Positions 1 through 64,000 of a DNA stretch of 64,000 bases are shown here, one piece after another. A program made the translations under genes and the position numbers. Numbering within the stretch: the first letter of the stretch is position 1; every line of letters begins with the position of its first letter. The notes beneath the pieces were generated by a model, which saw nothing but the letters and a program-made list of their open reading frames with translations, made no database searches and had not been told where the DNA came from. The DNA is from Heptranchias perlo (Eukaryota): the NCBI RefSeq assembly GCF_035084215.1, contig NW_027139268.1:372001-436000 (forward strand). Reading direction: 5' to 3'.

Positions 1-3000
1 TAGAGTTACAGGGAACTGACTGACACATCTCTCAGGATAGAGTTACAGGGAACTGACTGACACATCTCTCAGGATAGAGTTACAGGGAACTGACTGACAC
101 ATCTCTCAGGATAAAGTTACAGGGAACTGACTGACACATCTCTCAGGATAGAGTTACAGGGAACTGACTGACACATCTCTCAGGATAGGGTTACAGGGAA
201 CTGACTGACACATCTCTCAGGATAAAGTTACAGGGAACTGACTGACACATCTCTCAGGATAAAGTTGCAGGGAACTGACTGACACATCTCCCTGGATAGA
301 GTTACAGGGAACTGACTGACACATCTCTCAGGATAGAGTTACAGGGAACTGACTGACACATCTCTCAGGATAGGGTTACAGGGAACTGACTGACACATCT
401 CTCAGGATAGGGTTACAGGGAACTGACTGACACATCTCTCAGGATAGGGTTACAGGGAACTGACTGACACATCTCTCACGATAAAGTTACAGGGAACTGA
501 CTGACACATCTCTCAGGATAGGGTGACAGGGAACTGACTGACACATCTCTCAGGATAGAGTTACAGGGAACTGACTGACACATCTCTCAGGATACGGTGA
601 CAGGGAACTGACTGACACATCTCTCAGGATAGAGTTACAGGGAACTGACTGACACATCTCTCAGGATAGGGTTACAGGGAACTGACTGACACATCTCTCA
701 GGATAGGGTTACAGGGAACTGACTGACACATCTCTCAGGATAGGGTGACAGGGAACTGACTGACACATCTCTCAGGATAGAGTTACAGGGAACTGACTGA
801 CACATCTCTCAGGATAGGGTGACAGGGAACTGACTGACACATCTCTCAGGACAGGGTTACAGGGAACTGACTGACACATCTCTCTGGATAGGGTGACAGG
901 GAACTGACTGACACATCTCTCAGGATAGGGTTACAGGGAACTGACTGACACATCTCTCAGGATAGAGTTACAGGGTACTGACTGACACATCTCTCAGGAT
1001 AAAGTTACAGGGAACTGACTGACACATCTCTCAGGATAGAGTTACAGGGAACTGACTGACACATCTCTCAGGATAGAGTTACAGGGAACTGACTGACACA
1101 TCTCTCAGGATAGAGTTACAGGGAACTGACTGACACATCTCTCAGGATAGAGTTACAGGGAACTGACTGACACATCTCTCAGGATAGGGTGACAGGGAAC
1201 TGACTGACACATCTCTCAGGATAAAGTTAGAGGGAACTGACTGACACATCTCTCAGGATAGAGTTACAGGGAACTGACTGACACATCTCTCAGGATAGGG
1301 TGACAGGGAACTGACTGACACATCTCTCAGGATAGGGTGACAGGGAACTGACTGACACATCTCTCAGGATAGAGTTACAGGGAACTGACTGACACATCTC
1401 TCAGGATAGGGTTACAGGGAACTGACTGACACATCTCTCAGGATAAAGTTACAGGGAACTGACTGACACATCTCTCAGGATAAAGTTACAGGGAACTGAC
1501 TGACACATCTCTCAGGATAGGGTTGCAGGGAACTGACTGACACATCTCTCAGGATAGGGTTACAGGGAACTGACTTGACACATCTCTCAGGATAGAGTTA
1601 CAGGGAACTGTCTGACACATCTCTCAGGATAGAGTTACAGGGAACTGACTGACACATCTCTCAGGATAGAGTTACAGGGAACTGACTGACACATCTCTCA
1701 GGATAGAGTTACAGGGAACTGACTGACACATCTCTCAGGATAGAGTTACAGGGAACTGACTGACACATCTCTCAGGATAGAGTTACAGGGAACTGACTGA
1801 CACATCTCTCAGGATAGAGTTCCAGGGAACTGACTGACACATCTCTCAGGATAGGGTGACAGGGAACTGACTGACACATCTCTCAGGATAGGGTGACAGG
1901 GAACTGACTGACACATCTCTCAGGATAGAGTTACAGGGAACTGACTGACACATCTCTCAGGATAGGGTTACAGGGAACTGACTGACACATCTCTCAGGAT
2001 AGAGTTACAGGGAACTGACTGACACATCTCTCAGGATAGAGTTACAGGGAACTGACTGACACATCTCTCAGGATAGGGTTACAGGGAACTGACTGACACA
2101 TCTCTCAGGGTAGGGTTACAGGGAACTGACTGACACATCTCTCAGGATAAAGTTACAGGGAACTGTCTGACACATCTCTCAGGATAGGGTTACAGGGAAC
2201 GGACTGACACATCTCTCAGAATAGAGTTACAGGGAACTGACTGACACATCTCTCAGGATAGGGTTACAGGGAACTGACTGACACATCTCTCAGGATAGGG
2301 TTACAGGGAACTGACTGACACATCTCTCAGGATAAAATTACAGGGAACTGACTGACACATCTCTCAGGATAAAGTTACAGGGAACTGACTGACACATCTC
2401 TCAGGATAGAGTTACAGGGAACTGACTGACACATCTCTCAGGATAGAGTTACAGGGAACTGACTGACACATCTCTCAGGATAGAGTTACAGGGAACTGAC
2501 TGACACATCTCTCAGGATAGGGTGACAGGGAACTGACTGACACATCTCTCAGGATAAAGTTAGAGGGAACTGACTGACACATCTCTCAGGATCGGGTTAC
2601 AGGGAACTGACTGACACATCTCGCAGGATAGAGTAACAGGGAACTGACTGACACATCTCTCAGGATAGGGTTACAGGGAACTGACTGACACATCTCTCAG
2701 GATAGAGTTACAGGGAACTGACTGACACATCTCTCAGGATAAAGTTACAGGGAACTGACTGACACATCTCTCAGGATAGAGTTACAGGGAACTGACTGAC
2801 ACATCTCTCAGGATAAAGTTACAGGGAACTGACTGACACATCTCTCAGGATAGAGTTACAGGGAACTGACTGACACATCTCTCAGGATAGCGTTACAGGG
2901 AACTGACTGACACATCTCTCAGGATAAAGTTACAGGGAACTGACTGACACATCTCTCAGGATAAAGTTACAGGGAACAGACTGACACATCTCTCAGGATA

Positions 3001-6000
3001 GAGTTACAGGGAACTGACTGACACATCTCTCAGGATAGGGTTACAGGGAACAGACTGACACATCTCTCAGGATAGGGTTACAGGGAACTGACTGACACAT
3101 CTCTCAGGATAGAGTTACAGGGAACTGAGTGACACATCTCTCAGGATAAAGTTACAGGGAACTGACTGACACATCTCTCAGGATAGAGTTACAGGAAACT
3201 GACTGACACATCTCTCAGGATAGGGTGACAGGGAACTGACTGACACATCTCTCAGGATAGGGTTACAGGGAACTGACTGACACATCTCTCAGGATAGAGT
3301 TACAGGGAACTGACTGACACATCTCTCAGGATAGGGTGACAGGGAACTGACTGACACATCTCTCAGGATAAAGTTAGAGGGAACTGACTGACACATCTCT
3401 CAGGATAGAGTTACAGGGAACTGACTGACACATCTCTCAGGATAGAGTTACAGGGAACTGACTGACACATCTCTCAGGATAGGGTTACAGGGAACTGACT
3501 GACACATCTCTCAGGATAGGGTGACAGGGAACTGACTGACACATCTCTCAGGATAGGGTGACAGGGAACTGACTGACACATCTCTCAGGATAGAGTTACA
3601 GGGAACTGACTGACACATCTCTCAGGATAGGGTGACAGGGAACTGACTGACACATCTCTCAGGATAGGGTTACAGGGAACTGACTGACACATCTCTCTGG
3701 ATCGGGTTACAGGGAACTGACTGACACATCTCTCAGGATAGGGTTACAGGGAACTGACTGACACATCTCTCAGGATAGAGTTACAGGGAACTGACTGACA
3801 CATCTCTCAGGATAAAGTTACAGGGAACTGACTGACACATCTCTCAGGATAGAGTTACAGGGAACTGACTGACACATCTCTCAGGATAGAGTTACAGGGA
3901 ACTGACTGACACATCTCTCAGGATAGAGTTACAGGGAACTGACTGACACATCTCTCAGGATAGAGTTACAGGGAACTGACTGACACATCTCTCAGGATAG
4001 GGTGACAGGGAACTGACTGACACATCTCTCAGGATAAAGTTAGAGGGAACTGACTGACACATCTCTCAGGATAGAGTTACAGGGAACTGACTGACACATC
4101 TCTCAGGATCGAGTTGCAGGGAACTGACTGACACATCTCTCAGGATAGGGTGACAGGGAACTGACTGACACATCTCTCAGGATAGAGTTACAGGGAACTG
4201 ACTGACACATCTCTCAGGATAGGGTTACAGGGAACTGACTGACACATCTCTCAGGATAGAGTTACAGGGAACTGACTGACACAACTCTCAGGATAGAGTT
4301 ACAGGGAACTGACTGACACATCTCTCAGGATAGGGTTACAGGGAACTGACTGACACATCTCTCAGGATAGAGTTACAGGGAACTGACTGACACATCTCTC
4401 AGGATAGGGTTACAGGGAACTGACTGACACATCTCTCAGGATAGGGTTACAGGGAACTGACTGACACATCTCTCAGGATAAAGTTACAGGGAACTGACTG
4501 ACACATCTCTCAGGATAAAGTTACAGGGAACTGACTGACACATCTCTCAGGATAAAGTTACAGGGAACTGACTGACACATCTCTCAGGATAGGGTTACAG
4601 GGAACTGACTGACACATCTCTCAGGATAGAGTTACAGGGAACTGACTGACACATCTCTCAGGATAGAGTTACAGGGAACTGACTGACACATCTCTCAGGA
4701 TAGAGTTACAGGGAACTGACTGACACATCTCTCAGGATAGGGTTACAGGGAACTGACTGACACATCTCTCAGGATAAAGTTACAGGGAACTGACTGACAC
4801 ATCTCTCAGGATAGGGTTACAGGGAACTGACTGACACATCTCTCAGGATAAAGTTACAGGGAACTGACTGACACATCTCTCAGGATAGGGTTACAGGGAA
4901 CTGACTGACACATCTCTCAGGTTAGGGTGACAGGGAACTGACTGACACATCTCTCAGGATAGAGTTACAGGGAACTTACTGGCACATCTCTCAGGATAGA
5001 GTTACAGGGAACTGACTGACACATCTCTCAGGATAGAGTTGCAGGGAACTGACTGACACATCTCTCAGGATAGGGTGACAGGGAACTGACTGACACATCT
5101 CTCAGGATAGGGTTACAGGGAACTGACTGACACATCTCTCAGGATAAAGTTACAGGGAACTGACTGACACATCTCTCAGGATAGGGTTACAGGGAACTGA
5201 CTGACACATCTCTCAGGATAGGGTTACAGGGAACTGACTGTCACATCTCTCAGGATCGAGTTCCAGGGAACTGACTGACACATCTCTCAGAATAGAATTA
5301 CAGGGAACTGACTGACACATCTCTCAGGATAGAATTACAGGGAACTGACTGACACATCTCTCAGGATAGAATTACAGGGAACTGACTGACACATCTCTCA
5401 GGATAAAGTTACAGGGAACTGACTGACACATCTCTCAGGATAGAGTTACAGGGAACTGACTGACACATCTCTCAGGATAGAGTTACAGGGAACTGACTGA
5501 CACATCTCTCAGGATAGAGTTACAGGGAACTGACTGACACATCTCTCAGGATAGAGTTACAGGGAACTGACTGACACATCTCTCAGGATAGGGTGACAGG
5601 GAACTGACTGACACATCTCTCAGGATAGGGTTACAGGGAACTGACTGACACATCTCTCAGGATAGAGTTACAGGGAACTGACTGACACATCTCTCAGGAT
5701 AGAGTTACAGGGAACTGACTGACACATCTCTCAGGATAGGGTTACAGGGAACTGACTGACACATCTCTCAGGGTAGGGTTGCAGGGAACTGACTGACACA
5801 TCTCTCAGGATAAAGTTACAGGGAACTGTCTGACACATCTCTCAGGATAGGGTTACAGGGAACTGACTGACACATCTCTCAGGATAGAGTTACAGGGAAC
5901 TGACTGACACATCTCTCAGGATAGGGTTACAGGGAACTGACTGACACATCTCTCAGGATAGGGTTACAGGGAACTGACTGACACATCTCTCAGGATAAAG

Positions 6001-9000
6001 TTACAGGGAACTGACTGACACATCTCTCAGGATAAAGTTACAGGGAACTGACTGACACATCTCTCAGGATAGAGTTACAGGGAACTGACTGACACATCTC
6101 TCAGGATAGAGTTACAGGGAACTGACTGACACATCTCTCAGGATAGAGTTACAGGGAACTGACTGACACATCTCTCAGGATAGGGTGACAGGGAACTGAC
6201 TGACATATCTCTCAGGATAAAGTTAGAGGGAACTGACTGACACATCTCTCAGGATCGGGTTACAGGGAACTGACTGACACATCTCGCAGGATAGAGTTAC
6301 AGGGAACTGACTGACACATCTCTCAGGATAGGGTTACAGGGAACTGACTGACACATCTCTCAGGATAGAGTTACAGGGAACTGACTGACACATCTCTCAG
6401 GATAGAGTTACAGGGAACTGACTGACACATCTCTCATGATAGAGTTACAGGGAACTGACTGACACATCTCTCAGGATAGGGTTACAGGGAACTGACTGAC
6501 ACATCTCTCAGGATAAAGTTACAGGGAACTGACTGACACATCTCTCAGGATAGGGTGACAGGGAACTGACTGACACATCTCTCAGGATAAAGTTACAGGG
6601 AACTGACTGACACATCTCTCAGGATAGGGTTACAGGGAACTGACTGACACATCTCTCAGGTTAGGGTGACAGGGAACTGACTGACACATCTCTCAGGATA
6701 GAGTTACAGGGAACTTACTGGCACATCTCTCAGGATAGAGTTACAGGGAACTGACTGACACATCTCTCAGGATAGAGTTGCAGGAAACTGACTGACACAT
6801 CTCTCAGGATTGGGTGACAGGGAACTGACTGACACATCTCTCAGGATAGGGTTACAGGGAACTGACTGACACATCTCTCAGGATAAAGTTACAGGGAACT
6901 GACTGACACATCTCTCAGGATAGGGTTACAGGGAACTGACTGACACATCTCTCAGGATAGGGTTACAGGGAACTGACTGTCACATCTCTCAGGATCGAGT
7001 TCCAGGGAACTGACTGACACATCTCTCAGAATAGAATTACAGGGAACTGACTGACACATCTCTCAGGATAGAATTACAGGGAACTGACTGACACATCTCT
7101 CAGGATAGAATTACAGGGAACTGACTGACACATCTCTCAGGATAGAATTACAGGGAACTGACTGACACATCTCTCAGGATAGAATTACAGGGAACTGACT
7201 GACACATCTCTGAGGATAGGGTTACAGGGAACTGACTGACACATCTCTCAGGATAAAGTTACAGGGAACTGACTGACGCATCTCTCAGCATGGAGTGACA
7301 GGGAACTGATTGACACATCTCTCAGGATAGAGTTACAGGGAACTGACTGACACATCTCTCAGGATAGAGTTACAGGGAACTGACTGACACATCTCACAGG
7401 ATAGAGTTACAGGGAACTGACTGAAAATCTCTCAGGATAGAGTTACAGGGAACTGACTGACACATCTCTCAGGATAGGGTTACAGGGAACTGACTGACAC
7501 ATCTCTCAGGATAGAGTTACAGGGAACTGACTGACACAACTCTCAGGATAGAGTTACAGGGAACTGACTGACACATCTCTCAGGATAGGGTTACAGGGAA
7601 CTGACTGACACATCTCTCAGGATAGAGTTACAGGGAACTGACTGACACATCTCTCAGGATAGAGTTACAGGGAACTGACTGACACATCTCTCAGGATAGA
7701 GTTACAGGGAACTGACTGACACATCTCTCAGGATAAAGTTACAGGGAACTGACTGACACATCTCTCAGGATAGAGTTACAGGGAACTGACTGACACATCT
7801 CTCAGGATAGGGTTACAGGGAACTGACTGACACATCTCTCAGGATAAAGTTACAGGGAACTGACTGACACATCTCTCAGGATAAAGTTACAGGGAACTGA
7901 CTGACACATCTCTCTGGATAGAGTTACAGGGAACTGACTGACACATCTCTCAGGATAGGGTTACAGGGAACAGACTGACACATCTCTCAGGATAGGGTTA
8001 CAGGGAACTGACTGACACATCTCTCAGGATAGAGTTACAGGGAACTGACTGACACATCTCTCAGGATAAAGTTACAGGGAACTGACTGACACATCTCTCA
8101 GGATAGAATTACAGGGAACTGACTGACACATCTCTCAGGATAGGGTGACAGGGAACTGACTGACACATCTCTCAGGATAGAGTTACAGGGAACTGACTGA
8201 CACATCTCTCAGGATAGGGTTACAGGGAACTGACTGACACATCTCTCAGGATAGGGTTACAGGGAACTGACTGACACATCTCTCAGGATAGGGTTACAGG
8301 GAACTGACTGACACATCTCTCACGATAAAGTTACAGGGAACTGACTGACACATCTCTCAGGATAGGGTGACAGGGAACTGACTGACACATCTCTCAGGAT
8401 AGAGTTACAGGGAACTGACTGACACATCTCTCAGGATAGGGTTACAGGGAACTGACTGACACATCTCTCAGGATAGGGTTACAGGGAACTGACTGACACA
8501 TCTCTCAGGATAGGGTGACAGGGAACTGACTGACACATCTCTCAGGTTAGAGTTACAGGGAACTGACTGACACATCTCTCAGGATAGGGTGACAGGGAAC
8601 TGACTGACACATCTCTCAGGATAGGGTTACAGGGAACTGACTGACACATCTCTCTGGATAGGGTGACAGGGAACTGACTGACACATCTCTCAGGATAGGG
8701 TTACAGGGAACTGACTGACACATCTCTCAGGATAGAGTTACAGGGTACTGACTGACACATCTCTCAGGATAAAGTTACAGGGAACTGACTGACACATCTC
8801 TCAGGATAGAGTTACAGGGAACTGACTGACACATCTCTCAGGATAGAGTTACAGGGAACTGACTGACACATCTCTCAGGATAGAGTTACAGGGAACTGAC
8901 TGACACATCTCTCAGGATAGAGTTACAGGGAACTGACTGACACATCTCTCAGGATAGGGTGACAGGGAACTGACTGACACATCTCTCAGGATAAAGTTAG

Positions 9001-12000
9001 AGGGAACTGACTGACACATCTCTCAGGATAGAGTTACAGGGAACTGACTGACACATCTCTCAGGATAGGGTGACAGGGAACTGACTGACACATCTCTCAG
9101 GATAGGGTGACAGGGAACTGACTGACACATCTCTCAGGATAGAGTTACAGGGAACTGACTGACACATCTCTCAGGATAGGGTTACAGGGAACTGACTGAC
9201 ACATCTCTCAGGATAAAGTTACAGGGAACTGACTGACACATCTCTCAGGATAAAGTTACAGGGAACTGACTGACACATCTCTCAGGATAGGGTTACAGGG
9301 AACTGACTGACACATCTCTCAGGATAGGGTTACAGGGAACTGACTTGACACATCTCTCAGGATAGAGTTACAGGGAACTGTCTGACACATCTCTCAGGAT
9401 AGAGTTACAGGGAACTGACTGACACATCTCTCAGGATAGAGTTACAGGGAACTGACTGACACATCTCTCAGGATAGAGTTACAGGGAACTGACTGACACA
9501 TCTCTCAGGATAGAGTTACAGGGAACTGACTGACACATCTCTCAGGATTGGGTGACAGGGAACTGACTGACACATCTCTCAGGATAAAGTTAGAGGGAAC
9601 TGACTGACACATCTCTCAGGATAGAGTTACAGGGAACTGACTGACACATATCTCAGGATAGAGTTCCAGGGAACTGACTGACACATCTCTCAGGATAGGG
9701 TGACAGGGAACTGACTGACACATCTCTCAGGATAGGGTGACAGGGAACTGACTGACACATCTCTCAGGATAGAGTTACAGGGAACTGACTGACACATCTC
9801 TCAGGATAGGGTTACAGGGAACTGACTGACACATCTCTCAGGATAGAGTTACAGGGAACTGACTGACACATCTCTCAGGATAGGGTTACAGGGAACTGAC
9901 TGACACATCTCTCAGGGTAGGGTTACAGGGAACTGACTGACACATCTCTCAGGATAAAGTTACAGGGAACTGTCTGACACATCTCTCAGGATAGGGTTAC
10001 AGGGAACTGACTGACACATCTCTCAGAATAGAGTTACAGGGAACTGACTGACACATCTCTCAGGATAGGGTTACAGGGAACTGACTGACACATCTCTCAG
10101 GATAGGGTTACAGGGAACTGACTGACACATCTCTCAGGATAAAGTTACAGGGAACTGACTGACACATCTCTCAGGATAAAGTTACAGGGAACTGACTGAC
10201 ACATCTCTCAGGATAGAGTTACAGGGAACTGACTGACACATCTCTCAGGATAGAGTTACAGGGAACTGACTGACACATCTCTCAGGATAGAGTTACAGGG
10301 AACTGACTGACACATCTCTCAGGATAGGGTGACAGGGAACTGACTGACACATCTCTCAGGATAAAGTTAGAGGGAACTGACTGACACATCTCTCAGGATC
10401 GGGTTACAGGGAACTGACTGACACATCTCGCAGGATAGAGTTACAGGGAACTGACTGACACATCTCTCAGGATAGGGTTACAGGGAACTGACTGACACAT
10501 CTCTCAGGATAGAGTTACAGGGAACTGACTGACACATCTCTCAGGATAGAGTTACAGGGAACTGACTGACACATCTCTCAGGATAGAGTTACAGGGAACT
10601 GACTGACACATCTCTCAGGATAGGGTTACAGGGAACTGACTGACACATCTCTCAGGATAAAGTTACAGGGAACTGACTGACACATCTCTCAGGATAGGGT
10701 TACAGGGAACTGACTGACACATCTCTCAGGATAGGGTTACAGGGAACTGACTGACACATCTCTCAGGATAGGGTTACAGGGAACTGACTGACACATCTCT
10801 CAGGTTAGGGTGCCGGTGAACTGACTGACACATCTCTCAGGATAGAGTTGCAGGGAACTTACTGGCACATCTCTCAGGATAGAGTTACAGGGAACTGACT
10901 GACACATCTCTCAGGATAGAGTTGCAGGGAACTGACTGACACATCTCTCAGGATAGAGTTGCAGGGAACTGACTGACACATCTCTCAGGATAAAGTTACA
11001 GGGAACTGACTGACACATCTCTCAGGATAGAGTTACAGGGAACTGACTGACACATCTCTCAGGATAGGGTTACAGGGAACTGACTGACACATCTCTCAGG
11101 ATAAAGTTACAGGGAACTGACTGACACATCTCTCAGGATAGGGTTACAGGGAACTGACTGACACATCTCTCAGGATAGGGTTACAGGGAACTGACTGTCA
11201 CATCTCTCAGGATCGAGTTCCAGGGAACTGACTGACACATCTCTCAGGATAGAATTACAGGGAACTGACTGACACATCTCTCAGGATAGAATTACAGGGA
11301 ACTGACTGACACATCTCTCAGGATAGAATTACAGGGAACTGACTGACACATCTCTCAGGATAGAATTACAGGGAACTGACTGACACATCTCTGAGGATAG
11401 GGTTACAGGGAACTGACTGACACATCTCTCAGGATAAAGTTACAGGGAACTGACTGACGCATCTCTCAGGATAGGGTTACAGGGAACTGATTGACACATC
11501 TCTCAGGATAGAGTTACAGGGAACTGACTGACACATCTCTCAGGATAGAGTTACAGGGAACTGACTGACACATCTCACAGGATAGAGTTACAGGGAACTG
11601 ACTGAAAATCTCTCAGGATAGAGTTACAGGGAACTGACTGACACATCTCTCAGGATAGGGTTACAGGGAACTGACTGACACATCTCTCAGGATAGAGTTA
11701 CAGGGAACTGACTGACACATCTCTCAGGATAGAGTTACAGGGAACTGACTGACACATCTCTCAGGATAGGGTTACAGGGAACTGACTGACACATCTCTCA
11801 GGATAGAGTTACAGGGAACTGACTGACACATCTCTCAGGATAAAGTTACAGGGAACTGACTGACACATCTCTCAGGATAGAGTTACAGGGAACTGACTGA
11901 CACATCTCTCAGGATAGGGTTACAGGGAACTGACTGACACATCTCTCAGGATAAAGTTACAGGGAACTGACTGACACATCTCTCAGGATAAAGTTACATG

Positions 12001-14084
12001 GAACTGACTGACACATCTCTCTGGATAGAGTTGCAGGGAACTGACTGACACCTCCCTCAGGATAGAGTTACAGGGAACAGACTGACACATCTCTCAGGAT
12101 AGGGTTACAGGGAACTGACTGACACATCTCTCAGGATAGAGTTACAGGGAACTGACTGACACATCTCTCAGGATAAAGTTACAGGGAACTGACTGACACA
12201 TCTCTCAGGATCGAGTTACAGGGAACTGACTGACACATCTCTCAGGATAGGGTGACAGGGAACTGACTGACACATCTCTCAGGATAGAGTTACAGGGAAC
12301 TGACTGACACATCTCTCAGGATAGGGTGACAGGGAACTGACTGACACATCTCTCAGGATAGGGTTACAGGGAACTGACTGACACATCTCTCAGGATAGGG
12401 TTACAGGGAACTGACTGACACATCTCTCAGGATAAAGTTACAGGGAACTGACTGACACATCTCTCAGGATAGGGTGACAGGGAACTGACTGACACATCTC
12501 TCAGGATAGAGTTACAGGGAACTGACTGACACATCTCTCAGGATAGGGTGACAGGGAACTGACTGACACATCTCTCAGGATAGAGTTACAGGGAACTGAC
12601 TGACACATCTCTCAGGATCGGGTTACAGGGAACTGACTGACACATCTCTCAGGATAGGGTTACAGGGAACTGACTGACACATCTCTCAGGATAGGGTGAC
12701 AGGGAACTGACTGACACATCTCTCAGGATAGAGTTACAGGGAACTGACTGACACATCTCTCAGGATAGGGTGACAGGGAACTGACTGACACATCTCTCAG
12801 GATAGGGTTACAGGGAACTGACTGACACATCTCTCTGGATAGGGTTACAGGGAACTGACTGACACATCTCTCAGGATAGGGTTACAGGGAACTGACTGAC
12901 ACATCTCTCAGGATAGAGTTACAGGGAACTGACTGACACATCTCTCAGGATAAAGTTACAGGGAACTGACTGACACATCTCTCAGGATAGAGTTACAGGG
13001 AACTGACTGACACATCTCTCAGGATAGAGTTGCAGGGAACTGACTGACACATCTCTCAGGATAGAGTTACAGGGAACTGACTGACACATCTCTCAGGATA
13101 GGGTGACAGGGAACTGACTGACACATCTCTCAGGATAAAGTTAGAGGGAACTGACTGACACATCTCTCAGGATAGAGTTACAGGGAACTGACTGACACAT
13201 CTCTCAGGATAGAGTTACAGGGAACTGACTGACACATCTCTCAGGATAGGGTGACAGGGAACTGACTGACACATCTCTCAGGATAGGGTGACAGGGAACT
13301 GACTGACACATCTCTCAGGATAAAGTTACAGGGAACTGACTGACACATCTCTCAGGATAGAGTTACAGGGAACTGACTGACACATCTCTCAGGATAGAGT
13401 TACAGGGAACTGACTGACACATCTCTCAGGATAGGGTTACAGGGAACTGACTGACACATCTCTCAGGGTAGGGTTACAGGGAACTGACTGACACATCTCT
13501 CAGGATAAAGTTACAGGGAACTGTCTGACACATCTCTCAGGATAGGGTTACAGGGAACTGACTGACACATCACTCAGGATAGAGTTACAGGGAACTGACT
13601 GACACATCTCTCAGGATAGGGTTACAGGGAACTGACTGACACATCTCTCAGGATAGGGTTACAGGGAACTGACTGACACATCTCTCAGGATAAAGTTACA
13701 GGGAACTGACTGACACATCTCTCAGGATAAAGTTACAGGGAACTGACTGACACATCTCTCAGGATAGGGTTACAGGGAACTGACTGACACATCTCTCAGG
13801 ATAGGGTTACAGGGAACTGACTTGACACATCTCTCAGGATAGAGTTACAGGGAACTGACTGACACATCTCTCAGGATAGGGTTACAGGGAACTGACTGAC
13901 ACATCTCTCAGGATAGAGTAACAGGGAACTGACTGACACATCTCTCAGGATAGAGTAACAGGGAACTGACTGACACATCTCTCAGGATAGAGTTGCAGGG
14001 AACTGACTGACACATCTCTCAGGATAGAGTTGCAGGGAACTGACTGACACATCTCTCAGGATAGAGTTACAGGGAACTGACTGA
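1..14084. repeat. Satellite array, 37-bp unit TAGAGTTACAGGGAACTGACTGACACATCTCTCAGGA, about 380 copies, running off the left edge
   Basis: Direct 37-bp periodicity from base 1 (unit restarts at 38). Most variation is in the AGAG/AGGG/AAAG and TTAC/TGAC positions. Confidence 0.98.
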
Positions 14085-14089
14085 TGACT

Positions 14090-15003
14090 CCTCCAATGTT
14101 GTCGTCTCCCAAATCCAAGCCCACATTTCCCGCAACTCCATGTTTGAATCCCTCCAATCAGGTTTCCGTCCCTGACACAGTACTGAAATGGCCCTTATCA
14201 AAGTCACATATGACATCCAATGTGACTGTGACCGTGGTAAACTATCCCTCCTCATCCTTCTTAAACTGCTGCATCCTTTGACATGGTTGACCACACCATC
14301 CTCCTCCAATGCCTCTCCTTCGTTGTCCAGTTGGATGGGATTGCCCTCATCTGGTTCCATTCTTATCTATTCAACCTGCAATGGTTTCCTTTCCCACTTC
14401 CTCATCATTACTTCTGGAGTCCCCCAAGGATCTATCCTGGGACCCCGCCCATCTCTCATCTACATGCTGCGCCTCAGCGACATCATCCGAAAACACATCA
14501 TCAGATTCCACATGTACACTGAGGACACCCAGCTCGACCTCCCCATCACCTCTCAACTCCTCCACTGCCTCTGATTTGTCACGCTGCTTGTCTGACATCC
14601 AGTATTGGATGAGCAGAAATTTCCTCAAATTAAATATTGGGAAAACAGAAGTCATTGTCTTCGGTCTCCGCCACAAACTCCGTTCCCTAGACCCCCGACT
14701 CCATCCCTCTCCCTGGCCACTGTCTGAGGCTGAACCAGACCGTTCGCAACCTTGGCATCCTATTTGACCCTGAGATGAGCTTCTCACCACATATCCGCTC
14801 CATCAGCAAGACCGCCTACTTTTACCTCCGTAACATCGCCCGTCTCCGTCCCTGCCTCAGCCCATCTGCTGCTGAAACCCTCATTTATGCCTTTGTTACC
14901 TCCAGACTTGACTATTCCAATGCTCTCCTGGAGGACCTCCCACCTTCCACCCTCAATATACTTGAGCTCATCCAGAACTCTGCTGCCCGTTCACCCGTCA
15001 TCC
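14090..15003 (+). mobile_element. L2-clade LINE, degenerate reverse transcriptase fragment
   Basis: Broken frames give FESLQSGFRP..STEMALIKV, SGVPQGSILGP, FHMYTEDTQL (YADD-like), WMSRNFLKLNIGKTEV and FVTSRLDYSNALL..LELIQNSAAR. Confidence 0.9.
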
Positions 15004-15302
15004 CACATAAGGAGATAACAGCACAGGTGACCAATACCTCAAAGAGGTCGGTTTTAAGGAGCTCCTTGAAGGAGGAGAGAGAGGTAGAATGGTGGAGAGG
15101 TTTAGGGAGGGAATTCCAGAGCTTAGGGCCTAGGCAGTTGAAGGCATGGGCGCCAATGGTGGAGCGATTAAAATCGGGGATGCGCAAGAGGCCAGAATTG
15201 GAGGAGTGTAGAGTTCTCGGTGGGTTGTCGGGCTGGAGGAGGTGATAGGGAGGGGTGAGGCCATGGAGGGATTTGAACACAAGGTTGAAAATTTTAAAAC
15301 CG
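15004..15302 (-). mobile_element. L2 LINE 3' end, inverted relative to the adjacent RT fragment
   Basis: Minus-strand FKSLHGLTPPY..GAHAFNCLGPKLWNSLP..SSFKELLKTDLF is the L2 ORF2 C-terminus. Closely similar to 17613-18085. Confidence 0.85.
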
Positions 15303-16093
15303 AAATTAACCCCTCTTTTTGCTTCTCTCTCCTGATTCTCCTTCTATCTTTCTTCCCTTTCCTTTTGGATGGGAGGTGGTTGGTGGCGTAGTGCGATGAC
15401 TGAAAGAGCCAGCAACATCTGCCCATTGCATTTGAGGTGGGGCCGACAGGGAAAATATGGCCCTCAGCTGTTCCCTTCCCATCTCCACCCCAATCACTTG
15501 TGTTTCCCTCCCCCCCGCCATCACATCCTTCACCCTTTATCTTCCCACAACCCCCTCCCCTTCCAACCACCCCCACTCCCATAACTAACCCCACCTCTTC
15601 CCCTTTGAACTATCCACTCAACCTCTGCCTCCTGTGCCCCCTCCCTTCACTGACACTCACCTCACCCTTAACCCTCCACCCACTCCCCTCCATCCTTATT
15701 TGCTCCCCCAAAACCAGTTGGAGAGAGAGCCCAGGCCCCCCCTGCAACTCTTCCCATTTCCCTCCTCCCCTTCCCTCCCTTCCTCGCTGTTTCCCTCAAA
15801 CAGACTTTGTTTGCTTTCAAAATTCAATAAATCTAATTAGAATGAGGAAAGACTCACCTGTCTTCCTCTCTCTCTCACATGTGTAAATAAATAGCATTTA
15901 CCTTTTCTAACAACCAGCACAACAAAGGTAAGATAATATATAGGTTTTAAAATTCAATTGGTGCATTATTTTATTATGCGGTCGGGTCCAGGCTGGTGTT
16001 TATGCTCCACACGAGCCTCCTCCCTCCTCACTTCCTCTACCCTCTCAGGATATCCCTCGATTACTTTCTCCCTCAAAGCTTCTGAAATCATCC

Positions 16094-16933
16094 TGTAGAT
16101 TTCTGTAAATAATTTGAACAATAAAGCTGCTAGAAGCTAAAGGAAAACATCCCATCACCACTGTTTATAGTGTCACAGCACAGGAGGAGGCTGCAAGAAA
16201 GACGCTTTCTAGACCAAATCATAGTCACGTATCCCATCCTGCAAAGCTTTAGGCGCTTGTCTGAAAAGCGAGGCTGTGGGCAGACCTTGCCTCTGTGAGA
16301 ATACAAAGGGAGCCAACACTCCACAGGAAATGATATGCCTGACATCAGGCAAAGTGATTGGGAATATTGCAAAGTCAAGAAAACTGTGAACTGACGCATT
16401 GAAGACCAAATTGTCAGGAACAGACAACAAAACATTCCAAGGCACAATCAAAGACCCAGGACCTGGGCACAGATTAAATACACAGAAAGATAAGGGGATG
16501 GCCCACCCCCATAAGATAGAATGGACAACAGTTAACACCATGGGATGGATATCTGAAAGATGTCTGGAACAATGGGCACCCTGGGGTGGGGGGGAAGAGA
16601 CGTTCGAGACAGATGACATCATGGGATAATGTCGTTAAGCCACCAGAAGCAACTATGCTTCGGAAAGATGTATAAACTGGGACACTGGCCCACTACAGTT
16701 AGCAGCAGCTTCTGGGGCAACGAAGGCCAACACACCCTACAATACCAGGCCTGATCAGCTTGAAACTTCCAAGGGACAGGTTGTACCATCCTTGTTTATT
16801 TGATATAACTGTATTAGAACGTTGTTTTTGTGTCGAGAACAAAGCTTGCATCTCAGGCCCGAATCATGGTGGAAATTATTATTAAGAAGGATTAACAACC
16901 CTTGGTAGCATTAATAATAACATATTTCCAACA
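16094..16933 (+). mobile_element. Probable 5' LTR of a truncated LTR retroelement
   Basis: TGT...ACA termini, TATA-like TATAAA near 16671, and a tRNA-Asn-type primer-binding site immediately downstream. No partner LTR in the window, so the left boundary is approximate. Confidence 0.6.
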
Positions 16934-16937
16934 TTTC

Positions 16938-16955
16938 TGGCGTCCCTGGTTGGAA
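16938..16955 (+). other. Primer-binding site complementary to the tRNA-Asn 3' end
   Basis: TGGCGTCCCTGGTTGG versus the tRNA-Asn complement TGGCGTCCCTGGGTGG, 4 nt after the LTR-terminal CA. Confidence 0.7.
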
Positions 16956-16959
16956 CCGA

Positions 16960-17492
16960 ATCACTGGGTCCCTGTCTAGAACCGGATTGATGTGTCCCTT
17001 TCTAGAACTGGATCACTGGGTCCCTGTCTCGAACCAGATCGTTGGGACCCTGTCTGGAACTGGATCACTGGGTCCCTGTCTAGAACCAGATCACTGGGAC
17101 CCTACCTAGAACTGGATCGCCAGGTCCCTGTCTCAAACCAGATCGTTGGGACCCTGTCTGGAACTGGATCGCTGGTTCCCTGTCTAGAACCAGATAGCTG
17201 GGTGCCTCTCTTGAACTGGATCACCGGGTCCCTGTCTAGAACCAGATCACTGGGACCCTATCCAGAACTGGATCGCCAGGTCCCTGTCTAGAACCAGATC
17301 GTTGGGACCCTGTCTGGAACTGGATCACTGAGTCCATGTCTAGAACCAGATTGCCGGGTCCATGTCCAGAACTGGATCACTGGGTCATTGTCTCGAACCG
17401 AATCTCTGGGTCCTGTCTAGAACTGGATCGTTGGGTCCCTGTCTAGAACTGGATCGTTGGGTCCCTGTCTAGAACTGGATCATTGGGTCCTC
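16960..17492 (+). repeat. 26-bp minisatellite CTGGGTCCCTGTCTAGAACYRGATCA, about 20 diverged copies
   Basis: Direct periodicity. The unit aligns with the PBS segment CTGGCGTCCCTGGTTGGAACCGAATCA. Confidence 0.9.
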
Positions 17493-17612
17493 TTTCGAAT
17501 GTGGAGGGAGGAAAAATTCGCATTGAAATCAGGACGGAGCCTCATTATAATATTCTAATTAAGTCTAACTAGGGGAAATCACTTTAATTACAGTCTTGAA
17601 ATTAAATCCAAT

Positions 17613-18085
17613 TATAACAACAACTTGCATTGATATAATGCCTTTAACGTCACAAGGTGCTTCACACGAACAATTATCAAACAAAATTGGACACAGAGAC
17701 ACATAAAGAGATATTAGGATAGGTGACCAAAAGCTTGGTCAGAGGTCGGTTTTAACGAGTGTCTTAAAGGAGGAGAGAAAGGTGGAGAGGTGAAGGGCTT
17801 TAGGAAGGGAATTCCAGAGCTTAGGGCCGAGGTAGCTGAAGGCACGGCCAGCAATGGTGGAGCAAAGGAAATCAGGGATGGACAAAAGGCCAAAATCAGA
17901 GGAGTGCAGAGATTTCAGAGGGTTGTAGGGCTGGAGGAGGTTACAGAGATATGGAGGGGCGAGGCCATGGAGGGATTTGAAAACAAGGGTGAGAATTTTA
18001 AAATCAAGGCGTTGGTGGACTGGAGCCAATGTAGGTCAGTGAGCACAGGGGGTGATGGGAGAACGGGACTTGGTGTGAGTCAGGC
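17613..18085 (-). mobile_element. L2 LINE 3' end with tail
   Basis: ORF 17739-18029 (RLDFKILTLVFKSLHGLAPPYL..LWNSLP) plus the tail read on + as ACAACAACTTGCATT. Confidence 0.85.
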
Positions 18086-20022
18086 GTACCGAAAAATGAG
18101 GTGCCAACCTGGTGAAGCTACAACTCAGGACTACATGCGTGTTAAACAGCAGAAGCAACATGCTATAGACAGAGCTAAGCGATTCCACAACCAACGGATC
18201 AGATCAAAATTCTGCAGTCCTGCCACATCCAGTCATGAATGGTGGTGGACAATTAAACAACTAACGGGAGGAGGAGGCTCTGCAAACATCCCCATCCTCA
18301 ATGATGGCGGAGTCCAGCACGTGAGTGCAAAAGGCAAGTCTGAAGAGTTTCAGCCAGAAGTGCTGAGTGGATGATCCATCTCGGCCTCCTCCTGATATCC
18401 CCACCATCACAGAAGCCAGTCTTCAGCCAATTCGATTCACTCCACGTGATATCAAGCAACGGCTGAGTGCACTGGATACAGCAAAGGCTATTGGCCCCGA
18501 CAACATCCCAGCTGTAGTGCTGAACTCTTGTGCTCCAGAACTAGCCGTGCCTCGAGCCAAACTGTTCCAGTACAGCTACAACACTGGCATCTACCCGACA
18601 ATGTGGAAAATTGCCCAGGTATGTCCTGTCCACAAAAAGCAGAACAAATCCAATCCGGCCAATTACCGCCCCATCAGTCTACTCTCAATCATCAGCAAAG
18701 TGATGGAAGGTGTCATCGACAGTGCTATCAAGCAGCACGTATTCATCAATAACCTGCTCACCGATGATCAGTTTGGGTTCCGCCAGGACCACTCAGCTCC
18801 AGACCTCATTACAGCCTTCGTCCAAACATGGACAAAAGAGCTGAATTCCAGAGGTGAGGTGAGAGTGACTGACCTTGACATCAAGGCAGCATTTGACCGA
18901 GTGTGGCACCAAGGAGCCCAAGTAAAATTGAAGTCAATGGGAATCAGGGGGAAAACTCTCCAGTGGCTGGTATCATACCTAGCACAAAGGAAGATGGTAG
19001 TGGTTGTTGGAGGACAATCATCTCAGCCCCAGGACATTGCTGCAGGAGTCCCTCAGGGCAGTGTCCTCGGCCCAACCATCTTCAGCTGCTTCATCAATGA
19101 CCTTCCCTCCATCATAAGGTCAGAAATGGGGATGTTCACTGATGATTGCACAGTGTTCAGTTCCATTCGCAACCCGTCAGATAATGAAGCAGTCCGAGCC
19201 CGCATGCAGCAAGACCTGGACAACATCCAGCCTTGAGCTCATAAGTGGCAACTAACATTTGTGCCAGACAAGTGCCAGGCAATGACCATCTCCAACAAGA
19301 GAGAATCTAACCACCTCCACTTGACATTCAACGGCATTACCATCGCCGAATCCCCCACCATCAACATCCTGGGGGTCACCATTGACCAGAAACTTAACTG
19401 GATCAGCCATATAAATACTGTGGCTGCAAGACCAGGTCAGAGGCTGGGTATTCTGCGGTGACTGACTCATCTCCTGACTCCCCAAAGCCTTTCCACCATC
19501 TACAAAGCACAAGTCAGGAGTGTGATGGAATACTCTCCACTTGCCTGGATGAGTGCAGCTCCAACAACACTCAAGAAGCTCAACACCATCCAGAACAAAG
19601 CAGCCCGCTTGATTGGCACCCCATCCACCACCCTAAACATTCACTCCCTTCACCACCAGCGCACAGTGGCTGCAGTGTGTCCCATCCACAGGATGCACTG
19701 CAGCAACTCTCCAAGGTTTCTTCGACAGCACCTCCCAAACCCGCAACCTCTACCACCTGGAAGGACAAGAGCAGCAGGCGCATGGGAACAACACCACCTG
19801 CACGTTCCCCTCCAAGTCACACACCATCCTGACTTGGAAATATATCGCCGTTTCTTCATCATTGCTGGGTCAAAATCCTGGAACTCCCTTCCTAACAGCA
19901 CTGTGGGAGAACCGTCACCACACGGACTGCAGCGGTTCAAGAAGGCGGCTCATCACCACCTTCTCAAGAGCAATTAGGGATGGGCAATAAATGCCGGCCT
20001 CGCCAGCGACGCCCACATCCCA
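18086..20022 (+). mobile_element. CR1-group (Jockey superclade) LINE, 5'-truncated, RT disrupted
   Basis: ORF 18367-19236 has NYRPISLLS, QFGFR, LDIKAAFDRVWH, GVPQGSVLGP and FTDD, then a stop and frameshifts into YSPLAW..WNSLP. The 3' UTR has AATAAA near 19986. Confidence 0.93.
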
Positions 20023-20166
20023 AGCCGAGCCCACCAGGTCAGCATGGCGATGTCTTTATCCATGGCCTTCGGGGAAGGTGCGATTTTCGCTTTAATGCAA
20101 AAGGCAGATTATGTGCAGTAAACGTGTTTACTAATCGTGATGTGTTGTGTTTCTAATTGTACGCAG

Positions 20167-20188
20167 GAGCTAAAGGACTGAAGCGGAG
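20167..20188 (+). pseudogene. TRIM pseudogene micro-exon (22 nt; the canonical TRIM-B30.2 linker exon is 23 nt)
   Basis: cag|GAGCTAAAGGACTGAAGCGGAG|gtgagg, 112 bp upstream of a clear TRIM linker exon. One base short of ELKGLKRR. Confidence 0.55.
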
Positions 20189-20300
20189 GTGAGGGTGAAT
20201 TTTAAACCTTGTCTTCCACATTCTCACACTGTTTATTTATTTTTACAACCCCCCACGGTTTAATATTTCAAACAAACCTGTTAATGAACCATTTCCTCAG

Positions 20301-20420
20301 GTTCCAGGAAAAGAGAGTAAATGACAGACTGTGTGGTGAGCAGTGATCTGGACTTGGGAGTGTTCAGGGAACCCCTGCAATACACAGTCTAGAAAGAAAT
20401 GCGACAAATACTCTCTCCAG
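20301..20420 (+). pseudogene. TRIM pseudogene pre-PRY linker exon
   Basis: ttcctcag|...|gtaaac. Encodes VVSSDLDLGVFREPLQYTV*KEMRQILSP, the motif found in A33/NF7/TRIM35/TRIM69-type TRIMs, with the conserved Trp as TAG (20390-20392). Ends in phase 1. Confidence 0.85.
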
Positions 20421-22500
20421 GTAAACACCAATAGATATACCGCAATACACTCTCCCGGTAAACACCGATAGATATACCGCAATACACCCTCCTGGTAAAC
20501 ACCGATAGATATACCGCAATACACTCTCCCGGTAAACACCGATAGATATACGGCAATACACTCTCCCGGTAAACACCGATAGATATACCGCAATACACTC
20601 TCCCGGTAAACACCGATAGATATACGGCAATACACTCTCCCGGTAAACACTGATAGATATACCGCAATACACTCTCCCGGTAAACACAGATAGATATACC
20701 GCAATACACTCTCCCGGTAAACACCAATAGATATACTGCAATACACTCTCCCGGTAAACACCGATAGATATACCACAATACACTCTCCCGGTAAACACCG
20801 ATAGATATACCGCAATACACTCTCCCGGTAAACACCGATAGATATACCGCAAAACACTCTCCCGGTAAACACCGATAGAAAAACCGCAACACACTCTCCC
20901 GGTAAACACCGATAGATATACCGCAATACACTCTCCCGGTAAACACCAATAGATATACCGCAATACACTCTCCCGGTAAACACCGATAGATATACCGCAA
21001 TACACTCTCCCGGTAAACACCGATAGATATACCGCAATACACTCTCCCGGTAAACACCGATAGATATACCGCAATACACTCTCCCGGTAAACACCGATAG
21101 ATATACCGCAATGCACTCTCCCGGTAAACACCAATAGATATACCGCAATACACTCTCCCGGTAAACACCGATAGATATACCGCAATGCACTCTCCCGGTA
21201 AACACCGATAGATATACCGCAATACACTCTCCCGGTAAACACCGATAGATATACCGCAATACACTTTCCCGGTAAACACCGATAGATATACCGCAATACA
21301 CTCTCCCGGTAAACACCGATAGATATACCGCAATACACTCTCCCAGTAAACACCGATAGATATACCGCAATACACCCTCCTGGTAAACACCAATAGATAT
21401 ACCGCAATACACTCTCCCGGTAAACACCAATAGATATACCGCAATACACTCTCCCGGTAAACACCGATAAATATACCGCAATACACTCTCCCGGTAAACA
21501 CCGATAGATATACCGCAATACACTCTCCCGGTAAACACTGATAGATATATCGCAATACACTCTCCCGGTAAACACCAATAGATATACCGCAATACACTCT
21601 CCCGGTAAACACCAACAGATATACCGCAATACACTCTCCCGGTAAACACCAATAGATATACCGCAATACACTCTCCCGGTAAACACCAACAGATATACCG
21701 CAATACACTCTCCCGGTAAACACCAATAGATATACCACAATGCACTCTCCCGGTAAACACCAACAGATATACCGCAATGCACTCTCCCGGTAAACACCAA
21801 CAGATATACCGCAATGCACTCTCCCGGTAAACACCGATAAATATACCGCAATACACTCTCCCGGTAAACACCAACAGATATACCGCAATGCACTCTCCCG
21901 GTAAACACCAACAGATATACCGCAATGCACTCTCCCGGTAAACACCGATAGATATACCGCAATACACTCTCCCGGTAAACACCAATAGATATACCGCAAT
22001 ACACTCTCCCGGTAAACACCAACAGATATACCGCAATGCACTCTCCCGGGAAACACCAATAGATATACCGCAATACACTCTCCCGGTAAACACCAACAGA
22101 TATACCGCAATGCACTCTCCCGGTAAACACCGATAGATATACCGCAATACACTCTCCCGGTAAACACCAATAGACATACCGCATTACACTCTCCTGGTAC
22201 GCACCAACAGATATACCGCAATGCACTCTCCCGGTAAACACCGATAGATATACCGCAATACACCCTCCCGGTAAACACCAATAGATATACCGCAATACAC
22301 TCTCCTAGTTAGCACCGATAGATATACCATAAACCTCTCCCCTGGTAAACACTGGTAGATTTACCATAAACCTCTCCCCTGGTAAACACTGGTAGATTTA
22401 CCAAAAACATCTCCCCTGGTAAACACCAGTAGATTTACCATAAACCTCTCCCGTGGTGAACACTGGTAGATTTACCATAAACCTCTCCACTGGTGAACAC
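20405..22500. repeat. 37-bp satellite variant A GTAAACACCGATAGATATACCGCAATACACTCTCCCG (about 51 copies) plus transition units
   Basis: Direct periodicity. The first unit overlaps the TRIM exon end and donor. 22310-22500 holds units intermediate between variants A and B. Confidence 0.97.
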
Positions 22501-25500
22501 TGATAGATTTGCCCTAATCCCCTCTCTCGGTAAACACCGTTAGATTTACCCTAATCCCTTCTCTCCTGGTAAACACCGATAGATTTACCCTAATCCCCTC
22601 TCTCGGTAAACACCGATAGATTTACCCTAATCCCCTCTCTCGGTAAACACTGATAGATTTACCCTAATCCCCTCTCTCGGTAAACACTGATAGTTTTACC
22701 CTAATCCCCTCTCTCGGTAAACACTGATAGATTTACCCTAATCCCCTCTCTCGGTGAACACCGGTAGATTTACCCCAATCCCCTCTCTCGGTAAACACTG
22801 ATAGATTTACCCCATTCCCCTCTCTCGGTAAACATTGATAGATTTACCCTAATCCCCTCTCTCGGTAAACACCGATAGATTGACCAAAATCCCCTCTCTC
22901 GGTAAACACCGATAGATTTACCTAATCCCCTCTCTCCTGTTAAACACCGATAGATTGACCCTAATCCCCTCTATCGGTAAACACCGATAGATTTACCCTA
23001 ATCCAGTCTCTCTCGGTGAACACCGATAGATTGACCCTAATCCCCTCTCTCGGTAAACACCGATAGATTTACCCTAATCCCCTCTCTCCTGTTAAACACC
23101 GATAGATTTACCCCAATCCCCTCTCTCGGTAAACATTGATAGATTTACCCTAATCCCCTCTCTCGGTAAACACCGATAGATTGACCCTAATCCCCTCTCT
23201 CGGTAAACACCGATAGATTTACCTAATCCCCTCTCTCCTGTTAAACACCGATAGATTGACCCTAATCCCCTCTATCGGTAAACACCGATAGATTTACCCC
23301 AATCCCCGCTCTCGGTAAACACCGATAGATTTACCCTAATCCCCTTTCTCCTGGTAAACACCGATAGATTTACCCTAATCCCCTCTCTCCTGGTGAACAC
23401 CGATAGATTTAACCTAATCCCCTCTCTCGGTGAACACCGATAGATTTACCCTAATCCCCTCTCTCGGTAAACACCGATAGATTTACCGTAATCCCCTCTC
23501 TCGGTAAACACCGACAGATTTACCCTAATCCCCTCTCTCGGTGAACACCGATAGATTTACCCTAATCCCCTCTCTCGGTAAACACCGATAGATTTACCCT
23601 AATCCCCTCTCCTGGTAAACACCGATCGATTTACCCTAATCCCCTCACTCGGTAAACATCGATAGATTTACCCTAATCCCCTCTCCTGGTAAACACCGAT
23701 AGATTTACCCGAATCCCCTCTCTCGGTAAACACCGATAGATTTACCCTAATCCCCTCTCTCGGTAAACACTGATAGATTTACCCTAATCCCCTCTCTCGG
23801 TAAACATCGATAGATTTACCCTAATCCCCTCTCCTGGTAAACACCGATAGATTTACCCTAATCCCCTCTCTCGGTAAACATCGATAGATTTACCCTAATC
23901 CCCTCTCCTGGTAAACACCGATAGATTTACCCTAATCCCCTCTCTCGGTAAACACCGATAGATTTACCCTAATCCCCTCTCTCGGTGAACACCGATAGAT
24001 TTACCCCAATCCCCTCTTTCGGTAAACACCGATAGATTTACCCTAATCCCCTCTCTCGGTGAACACCGATAGATTTACCCTAATCCCCTCTCTCAGCAAA
24101 CACCGATAGATTTACCCTAATCCCCTCTCTCGGTAAACACCGATAGATTTACCCTAATCCCCTCTCTCGCTGAACACTGATAGATTTACCCTAATCCCCT
24201 CTCTCGGTAAACACCGATAGATTTACCCTAATTCCCTCTCTCGGTAAAAACCGATAGATTTACCCCAATCCCCTCTCTCGGTAAACATTGATAGATTTAC
24301 CCTAATCCCCTCTCTCGGTAAACACCGATAGATTGACCCTAATCCCCTCTCTCGGTAAACACCGATAGATTTACCCTAATCCCCTCTCTCCTGTTAAACA
24401 CCGATAGATTTACCCCAATCCCCTCTCTCGGTAAACATTGATAGATTTACCCTAATCCCCTCTCTCGGTAAACACCGATAGATTGACCCTAATCCCCTCT
24501 CTCGGTAAACACCGATAGATTTACCTAATCCCCTCTCTCCTGTTAAACACCGATAGATTGACCCTAATCCCCTCTATCGGTAAACACCGATAGATTTACC
24601 CCAATCCCCTCTCTCGGTAAACACCGATAGATTTACCCTAATCCCCTTTCTCCTGGTAAACACCGATAGATTTACCCTAATCCCCTCTCTCCTGGTGAAC
24701 ACCGATAGATTTACCCTAATCCCCTCTCTCGGTGAACACCGATAGATTTACCCTAATCCCCTCTCTCGGTAAACACCGATAGATTTACCGTAATCCCCTC
24801 TCTCGGTAAACACCGACAGATTTACCCTAATCCCCTCTCCTGGTAAACACCGATAGATTTACCCTAATCCCCTCACTCGGTAAACATCGATAGATTTACC
24901 CTAATCACCTCTCCTGGTAAACACCGATAGATTTACCCTAATCCCCTCTCTCGGTAAACACCGATAGATTTACCCTAATCCCCTCTCTCGGTAAACACTG
25001 ATAGATTTACCCTAATCCCCTCTCTCGGTAAACATCGATAGATTTACCCTAATCCCCTCTCCTGGTAAACACCGATAGATTTACCCTAATCCCCTCTCTC
25101 GGTAAACATCGATAGATTTACCCTAATCCCCTCTCCTGGTAAACACCGATAGATTTACCCTAATCCCCTCTCTCGGTAAACACCGATAGATTTACCCTAA
25201 TCCCCTCTCTCGGTGAACACCGATAGATTTACCCCAATCCCCTCTTTCGGTAAACACCGATAGATTTACCCTAATCCCCTCTCTTGGTAAACACCGATAG
25301 ATTTACCCTAATCCCCTCTCTCGGTAAACACCGATAGATTTACCCTAATCCCCTCTCTCCTGGTATACACCGATAGATTTACCCTAATCCACTCTCTCAG
25401 TAAACACCGATTGATTTACCCTAATCCCCTCTCTCGGTGAACACCGATAGATTTACCCTAATCCCCTCTCTCGGTGAACACCGATAGATTTACCCTAATC

Positions 25501-28500
25501 CCCTCTCTCCTGGTGAACACCGATAGATTTACCCCAATCCCCTCTCTCCTGGTGAACACCGATAGATTTACCCTAATCCCCTCTCCTGGTAAACACCGAT
25601 AGATTTACCCTAATCCACTCTCTCGGTGAACACCATTAGATTTACCCTAATCCCCTCTCTCGGTAAACACCAATAGATTTACCCTAATCCCCTCTCTCGC
25701 TGAACACCGATAGATTTACCCTAATCCCCTCTCTCAGTAAACACCGATAGATTTACCCTAATCCCCTCTCTCGGTGAACACCGATAGATTTACCCTAATC
25801 CCCTCTCTCGGTGAACACCGATAGATTTACCCTAATCCCCTCTCTCAGTAAACACCGATAGACTGACCCTAATCCCCTCTCTCGGTGAACACCGATAGAT
25901 TTACCCTAATCCCCTCTCTCGGTGAACACCGATAGATTGACCCTAATCCCCTCTCTCGGTGAACACCGATAGATTTACCCTAATCCCCTCTCTCGGTGAA
26001 CACCGATAGAGTTACCCTAATCCCCTCTCTCGCTGAACACCGATAGATTTACCCTAATCCCCTCTCTCGGTAAACACCGATAGATTTAACCTATTCCCCT
26101 CTCTCGGTGAACACCGATAGATTTACCCTAATCCACTCTCTCAGTGAACACCGATAGATTTACCCCAATCCCCTCTCTCGGTGAACACCGATAGATTTAC
26201 CCTAATCCCCTCTCTCGGTAAACACTGATAGTTTTACCCTAATCCCCTCTCTCGGTAAACACTGATAGATTTACCCTAATCCCCTCTCTCGGTGAACACC
26301 GGTAGATTTACTCCAATCCCCTCTCTCGGTAAACACTGATAGATTTACCCCATTCCCCTCTCTCGGTAAACATTGATAGATTTACCCTAATCCCCTCTCT
26401 CGGTAAACACCGATAGATTGACCCAAATCCCCTCTCTCCTGGTAAACACCGATAGATTTACCCCAATCCCCTCTCTTGGTAAACACCGATAGATTTACCC
26501 CAAACCCCTCTCTCGGTAAACACCGATAGATTTACCCTAATCCCCTCTCTCCTGGTGAACACCGATAGATTTACCCTAATCCCCTCTCTCGGTGAACACC
26601 AATAGATTTACCCTAATCCCCTCTCTCGGTAAACACCGATAGATTTACCCCAAACCCCTCTCTCGGTAAACACCGATAGATTTACCCTAATCCCCTCTCT
26701 CCTGGTGAACACCGATAGATTTACCCTAATCCCCTCTCTCGGTGAACACCGATAGATTTAACCGAATCCCCTCTCTCGGTAAACACCGATAGATTTACCC
26801 TAATCCCCTCTCTCCTGGTAAACACCGATAGATTTACCCCAATCCCCTCTCTCGGTAAACACCGATAGATTTACCCCAATCCCCTCTCTCTGTAAACACC
26901 GATAGATTTACCCTAATCCCCTCTATCCTGGTGAACACCGATAGATTTACCCTAATCCCATCTCTCTCGGTGAACACCGATAGATTTACCGTAATCCCCT
27001 CTCTCGGTAAACACCGACAGATTTACCCTAATCCCCTCTCTCGGTGAACACCGATAGATTTATCCTAATCCCCTCTCTCCTGGTAAACACCGATAGATTT
27101 ACCCTAATCCCCTCTCTCGGTAAACACCGATAGATTTACGCTAATCCCCTCTCCTGGTAAACACCGATAGATTTACCCTAATCCCCTCTCTCGGTAAACA
27201 TCGATAGATTTACCCTAATCCCCTCTCCTGGTAAACACCGATAGATTTACCCTAATCCCCTCTCTCGGTAAACACCGATAGATTTACCCTAATCCCCTCT
27301 CTCGGTAAACACCGATAGATTTACCCCAATCCACTCTCTCGGTAAACACCGATAAATTGACCCCAATCCCCTATCTCGGTAAACACCGATAGATTTACCC
27401 TAATCCCCTCTCTCGGTGAACACCGATAGATTTACCCTAATCCCATCTCTCAGTAAACACCGATAGATTTACCCTAATCCCCTCTCTCGGTAAACACCGA
27501 TAGATTTACCCTAATCCCCTCTCTCGGTGAACACTGATAGATTTACCCTAATCCCCTCTCTCGGTAAACACCGATAGATTTACCCTAATCCCCTCTCTCG
27601 GTGAACACTGATAGATTTACCCTAATCCCCTCTCTCGGTAAACACTGATAGATTTACCCTAATCCCCTCTCTCGGTAAACACCGATAGATTTACCCTAAT
27701 CCCCTCTCTCCTGGTAAACACCGATAGATTTACCCCAATCCCCTCTCTCGGTAAACACCGATAGATTTACCCTAATCCCCTCTCTCCTGGTAAACACCGA
27801 TAGATTTACCCTAATCCCCTCTCTCGGTAAACACCGATAGATTCTAATCCCCTCTCTCGGTAAACACCGATAGATTTACCCCAATCCCCTCTCTCGGTAA
27901 ACACCGATAGATTTACCCTAATCCCCTCTCTCGGTGAACACCGATAGATTTACACTAATCCCCTCTCTCCTAGTGAACACCGATAGATTTACCCTAATCC
28001 CCTCTCTCGGTGAACACCGATAGATTTACCCTAATCCCCTCTCTCGGTGAACACCGATAGATTTACCCTAATCCCCTCTCTCAGTAAACACCGATTGATT
28101 TACCCTAATCCCCTCTCTCCTGGTGAACACCGATAGATTTACCCCAATCCCCTCTCTCCTGGTGAACACCGATAGATTTACCCTAATCCCCTCTCCTGGT
28201 AAACACCGATAGATTTACCCTAATCCACTCTCTCGGTGAACACCATTAGATTTACCCTAATCCCCTCTCTCGGTAAACACCAATAGATTTACCCTAATCC
28301 CCTCTCTCGCTGAACACCGATAGATTTACCCTAATCCCCTCTCTCAGTAAACACCGATAGATTTACCCTAATCCCCTCTCTCGGTGAACACCGATAGATT
28401 GACCCTAATCCCCTCTCTCGGTGAACACCGATAGATTTACCCTAATCCACTCTCTCGGTGAACACCGATAGATTGACCCTAATCCCCTCTCTCGGTGAAC

Positions 28501-30026
28501 ACCGATAGATTGACCCTAATCCCCTCTCTCGGTGAACACCGATAGATTTACCCTAATCCCCTCTCTCGGTGAACACCGATAGATTTACCCTAATCCCCTC
28601 TCTCGGTGAACACCGATAGATTTACCCTAATCCCCTCTCTCGGTGAACACCGATAGAGTTACCCTAATCCCCTCTCTCGGTGAACACTGATAGATTTACC
28701 CTAATCCCCTCTCTCGGTGAACACCGATAGATTTACCCTAATCCCCTCTCTCAGTGAACACCGATAGATTTACCCCAATCCCCTCTCTCGGTGAACACCG
28801 ATAGATTTACCCTAATCCCCTCTCTCGGTAAACACTAATAGTTTTACCCTAATCCCCTCTCTCGGTAAACACTGATAGATTTACCCTAATCCCCTCTCTC
28901 GGTGAACACCGGTAGATTTACCCCAATCCCCTCTCTCGGTAAACACTGATAGATTTACCCCATTCCCCTCTCTCGGTAAACATTGATAGATTTACCCTAA
29001 TCCCCTCTCTCGGTAAACACCGATAGATTGACCCAAATCCCCTCTCTCCTGGTAAACACCGATAGATTTACCCCAATCCCCTCTCTCGGTAAACACCGAT
29101 AGATTTAACCGAATCCCCTCTCTCGGTAAACACCGATAGATTTACCCTAATCCCCTCTCTCCTGGTAAACACCGATAGATTTACCCCAATCCCCTCTCTC
29201 GGTAAACACCGATAGATTTACCCCAATCCCCTCTCTCGGTAAACAACGATAGATTTACCCTAATCCCCTCTCTCCTGGTGAACACCGATAGATTTACCCT
29301 AATCCCCTCTCTCGGTAAACACCGACAGATTTACCCTAATCCCCTCTCTCGGTGAACACCGATAGATTTACCCTAATCCCCTCTCTCCTGGTAAACACCG
29401 ATAGATTTATCCCAATCCCCTCTCTCGGTAAACATTGATAGATTTACCCTAATCCCCTCTCTCGGTAAACACCGATAGATTGACCCTAATCCCCTCTCTC
29501 GGTAAACACCGATAGATTTACCCTAATCCCCTATCTCCTGTTAAACACCGATAGATTGACCCTAATCCCCTCTATCGGTAAACACCGATAGATTTACCCC
29601 AATCCCCTCTCTCGGTAAACACCGATAGATTTACCCTAATCCCCTCTCTCCTGGTAAACACCGATAGATTTACCCTAATCCCCTCTCTCCTGGTGAACAC
29701 CGATAGATTTACCCTAATCCCCTCTCTCGGTGAACACCGATAGATTTACCCTAATCCCCTCTCTCGGTAAACACCGATAGATTTACCGTAATCCCCTCTC
29801 TCGGTAAACACCGACAGATTTACCCTAATCCCCTCTCTCGGTGAACACCGATAGATTTACCCTAATCCCCTCTCTCTGTAAACACCGATAGATTTACCCT
29901 AATCCCCTCTCCTGGTAAACACCGATAGATTTACCCTAATCCCCTCTCTCGGTAAACATCGATAGATTTCCCCTAATCCCCTCTCCTGGTAAACACCGAT
30001 AGATTTACCCTAATCCCCTCTCTCGG
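22500..30026. repeat. 37-bp satellite variant B GTAAACACCGATAGATTTACCCTAATCCCCTCTCTCG, left of the LTR element
   Basis: Direct periodicity, with occasional 36- and 39-bp units. Confidence 0.97.
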
Positions 30027-30698
30027 TGACGATCCGGATTCTTTCCCCTCAGTCTGGTTCAGTAATAACTGAAGTCGAATACATTTTAAAGTCCAACACA
30101 TCTTTAATAGCAGGGTTCTTAGTCTGCAGCATTGATTTGGACTCCTGATAGAGTCCCTCTATGCTGGCAGAGCAAGAACCAAAACATACAGAAATCCACA
30201 CGTTTTTATACAGATGAATAGGGTTGGAACATACTTAACGAGGGTCAACACCAATCATAAGCCGGGCATAGGTTGCCATGCGAGGTTACATTATTTCCGA
30301 CCAATCATAAATCGTCCATGTGCTGATCATGCTGCTGTTAGACATCAAAGGGGATAACTTCCTCACTTTCCAACTTGGAATGTTCTTCCCTGTTCCTTCT
30401 GTTCCTTATCTCCCAACCTGGAATGTCTTTCAACTTTGGCTAAGCTCGTTCCCTATATTGATCTGCCATAAACATGGAGACATTCAGACCAGTCCTTGAA
30501 TCACATCAAAGACCTATCATTGATAAGACAATGCAGGCCTGCTGACTAAGCAAACATATGGCCCAGCAGGAGGGCCAGGCCACTTGTATCAATCTCAGTT
30601 ACTAACTAATTAACCCTTTCTAACCATTTTGCATTCTGCTTCTTTGCCACGTAGGCATCTTAATATTTTACCGAAAACTGACCACGTAGGGATCCTCA
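30027..30698 (-). repeat. 3' LTR (672 bp)
   Basis: Matches 35523-36194 except for 2 substitutions seen by eye. Minus-strand TATAAAA near 30203-30209, ATTAAA near 30103-30108, and two CCAAT boxes. Confidence 0.97.
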
Positions 30699-30710
30699 TT
30701 CCCCCCTTTT
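30699..30710 (-). other. Polypurine tract
   Basis: Minus strand AAAAGGGGGGAA abutting the 3' LTR. Confidence 0.9.
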
Positions 30711-31262
30711 ATCATTTTATGATAACCAATTATTACGGTGCTCACTGGTTCTGCAGGTTCTGCAGTGCAGCAACATTTAAGTAAGCAATAAACTATAAGA
30801 ATTATAACAATGAATATGACTAGCCCTTGAACTGGAGAAGTCCCAATAGAACACAGACATGTTTCATCAATACGCCTTTGTACTCTTATCTGTTCTCAGG
30901 AACAGACTCCTTCTAAACATCTCTCAAGTAAGCTGCGAATGTCCTTGGTCAGCTAAACCTATTCATGTTAGTTTGAAAAGGCTAACATAGTCAAATATCC
31001 TATGGTGCTTTATATTTTGTTTCCAGCCTAACTGGACTGAATGGTACCTTTCAGACCATTTTACACCTGTGAATTGGTGCCCTCCCCATTATATCCCTTA
31101 ATCCAAATTCTCCCTACAATATCCCGTTAGATGCTGTACCTCATCTTAACCAGGTTCCCTTCGTGTTGGCCACCAGTCCGGGTGGAAGAGAGGCAGAGCA
31201 TCTGATAATCCTATCGAACTATAATTGTCTTCCCTTTTACATGCACCTTACCCCAGCGGGTG

Positions 31263-33960
31263 CTACTCCCGGTACCATTCAGATGTGTTCTTAGTTGAAA
31301 CCACAGAGACAATGGGGACATTCTCACCCAGGCTCTGTTTTACTGCCTTTGCCAAACCCTTCATCCTCTGCTTACATTTATTACATGCAATGAAAATCAA
31401 GAAGCACATTACAACAAACTGCACTACGACTAATACATATGAAACTAATCTAATCCAAAGATGGATCTGTATATTCAGTCCCAAATTCCAGAGGTCATTT
31501 CACCAGGTGGTGACTTTAATTTGGTCAATGTCATGCTTAATGTTGTTATTGTCCTGTTGTAGGTTATAATAAACCTTCTGGGAGAGGCGTATCTCCATTC
31601 GCAATGCTTCCAAGTATTTAGGCAACAGGGGTGTCAGATACCCAAATGTGTCCTGATATTCTTTTAAGTCCTTTCTGACATTCTCAGAAACTTGTAAGGT
31701 GGTGATGTTATGCCGGTGTATCTCTACCAGTTCCTCGGGTCCAATCCGAACCAGGACTTCAGAAATGGAGCAGAATTCTGGACTTAAAATATCACAAGTT
31801 AGATTGGCATATTTAAATGTTTTCAAATTAGTTGTAACACAGTATTCGCCCTCTCCGGCATATACCACTTAAGTGGGTTTTAGATCCGCCTCTAGGGCCT
31901 CCATGGTACAGTTAATATCCGGATTGGTACCGGTATTATTAAACCCACACTGTGCTTCTAGGCTGTGTCCAACACTATGTGGACACACAGTGACAACATG
32001 TCTAGTAACACATCCCTTTAATTTTGTTCCAGCCAATCAGCTTAAATCTACGTCCTCTAGTTCTTGAACCCTCTGCTAGGGGAAACAGGTACTTCCTGTC
32101 TACTCTATCTGGGCCCTTCATAATCTTGTAATTTTGTATCCATCGTGCGGATATCTTCTAAATATTGTTTCTCCCAATTTTATTGTTAACTGATGGGAAC
32201 CTAACCCTGAATTTTGGAAATCCAAATTACTGTGTCCCTCTTTACTTTAATTTCAGTCCTTTTGATTGATACCAGTGTTTCCTGACTGTTTCATTAATTA
32301 GTTGGTTTCTCTATGGACCATGTGTCAGTGCCTTGTTTAAAAGGATTTCTCACTCGCCTGGACCACATTAACCATTTTCCTGTTGTGCTGTTGTCAAGTA
32401 ACTGAGCCTGTCTGAGACTCATTCTTCACTGTATCTTCTTCATGTATCTCCGCATACTAGCAGCATCTCATAGGAATGAGCTTAGTGTTCTTGGATATTA
32501 ACTTTCTGCTGGCCAGTCTCTTCTTCCTCATGGTATTTCCGAACATTTTCCATGGCACACATCATATGTCCTGTAGGATTCAGTCCTGTAAAAGCAACTG
32601 GTTTGTTTAAAGAGTGGTTGCAATAGCTCACCAGGCCATAGGCCTTTGTAATCATGTTCTTCATCCTGATCTCCATTTCAGATGATGGCAACATACATTT
32701 GTATCTTTTATGTCCACTGTAGCCACTCTTAGGTTTTCAGGTTATCTTATCAAAAAGATCAGGGGTGTCTCGAGTGCTTATCTCCCCCTGCATGGTCCCG
32801 ATGTCAGGGTAGTGGCCAGGCTATTGAGTGTAGTTTTCTCATTATTCATTATAGGCAAGGACACAAATATCTCCACGAGAAAGCTATCAATTTACTATTC
32901 TCAACTACACTTTCCTGACTTCCACTAGATTGTATATTTATGCCAGATTGATTTTTTTATCATGCCCAATTCAATGACTTAGAGAAATTCCCATATCTCC
33001 CCACCTCGAGCATTCTGTCTCGGAAGACAACAAATAGGCTAAAACAAAACAAATCAAAATGTTTTCAAAAGAAGAGAATCAGGTTGATATCACCACGCTG
33101 TGACATTTGGTATCCGCTGATGTCTGCAGCTAAAGTCTTAAATCTTTAACACCACTGGATCGTTTCCTGCACCAAATTTCTCCAGCAAAGATTGCACCGT
33201 AACTTTGTAATTACTCTTGGTAATCCTGCACCATCAACACTCACGTGGTCCCAAAAAAAAAACCCAGGGTCACCTGTTTTAAAAGAAACACAGAAAATCC
33301 ATTGCGGCTCTTCTTGAGAGCCCAAGTGATTAATTTGTCAAATCTTCATTTATTATTTATTTATCCAAAGGAATAATCCCTATACCCGAAACAAATTTAG
33401 AAAACAAAACAGGAGAGAGAAATTGCCTAGTTCCACTCTCTCTGAAGCACGCAGCCTGTCTGAAATAAACACTGTCTCTTCCACATGCAGATGTATGCAG
33501 GGCTGCAGACTGGAATTTCTAACTCCAAGTCCTGATCTCTGTGTTTTCAAGATGTAACCACATTAAGCAGATATCATTAGCAGCCGCCTGCTAAGATACG
33601 TTATATTCCTCTTTTATTAATTTATTAATGGTTTGGGCATGTGTTTCTAGCACTGTAGCTATCCTTTGCAAATATATGGTCAGCATTTGATCCTCAGACA
33701 ATTCCTTATCTGTATTTTCATTTATCTTTTAATATATCTTTAATGCGAGACCCTAAATCTCTGACCTTTTGATCTAATGTTGTCAAATCAATGGTGTTAA
33801 CAACTGAGGCAAAGGCAGTTGCTATATCACTTATCACAGATCTTTACGTCTCCATATTTGCCTATCTCTTTTTACGATGTCCACCTCCATTCCATGTCGC
33901 TCTTTGTTTTAACACTTGAGTTAGGAGGTGTTGATCTAATTGTTGAGTTTTCTTAACATT
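31263..33960 (-). pseudogene. env: Decayed envelope / class I viral fusion glycoprotein (F-like)
   Basis: In order: RKKR furin site (33876-33865); SVISDIATAFASVVNTIDLTTLDQKV fusion-peptide-like segment; heptad IATVLETHAQTINKLIKEE. Then one frame 32036-31263 with two stops: Cys-rich GCVTRHVVTVCP..CGF..CT..YAGEGEYC..C..C, an HR2-like segment, W*NDLW, a TM segment (LVSYVLVVVQFVVMCFLIFIAC) and a basic tail. Confidence 0.7.
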
Positions 33961-35502
33961 CTCAATGCGAGTTATATAATTTGTCAGGGAAGGTCTCCCC
34001 TCTTTGGTCAGATCTTGTATTCTACTATTAATTTCAAATAAAATTGAATAGCCCCAGAACTTGTCAAAACTTCCTTATCATACTGTGGCAGGATAAAACT
34101 GATAGGCGTTTAGTACCCTGTGTCAGTACATAGCTCAAGTAATGGACTTCCAATTGTCTAACCTATGCTTCCTTTTCATATGATTTGTTTTACATTCCTT
34201 TCTTATCAATTTTTCACTGTAGCGTGAAAACTTATATCTCAGTCAATTGTAGCCTTTGGCATTTCCGAGTGATTGGGACAATTTTACCAATATAACCGAT
34301 ACCAATTATTACCTCATGTTCACCTGTGTTCTGGGCAAGCCTCAGACAGTTCTCAACCGACTGGGTCATTTCTATCTGTTTGAACTGGTCTTGGCAGGAC
34401 AGTCTGGCTTCTTGGGATGGAAGGGGTTAATATTAACTTGCTCTTGTGGTAGGAGTAACTTGATCCTTCTCCCTTTTGAGATTAAGTTCCCACCTTCAAA
34501 ATTTCACTTCACACAGGTTTGACTGATTTTTTACTTCTCACATTTGTGGATTGCTTTATACTATATTTTTGCACACTATTTTTTTACATACTTTTAGTGG
34601 ATGTGATTATAATCAACGCTCCGAGCTGTTCCAGCTTTCCGACTTTTCCTATCACAATGATACCAGATAGTTTTTTTAATGTATCCCGTTAATTTTTAAC
34701 CTTTTTAAACCACAGCCAATCACAAAATAAACATTCAAAATGCCAATTTTTTTGAAGATCCCATGTCTGGAATTTAACATGCCCACACTTTATAAGAACC
34801 AGAATTTAATAGGTCACTTAACCTCAATAACTCCAATTTTAATTCAGCAGTATCAGAATTAAACACACGACAAGACAGATACATTACACAAAGGAAGAAA
34901 ACACGCAAGTCACAGTAAGAAGGGGGCGTGGCCCACAACACCGACAAAAAAAACACTGATCAAGACAGGCTTTTTAAAGAGACAGTACACTTAAACAACA
35001 GAACCTTTCTTTTTCGGGTCTCTGTCTTTTAAACATTTGTCTAGTCACTTAATTCTATCCATTTTTTTTTACAGTACTGTCTCCATAAAGCAATTAGTTC
35101 TTTGGCTGAGGTACCTCTGTTATTTTTCCAAATTAATTCCTGAGCCTTTTTTGGCGGCATCTAAGTTTTTATCAATAGTTCCTGTTTATATCCAATCATC
35201 AGGAACTTAAACCCTGACTACCCTCAGTGATATTAACCACTGACCGACCGCTTACCAGTTATTCCCTCAGTGATATTAACCACTGACCTACCTGCTATTT
35301 CTGTGTATTCGCCAGACTGACCTGAATCTTGTAAGGACACCACACGAGTGTTAGCGATTGGACGATTCGTCGTCAGACTGACGGATTGGAGGAAAACCGA
35401 CGTAGTAAATTAAGACTACTTACATCGGGGCGCCATTTCCTTCCTCCGTGTCTGAGACAATCCGCCTCTTACTCCGCGAACTCTCGGTGAACGACCGTTA
35501 AG

Positions 35503-35520
35503 ATCCCACCGCTGCCACCA
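35503..35520 (-). other. Primer-binding site, tRNA-Leu
   Basis: Minus strand TGGTGGCAGCGGTGGGAT, an 18-nt complement of the vertebrate tRNA-Leu(AAG/TAG) 3' end, 2 nt from the 5' LTR. Confidence 0.9.
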
Positions 35521-35522
35521 AA

Positions 35523-36194
35523 TGACGATCCGGATTCTTTCCCCTCAGTCTGGTTCAGTAATAACTGAAGTCGAATACATTTTAAAGTCCAACACATCTT
35601 TAATAGCAGGGTTCTTAGTCTGCAGCATTGATTTGGACTCCTGATAGAGTCCCTCTATGCTGGCAGAGCAAGAACAAAAACATACAGAAATCCACACGTT
35701 TTTATACAGATGAATAGGGTTGGAACATACTTAACGAGGGTCAACACCAATCATAAGCCGGGCATAGGTTGCCATGCGAGGTTACATTATTTCCGACCAA
35801 TCATAAATCGTCCATGTGCTGATCATGCTGCTGTTAGACATCAAAGGGGATAACTTCCTCACTTTCCAACTTGGAATGTTCTTCCCTGTTCCTTCTGTTC
35901 CTTATCTCCCAACCTGGAATGTCTTTCAACTTTGGCTAAGCTCGTTCCCTATATTGATCTGCCATAAACATGGAGACATTCAGACCAGTCCTTGACTCAC
36001 ATCAAAGACCTATCATTGATAAGACAATGCAGGCCTGCTGACTAAGCAAACATATGGCCCAGCAGGAGGGCCAGGCCACTTGTATCAATCTCAGTTACTA
36101 ACTAATTAACCCTTTCTAACCATTTTGCATTCTGCTTCTTTGCCACGTAGGCATCTTAATATTTTACCGAAAACTGACCACGTAGGGATCCTCA
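35523..36194 (-). repeat. 5' LTR (672 bp)
   Basis: Direct repeat of 30027-30698, adjacent to the PBS. Confidence 0.97.
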
Positions 36195-39100
36195 TCGGTA
36201 AACACCGATAGATTTACCCTAATCCCCTCTCTCGGTAAACACTGATAGATTTACCCTAAACCCCTCTCTCAGTAAACATCGATAGATTTACCCTAATCCC
36301 CTCTCCTGGTAAACACCGATAGATTTACCCTAATCCCCTCTCTCGGTAAACATCGATAGATTTACCCTAATCCCCTCTCCTGGTAAACACCGATAGATTT
36401 ACCCAAATCCCCTCTCTCGGTAAACACCGATAGATTTACCCTAATCCCCTCTCTCGGTGAACACCGATAGATTTACCCTAATCCCCTCTCTCGGTAAACA
36501 CCAATAGATTTACCCTAATCCCCTCTCTCGGTGAACACCGATAGATTTACCCTAATGCCCTCTCTCAGGAAACACCGATAGATTTACCCTAATCCCCTCT
36601 CTCGGTAAACACCGATAGATTTACCCTAATCCCCTCTCTCCTGGTAAACACCGATAGATTTACCCCAATCCCCTCTCTCGGTAAACACCGATAGATTTAC
36701 CCTAATCCCCCCTCTCCTGGTAAACACCGATAGATTTACCCTAATCCCCTCTCTCGGTGAACACCGATAGATTTACCCTAATCCCCTCTCTCGGTGAACA
36801 CCGATAGATTTACCCTAATCCCCTCTCTCAGTAAACACCGATTGATTTACCCTAATCCCCTCTCTCCTGGTGAACACCGATAGATTTACCCCAATCCCCT
36901 CTCTCCTGGTGAACACCGATAGATTTACCCTAATCCCCTCTCCTGGTAAACACCGATAGATTTACCCTAATCCACTCTCTCGGTGAACACCATTAGATTT
37001 ACCCTAATCCCCTCTCTCGGTAAACACCAATAGATTTACCCTAATCCCCTCTCTCGCTGAACACCGATAGATTTACCCTAATCCCCTCTCTCGGTAAACA
37101 CCGATAGCTTTACCCTAATCCCCTCTCTCGGTGAACACCGATAGATTGACCCTAGTCCCCTCTCTCGGTGAACACCGATAGATTTACCCTAATCCCCTCT
37201 CTCGGTGAACACCGATAGATTGACCCTAATCCCCTCTCTCGGTGAACACCGATAGATTTACCCTAATCCCCTCTCTCGGTGAACACCGATAGATTTACCC
37301 TAATCCCCTCTCTCGGTGAACACCGATAGATTTACCCTAATCCCCTCTCTCGGTGAACACCGATAGAGTTACCCTAATCCCCTCTCTCGGTGAACACTGA
37401 TAGATTTACCCGAATCCCCTCTCTCGGTAAACACCGATAGATTTAACCTAATCCCCTCTCTCGGTGAACACCGATAGATTTACCCTAATCCCCTCTCTCA
37501 GTGAACACCGATAGATTTACCCCAATCCCCTCTCTCGGTGAACACCGATAGATTTACCCTAATCCCCTCTCTCGGTAAACACTAATAGTTTTACCCTAAT
37601 CCCCTCTCTCGGTAAACACTGATAGATTTACCCTAATCCCCTCTCTCGGTGAACACCGGTAGATTTACCCCAATCCCCTCTCTCGGTAAACACTGATAGA
37701 TTTACCCCATTCCCCTCTCTCGGTAAACATTGATAGATTTACCCTAATCCCCTCTCTCGGTAAACACCGATAGATTGACCCAAATCCCCTCTCTCCTGGT
37801 AAACACCGATAGATTTAACCGAATCCCCTCTCTCGGTAAACACCGATAGATTTACCCTAATCCCCTCTCTCCTGGTAAACACCGATAGATTTACCCCAAT
37901 CCCCTCTCTCGGTAAACACCGATAGATTTACCCCAATCCCCTCTCTCGGTAAACACCGATAGATTTACCCTAATCCCCTCTCTCCTGGTGAACACCGATA
38001 GATTTACCCTAATCCCCTCTCTCGGTGAACACCGATAGATTTACCGTAATCCCCTCTCTCGGTAAACACCGACAGATTTACCCTAATCCCCTCTCTCGGT
38101 GAACACCGATAGATTTACCCTAATCCCCTCTCTCCTGGTAAACACCGATAGATTTACCCTAATCCCCTCTCTCGGTGAACACTGATAGATTTACCCTAAT
38201 CCCCTCTCTCGGTAAACACCGATAGATTTACCCTAATCCCCTCTCTCGGTGAACACCGATAGATTTACCCCAATCCCCTCTCTCGGTGAACACCGATAGA
38301 TTTACCCTAATCCCCTCTCTCGGTAAACACCGATAGATTTACCCTAATCCCCTCTCTCGGTAAACACCGATAGATTTACCCTAATCCCCTCTCTCGGTGA
38401 ACACCGATAGATTGACCCTAATCCCCTCTCTCGGTGAACACCGATAGATTTACCCTAATCCCCTCTCTCGGTGAACACCGATAGATTTACCCTAATCCCC
38501 TCTCTCGGTGAACACCGATAGATTTACCCTAATCCCCTCTCTCGGTGAACACCGATAGAGTTACCCTAATCCCCTCTCTCGGTGAACACTGATAGATTTA
38601 CCCGAATCCCCTCTCTCGGTAAACACCGATAGATTTAACCTAATCCCCTCTCTCGGTGAACACCGATAGATTTACCCTAATCCCCTCTCTCAGTGAACAC
38701 CGATAGATTTACCCCAATCCCCTCTCTCGGTGAACACCGATAGATTTACCCTAATCCCCTCTCTCGGTAAACACTAATAGTTTTACCCTAATCCCCTCTC
38801 TCGGTAAACACTGATAGATTTACCCTAATCCCCTCTCTCGGTGAACACCGGTAGATTTACCCCAATCCCCTCTCTCGGTAAACACTGATAGATTTACCCC
38901 ATTCCCCTCTCTCGGTAAACATTGATAGATTTACCCTAATCCCCTCTCTCGGTAAACACCGATAGATTGACCCAAATCCCCTCTCTCCTGGTAAACACCG
39001 ATAGATTTAACCGAATCCCCTCTCTCGGTAAACACCGATAGATTTACCCTAATCCCCTCTCTCCTGGTAAACACCGATAGATTTACCCCAATCCCCTCTC

Positions 39101-39757
39101 TCGGTAAACACCGATAGATTTACCCCAATCCCCTCTCTCGGTAAACACCGATAGATTTACCCTAATCCCCTCTCTCCTGGTGAACACCGATAGATTTACC
39201 CTAATCCCCTCTCTCGGTGAACACCGATAGATTTACCGTAATCCCCTCTCTCGGTAAACACCGACAGATTTACCCTAATCCCCTCTCTCGGTGAACACCG
39301 ATAGATTTACCCTAATCCCCTCTCTCCTGGTAAACACCGATAGATTTACCCTAATCCCCTCTCTCGGTGAACACTGATAGATTTACCCTAATCCCCTCTC
39401 TCGGTAAACACCGATAGATTTACCCTAATCCCCTCTCTCGGTGAACACCGATAGATTTACCCCAATCCCCTCTCTCGGTGAACACCGATAGATTTACCCT
39501 AATCCCCTCTCTCGGTAAACACCGATAGATTTACCCTAATCCCCTCTCTCGGTAAACACCGATAGATTTACCCTAATCCCCTCTCTCGGTGAACACCGAT
39601 AGATTTACCCTAATCCCCTCTCTCGGTGAACACCGATAGATTTACCCTAATCCCCTCTCTCGGTGAACACCGATAGATTTACCCTAATCCCCTCTCTCGG
39701 TGAACACCGATAGATTTACCCTAATCCCCTCTCTCGGTGAACACCGATAGATTTACC
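36195..39757. repeat. 37-bp satellite variant B, right of the LTR element
   Basis: The array resumes in register after the TSD. Confidence 0.97.
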
Positions 39758-39994
39758 ATGTGAGGTTTGAGGTTATCTCTGTTGTCTGCAGCTGTTCTGA
39801 TGACACAGTGAGTTTATGAAATAGGTGGTTGAGCCCCAGATGAAGATTGCAGGTTCCATCCTTGGTCTGTTTTAATCAGCTGGTCATCCCCATACCTATT
39901 ACTGAGGAGTCAGGGCCGTCTGGGGCAGCCCCATTAGCAATGGGAAGGACTGCGAGCAGTCTCTGGATTTCTCCCTACGCCCTGCAATATGGTA

Positions 39995-40100
39995 TTCACT
40001 TCATGAACCTCAGACAGTTGAAAGGCTGAGTGGACGTTGTTGGGATTCAAACCTGGGACCCTTCACCCCTTCGTCCAGCTCTCAACCAGCTGAGCTACCC
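39995..40100 (-). mobile_element. tRNA-derived SINE head fragment
   Basis: Minus strand GGTAGCTCAGCTGG (box A-like) and GGTTTGAATCCC (box B-like), without a full tRNA cloverleaf. Confidence 0.5.
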
Positions 40101-40519
40101 AACGCTCTGAAGGAACGTAGACCTGTTGAGCTGAGATTATCGGGGCCCTGGGCCACTGGCAGAGCCTTGCACACAGTGTGTGGATCATTGGAGGTGCCCA
40201 CAATTCTTGGTCCATTGCCATTAATGAATGGAAAATCACGGGCAGTGGGCCGACTATTTACTGATAAACTGCCCTCTGGGGGTGAGGGCCCATCGCTGGA
40301 GCAGGGACTCCGAAAATACCACCGCCCCCACCCCCCTTCAATGCCGCAACCAACTGGAGAGACATGCACAAGGATCAAACTTCGATAAACTCTGCACACG
40401 GAGACTCATTTGTATTTTTATTATAAAGCCGGACATGATCTCCTTTAAGGATGAAGTGAAATCATTCATTCAATGTGTATCTAATACGTGAGGTCATTAC
40501 AGTGAACAGAAAAACAAGT

Positions 40520-41393
40520 CTCCCACTCTGACCCGACTGAGCCCCACTCCCCACTCTGACCCGACTGAGTCCCACTCCCCACTCTAACCCGACTGAGCCC
40601 CACTCCCCACTCTGACCCGACTGAGTCCCACTCCCCACTCTGACCCGACTGAGTCCCACTCCCCACTCTGACCCGACTGAGTCCCACTCCCCACTCTGAC
40701 CCGACTGAATCCCACTCCCCACTCTGACCCGACTGAATCCCACTCCCCACTCTGACCCGACTGAGCCCCACTCCCCACTCACACCCGACTGAGCCCCACT
40801 CCCCACTCTGACCCGACTGAGTCCCACTCCCCACTCTGACCCGACTGAGTCCCACTCCCCACTCTGACCCGACTGAGTCCCACTCCCCACTCTGACCCGA
40901 CTGAATCCCACTCCCCACTCTGACCCGACTGAATCCCACTCCCCACTCTGACCCGACTGAGCCCCACTCCCCACTCACACCCGACTGAGCCCCACTCCCC
41001 ACTCTGACCCGACTGAATCCCACTCCCCACTCTGACCCGACTGAGTCCCACTCCCCACTCTAACCCGACTGAGGCCCACTCCCAACTCTGACCCGACTGA
41101 GTCCCACTCCCCACTCTGACCCGACTGAATCCCACTCCCCACTCTAACCCGACTGAGGCCCACTCCCCACTCTGACCCGACTGAGTCCCACTCCCCACTC
41201 TGACCCGACTGAGCCCCACTCCCCACTCTGACCCGACTGAGCCCCACTCCCCACTCTAACCCGACTGAGGCCCACTCCCCACTCTGACCCGACAGAGCCC
41301 CACTCCCCACTCTGACCCGACTTAGGCCCACTCCCCACTCTGACCCGACTGAATCCCACTCCCCACTCTAACCCGACTGAGGCCCACTCCCCA
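40520..41393. repeat. 28-bp minisatellite CCCACTCCCCACTCTGACCCGACTGAGT, about 31 copies
   Basis: Direct periodicity. Confidence 0.95.
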
Positions 41394-42186
41394 ATTAATT
41401 CCTATCCCCGATGGACCCACAAATAACAAGAATTGCTTGAGACGGCCCTAAACTCTCCTCACATGAAACCTTTATCGACCTTTCATCTGGGTTGTATTTG
41501 AACTCAGGTGAAAGACAGATTTTCTTATAAACCTCCCCAGTTTAGTAATAGAAGAATCTTTCTGTAACTTTACGCACAGAGGAAAATATTCCCCAATTGA
41601 TGTGATTTTCTTTATGGATCCTCTATCTCCTGTGGCATTTCTAGCCTGGGCCAAGTTAGCTGACCTGAGCACCAATCATTCTCGGCTCTCCCTGGGCTGG
41701 GGGCGAGACAGACTCTGAGCTACGGTTCCTGGTCCTGATCCCTCGCCCGTGTGGGAATCCGGTGGGGCCCAGGTCAGGCTGAGCTGTGATGCCTTCCACA
41801 GTCGAATAATAGCTTGCCAGCAGTCCCCGTGCAGGCTGATATATGAAGGTCGGCCGTGAGGGAAAGATACTGTCGGTACTCGGGCTCTATTGGAATCAGA
41901 ACAGAGCAAGGTATCAATACCCCTGTATCAAGAGAAGGGGAAATGTTGATAAAGGTGAACGATTCCCCTGCGGGATTGTGGAGGGGGCGAGTCAGAGGAT
42001 ATACTGTTTCGTAAAGAGGGGTGTTATCGGCAAGATATGAGGGGGGAACGTGTCCCCAGAAGGAATTGTGTACTGTATGCAAAGCCGATAACACCTTCTC
42101 GATATATCACCTTGGATTTCAGTATTTTCATGTTCCAGTTATAATTGTCGAATGTTTATAACGTTCTCCCTGTCTATTATTAAAAG

Positions 42187-42717
42187 TGCTGGCTCTGATC
42201 ACTCTCGATCCCAGAACCGGGCAGTCCAGGCTTGTAGTACCTGAGGACCTGACCATGGTGGACGCCAATGATCTGAGCCAATAACCTAAACAACGTCTGC
42301 CAGGGGTATGAGCAGTGCACCTGCGTTCTGAGCAGCCAGGGATTCACCTCAGGGAATCACTACTGGGAGATGGAGGCGGCCAACAAGACCGACTGGGACT
42401 TGGGACTGGCCCAGGAGACGGCCAACAGGAAGGGGCAGATCACGCTGACCCTCGATTGGGTCGTGGACCATCTGTCAGAGGTACGAGCACATCGAAGGGG
42501 CTCTGACCTCACCCTCCACTGTCCTCAAACTAACAACCAAGCCCAGGAAGGTCAGGGTCTATGAGGGAGGACAGGTGTCCTTTTACAATGCTGATGACAT
42601 GTTCCATCTCTGCACTTTTTCACTCACACGTTCAAAGACAAACTGTTCCCTTTCTTTAATCCTTGGTGGAACAAAAGTAGGAGAAACACGGAACCTCTTT
42701 TAAACGGCGTCATTTGA
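42187..42717 (+). pseudogene. TRIM pseudogene PRY-SPRY (B30.2) terminal exon
   Basis: aaag| acceptor in phase with the 20420 donor gives ILSP-VLALITLDPRT. Further motifs: CVLSSQGFTSGNHYWEME..KTDWDLGLA..NRKG, EGGQVSFYNADDM and KLFPFFNP. TAA at 42282 plus frameshifts. Confidence 0.9.
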
Positions 42718-44019
42718 AACTGTAATGAGTTAACGGGGCCGAATTCTCCTGGAGAGGTAACGGGGGGCTCACGACACACGTCGTTATTAATGCACAAATC
42801 GGCCAGCAAGGTCAGGGGATTAAGAGACACACCGTGAGATGCAAATCTCCGGAATTTGCTGGTCGATTTACGCCGTTCCGCCATTTGCTTCTCACGACCT
42901 CAACCTCCGTTATTTTTAAGAACTTGCTGGATTTGCACATTAATCGCCCGTTAAACTCGCCTCAAAGTCAGGGCTGGAACTTAACATCGTAAATACCCTC
43001 TTAACAATGTGAGAATTGTTAATGCTAATCAATCTCTCCAGCTCAGAAAGGGGACGATTTAAACAAGTGAATCTCACCCGGCAGGTAGTAAATTCTTCTT
43101 AGAGATTTTTAAAATTTAAAATTTAACTTTTTTTTTCTTACTTTTCCTTTCTGTCTCTTTTTAATCCAATCTTTTCTTCCCTCTTTATTTCTCTTTCAGT
43201 ACCTGATTTGACGCTAATTCACTCTGTCGTTCCTCTGATTCTTTCTCAATCCTTAAATCTCAATGGTTAAGGAGATGGACTTTTGGTCTCGACGGTCACT
43301 GAGGTCCCAGATTCCCCGTTGCCCTCTCCGTGCCCGTTATCAGCTCGCACTTCCAGAAAGTTGACTGCACACGAGGTGATATCCAGTATGGGGTTATCGT
43401 TAAGTCTTTTCACACTAGGCCTCTGTAACCATCTCCCATCACCATAAGCATCAATTATATGTTGCCCACTTAAACTGTATTAAGTAGGCCGACTATTTCG
43501 GGCAGTTCAAACAGCTGTTCGCACATCTGTAAAGGGCGATCACCTGTCATTAAGTCCTTCCAGGCAGCCCCCGCTGCCATCTGTCACCCCCCCATCCCGC
43601 CCCCCTCCATGGCCGCTATAACTCCTGCGATTACTTCTCACAAATATTTACCTGCTGTGGTGGTGGAGTGGGCCGGAGATGAAACTGGCCAGGACCGCTG
43701 CGTGTTTCAGCCCGAACTCCAGAACCTCTTTAGCAGAACGCTCCCCGTGTCCCCACTCGGAGCAGTAGATACGCAGAGTAAACTCTCATCACGAGTAATG
43801 AATCTTACATTAATCGGCTACTTTAGAAACTTCACCAGGAAACCCACCCCGGCTGCAATGGCGAGAGTAGAGTAAAGGGTCACACTCACCGCATGGCAAC
43901 GGCCAATCACAAACCAAAAATTGATGCTGTCGCCAGTGTTCAAATCGAAACTTGAGTGACGTGAGTTTACAAAATATATCTCGAAAATACCAACAGGTTT
44001 CAAGAGGCCTGACCCTGAT

Positions 44020-45420
44020 CAGTGTGAGGGAGCACTGCGCTGTCAGAGGGGCAGTACTGAGGGAGTGCTGCAATGTCAGAGGGGCAGTGCTGAGGGAGTG
44101 CTGCACTGTCAGAGGGGCAGGACTGAGGGAGTGCTGCACAGTCGGAGGGCAGTACTGAGGGAGTGCTGCACAGTCGGAGGGCAGTACTGAGGGAGTGCTG
44201 CACAGTCAGAGGGGCAGTGCTGAGGGAGTGCTGCACAGTCGGAGGGCAGTACTGAGGGAGTGCTGCACAGTCGGAGGGCAGTACTGAGGGAGCGCTGCAC
44301 AGTCAGAGGGGCAGTGCTGAGGGAGTGCTGCACAGTCGGAGGGCAGTACTGAGAGAGTGCTGCACAGTCGGAGGGGCAGTACTGAGGGAGTGCTGCACAG
44401 TCGGAGGGCAGTACTGAGAGAGTGCTGCACTGTCAGAGGGGCAGTACTGAGGGAGTGCTGCACAGTCGGGTCGGAGGGGCAGTGCTGAGAGAGTGCTGCA
44501 CTGTCAGAGGGGCAGTACTGAGGGAGCACTGTGCTGTCAGAGGGGCAGTACTGAGAGAGCACTGCGCTGTCGGAGGTGCAGTACTGAGAGAGTGCTGCAC
44601 AGTCGGAGGGCAGTACTGAGGGAGTGCTGCACAGTCGGAGGGCAGTACTGAGGGAGTGCTGCACAGTCGGAGGGCAGTACTGAGGGAGCGCTGCACAGTC
44701 AGAGGGGCAGTGCTGAGGGAGCGCTGCACTGTCGGAGGGTCAGTCCTGAGGGAGCGCTGCACTGTCGGAGGGTCAGTACTGAGGGAGCGCTGCACTGTCG
44801 GAGGGTCAGCACTGAGGGAGCGCTGCACTGTCGGAGGGTCAGTACTGAGGGAGTGCTGTACTATCTGAGGGTCAGTACTGAGGGAGTGCTGTACTATCTG
44901 AGGGACAGTACTGAGGGAGTGCTGCACTGACGGGGTGCCATCTTTCGGATGAGATGTTAAACCGAGGCCCTGTCTAACCTCTCTGGCAGACGTAAAAGAT
45001 CCCATAACACTATTTCGACCACCCACTGAGCCATAGCTGACACCGTTGGGTGGCGGTAGAGTCCCCACCACTTATAATAGACGGGTTCGTGCGAGGGGGA
45101 TTCACCTGCTATTCGCGGTGGACGATGTGACCTGATGGCCGAGCCCCTGGAGGTGGTGGGAAGCATGGCGAGGGTTTGTGCTGTATCCTGTTCTCCCTGG
45201 TGTCCTGGCCAATATTTATCCCTCAACCAACATCACTGAAAAACAGATGATCTGCTCATTATCACGTTGCTGTTTGTGGGATCTTGCTGAGTGTAAATCG
45301 GCTGCCATGTTTACTACATGACAACAGTGACTACACTTCAAAAGTACTTCATTGGCTGTAAAGGTTTGGGACGACCTATGGTCGTGAAAGGCGCTATATA
45401 AATGCAAGTACTTTCTTTCA
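44020..45420 (+). mobile_element. Deu-domain SINE with an internal 31-33-bp tandem expansion (44020-44935)
   Basis: The array of CAGTACTGAGGGAGTGCTGCACTGTCGGAGGGG runs into GTGCCATCTTTCGGATGAGATGTTAAACCGAGGCCC and ends in the L2-like tail GGCGCTATATAAATGCAAG. Confidence 0.85.
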
Positions 45421-45644
45421 ATCCAATTGTCCCCTCTCGGTGGGAGCGAACCTTTGGCTTAACTGTAGAATTCTTGCCCCTGAGTCAGAAAGGGCAGGGT
45501 TTGAGCCCCAGTCCCGGCGAGTGGAGACTCACACTGAATTCTGGGTTGACATCTAGCGGAATACTTGCCTCTGGTGTGTGGGTGTGGGTTGTGGGAACTT
45601 TTGCTGTATAGGACAAACCACAGCTGGTATAAACATGGGTATGG

Positions 45645-46975
45645 CCAGGTACACCATGGGCTAGATAGAGTGAATCTCCCTCTACACTGTCCCATCAAAC
45701 ACTCCCAGGGCAGGTACAGCATGGGTTAGATACAGAGTAAAGCTCCCTCTACACTGTCCCATCAAACACTCCCAGGCCAGGTACAGCATGGGTTAGATAC
45801 AGAGTAAAGCTCCCTCTACACTGTCCCATCAAACACTCCCAGGGCAGGTACAGCACGGGTTAGATACAGAGTAAAGCTTCCTCTACACTGTCCCATCAAA
45901 CACTCCCAGGGCAGGTACAGCAGGGGTTAGATGCAGAGTAAAGCTCCCTCTGCACTGTCCCATCAAACACTCCCAGGGCAGGTACAGCACGGGTTAGATA
46001 CAGAGTAAAGCTCCCTCTACATTGTCCCATCAAACACTCCCAGGGCAGGTACAGCATGGGTTAGATACAGGGTAAAGCTCCCTCTACACTGTCCCATCAA
46101 ACACTCCCAGGGCAGGTACAGCACGGGTTAGATACAGGGTAAAGCTCCCTCTACACTGTCCCATCAAACACTCCCAGGGCAGGTACAGCAGGGGTTAGAT
46201 GCAGAGTAAAGCTCCCTCTACACTGTCCCATCAAACACTCCCAGGGCAGGTACAGCACGGGTTAGATACAGAGTAAAGCTCCCTCTACATTGTCCCATCA
46301 AACACTCCCAGGGCAGGTACAGCACGGGTTAGATACAGAGTAAAGCTCCCTCTACACTGTCCCATCAAACACTCCCAGGGCAGGTACAGCACGGGTTAGA
46401 TACAGGGTAAAGCTCCCTCTACACTGTCCCATCAAACACTCCCAGGGCAGGTACAGCATGGGTTAGATACAGAGTAAAGCTCCCTCTACACTGTCCCATC
46501 AAACACTCCCAGGGCAGGTACAGCATGGGTTAGATACAGGGTAAAGCTCCCTCTACACTGTCCCATCAAACACTCCCAGGGCAGGTACAGCATGGGTTAG
46601 ATACAGAGTAAAGCTCCCTCTACACTGTCCCATCAAACACTCCCAGGGCAGGTACAGCATGGGTTAGATACAGAGTAAAGCTCCCTCTACACTGTCCCAT
46701 CAAACACTCCCAGGGCAGGTACAGCACGGGTTAGATACAGAGTAAAGCTCCCTCTACACTGTCCCATCAAACACTCCCAGGGCAGGTACAGCACGGGTTA
46801 GATGCAGGGTAAAGCTCCCTCTGCACTGTCCCATCAAACACTCCCAGGGCAGGTACAGCAGGGGTTAGATACAGAGTAAAGCTCCCTCTACACTGTCCCA
46901 TCAAACACTCCCAGGGCAGGTACAGCATGGGTTAGATGCAGGGTAAAGCTCCCTCTGCACTGTCCCATCAAACAT
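45645..46975. repeat. 67-bp minisatellite (CTCCCTCTACACTGTCCCATCAAACACTCCCAGGGCAGGTACAGCATGGGTTAGATACAGAGTAAAG), about 20 copies
   Basis: Direct periodicity, e.g. 45721 versus 45788. Confidence 0.95.
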
Positions 46976-47139
46976 CTGAAGAAGGAGCACGGGTGATATT
47001 CTGGGTGGTCCTGGCACTTACACCAGTTAAGAGTTTGCAACTTCAGGAGAATATGGGAGGAGAATGGAAGAAAATATATCGTTCGTGGAATTAACTCCTG
47101 AAAATGGATCTTGTTGGTCAGCAGGTGAGGAACCTGCTG

Positions 47140-47382
47140 TTCTCTGCTCGTCTCTGACATTGTCTGTCTCTGCTGGACTCTGTCGCATTCTGCTGGTCTC
47201 TGCCAGTCCCTTCTGGTCTCTGATGTTCTCTGCTGGTCACTGCAGAACTCTGCTGGTCTTACTGATCTCTGCCGGTCACTGCAGGACTCTGCCGGTCTCT
47301 GCTCATCACGGCAGGACTCTGCCAGTTTCTACTGGTCTCTGATGGGTTTTGCTGGTCTCTGATGGGCTCTGCTGGTCTCTCC
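47140..47382. repeat. Degenerate 10-bp repeat (GCTGGTCTCT on +) overlapping the MHC I cytoplasmic tail and 3' UTR
   Basis: Ten-base register visible across 47160-47380. Confidence 0.8.
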
Positions 47383-47496
47383 TGTTTTGCCTCTTGCTCC
47401 AGAAGCCAATTCCGACGATGATGCCAAGAAGAGTGAGTGAGACGGCTGCTGCTCCAGTCCCAATCCCCACATTCGTGCCTCCTTCTGTCGCCCTCT
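47306..47496 (-). CDS. MHC class I heavy chain, connecting peptide + TM + cytoplasmic exon
   Basis: tag| acceptor in phase 1 with alpha3. Encodes ERATEGGTN-VGIGTGAAAVSLTLLGIIVGIGFW-SKRQNRRDQQSPSETSKTHQRPVETGRVLP*, a hydrophobic span followed by a basic stop-transfer. Not in the ORF track. Confidence 0.8.
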
Positions 47497-47829
47497 CTAT
47501 TGAATTTTAAAATGATGTTGATCAATAATTATTTCCTAATGATTTCATTAGGTGCTTCATTAAGCTGCACACTGGTACAGTACATGTCTGATAGGGTAAT
47601 GAACAATTAAAAATGGATTGAAACATGCCTAACTGGCTCCATTACAAATAATAAGCAGAATACAACTAGTTACCATTGATTATTCTCAGAAACAGGGCAG
47701 TTCCTGACTAGTTACAGAGTTTAAAGTGCAATTCCTGTACTCAGCAGATTAAATCAACACACGAACCACCTGATATCAGGGATAGAGGCTGCAGAATTAC
47801 ACACTGTAAAATAACAGTGCAATGCCAAG

Positions 47830-48597
47830 GAGGGGAATCTGTTGGCCATTTCTTTACACAGATGATGGTTGCAGATTGCAATGTTTGGCCACAGGGAGTG
47901 GTTGAGACAGAGACCATTGTATGTTTTAAGGGAAGGGTGGCTAAACATTCGAAGCTTAGGGAGATACAGGGCAGTGAGGTTAGTTTGGGATTGATACAGG
48001 GCTATGGGGAGAGAGTGGGGCAGTGGGATTAGTTTGGGATTGATACAGGGCTATGGGGAGAGAGTGGGGCAGTGGGTTTAGTTTGGGATTGATACAGGAC
48101 TATGGGGAGAGAGTGGGGCAGTGGGATTAGTTTGGGATTGATACAGGGCGATGGGGAGAGAGTGGGGCAGTGGGATTAGTTTGGGATTGATGCAGGGCTA
48201 TGGGGAGGGCAGTGGGATTAGTTTGGGATTGATACAGGGCTATGGGGAGATACAGAGCAGTGGGTTTAGTTTGGGATTGATACAGGGCTATGGGGAGAGA
48301 GTGGGACAGTGGGATTAGTTTGGGATTGATACAGGGCTATGGGGAGAGAGTGGGGCAGTGGGATTAGTTTGGGATTGATACAGGGCTATGGGGAGAGAGT
48401 GGGGCAGTGGGATTAGTTTGGGATTGATACAGGGCTATGGGGAGAGAGTGGGGCAGTGGGATTAGTTTGGGATTGATACAGGGCTATGGGGAGAGAGTGG
48501 GGCAGTGGGATTAGTTTGGGATTGATACAGGGCTATGGGGAGAGAGTGGGGCAGTGGGGTTAGTTTGGATTGTGACAGGGCTATGGGGAAAGGGCAG
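47830..48597 (+). repeat. CR1 3' fragment whose end is expanded as a 49-bp minisatellite (about 47965-48597)
   Basis: CR1-like TTCTTTACACAG..GGAGTGGTTGAG leads into the unit GGGATTAGTTTGGGATTGATACAGGGCTATGGGGAGAGAGTGGGGCAGT (period 49). Confidence 0.85.
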
Positions 48598-48774
48598 TCT
48601 CTCCAATTGAAATCCTCCCACTCAGCAGAGGCCAGGGGTTAAATCTGAGACCCTCTGGTCTGTCCGTCTTTGTTCTACATTGGGCAGGTCATTTACCAAT
48701 TGTGCTCTTGGGTAAATTGAAGGGGATTTTGCTCAGTGTAACACCGTGAAAGGTGGGCATGTGCTATTGAAAGA

Positions 48775-50047
48775 GAAAAGGAAGAGGTGTATTTATATAA
48801 CACCTTTCATGAGCTCAGGTTGTCTCAAAGCACTTTACAGCCAATTAAACTATTTTGAAGTGTCGTCACTGTTGTGATGTGGAAAACCCGGCAGCCAATT
48901 TGCGCACAGCAAGATCCCATGACCAGCAATGTGATAATGATCAGATCATTTTTTTATATTCATGTTTATTGAGGGATAAATATTTTCCAGGACACTGGGG
49001 ATAACTCTCCTGCTCATCCTCGAAATAATGTCATGGGATGTTTTACCTCCACCTGAGATGGCAGTTGGGGCCTTGACTTAACATCTCATCCGAAAGCTGG
49101 CACCTCCCACAGTGCAGCACTCCCTCAGTACTGACCCTCCGACAGTGCAGCTCTCCCTCAGTACTGACCCTCCGACAGTATCGCACTCCCTCAGTACTGC
49201 CCCTCCGACAGTGCAGCGCTCCCTCAGTCCTGACCCTCCGACAGTACCGCACTCCCTCAGTACTGACCCTCCGACAGTGCCGCACTCCCTCAGTACTGCC
49301 TCTTTGACAGTGCAGCTCTCCCTCAGTACTGACCCTCCGACAGTGCAGCTCTCCCTCAGTACTGACCCTCCGACAGTGCAGCTCTCCCTCAGTACTGCCC
49401 CTCCGACAGTGCAGCACTCCCTCAGTACTGACCCTCCGACAGTGCAGCTCTCCCTCAGTACTGACCCTCCGACAGTGCAGCGCTCCCTCAGTACTGCCCC
49501 TCCGACAGTGCAGCGCTCCCTCAGTACTGACCCTCCGACAGTGCCGCACTCCCTCAGTACTGACCCTCCCACAGTGCCGCACTCCCTCAGTACTGACCCT
49601 CCGACAGTGCAGCTCTCCCTCAGTACTGACCCTCCGACAGTGCAGCACTCCCTCAGTACTGACCCTCCGTCAGTGCAGCTCTCCCTCAGTACTGACCCTC
49701 CGACAGTGCCGCACTCCCTCAGTACTGACCCTCCGACAGTGCAGCACTCCCTCAGTACTGACCCTCCGACAGTGCAGCACTCCCTCAGTACTGACCCTCC
49801 GTCAGTGCAGCTCTCCCTCAGTACTGACCCTTTGACAGTGCCGCTCTGCCTCAGTCCTGCCCCTTTGACAGTGCAGCTCTCCCTCAGTACTGACCCTCCG
49901 ACAGTGCCGTTCTCCCTCAGTACTGACCCTCCGACAGTGCCGCACTCCCTCAGTACTGACCCTCCGACAGTGCCGTTCTCCCTCAGTACTGACCCTCCGA
50001 CAGTGCCGTTCTCCCTCAGTACTGCCCCTTTGACAGTGCAGCGCTCC
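48775..50047 (-). mobile_element. Deu-domain SINE with an internal 33-bp expansion (49100-50047)
   Basis: Reverse complement of the same SINE body and tail as 44935-45420. Confidence 0.85.
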
Positions 50048-50049
50048 CC

Positions 50050-51515
50050 CGAAGGATGCAGAGACACGGGGAAGGACCCTGCGGCACAGGGAATGACCTT
50101 GAGGCACAGGGAATGACCTCGAGTCACAGGGAATGACCTCGAGTCACAGGGGAGGATCCAGAGAAGTGGGGAAGGACGCAGAGACACAAGGAAGGACCTT
50201 GAGGCACGGCAATGACCCAGAGGCACAGGGAAGGATGCAGAGGCACAGGGAATGACCCTGAGACACAGGGAAGGACCCAGAGGCACGAGGAAGGACCCAG
50301 AGGCACAGGGAAGGATGCAGAGGTACGAGGAATGATCCAGAGGCACGAGGAAGGACCCAGAGGCACAGGGAAGGATGCAGAGGAACGGGGAATGATCCAG
50401 AGGCATGGGGAAGGACCCTGAGACACGGGGAATGATGCAGAGGCACGGGGAATGACCGAGAGGCACGGGGAAGGACCCAGAGGCACGGGGAAGGATCCAG
50501 AGGCACGGGGAAGGATCCAGAGGCACGGGGAAGGATCCAGAGGCACGGGGAAGGATCCAGAGGCACGGGGAAGGACCCAGAGGCACGGGGAAGGACCCAG
50601 AGGCACGGGGAAGGACCCAGAGGCACGGGGAATGACCCAGAGGCACAGGGAATGATCCAGAGGCACATGGAATGACCCAGAGGCACAGGGAATGACCCAG
50701 AGGCACAGGGAAGGATGCAGAGACAGGAGGAAGGATGCAGAGGAACGGGGAATGATCCAGAGGCACAGGGAATGACCCAGAGGCACAGGGAAGGACCCAG
50801 AGGCACAGGGAAGGACCCAGAGGCACAGGGAAGGACGCAGAGGCACGGGGAATGACCCAGAGGCACAGGGAAGGACGCAGAGGCACGGGGAATGACCCAC
50901 AGGCACAGGGAAGGATGCAGAGGCACGAGGAATGATCCAGAGGCACAGGGAAGGACCCAGAGGCACAGGGAAGGATGCAGAGGCACAGGGAAGGATGCAG
51001 AGGCACAGGGAAGGACCCAGAGGCACAGGGAATGATCCAGAGGCACAGGGAATGATCCAGAGGCACGGGGAAGGACCCAGAGGCACAGGGAATGACCCAG
51101 AGGCACAGGGAATGACCCAGAGGCACAGGGAAGGACCCAGAGGCACAGGGAAGGATGCAGAGGCACAGGGAATGATCCAGAGGCACGGGGAAGGACCCAG
51201 AGGCACAGGGAATGATCCAGAGGCACAGGGAATGATCCAGAGGCACGGGGAAGGACCCAGAGGCACAGGGAAAGACCCAGAGGCACAGGGAATGACCCAG
51301 AGGCACAGGGAATGACCCAGAGGCACGGGGAATGACCCAGAGGCACGGGGAATGACCCAGAGGCACGGGGAAGGACCCAGAGGCATGGGGAAGGACCCTG
51401 TGAGCCCCCAAGACACGGGGAAAAGCCCTGCGGCCCTCCCGAGAATCGGGGAAGGACCCAGAGTTCCAGGAAGTACCTCGCGGCCCCCCCGAGACACAGG
51501 GAAAGACCCTGAGGC
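50050..51515. repeat. 20-bp minisatellite AGGCACAGGGAAGGACCCAG, about 70 copies, abutting the alpha3 donor
   Basis: Direct 20-bp periodicity. Confidence 0.95.
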
Positions 51516-51535
51516 CCCCCCGATTTGCCACTCAC

Positions 51536-51808
51536 CCCAGGGTACGTTGATCCCCCGCAGGAGGCTGGCGTGCTCGATATGACAGGAGTAGCTCTTCCTG
51601 TCGTCTCCACTCAGCTCGATCGTTTTCAGTACCCGATAGGTCATATCCTGGTTGGGCAGCACGTCACTGGATTCAATGTCAACGACCTCCTCACCATTCC
51701 CCAACCAAGTCACCTCGATGGCCCAGGGGTAGAACCCCGACACAAGGCAGGAGACCCTTAGCACTCTGTCCCCGTCACTCCTCTTCCCAATAAACACCTC
51801 AGGGGCGA
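51536..51808 (-). CDS. MHC class I heavy chain, alpha3 (Ig C1-set) exon
   Basis: 273 bp, tctcag|...|gtgagt, phase 1-1. VAPEV..VSCLVSGFYPWAIEVTW..VLPNQDMTY..YSCHIEHASL carries the C1-set CxVxGFYP and YxCxxxH motifs. Confidence 0.96.
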
Positions 51809-52019
51809 CTGAGAGATTTAAACAAAGAGTACAATCGGTGACAAGTTCTCTTCTTTTGCCTTCATTTCTTCCCCGCCCACCACCATCAATTTTCTCGGCC
51901 TGAAGGCAGATGACTGATGCTGAGAGACAGCTGGAGTTCACCGGAGTTCAGCTGAGGGGTCACCTGATAGAGGTCGTTAAGATTATGAAAGGGTTTGATA
52001 GGATAGACGTAGGGAAGAT

Positions 52020-53682
52020 GGGCGCTAAATAGGGCCGTGTAGCGCCCGTTGTTTCGGCGCTAGACGGCCTCTCCGACATCCAAGATGGCGTCTTGGATGC
52101 GCACGCACATTTCCAGCGTGACGTGCGCCAGACGCCATCTTGGTATCGGAGTTAGCGCAGGCGCAGATAACGAACGCTGGAATCATGTAAAGTAGGGAGA
52201 AAATGGCTTCAGTCAGTGTGCAACGCTGATTTAAAGTGATAGACACCATTTCGGGACTTAACGCTCAACTCAACGCACAGTCTTAACCCTGACCATCTGA
52301 ACGTGTCTTACAGTTCCTGGAGGACCCCCCACCGGCTCTATTTAAAGGGACCACACAGGATTTACAGGTTAGTTACTGGATTATTGCTTCTGGCTGCCAA
52401 GACATTCATAACTGTTTTCGGAGGTCTCCTACATTTGAATACTAGGACACAGGGATATAGCCAAACATTTAGAGCCAGGATGTGCAGGTGTGAAGTTAGG
52501 AAATGCTTCTTCACACAAAGGGTGGGAGATGTTTGGAACGCTCTTCTGCAGACGGCAGTTGATGCTAGCTCACTTGTGAATGTTAAATCTGAGATTGATA
52601 GATTTCTGTGAACCAAGGGTATTAAGGGATATGGGGCTAAGGTGGGTGTATGGAGTTAGGTCACAGGTCCACCATGATCTCATTGAATGGCGGAACGGGC
52701 TCGAGGGGCTAAATGCCACTGCCACTTGCTGCCTCTTGATATACGTCACCTTCTCCTGTGTCTGGGTGATGTGCCTGTCATGGTTGAATAGCTGCCAGTG
52801 TGTGTGGCCTGTGAGTTGTGGGTGGGCGGCTTGAAACAGTGGTAATGTGTAAGGGTGAGAGGAAGCATCTGATGGGAAGAGTTGAGTACTGATGGAAAGA
52901 GTTTGTTGGTATGTGGGTGATGGGGGTGTAGTGTGTGGAGCAGTTGGTTGGAGACAACACCTGACAGTTGACCTCACTCACCTTGACCACTCATGTCAAA
53001 GCATTGAACTTCTTCCTGCACTGTATCCATGTTCATGATGCTGTGAGCCTGGCATTGACTTCGTCCCCCGCTGCCTCCCACTGCCTTTTGGGTATATGTC
53101 TGGAGGGCCTCTTGCACCCCCCCCTCCCTTCCCCCCACTGTGGATATAGGATGTCCCTCCTTCTGTCCACCTCTTGCACCAAGGTCTCTAGTGCATCAGC
53201 AGAGAACCTTGGTGCATGCACTCTCACAGGCCTGGTACCAACTCAGATCGGCAGATTGGTGAGGTCTGGTGTGCAGATTGGAGGATGTGGGATTTAGTAG
53301 TGTGCAACCTTTATTCAATGTTTTAACATAACTCATCAGTGTGTAAACATAAGGATGGGACCTGCATCGTGTTTTATGTGTGCGATGTCTGATCTCCGTT
53401 CAGACTCCGTGCAGACTGTTATTTTCAGCAAATAACAGGTACCAGCTCCCTTTAAGAGATTTCTGACAAACATCCTCCCTTTAAGAGATTGGACTCCCTC
53501 TGGTGGTGGAAAGTGTGAATTGCATTGATTCCAGGTGCAAGGCCTGGGATGGAACGCTGATCGCAGGTCGGTCCTCGGGTGGGTCGAAACTTGCATCCTG
53601 CCTGCGCCGGGACCATTGGACACGGGGTAAAGCACATCACGCTGCCCCCGCCCAAAAACGGCCACATCCAAATTTTTCCCCC
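52020..53682 (-). mobile_element. PIF/Harbinger-derived DNA element with a Myb/SANT-like pseudo-exon (about 53227-52982), nested in a CR1 3' fragment
   Basis: APRFSADALETLVQEV..WEAAGDEVNA..*TWIQCRKKFN. GGG...CCC ends and a 3-bp GAT duplication (52017-52019 / 53683-53685) that restores CR1 GAAGATGTTTCCACTTG. TIR similarity is weak. Confidence 0.7.
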
Positions 53683-53910
53683 GATGTTTCCACTTGTGGC
53701 AGAGGCCTGAACGAGGGGCCATAAATATAAGAGAGTCACTAATAAATCCAATGGGGAATTCAGGAGAAACGCAGAGAGTGGTTTGAATGTGGAGCTCGCT
53801 CTCACAAGGAGTAGTTGAGGCGAATAGCACAGATGCCTTTAAGGGGAAGCTGGATAAACACATGAGGGAGAAAGGAATAGAAGGATATGCTGATCGGGGG
53901 AGATGAAGTA
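53228..53910 (+). repeat. 683-bp direct repeat, copy 1 (donor)
   Basis: Matches 56176-56858 with about 5 substitutions seen by eye. Confidence 0.95.
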
Positions 53911-54334
53911 GGGAGGGTGCAGCAATAACACTGGCATAGACCTGTTGGGCCGAATGGCCTGTTTCTGTGTTGTAAATTCCATGTAACGGGTCACGTTCCG
54001 GTAACGCACACAAGCACCCAGTGTTCACGAGTGAGCCTTCACAGTGAGGACCAGGAAGCTATTCAACCATGGGGGTATTACAATTTAGTTGAACCCCGTC
54101 CTCACCCGATGTCAACACGCACGGGCTTTCCAGCCGGGGAGACTGAGTAGGTCATCGGATTTAGGTCACCTGCCCGATTATCTCCCCCATCCCCACCCCA
54201 CCCACCCCAAGGGGTACTGAGGCCAGGTGCAGCACCCCTCACTGCTACCCTGTCCGGGAACAGCTGGCTCAGGACAGACTGGGAATATAAACTTTGCCTG
54301 TACGGCACCTCCAGTTCCCGCTCGCTCGAGGTAC

Positions 54335-54610
54335 CTTTCCTCTGTAGTGCTTCTCGCCCAGCCCGAAGGTATATCAGCAGCCACTTCACACAGTCCTTTT
54401 CCAACAGGGTCTTGAAGTATTTGTTCATGAAGGTGTTTGCATTCCACCGGTCTGCTAAAGTCTGGAACTCTGGATTCACCGCAATCCAACTCAATCTGTC
54501 CTTGTCAAAAACATACGCGTCCTCCCCGTCATATCCAAACTTTATAAACCCCTCTGTGGAATTGTCGCTGTTCAGTTCGCAGCCACACATTCCCTGGACA
54601 AAGAAAACAC
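54335..54610 (-). CDS. MHC class I heavy chain, alpha2 exon
   Basis: 276 bp, ttccag|...|gtacct, phase 1-1. VFFVQGMCGCEL..GYDGED..FDKDRLSW..RW..LEKDCVKWLLIYLRAGREALQRK, with the C101-C164 pair. Confidence 0.96.
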
Positions 54611-54663
54611 CTGGAAAAACAACTCAAGTCAATTGAAAATGTGAAAAGGGTTCGATCGGGTAC

Positions 54664-55178
54664 ATACAACAACAACAACTTGCATTTATATAGCGCCTTT
54701 CACGGAGTAAAACATCACAAGGCACTTGACAAACAAAATTTGACACTGAGCCACATAAGGAGATATTAGGACAGGTGACCAAAAGCTTGGACAAAGAGGT
54801 AGGTTTGAAGGAGCATCTTAAAGGAGGAGAGAGAGGCGGAGAGGTTTAGGGAGGGAATTCCAGAGGGACTATTTCCTCAGGTGGGGGAATCAAGATCTTA
54901 GATTTAGAGCCAGGCCACTTAGGAGTGAAATCAGGAAGCACTTTATCACACAAAGGGGAGTGGGAATCAGGAACTCTCTCCCCCAAAAGGCTGTGGGATG
55001 CTGGGGGCCCATTGGAGCTTTCAAGACTGAGATTGTTAAATTTTTGTTAGGTAAGGGTATCGATGGATAGGAAGCAAAGGCTGGAAAATGGAGTTACGGT
55101 GCAGATTAGCCATGATATAAATGAATGGTGGAGCAGGCTCGAGGGGCTGAATGGCCTCTTCCTCTTTCGATGCTCCTA
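54664..55178. mobile_element. L2 3' tail (minus, about 54664-54866) fused to a CR1 3' fragment (plus)
   Basis: Same tail motif as 17613-17820, followed by CR1-type GGAGCAGGCTCGAGGGGCTGAATGGCCT. Confidence 0.7.
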
Positions 55179-55269
55179 AGCAGCTGTGTTACGTTGAGGT
55201 TCCATTTATGTCCTGCTGTCTTGGACTTTAACCTTAGCAATAGGTTAGATTGTCACAGAGAGTCATCGA

Positions 55270-58058
55270 TCTCTGGAATTTCAGTGGGATGAGAACAGAT
55301 CTGGTCCCGGGTAAATTGGAATCAAAGATTGTCAGGCAAAACTGTAATTGAACAGTGGGCGGCCTTTAAGGAGGAGATGATTCGGGTACAGTCTCCACGA
55401 GGGGGAAAGGTCGGGCAACTAAAGCCAGAGCTCCCTGGATGACAAAAGAGATAGAGAGTAAGATGAAACAGAAAAAAGGAGCATATTACAGATGTCAGGT
55501 TGATAATACAAGTGAGAACCAGGCAGAATATAGAAAGTTCAGAGGGGAAGTGAAAAAGGAAATAAGAGGGGCAAAGAGAGAGTCTGAGAATAGACTGGCG
55601 GCCAACATAAAAGGGAATCCAAAAGTCTTCTGCAGGTATCTAAACAGTAAACAGGTAGTAAGAGGAGGGGTGGGGCCGATTAGGGACCATAAAGGAGATC
55701 TACTCATGGAGGCAGAGGAGATGGCCAAGGTACTAAATGAGTAATTTGCATCTGTCTTTACCAAGGAAGAAGATGCTGCCAGAGTCTCAGTAAAGGAAGA
55801 TATAGTTCAGGTACTGGATGGGCTAAAAATTGATAAAGAGGAGGTACTTGAAAGGCTAGCTGTATTTAAAGTAGATCAGTCACCCAGTCCGGATGGGATG
55901 CATCCTAGGTTGCTGAGGGAAGTAAGGGTGGAAATTGCGGAGATACTGGCCATAATCTTCCAAACATCCGTAGATACAGGGGTGGTGCCAGAGGACTGGA
56001 GAATTGCAAAAGTTATATCCTTGTTCAAAAAAAGGTGTAAGGATAAACCCAGCAACTACAGGTCAGTCAGTTTAACCTCAGTGGTGGGGAAACTTTTAGA
56101 AACGATAATCTGGGACAGAATTAACAGTCACTTGGACGAGTGTGAATTGATTAGGGAAAGCCAGCACGGATAAAAAGGCCTGGTACCAACTCAGATCGGC
56201 AGATTGGTGAGGTCTGGTGTGCAGATTGGAGGATGTGGGATTTAGTAGTGCGCAACCTTTATTCAATGTTTTAACATAACTCATCAGTGTGTAAACATAG
56301 GGATGGGACCTGCATCGTGTTTTACGTGTGCGATGTCTGATCTCCGTTCAGACTCCGTGCAGACTGTTATTTTCAGCAAATAACAGGTACCAGCTCCCTT
56401 TAAGAGATTTCTGACAAACATCCTCCCTTTAAGAGATTGGACTCCCTCTGGTGGTGGAAAGTGTGAATTGCATTGATTCCAGGTGCAAGGCCTGGGATGG
56501 AACGCTGATCGCAGGTCGGTCCTCGGGTGGGTCGAAACTTGCATCCTGCCTGCGCCGGGACCATTGGACACGGGGTAAAGCACATCACGCTGCCCCCGCC
56601 CAAAAACGGCCACATCCAAATTTTTCCCCCGATGTTTCCACTTGTGGCAGAGGCCAGAACGAGGGGCCATAAATATAAGAGAGTCACTAATAAATCCAAT
56701 GGGGAATTCAGGAGAAACTCAGAGAGTGGTTTGAATGTGGAGCTCGCTCTCACAAGGAGTAGTTGAGGCGAATAGCACAGATGCCTTTAAGGGGAAGCTG
56801 GATAAACACATGAGGGAGAAAGGAATAGAAGGATATGCTGATCGGGGGAGATGAAGTAACCTGATACAGTTTTTTGATGAGGTAACAGAGAGAGTAGATG
56901 AGGGCAATGCAGTTGATGTGATGTATATGGACTTCCAAAAGGCGTTTGATAAAGTGCCGCATGGTCGGCTTATCATCAAGATTGCGGCCCATGGAATAAA
57001 GGGGGCAGTAGGGACAGGAAACAGAGAGTAGTGGTGAACGGTTGTTTTTCGGACTGGAGGGAGGTGCACAGTAGTGTTCCCCAGGGGTCGGTGCTGGGAC
57101 CACTGCTTTTCTTGATATATATTAATGACTTCAACTTGGGTGTACGGGGCACAATTTCAAAATTTGCAGATGGCACAAAGCTCGGAAAGGTAGTGAACAG
57201 TGAGGATAGTGATAGACTTCAAGAGGATATAGACAGGCTGGTGGAATGGGCAGACACGTGGCAGATGAAATTTAATGCAGAAAAACGCGAAGTGATACAT
57301 TTCGATAGGAAGAACGAGGAGAGGCAATATAAACTAGAGGGCACAACTCTAAAAGGGTACAGGAACAGAGAGATCTGGGGGTATATGTGCACAAATCATT
57401 CAAGGTAGCAGGGCAGGTTGAGAAAGCGGTTAAAAAAACATCCTGGATCCTGGGCTTTTTAAATAGAGGCATAGAGTACAAAAGTATGGAAGTCATGATG
57501 AACCTTTATAAAACACTGGTTCGGCCACAACGGGAGTATTGTGTCCAGTTCTGGGCACCGCACTTTAGGAAGGATGTGAAGGCCTTGGAGAGGGTGCAGA
57601 ATAGATTTACCAGAATGATTCCAGGGATGAGGGACTTTAGTTATGTGGATGGACTGGAGAAGCTAGGGTTGTTCTCCTTGGAACAGAGACGGTTGCGAGG
57701 AGATTTGATCGAGGTGTTTAAAATCATGAAGAAACTATTCCCATTGACAGAAGGGTTAAAAACCAGAGGTCATAGATTTAAGGTGATTGGCAAAAGAAGC
57801 AAAGGTGACTTGAGGAAAAACTTTTTTACACAGCGAGTGGTTAGGATCTGGAATGCACGGCCCGAGGGGGTGGTGGAGGCAGATTCAATCGTGGACTTCA
57901 AAAGGGAACTGGATAAGTAATGAAAGGAAAAAATTTGGAGGGCTACAGGGATAGGGCAGGGGAGTGGGACGAGCTGGATTGCTCTTGGATAGAACCAGCA
58001 CGGACTCGATGGGCCGAATGGCCTCCTTCCGTGCTGTCACCTTTCTGTGATTCGATGA
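55270..58058 (+). mobile_element. CR1 LINE, 5'-truncated and degenerate, interrupted at 56176-56858
   Basis: MHPRLLRE..VPEDWR..NYRSVSL, DFQKAFDKVPH, VPQGSVLGP, KFADGTKL and YCVQFWAP..LRGDLIE, plus a CR1 3' end. Confidence 0.93.
56176..56858 (+). repeat. 683-bp direct repeat, copy 2 (inserted in the CR1 RT)
   Basis: Interrupts CR1 between ESQHG and NLIQFFDEVT. Confidence 0.95.
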
Positions 58059-58509
58059 ACAAGTTGCCTGCATGCCCAGTGTGTGTGGGTGGACTGCAAG
58101 TGTTGGAAAGGGGACTGGCGACCAATAGAAAGTATCTCGAGTTATAGGAGGTGTGTGGGGTTAATGGGGACCAGTGATATCAGACACTGTGGTCTCCTGC
58201 ACCTTCCTCGATTCCCTGGGGGGGGGGGGTCGCAGAGGAATCTCCCAGAGTGTTTGCTTTCCTAACTTGGCCTCAGTTTCATCCTCTTTCTTTGGCCTCT
58301 CCCAGGAGATTGTGTGACTGTGGGAGGGAGAGGGTGCTGATGGTGTGTGTGTGTGTGTTGTTTCACCGTGCCAAGACAGGACAGGCTTGATGGACCCGCC
58401 TGTCCTGATTTCATCTGTTTGTTAGTAACCCTGGCAACGCAGCTTTAGAAGAGGAGAAACAAGTGGCAGCGATGATTTCATTCCAACGTTCAAGGTGCTC
58501 ACATCAAAT

Positions 58510-59020
58510 CCCTCAGTGCTGCCCCTCCCTCAGTGCTGCTCCTCCCTCAGTGCTGCCCCTCCCTCAGTACTGCCCCTCCCTCAGTGCTGCCCCTCCCTCA
58601 GTGCTGCCCCTCCCTCAGTGCTGCCCCTCCCTCAGTGCTGCCCCTCCCTCAGTGCTGCCCCTCCCACAGTGCTGCCCCTCCCTCAGTGCTGCCCCTCCCT
58701 CAGTGCTGCCCCTCCCTCAGTGCTGCCCCTCCCTCAGTGCTGCCCCTCCCACAGTGCTGCCCCTCCCTCAGTGCTGCCCCTCCCTCAGTGCTGCCCCTCC
58801 CTCAGTGCTGCCCCTCCCTCAGTGCTCCCCTCCCTCAGTGCTGCCCCTCCCACAGTGCTGCCCCTCCCACAGTGCTGCCCCTCCCTCAGTGCTGCCCCTC
58901 CCTCAGTGCTGCCCCTCCCACAGTGCTGCCCCTCCCTCAGTGCTGCACTGGGAGTGCCAGCCGAGATTTTGTGCTCCAGTCTCTGGAGTGGGTCTTGAAC
59001 CCACAACCTTCTGAACCAGA
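58510..59020 (-). mobile_element. Deu-domain SINE 5' part with a 17-bp expansion (CTGCCCCTCCCTCAGTG, 58510-58944)
   Basis: SINE head reverse-complementary to 59030-59110, with 17-bp periodicity. Confidence 0.8.
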
Positions 59021-59029
59021 GGTGAGAGT

Positions 59030-62000
59030 AAGAAGGTCGTGGTTTCAGGCCCCACTCCAGAGATTTGAGCGCATAATCTGGGCTGACACTCCAGGGCAGT
59101 ACTGAGGGAGTGATGCATTGTCGGAGGGGCAGTACTGAGGGAGTGCTGCACTGTCGGAGAGGCAGTACTGAGGGAGTGCTGCACTGTCGGAGGGGCAGTA
59201 CTGAGGGAGTGATGCACTGTTGGAGAGGCAGTACTGAGGGAGCGCCGCAATGTCGGAGGGGCAGTACTGAGGGAGTGATGCACTGTCAGAGAGGCAGTAC
59301 TGAGGGAGTGATGCACTGTCAGAGAGGCAGTACTGAGGGAGTGCTGCACTGTCGGAGAGGCAGTACTGAGGGAGTGATGCACTGTTGGAGAGGCAGTACT
59401 GAGGGAGCGCCGCAATGTCGGAGGGGCAGTACTGAGGGAGAGCTGCACTGTCAGAGAGGCAGTACTGAGGGAGTGCTGCACTGTCGGAGAGGCAGTACTG
59501 AGGGAGAGCTGCACTGTCAGAGAGGCAGTACTGAGGGAGTGATGCACTGTCGGAGGGGCAGTACTGAGGGAGTGATGCAATGTCAGAGAGGCAGTACTGA
59601 GGGAGTGCTGCACTGTTGGAGAGGCAGTACTGAGGGAGAGCTGCACTGTCAGAGAGGCAGTACTGAGGGAGTGATGCACTGTCGGAGGGGCAGTACTGAG
59701 CGAGTGATGCACTGTCAGAGAGGCAGTACTGAGGGAGTGATGCACTGTCAGAGAGGCAGTACTGAGGGAGTGATGCACTGACGTAGGGGCAGTACTGAGG
59801 GAGTGCTGCACTGTCGGGGGGCAGGACTGGGGGAGAGCTGCACTGTCAGAGAGGCAGGACTGAGGGAGTGATGCACTGTCGGAGGGGCAGTACTGAGGGA
59901 GTGATGCACTGTCAGAGGGTCAGTACTGAGGGAGAGCTGCACTGACGTAGGGGCAGTACTGAGGGAGTGCTGCACTGTCGGAGGGGCAGTACTGAGGGAG
60001 AGCTGCACTGACGTAGGGGCAGTACTGAGGGAGTGCTGCACTGTCAGAGGGGCAGTACTGAGGGAGCGCTGCACTGTCGGAGGGGCAGTACTGAGGGAGT
60101 GATGCACTGTCGGAGGGGCAGTACTGAGGGAGTGATGCACTGTCAGAGAGGCAGTACTGAGGGAGTGATGCACTGTCGGAGGGGCAGTACTGAGGGAGTG
60201 CTGCACTGACGGAGGGGCAGTACTGAGGGAGTGCTGCACTGACGGAGAGGCAATACTGAGGGAGTGATGCATTGTCGGAGGGGCAGTACTGAGGGAGTGA
60301 TGCACTGACGGAGGGGCAGTACTGAGGGAGTGCTGCACTGACGGAGGGGCAGTACTGAGGGAGTGCTGCACTGACGGAGGGGCAGTACTGAGGGAGTGAT
60401 GCACTGACGGAGGGGCAGTACTGAGGGAGTGCTGCACTGTCGGAGGGGCAGTACTGAGGGAGTGATGCACTGACGGAGGGGCAGTACTGAGGGAGTGCTG
60501 CACTGACGGAGGGGCAGTACTGAGGGAGTGATGCATTGTCGGAGAGGCAGTACTGAGGGAGTGATGCATTGTCGGAGAGGCAATACTGAGGGAGTGATGC
60601 ATTGTCGGAGAGGCAGTACTGAGGGAGTGATGCATTGTCGGAGAGGCAGTACTGAGGGAGTGATGCATTGTCGGAGAAGCAGTACTGAGGGAGTGATGCA
60701 TTGTCGGAGAGGCAGTACTGAGGGAGTGATGCATTGTCGGAGGGGCAGTACTGAGGGAGTGATGCAATGTCGGAGGGTCAGTACTGAGGGAGTGATGCAC
60801 TGTTGGAGAGGCAGTACTGAGGGAGTGATGCACTGTCGGAGGGGCAGTACTGAGGGAGTGATGCACTGTCGGAGGGGCAGTACTGAGGGAGTGATGCACT
60901 CTCGGAGAGGCAGTACTGAGGGAGTGATGCATTGTCGGAGAGGCAGTACTGAGGGAGTGATGCATTGTCGGAGGGGCAGTACTGAGGGAGTGATGCACTG
61001 TGGGAGGGGCAGTACTGAGGGAGTGATGCATTGTCGGAGAGGCAGTACTGAGGGAGTGATGCATTGTCGGAGAGGCAGTACTGAGGGAGTGATGCATTGT
61101 CGGAGAGGCAGTACTGAGGGAGTGATGCATTGTCGGAGGGGCAGTACTGAGGGAGTGATGCATTGTCGGAGGGTCAGTACTGAGGGAGTGATGCACTGTT
61201 GGAGAGGCAATACTGAGGGAGTGATGCATTGTCGGAGAGGCAGTACTGAGGGAGTGATGCATTGTCGGAGAGGCAGTACTGAGGGAGTGATGCATTGTCG
61301 GAGAGGCAGTACTGAGGGAGTGATGCATTGTCGGAGGGGCAGTACTGAGGGAGTGATGCATTGTCGGAGGGGCAGTACTGAGGGAGTGCTGCACTGACGG
61401 AGAGGCAATACTGAGGGAGTGATGCATTGTCGGAGGGGCAGTACTGAGGGAGTGATGCACTGACGGAGGGGCAGTACTGAGGGAGTGCTGCACTGACGGA
61501 GGGGCAGTACTGAGGGAGTGCTGCACTGACGGAGGGGCAGTACTGAGGGAGTGATGCACTGACGGAGGGGCAGTACTGAGGGAGTGCTGCACTGTCGGAG
61601 GGGCAGTACTGAGGGAGTGATGCACTGACGGAGGGGCAGTACTGAGGGAGTGCTGCACTGACGGAGGGGCAGTACTGAGGGAGTGATGCATTGTCGGAGA
61701 GGCAGTACTGAGGGAGTGATGCATTGTCGGAGAGGCAATACTGAGGGAGTGATGCATTGTCGGAGAGGCAGTACTGAGGGAGTGATGCATTGTCGGAGAG
61801 GCAGTACTGAGGGAGTGATGCATTGTCGGAGAAGCAGTACTGAGGGAGTGATGCATTGTCGGAGAGGCAGTACTGAGGGAGTGATGCATTGTCGGAGGGG
61901 CAGTACTGAGGGAGTGATGCATTGTCGGAGGGTCAGTACTGAGGGAGTGATGCACTGTTGGAGAGGCAGTACTGAGGGAGTGATGCACTGTCGGAGGGGC

Positions 62001-63200
62001 AGTACTGAGGGAGTGATGCACTGTCGGAGGGGCAGTACTGAGGGAGTGATGCACTCTCGGAGAGGCAGTACTGAGGGAGTGATGCATTGTCGGAGAGGCA
62101 GTACTGAGGGAGTGATGCATTGTCGGAGGGGCAGTACTGAGGGAGTGATGCACTGTGGGAGGGGCAGTACTGAGGGAGTGATGCATTGTCGGAGAGGCAG
62201 TACTGAGGGAGTGATGCATTGTCGGAGAGGCAGTACTGAGGGAGTGATGCATTGTCGGAGAGGCAGTACTGAGGGAGTGCTGCACTGTCGGAGGGGCAGT
62301 ACTGAGGGAGTGATGCACTGTCGGAGAGGCAGTACTGAGGGAGTGATGCATTGTCGGAGAGGCAGTACTGAGGGAGTGATGCATTGTCGGAGGGGCAGTA
62401 CTGAGTGAGTGATGCATTGTCGGAGGGGCAGTACTGAGGGAGTGATGCATTGTCGGAGAGGCAATACTGAGGGAGTGATGCATTGTCGGAGGGACAGTAC
62501 TGAGGGAGTGATGCATTGTCGGAGAGGCAGTACTGAGGGAGTGCTGCACTGTCGGAGGGGCAGTACTGAGGGAGTGATGCACTGTCGGAGAGGCAGTACT
62601 GAGGGAGTGATGCATTGTCGGAGAGGCAGTACTGAGGGAGTGATGCATTGTCGGAGGGGCAGTACTGAGGGAGTGATGCATTGTCGGAGGGGCAGTACTG
62701 AGGGAGTGATGCATTGTCGGAGAGGCAATACTGAGGGAGTGATGCATTGTCGGAGAGGCAATACTGAGGGAGTGATGCATTGTCGGAGGGACAGTACTGA
62801 GGGAGTGATGCATTGTCGGAGAGGCAGTACTGAGGGAGTGCTGCACTGTCGGAGGGGCAGTACTGAGGGAGTGCTGCATTGTCGGAGGGGCAGTACTGAG
62901 GGAGTGCTGCACTGTCGGAGATGCCGTCCTTCAGATGAGACGTTAAATCGAGGCCCCGTCTTCCTGTTCAAACGAACATAAAAAGAACCAATTGCTCCCA
63001 TTTCTCCCTCAATCCACACCAATAAAAACAGATGAACAAATCAATCATCTCATTGCCATTTGCTGTGCTGAAAATGTCTGCCATGTTACTCCCAGATAGT
63101 GCCAATGACCAGGTCATCCCAAGTCATTTAATGGGTGTAAAGTGGTTCGGGACATTTCTCCGAGACAGGATAAGGCTCTATATGGATACAAATCCTTTCC
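59030..63200 (+). mobile_element. Deu-domain SINE with a 3.8-kb internal 33-bp expansion (59095-62920, about 115 copies)
   Basis: Head (..CCACTCCAGAGATTTGAGCGCATAATCTGGGCTGACACTCC), array, then GCCGTCCTTCAGATGAGACGTTAAATCGAGGCCCC and a degenerate tail. Confidence 0.88.
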
Positions 63201-63243
63201 TCCTGTCAGTCGATAGCTGCACCGAATCTGTGAGGATACTCAC

Positions 63244-63504
63244 TCGAGGCACCGTGTTGCTGTCGGTAAAATATCTCGGCGTTTCCTCTGACCAGACCAT
63301 GGAACCCCGCCATTGTGATGGCGATGGCGTCCCAGTGATGGTTGTCGAAGGAGTCGGCCATCCACTGCTGTCTGGGCACAGTCCGCTGAAGGGTGCTGTC
63401 GAAATACACTATCTCATAGTCATCGAGCATCGCGACCAAGCTGTACTCGGGCATCTCGGCCCCGCCACGGCTCAGTATGTAGTAAAATGCGAGGATGTGG
63501 AAAT
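63244..63504 (-). CDS. MHC class I heavy chain, alpha1 exon
   Basis: 261 bp, ctgcag|...|gtgagt, phase 1-1. DFHILAFYY..PEYSLVAMLDDYEIVYFDS..VPRQQWM..HWD follows the alpha1 pattern (H3, DD..YxDS, PRxxW, W60). Confidence 0.94.
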
Positions 63505-63591
63505 CTGCAGGATCACAGACAGAAACCAGTCTCAAAAATGACGTTAATCATAAGTAACTCAAAGTGGAAACGGCTAATGCTGAGCCTGGTT

Positions 63592-64000
63592 AGACCATAA
63601 GACCATAAGAGATAGCAGCAGGAGTAGGCCATTCAGCCCCTCGAGCCTGCTCCGCCATTCAATGAGATCATGGCTGATCTGATTTTTACCTCAACTCCAC
63701 TTTCCCGCCCTTTCCCCATATCGTTTGACTCCCTTGCTGATCAAAAATTTGTCTAACTCAGCCTTGAATGTGTTCAATGACTCCACAGCTTTTTGGGATA
63801 AAGAATTCCAAAGATTCACAACCCTCTGGGAGAAGAAATTCCTCCTCATTTCCGTCTTAAACGGGCAACCCCTTATTCTGAGACTATGCCCCCTAGTTTT
63901 AGATTCCCCCATGAGGGGTAACGTCCTCTCAGCATCTACCCTATCGAGTCCCCTCAGAATCTTGTATTTTTCATAAGATCTCCTCTCATTCTTCTAAACT
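63592..64000 (-). mobile_element. CR1 LINE 3' end, running off the right edge
   Basis: TRGHSLRI..MRRNFFSQRVVNLWNSL, with a (CATAAGA)n tail at about 63592-63612. Confidence 0.9.

Follow-up and report, generated by a model that had tools for sequence, protein, structure and literature searches.

The 64,000-nt window of the Heptranchias perlo genome analyzed here (contig NW_027139268.1, positions 372,001 to 436,000) contains a minus-strand ERV-like element at 30027-36194 with a broken env resembling paramyxovirus fusion (F) proteins, raising the question of which retroviral lineage contributed this envelope and how such an element was copied. The complete LTR-PBS-PPT-LTR structure with a 4-bp target-site duplication (TSD) given in the initial annotation was confirmed; two 672-bp LTRs (5' LTR, 35523-36194; 3' LTR, 30027-30698) with TG..CA ends and two mismatches between them enclose an 18-nt primer-binding site (35503-35520), which we take to be of the tRNA-Leu type and which varies between sister copies, and a polypurine tract region (30699-30730), while the TSD CCGA (30023-30026 and 36195-36198) lies inside a 37-bp satellite array. 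Comparison with class I copies L138-L152 (overall identity 87-90%, and 93-94% within a stretch of about 500 bp) assigned the LTRs to a class I ERV family, here called family C, and the polypurine tract region is of the same type. Among 19 sister copies examined, three lacked two full LTRs, and 13 of the 16 counted had an exact 4-bp TSD. Searching the genome yielded 1,854 candidates for the LTR, 1,951 for the env 3' part and 2,267 for an insert interrupting env, of which 40, 150 and 40, respectively, were scored; these numbers are first-look candidates, not a census, and the window element probably belongs to a set of nearly identical copies numbering about two thousand. The RT core and the middle of env were missing in all 20 family copies fetched. 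Although broken, the window element is a retroviral fossil of recent insertion; taken alone, this copy is an ordinary dead passenger.

The order of env segments initially proposed, i.e., cleavage site, fusion-peptide-like segment, heptad, Cys-rich domain, second heptad, Trp-rich segment and TM, was borne out, as was the absence of a CKS-17/CX6CC motif. On the fold and profile comparisons below, the env is F-type. The 5' piece (33567-33955; 88-92% to pol-bearing copies of lineage A, described below) comprises an F2-like helix, the cleavage-site region, the fusion-peptide-like segment and heptad A; its frame is broken by stops and frameshifts and its N-terminal part is absent. The 3' piece (31260-32036; 93-94% to A copies) comprises Cys-rich beta domains, heptad B, the Trp-rich segment, TM and tail, with in-frame stops common to most copies. 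A Cys-rich domain does lie between the heptads, at 32036-31500 with 7 Cys, but the 1.53 kb at 33566-32037 previously counted with it is a foreign insert and not env. Likewise, the presumed furin site RKKR proved to be the product of a local frameshift, the relatives having RxKR a few codons downstream.

An AF2 model of the F-type env from a less decayed copy (mean pLDDT 69) found its best Foldseek matches in the PDB in RSV F (6e-10) and hPIV3 F (1e-9), at TM-scores of 0.38-0.45 and large rmsd, in line with the paramyxo/pneumovirus-F-style env first suggested; WEHV1 and WDSV Env were also matched. A single-sequence model was discarded (pLDDT 37). In hhalign comparisons, the env profile matched loki Env at 97.6%, WDSV Env at 97.0% (451 columns), foamy Env at 93.0% and SnRV Env at 90.8%, against 11.5% for the MLV control. 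The earlier view that this layout excludes an epsilon-type Env is contradicted by both the WDSV alignment and the Foldseek matches, and since walleye epsilonretrovirus, snakehead and foamy Envs have the same layout, it is not diagnostic of lokiretroviruses. The initial annotation had looked to Pfam Fusion_gly (PF00523) for a decision; this profile had no match in the env fragments. A PF00523 search of the source genome also gave no match but was uninformative, the controls being equally silent, and neither Pfam and PDB sequence searches with window fragments and single copies nor a word-based homolog search with the window piece returned anything useful, while the env profile reached at best E 0.065 against PDB sequences. 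For the env of the pol-bearing parent, the prediction is a class I fusion protein built on a paramyxo/pneumovirus F core, with a Cys-rich N-terminal region ahead of it whose likely role is receptor binding; cleavage, trimer formation and membrane fusion by this F-type Env are predicted as well.

The parent, lineage A, was found in the same genome with gag-PR-RT-tether-RH-IN-env between its own LTRs, a PBS, a PPT and the Pfam domains RVP, RVT_1, RNase_H and rve, its F-type env and, in the sole clean case (L063), a 5-bp TSD. We asked whether the window element is a lokiretrovirus remnant, which would be the first in cartilaginous fish, a group absent from the hosts given in the accessible part of PMC7947760. 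Lokiretroviruses are marked by an RT clade sister to all other retroviruses, an RNase H that groups with the foamy one (group I), a CGIN1-related integrase and an Env resembling paramyxo/pneumovirus F. Among single sequences, the env profile matched loki Env best (HMM 46.7-48.3 bits vs. 26.4 for WDSV; shuffled controls at most -0.3 bits), and as far as the same source describes lokiretroviruses, lineage A has in common with them the F-type Env with RxKR site, fusion peptide, coiled coils and TM, as well as a tether and RNase H. However, the RT of A falls within Retroviridae but outside the loki clade. In a tree with loki outgroups (31 rows, 406 columns, three loki-motif loci, L154-L156; 7 of 35 earlier rows left out, namely one WEHV, two gamma, two foamy, P0009 and L146), the loki clade formed at 100/100 without A, a 100/99 branch separated A from the three loki RTs, and an AU test rejected A with loki (p=2.8e-6). 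The first RT trees, built without loki rows, were unresolved and did not reject the parent with gypsy (p=0.27). Moreover, A has the RT motif PQG where, by eye, all 24 loki rows compared from the PMC7947760 supplement have PFG, and its RNase H is of gamma/epsilon type (40-44% to gamma/epsilon, 24-25% to loki and 22-27% to foamy by BLAST, no tree). The integrase showed 38% to loki (179 bits), 42% to WEHV (188 bits) and about 50% to fish ERVs. A 14-row env tree came out star-shaped, with the env not grouping with loki, a scan of the source genome with a loki RT pattern (a weak search) gave no match, and, set against the accessible description of lokiretroviruses, A has a long Cys-rich N-terminal env extension and no smc gene was seen in the loci read. 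Hence, the loki-like lineage initially proposed is largely refuted for pol, and a lokiretrovirus origin of the window element is highly improbable.

The search for a pol-bearing parent thus succeeded and set its RT outside the lokiretroviruses, but a firm placement with the snakehead retrovirus (SnRV) was not obtained. Parent A could belong, as CmiERV lineage I does, to the known clade of the snakehead retrovirus (Huo, class III), its env being the ordinary env of that clade, and we give this slightly less than an even chance. SnRV was the best named RT BLAST match (41% vs. 34-39%), and the 5-bp TSD and TGT..ACA ends of A agree with class III as far as described in PMC8278194, while SnRV-like ERVs occur in the elephant shark according to the part of PMC4422223 available. 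Env layout and cysteines are in common too; compared with SnRV and ERVs of this clade (PMC12193657, PMC6001957 and PMC4422223, as far as accessible), A has in common an F-type env with an N-terminal extension and Cys/Pro/Gly columns, whereas the envs are only about 15-18% identical and 3' ORFs were not seen in A. With loki outgroups, A joined class I (95/95) and not SnRV, a clade with SnRV did not form in any of three RT trees, and A with SnRV gave AU p=0.04 when loki rows were present but 0.19 when they were absent; SnRV itself sits on a long branch, and the tree left out CmiERV, ERV-L/S and SSSV/ZFERV. Foamy RTs formed a clade without A (100/100; AU p=0.048). Somewhat doubtfully, A may instead represent a still unnamed lineage of retroviruses from sharks, rays and frogs that branches just outside class I and kept an ancestral F-type envelope, with its replacement by a gamma-type envelope caught in progress in the shark genome. 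The F-type would then be the ancestral retroviral envelope, since loki, foamy, snakehead and walleye viruses all have the same core, and the gamma-type a later, repeatedly acquired one.

Sequence comparison resolved the interior of the window element, read along the minus strand, into pieces of different origin. A leader with a short gag scrap of family C (35065-35502; 78-91% to C copies) is followed by a decayed leader/gag region inherited from a two-env sister subfamily (34175-35065; 84-92% to two-env copies, 83-89% to a class I lineage, B), in which 35065-35003 matches the gag of B and a Pfam search gave no match. An RT palm/thumb scrap of lineage A (33977-34170) is fused to env by a large deletion; an F2 strand was at first considered near 34130 but rejected, as the frame that codes at this point is RT. 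Within env, 133 codons of the relatives are replaced by the insert at 32037-33566, which has 27-34 stops per frame and no Pfam match. Its stretch 33556-32986 is common to two-env copies and its end at about 32139-32037 is a LINE RT 3' scrap, presumably CR1; searches for its source by Pfam, local BLAST, genome search and ESM Atlas returned only family copies and the LINE scrap. Downstream of env lie a piece of the LTR belonging to lineage A itself (start of U3, 30859-31125; 86-89% to the LTRs of L063, L065, L067, L069 and L077) and the remains of the TM anchor of a second env, which is gamma-type and comes from B (30768-30860; 88-91% to 8/8 B copies). The first reading of the window had overlooked the RT scrap (34170-33977), the second-LTR piece (31125-30859) and the gamma-type TM anchor (30860-30768). 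The env pieces of the window element are passengers and encode no working fusogen.

Both donors besides A are class I, their RTs falling in the gamma/epsilon clade (100/99-100). Lineage B has a gamma-type env only, and family C has open gag and pol, a gamma-type env and within-copy LTR identities of 98-99.7%; 4-bp TSDs were found in class I loci L127, L146 and L153. In the gamma-type env from donor B, the CXXC in SU, RxKR, ISD, CX6CC and TM are visible in L052 and L046, and where sister copies retain the whole ORF, it matches TLV_coat (E=7.8e-14). This env follows directly behind the F-type env, in tandem, in 22 of 86 loci examined. Such an arrangement could descend from a replication-competent retrovirus that carried and used both envelopes, which we regard as unlikely. 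The two envs are on the same strand and in one LTR-bounded unit where LTRs were seen, LTR pairs are up to 99.5% identical, and several copies keep an uninterrupted gamma env frame of about 474 codons. Nevertheless, none of the 22 loci has an RT core, the N-terminal part of the F-type env is missing in every chimeric copy inspected, and all pol-bearing copies (five A loci; B and C loci) have one env only. Moreover, a piece of A's LTR separates the two envs, as expected of a recombination scar. Most probably, the two-env subfamily is a relic of recombination that a class I integrase mobilized in trans. Across the genome, the env states form a series from F-type only (A) over tandem (the chimeric subfamily) to gamma-type only (L079, A's sister family, 56% RT identity).

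We consider it probable that the window element is a non-autonomous mosaic ERV built from pieces of three ERV lineages of the same genome and copied in trans by the enzymes that a young family of class I (gamma/epsilon-related) encodes. According to the segment map, A gave the RT scrap, the broken env and the LTR fragment, B the gag scrap and env anchor, and C the LTRs, leader and PPT. With A and B RNAs packaged together, template switching between them would have placed the 3' half of A inside B's LTRs, upstream of B's env, creating the two-env subfamily; deletions and foreign insertions may then have followed, and another switch, at the start of gag and the tail of env, would have supplied C-type ends. 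An RNA bearing the LTR, packaging leader and PPT of C would be a substrate for C-type proteins in packaging, reverse transcription and integration, which would account for the 4-bp TSD and for a burst to about 1,900 copies. TSDs were 4 bp in 13/16 window-type and 4/5 two-env copies, compared to 5 bp in the A copy L063. The order of events is inferred from shared junctions. Overall identity to the closest C LTRs found reaches only 87-90%, so that the actual helper may belong to a C subfamily not sampled here.

Mosaicism, env acquisition or decay and intragenomic spread are also described for recKoRV/PhER, XtERV-S and ERV-SA.a-Ppe in the accessible parts of PMC10536682, PMC8278194 and 10.1101/2021.11.23.469661, whereas here two structurally unrelated env classes stand in tandem and three lineages contributed. 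Among other relatives, WDSV and WEHV have an Env aligning across the whole ectodomain, and donors B and C are class I, whereas the RT of A lies outside the gamma/epsilon clade and no accessory genes were seen. Foamy Env has the F-like core, as far as PMC11468914 describes it, and its TM beta domain aligned at 93%, but the RT and RNase H of A are not foamy, and a large insert separating the F2-like strand from the cleavage site was not seen. The literature searched, with incomplete coverage (the cartilaginous-fish foamy paper, the XTERV1 paper and the supplementary material to the anamniote Env preprint, where these lineages may appear, fall outside it), described no ERV with F-type and gamma-type env in tandem and nowhere stated the F fold of epsilon or SnRV Env. 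The sister subfamily with these two env types is new here; tandem env as such may not be, since XTERV1 reportedly has two env genes.

In the accessible text of Wang and Han (PMC7947760), loki Env has no seen similarity to other retroviral Envs, and four scenarios for the origin of retroviral env were left open because of this. The shark and frog env family described here brings the Envs of loki, walleye epsilon, snakehead and foamy viruses together in a single profile and, in lineage A, sits on an ordinary-retrovirus pol, which makes those scenarios testable. In addition, this genome preserves, side by side, a series of env states that includes tandem elements with two unrelated envelope classes, and a broken three-way mosaic likely reached about two thousand recent copies in it on the borrowed ends of another family.

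The element at 30027-36194 on the minus strand of the window has the complete LTR-PBS-PPT-LTR organization with a 4-bp target site duplication (TSD) described in the initial annotation; two 672-bp LTRs with TG..CA ends and 2 mismatches between them, an 18-nt primer binding site (PBS), a polypurine tract (PPT) and the TSD CCGA were all found, and the insertion site is a 37-bp satellite array. Most of the window (1-14084, 20413-39757, and 40522-62920) consists of minisatellite arrays, two of them with a 37-bp repeat (~380 and ~350 units) and the others with repeats of 17-67 bp, and the element sits in one of them. The LTR divergence of 2/672 corresponds to ~0.7 to 7 million years, calculated with the rates given in PMC7947760 (2.2e-9) and PMC4422223 (2.2e-10).

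A first look at the shark genome G000 (3.25 Gb) gave 1,854 candidates for the LTR, 1,951 for the env 3' frame and 2,267 for the internal insert, and those scored (40, 150, and 40, respectively) were all highly similar. Two full LTRs were present in 16 of 19 sister copies examined; the LTR pairs of 15 of these 16 differed at 0-4 sites and 13 of the 16 had an exact 4-bp TSD. The closest named homologues were from Heptranchias, Mustelus, Heterodontus, Chiloscyllium, and Rhinoraja, which points to a cartilaginous fish as host. The PBS varied inside one young family (L024-L042, n = 16), with the window form in 11 copies, a second form, resembling the PBS of the pol-bearing parent (lineage A), in 4, and a third in 1; we take the second to be Leu-type, like that of lineage A, and the third Ile-type. 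This variation suggests that several tRNAs served as primers, the primer sequence then becoming fixed.

The segments of the element were resolved against relatives reached from a divergent copy (L023) through a longer subfamily to pol-bearing elements. On the minus strand, the LTRs, leader and gag start (36194-35065) are supplied by family C, a class I ERV, and the PPT is also of family C type. Downstream of this gag start lie a gag scrap resembling donor B, another class I ERV, and decayed sequence, followed by an RT palm/thumb scrap (34170-33977), a 5' piece of an F-type env (33955-33567), a 1.53-kb insert, the 3' piece of this env (32036-31260), part of another LTR (31125-30859) and, from a second env, the TM anchor (30860-30768). 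The insert, in which each frame has 27-34 stops, gave no match in a Pfam search and stands in place of 133 env codons; therefore, much of what had been annotated as a long Cys-rich env domain is not env. The furin motif RKKR noted earlier is the product of a local frameshift, the RxKR site of the relatives being slightly downstream. The position of the foreign insert (window 33556-32037) within env differs by subfamily, following the cleavage site in copies of the L118 type and lying further downstream in the window, implying that template switching occurred more than once. The ERV is a young and abundant three-way mosaic, and the window copy of it is a dead passenger.

Sequence searches of Pfam and PDB with the F-type env gave no match. 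Using the natural 575-residue open frame of lineage A copy L077 as query, 43 relatives were found among 50% representatives, and named entries in 8 of 10 looked up were from sharks, a skate, and frogs. Full-length relatives (P0099, P0101, P0116, and P0128) come from bamboo shark and frogs. An Ig-like N-terminal domain is present in some of them, and one frog cluster has 16 members, mostly 677 residues long, which suggests that it expanded recently. An AlphaFold2 model built with 37 sequences (mean pLDDT 69, pTM 0.54) had postfusion RSV F (6.4e-10) and hPIV3 F (1.0e-9) as top Foldseek PDB matches, with TM-scores of just 0.38-0.45 and high rmsd. BFVD matches included lispivirus-type F and baculovirus F proteins and, among retroviruses, WEHV1 Env (1.3e-10), WDSV Env (9.2e-7), and feline foamy Env (1.9e-4). 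Profile comparison gave 97.6% over 343 columns for loki Env, 97.0% over 451 for WDSV, 93.0% over 136 for foamy, and 90.8% over 284 for SnRV, against 11.5% over 23 for the MLV control; HMM bits were 46.7-48.3, 26.4, 9.9-18.4, 11.5, and 4.8, respectively, and at most -0.3 for shuffles. Reference labels (SnRV, WDSV, WEHV, foamy, gamma, and loki) were assigned here via record length and RT match to loki supplement rows. The predicted fold and the profile matches bear out the initial proposal of an F-like env, but several retroviral groups have the same layout. Loki Env is the nearest single match; the env tree gave no resolved placement. The Envs of L112 (WDSV) and L083 (SnRV) both align to the profile of the family, and Foldseek places walleye virus Envs among its neighbours; our literature search found no paper stating an F fold for WDSV or SnRV Env.

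Lineage A copies carry gag, PR, RT (YVDD), tether, RNase H, and IN, and have an LTR of their own (~705 bp), with a 5-bp TSD in copy L063. In a deleted copy, L065 (G000:C33:29744214-29754213), gag, RT and env pieces are joined in one 886-codon open frame. In an RT tree (31 rows, 406 columns) that included three loki elements, loki formed a 100/100 clade, a 100/99 branch set loki and gypsy apart from all retroviruses, lineage A among the latter, and lineage A with its shark relatives joined class I at 95/95. AU tests gave p = 2.8e-6 for A+loki and 0.04 for A+SnRV with the loki rows, and 0.19 (A+SnRV), 0.048 (A+foamy), and 0.27 (A+gypsy) without them. The RT motif, read by eye, is PQG in lineage A vs. 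PFG in 24/24 loki rows. The RNase H of lineage A shares 40-44% identity with gamma/epsilon sequences, 22-27% with foamy and 24-25% with loki, in contrast to the grouping of loki with foamy RNase H described in PMC7947760. Lineage A is not loki, and the window ERV family is not a lokiretrovirus. Lineage A may belong to the SnRV/Huo clade: SnRV was the best named BLAST match of its RT (41%), but SnRV forms a long branch in a tree that covers this clade incompletely. Near-complete lokiretrovirus-type elements (L154-L156) were seen in three metagenome contigs, which are probably host fish DNA.

In the longer subfamily, an ORF of ~474 codons directly behind the F-type env carries CXXC, RVKR, ISD, and CX6CC and matches TLV_coat (E = 7.8e-14). 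Both envs were found in 22 of 86 classified G000 loci, which were picked by similarity and do not give a genome frequency, and an RT core in none of the 22; in five of the 86, the F-type env alone accompanied a lineage A RT, and class I loci had a gamma-type env only or no env. Donor B carries gag, pol, the same gamma env, and the LTR of the chimeras, 4 of 5 of which had a 4-bp TSD. Since a fragment of the lineage A LTR sits between the two envs and the N-terminal part of the F-type env is missing in the chimeras inspected, the tandem arrangement is better read as a recombination scar than as a two-envelope virus. XTERV1 reportedly has two env genes; our literature search found no report of F-type and gamma-type env in tandem. 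Lineage A has a young sister family (L079, G000:C11:82834361-82844360; 56% RT identity, long open pol) whose only env is a divergent gamma-type one in place of the F-type env.

Family C, the third class I family, matches the window LTR, leader, gag start, and PPT, its LTR being 87-90% identical to that of the window overall and 93-94% across ~500 bp. Many copies have an open 643-codon gag, and in some pol and the gamma-type env are open. Together with these open frames, the many near-identical copies (L138-L153), whose paired LTRs are 98-99.7% identical, indicate that family C was recently active. The window family lacks coding capacity but has C-type ends and a TSD of 4 bp, and its RNA was most likely packaged and integrated by C-type proteins; a closer unsampled helper may exist.

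F-like Envs have been described in lokiretroviruses (PMC7947760) and foamy viruses (PMC11468914). The beta/gamma Env classification does not include epsilon Env, whose SU could not be modelled (10.1101/2021.11.05.467493). SnRV-like and epsilon-like ERVs are reported from the elephant shark genome (PMC4422223; PMC4977317; PMC6001957), and Env swaps between classes are also described (PMC8278194; PMC10536682; 10.1101/2021.11.23.469661). The present find is of value for an F-type env family linked to a retroviral pol of ordinary type and for chimeras with two envs in tandem; both are relevant to how retroviral envelopes arose and were replaced.

Follow-up and report, generated by a model that had tools for sequence, protein, structure and literature searches.

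An MHC class I heavy-chain gene of the sevengill shark Heptranchias perlo appears to represent an ancient non-classical class I lineage of elasmobranchs. To judge from sequence comparisons, this lineage would be a paralog of the CD1-like gene UGA, the two having separated before the divergence of sharks and rays. The lineage, designated X here, was found in 16 shark and ray species. It is a real, conserved third lineage, probably without a name so far, within the CD1-like clade of sharks.

Structure of the class I gene of H. perlo

The gene lies on the minus strand of a 64-kb stretch of H. perlo DNA (the window), where it is the only class I gene. It has the layout of an MHC class I heavy chain, with an alpha1-alpha2 platform, the C101-C164 pair, a C1-set alpha3 domain, a transmembrane segment and phase-1 exons. 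The alpha1 exon (63244..63504, minus strand, 261 nt) encodes F7, H59, T66, F70, N77 and Q84, lacks the N86 sequon and contains a helix motif in common with UGA. The alpha2 exon (54335..54610, minus strand, 276 nt) encodes G97, an extra C99, the C101-C164 pair, A123, L143, R146, W147 and L159, and carries a single N-glycan sequon (NST) near position 108. An Ig C1-set domain is encoded by the alpha3 exon (51536..51808, minus strand, 273 nt), and the last exon (47306..47496, minus strand) encodes the connecting peptide, the transmembrane helix and a short cytoplasmic tail up to the stop codon (TGA). This tail contains neither a YxxPhi nor an acidic dileucine motif. The probable 3' UTR (46958..47305, minus strand), whose length is based on the RNA-like contig described below, starts with a degenerate 10-nt repeat that in some relatives is read as a longer tail.

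The initial annotation had proposed that the four exons splice in frame without stops. All three introns have a GT donor and an AG acceptor and are in phase 1, and the joined frame of 332 codons is open, confirming that proposal. Pfam recognized MHC_I on alpha2 (E = 1.8e-18) and C1-set on alpha3 (E = 1.6e-16); the MHC_I match on alpha1 (E = 3.9e-6) falls just below the curated cut-off. The 3' end of intron 1 occupies 63505..64000 (minus strand), with a high-copy repeat from about 63590, and tblastn with a full-length relative of 350 residues found no leader exon in these 496 nt of the window upstream of alpha1. The window consists largely of satellite.

A probable transcript and near-identical copies

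Run X1 comes from one sample and was guessed to be RNA, no run being recorded as such. It contains a 1438-nt contig that aligns to the window only at 63241-63505, spanning the whole alpha1 exon with one difference, which is synonymous. The 3-nt overhang of the contig corresponds to the first three bases of alpha2, which are identical to those of the donor. The remaining 1088 nt fit the alpha2, alpha3 and transmembrane exons (740 nt) plus 348 nt, which places the 3' end 16 nt inside a 67-bp satellite. On the other side, the 89 nt that lie 5' of alpha1 fit a coding leader of 52 nt plus 37 nt. By these lengths, and not by the flanking letters, the contig probably looks like a spliced mRNA that includes a leader, and it may derive from another X copy. 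Runs X2 and X3, made from the same sample as X1, do not cover alpha1 and have no bearing on expression or tissue pattern. The gene had also been described as intact, which holds for the four exons of the window copy and, given the RNA-like contig, for the lineage; the window copy itself may lack a leader.

A RefSeq protein of H. perlo matches the alpha1 exon at 100% identity, and the joined protein matches P0007 (XP_067834387.1) at 316/316 residues. P0007 is one of a cluster of 11 H. perlo X proteins under 12 RefSeq accessions, none labelled as an isoform and all described only as "class I-related gene protein-like". The window protein is 96.8-99.4% identical to the other ten. Among the 11, alpha1 shows two singleton changes, alpha2 is invariant and alpha3 varies at four sites, a count that describes the proteins of one assembly and not a population sample. 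Leaders are present in 5/11 clustered proteins, and the RefSeq model of P0007 begins at an internal Met, as do four others. The contigs that carry the copies come in at least seven sizes (76-530 kb), with three copies each on those of 463,596 and 449,286 bp. X is represented elsewhere by one gene per species, or two in Pristiophorus, against 12 near-identical gene models in H. perlo. Recent segmental amplification of X is likely in this shark, and part of the copy number may be assembly duplication.

Phylogenetic position of lineage X

Over alpha1-alpha2, X members are 68-79% identical to the window protein, with one internally shortened model at 55%. XP_041068264, XP_038671277 and XP_051899694 are among the X proteins of other species. 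We built trees from 51 of 214 complete ectodomains, comprising one X per species, nine UGA and representatives of other groups, with no CD1 sequence included. The labels UFA, UDA, UCA/UEA, UAA, MR1-like and Z-like were assigned by eye against rows of the PMC10751288 supplement and the PDB.

X (14/14 rows) formed one clade with support of 100/100, and the nine UGA rows formed another with 100/99. X, UGA and UFA were joined with 99/97 on the 51 ectodomains and 97 on alpha1-alpha2 only. The same grouping survived removal of 45 groove columns (97/91), so it does not merely reflect shared hydrophobicity. The alpha2 tree also joined X with UGA and UFA (98), which argues against a mosaic origin from a UGA-like alpha1 and an MR1-like alpha2; the alpha3-only tree did not join X to UGA or UFA. 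Support for X plus UGA to the exclusion of UFA was weak (66/60, or 87/82 with groove columns removed).

Forcing X together with UAA was rejected (AU p = 0.0002, three UAA/UBA-type rows), as was forcing it with P0061, the one UCA/UEA-type stand-in (p = 0.016). The initial annotation had called the gene a non-classical class I, non-peptide or non-presenting, either of a named shark lineage or of a new one, and had suggested a phylogeny as the check. This reading is supported: X does not group with classical UAA, loss of the peptide anchors extends to every one of the 14 orthologs scored, and the outcome is a distinct lineage beside UGA and UFA. Because X and UGA each hold both sharks and rays, their duplication would predate the shark-ray split. 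The sequence searches made, which were not exhaustive, yielded X members from neither holocephalans nor bony vertebrates. The Callorhinchus milii "UGA" query, considered as a holocephalan ortholog of X, groups with neither X nor UGA.

A conserved, hydrophobic groove that has lost most peptide anchors

Residues were scored in an alignment of 51 proteins, 14 of them X, with HLA numbering offsets set from aligned HLA-A2 rows. All the residues read by eye in the initial annotation (F7, H59, Q84, A123, L143, R146, W147, L159 and Y171) were recovered at their positions, and so were the loss of the N86 sequon, the NST sequon in alpha2, Cys99 and the retained Q96 and D122. The window protein has 2/9 peptide anchors and X rows have 1-2/9, compared with 7/9 in UDA rows and 8-9/9 in UAA. 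Among the 14 X rows, H59, T66, N77, Q84, V95, G97, C99, A123, L143, R146, Y155, F156, L159, D163 and Y171 are the same throughout. The alpha2 sequon is likewise in 14/14, and the N86 sequon is in 0/14 X versus 9/9 UGA. Of the beta2m contact residues, Y35, R48 and Q96 are present in all 14 rows and D122 in 13. Cys99 occurs in every X protein (14/14) and in 0/37 others; four of the five cysteines of the window protein belong to two canonical pairs, which leaves Cys99 without an intrachain partner.

We calculated mean hydropathy over 36 positions, which we take to be pocket positions. X averaged 1.52 (1.30-1.70), followed by UGA at 0.79, UFA at 0.57, UAA at -0.10 and UDA at -0.57. Each X row lies above all non-X rows, the highest of which reaches 0.94, so that the groove described earlier as hydrophobic is the most hydrophobic among the 51 proteins scored. 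The bulky residues F7, Y9, F70 and F156 could fill the cavity of X instead of lining it.

Conservation within X is 73% in alpha1, 77% in alpha2 and 66% in alpha3. Alpha1 and alpha2 are thus better conserved than alpha3, the reverse of a polymorphic peptide presenter. Invariant positions make up 20/36 of the groove versus 26/91 of alpha3 (p = 0.007); relative to the rest of alpha1-alpha2 (56/143), the groove does not differ significantly (p = 0.09). Twelve residues, including G97, M152, F156, L159 and D163, are common to X and UGA and rare in the 26 other rows. A YxxPhi motif is found in 0/16 parsed X tails (1 of 17 was unparsed) and in 7/10 UGA tails.

Comparison with other class I molecules

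In the PDB, the window protein has its best sequence match (241 bits) in 9CH4, whose title reads shark nonclassical MHC class I, UGA. Alpha1 alone matches 9CH4 with E = 1e-22, versus 5e-10 for UFA (8GM8) and 3e-9 for UAA (6LUP), and alpha2 alone scores higher with MR1 (79 bits) than with UGA (66 bits). Among the rows of the PMC10751288 supplement that we compared are nurse-shark UGA and UFA, whose alpha1 letters match chains 9CH4 and 8GM8.

X is not a UGA ortholog: the UGA ortholog P0028 scores 460 bits on 9CH4, compared with 241 for X, and the two form reciprocal clades, each with shark and ray members. P0028 belongs to a second protein group (P0026-P0029) that is 45-48% identical to the window protein over alpha1-alpha2 and far closer to 9CH4. 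H. perlo has its own UGA within this group (P0026/P0178), separate from X. UGA orthologs are 70-75% identical among themselves, whereas X and UGA share 41/39/45% in alpha1/alpha2/alpha3. UGA is nonetheless nearest to X in both sequence and fold, and the two share the alpha1-helix motif, G97, M152, Y155, F156, L159 and D163. They differ at H59, Q84 and C99 of X, where UGA has Y59, Q/K/R84 and F99. X also lacks the N86 sequon, Cys31 and YxxPhi tail of UGA and has the more hydrophobic groove; the sequon and the tail are UGA traits that we derived from the UGA rows, not from a paper.

UFA belongs to the same wider clade, has G97 and lacks the classical anchors, but its domains are only 33/22/37% identical to those of X and its alpha2 is far more remodelled. 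X is accordingly not a UFA ortholog, given the separate clades and the 22% identity in alpha2, with the two UFA-type rows labelled by eye. UDA was rejected on its anchor count and its separate clade. X retains the alpha2 Cys pair, which is missing from the UCA query rows, and to our knowledge UEA is absent from rays. Classical UAA (6LUP) resembles X in domain layout, exon phases, the beta2m contacts Q96 and D122, W147 and Y171; it differs in its anchors (8-9/9 versus 2/9) and in that X is near-monomorphic, and a joint clade is rejected.

By eye, X shares a hydrophobic groove and Leu at 159-160 with CD1, as well as Gly97 with the human row; identity to chicken CD1-1 and human CD1a-e is about 21-26%. 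Among human CD1 proteins, a tail without a tyrosine motif is a trait of CD1a. MR1 gave its name to the RefSeq label of the X proteins and is the best alpha2 match. X is not MR1, however: the columns of R9 and the Schiff-base lysine are Y and T, and in the tree X stays apart from the MR1-like row (labelled by eye). The W category is defined by a class II-type two-chain layout, whereas the window gene encodes a single heavy chain with alpha1, alpha2 and alpha3.

Genomic neighbourhood and predicted structure

X and UGA have consecutive accessions in H. perlo (XP_067834248 and ...249/250, contigs of 529,794 bp) and in the little skate (XP_055486430 and ...429, contigs of 127,421 bp). The accessions are near-consecutive in Scyliorhinus torazame (XP_072331294 and ...298), where the contigs are again equal in size. 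In the white shark, the basking shark and S. canicula, X and UGA are on chromosomes of equal size. We infer from accession order and contig size, rather than from the DNA, that X and UGA are an old tandem pair and neighbours in at least three species. PMC10751288 places in the MHC every elasmobranch class Ib gene that it surveyed. In the 20 of its 45 table rows that we examined, such genes carry only the label "MHC-Ib", so X loci are probably among the genes surveyed, without a lineage name.

We modelled copy P0010, which is 98.5% identical to the window protein, from a 105-row alignment and obtained a confident class I fold (pLDDT 90.6, pTM 0.82). A first model from a 17-row alignment was poor (pLDDT 60.5, pTM 0.44). 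In a fold search over representatives of 40% clusters, UGA ranked at the top (Z 27.7, rmsd 2.4, 262 aligned), followed by chicken CD1-1 (Z 25.5, rmsd 2.4, 255 aligned), and UFA (Z 22.4) and CD1d (22.9) both fell below ZAG (25.0), HFE (24.7) and a marsupial class I. In a separate fold search, UGA again led, but MR1 and the classical class I of duck and chicken came within 1 Z of it. Fold searching thus hardly discriminates here and bears out the fold but not the ligand.

Discussion

PMC12562908 reports CD1d-like lipid binding by UFA and UGA, citing a personal communication, and this second-hand statement is the only basis of a lipid claim for the clade of X. We think it reasonably probable that X is a beta2m-associated, lipid-binding class Ib molecule that bypasses peptide loading and endosomal sorting and complements UGA, with lipid binding as the inferred element. 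The heavy chain would pair with beta2m in the ER and skip the peptide-loading pathway, and its groove would take a lipid or fatty-acyl ligand. Gly97 would leave space below the helices, with F, L, I, V and M residues lining the cavity, and the invariant polar residues H59, T66, N77, Q84, R146, Y155 and D163 could bind a head group or point towards a receptor. Since X has no endosomal motif, it would take up self lipids along the secretory route or swap them at the cell surface, as human CD1a does. X may then display lipids to an invariant T-cell or NK-type receptor, sharing the work with UGA, whose tail is of the CD1-type YxxPhi kind.

X could instead be a non-presenting class I-like protein, as are ZAG, EPCR, HFE and FcRn, with a structural lipid or a closed groove and a platform that docks a fixed protein partner. 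We regard this as unlikely, even though the entire platform is strongly conserved in sharks and rays, the sorting motif is absent, ZAG and HFE reach Z 25.0 and 24.7 in the fold search, and human FcRn likewise aligns a Gly at 97. X groups with UGA and UFA and shares the inward-facing residues of UGA, and many-copy amplification would be more usual in immune ligands than in housekeeping receptors. We give still less credence to covalent capture, in which the unpaired Cys99 on the groove floor would bind an acyl chain or electrophile as a thiol counterpart of the MR1 lysine. The restriction of Cys99 to X (14/14 versus 0/37), its missing intrachain partner and the alpha2 match to MR1 all fit such a presenter. 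However, no catalytic neighbour was identified, the R9 and lysine columns of MR1 hold Y and T in X, Cys99 is also present in ordinary peptide-binding HLA alleles, and a small residue beside Gly97 may just widen the cavity.

Two further alternatives concern the identity of the gene and not its ligand. X may already carry a name, either as another gene of the UGA type or as a sublineage of UEA, which we consider doubtful but the strongest of these objections. In favour of an existing name, PMC12562908 describes UFA and UGA as "single- or low-copy". We found no description or name of X in the literature searched, which did not extend to the primary UFA/UGA (8GM8/9CH4) and UEA papers. Against it, domain identities between X and UGA are 39-45%, compared with 70-75% among UGA orthologs, and grouping with the one UCA/UEA-type stand-in was rejected (p = 0.016). 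In addition, X resembles by eye none of the 28 class I query rows (UAA, UAA-2, UBA, UCA, UDA, UFA, UGA, UHA and outgroups) in the PMC10751288 supplement. It is somewhat less likely, though far from negligible, that the lineage is functional while the window copy is leaderless or an assembly duplicate, the dozen copies overstating the true number. The internal-Met start of P0007 and four others of the 11, the placement of every copy on a 76-530 kb contig, the satellite content of the window and the synonymous base that separates the RNA-like contig from the window copy all point that way. On the other side, the four exons and all splice sites of the window copy are intact, 5/11 clustered proteins have a leader, and the UGA cluster of H. 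perlo is one gene with two isoforms. Moreover, three accessions each lie on two contigs and several residues differ between copies, which is not what haplotype duplication alone would give.

UFA and UGA are the newest evidence on the open question of whether the presentation of lipids is as ancient as that of peptides. A larger proposal, and in our judgement a long shot, is that sharks and rays kept a three-member CD1-like system throughout their history, with labour divided as among mammalian CD1 isoforms. UGA would work in endosomes via its tyrosine motif. X would act in the secretory route or at the surface, with a very hydrophobic groove, an invariant free cysteine and possibly a covalent ligand, and would recently have multiplied about twelvefold in the sevengill shark. 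For a gene otherwise present as a single copy, the apparent expansion of X in one deep-branching shark stands out as unusual. X probably adjoins UGA in the genome and has opposite trafficking signals and another groove chemistry, and so offers a natural paired comparison with the solved structure 9CH4. The X/UGA pair thus makes the division-of-labour idea testable.

Cytoplasmic tails and lineage features of X and UGA proteins

In the class I gene, a degenerate 10-nt repeat makes up the coding sequence of the cytoplasmic tail and the first part of the 3' UTR (47180-47380 on the minus strand). Cytoplasmic tail length differs between relatives, from approximately 20 to 100 residues, and in P0012, one H. 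perlo copy of the X lineage, the tail repeat is translated in a different frame. Most X orthologs carry an extra unpaired Cys near position 174, which is absent from H. perlo, and the leaders are implausible or missing in many RefSeq models of this lineage. The X proteins to which these remarks on the Cys residue and the leader models apply are P0003, P0004, P0016, P0018, P0021-P0025 and P0182.

Within UGA, a reported CD1-like lineage, a YxxPhi motif was found at the end of the tail in skate (P0207 and P0209) and shark (P0178, from H. perlo, P0184 and P0188) proteins; P0026 is an H. perlo UGA isoform without it. The skate motif is YQNI, which is also the motif of human CD1b. In our trees, the elephant-shark (Callorhinchus milii) protein carrying the UGA label (P0069, P0133 and P0190) fell outside elasmobranch UGA. 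The label comes from the supplement of PMC10751288 and may take in another lineage.

Repeats and gene remnants around the class I gene

Downstream of the class I gene, at a distance of 4.6 kb from its stop codon, the plus strand carries a broken B30.2/SPRY exon of the TRIM or butyrophilin type (42277-42700). Its pieces sit in shifted frames, and two of them gave weak Pfam SPRY matches below the cut-off (E = 0.009 and 0.002).

An LTR-bounded element of approximately 6.2 kb (30027-36195) lies within a 37-bp satellite array. Its bounding direct repeats (2 x 673 nt) are 99.7% identical, and the element is either a recent insertion or one whose repeats were recently homogenised. Adjoining one repeat is an 18-nt stretch (35503-35520, minus strand) that resembles a tRNA primer-binding site.

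A 683-nt segment occurs twice at 99.3% identity, once in intron 3 (53228-53910) and once in intron 2 (56176-56858) of the class I gene, and its upstream copy splits a LINE reverse-transcriptase remnant. Tandem satellite with periods of 17-67 bp makes up approximately two-thirds of the window (1-14084, 20413-30027, 36195-39757 and 59094-62920), including a 3.8-kb array within the intron following alpha1. These arrays could be a source of assembly trouble, and they could also drive unequal crossing-over.
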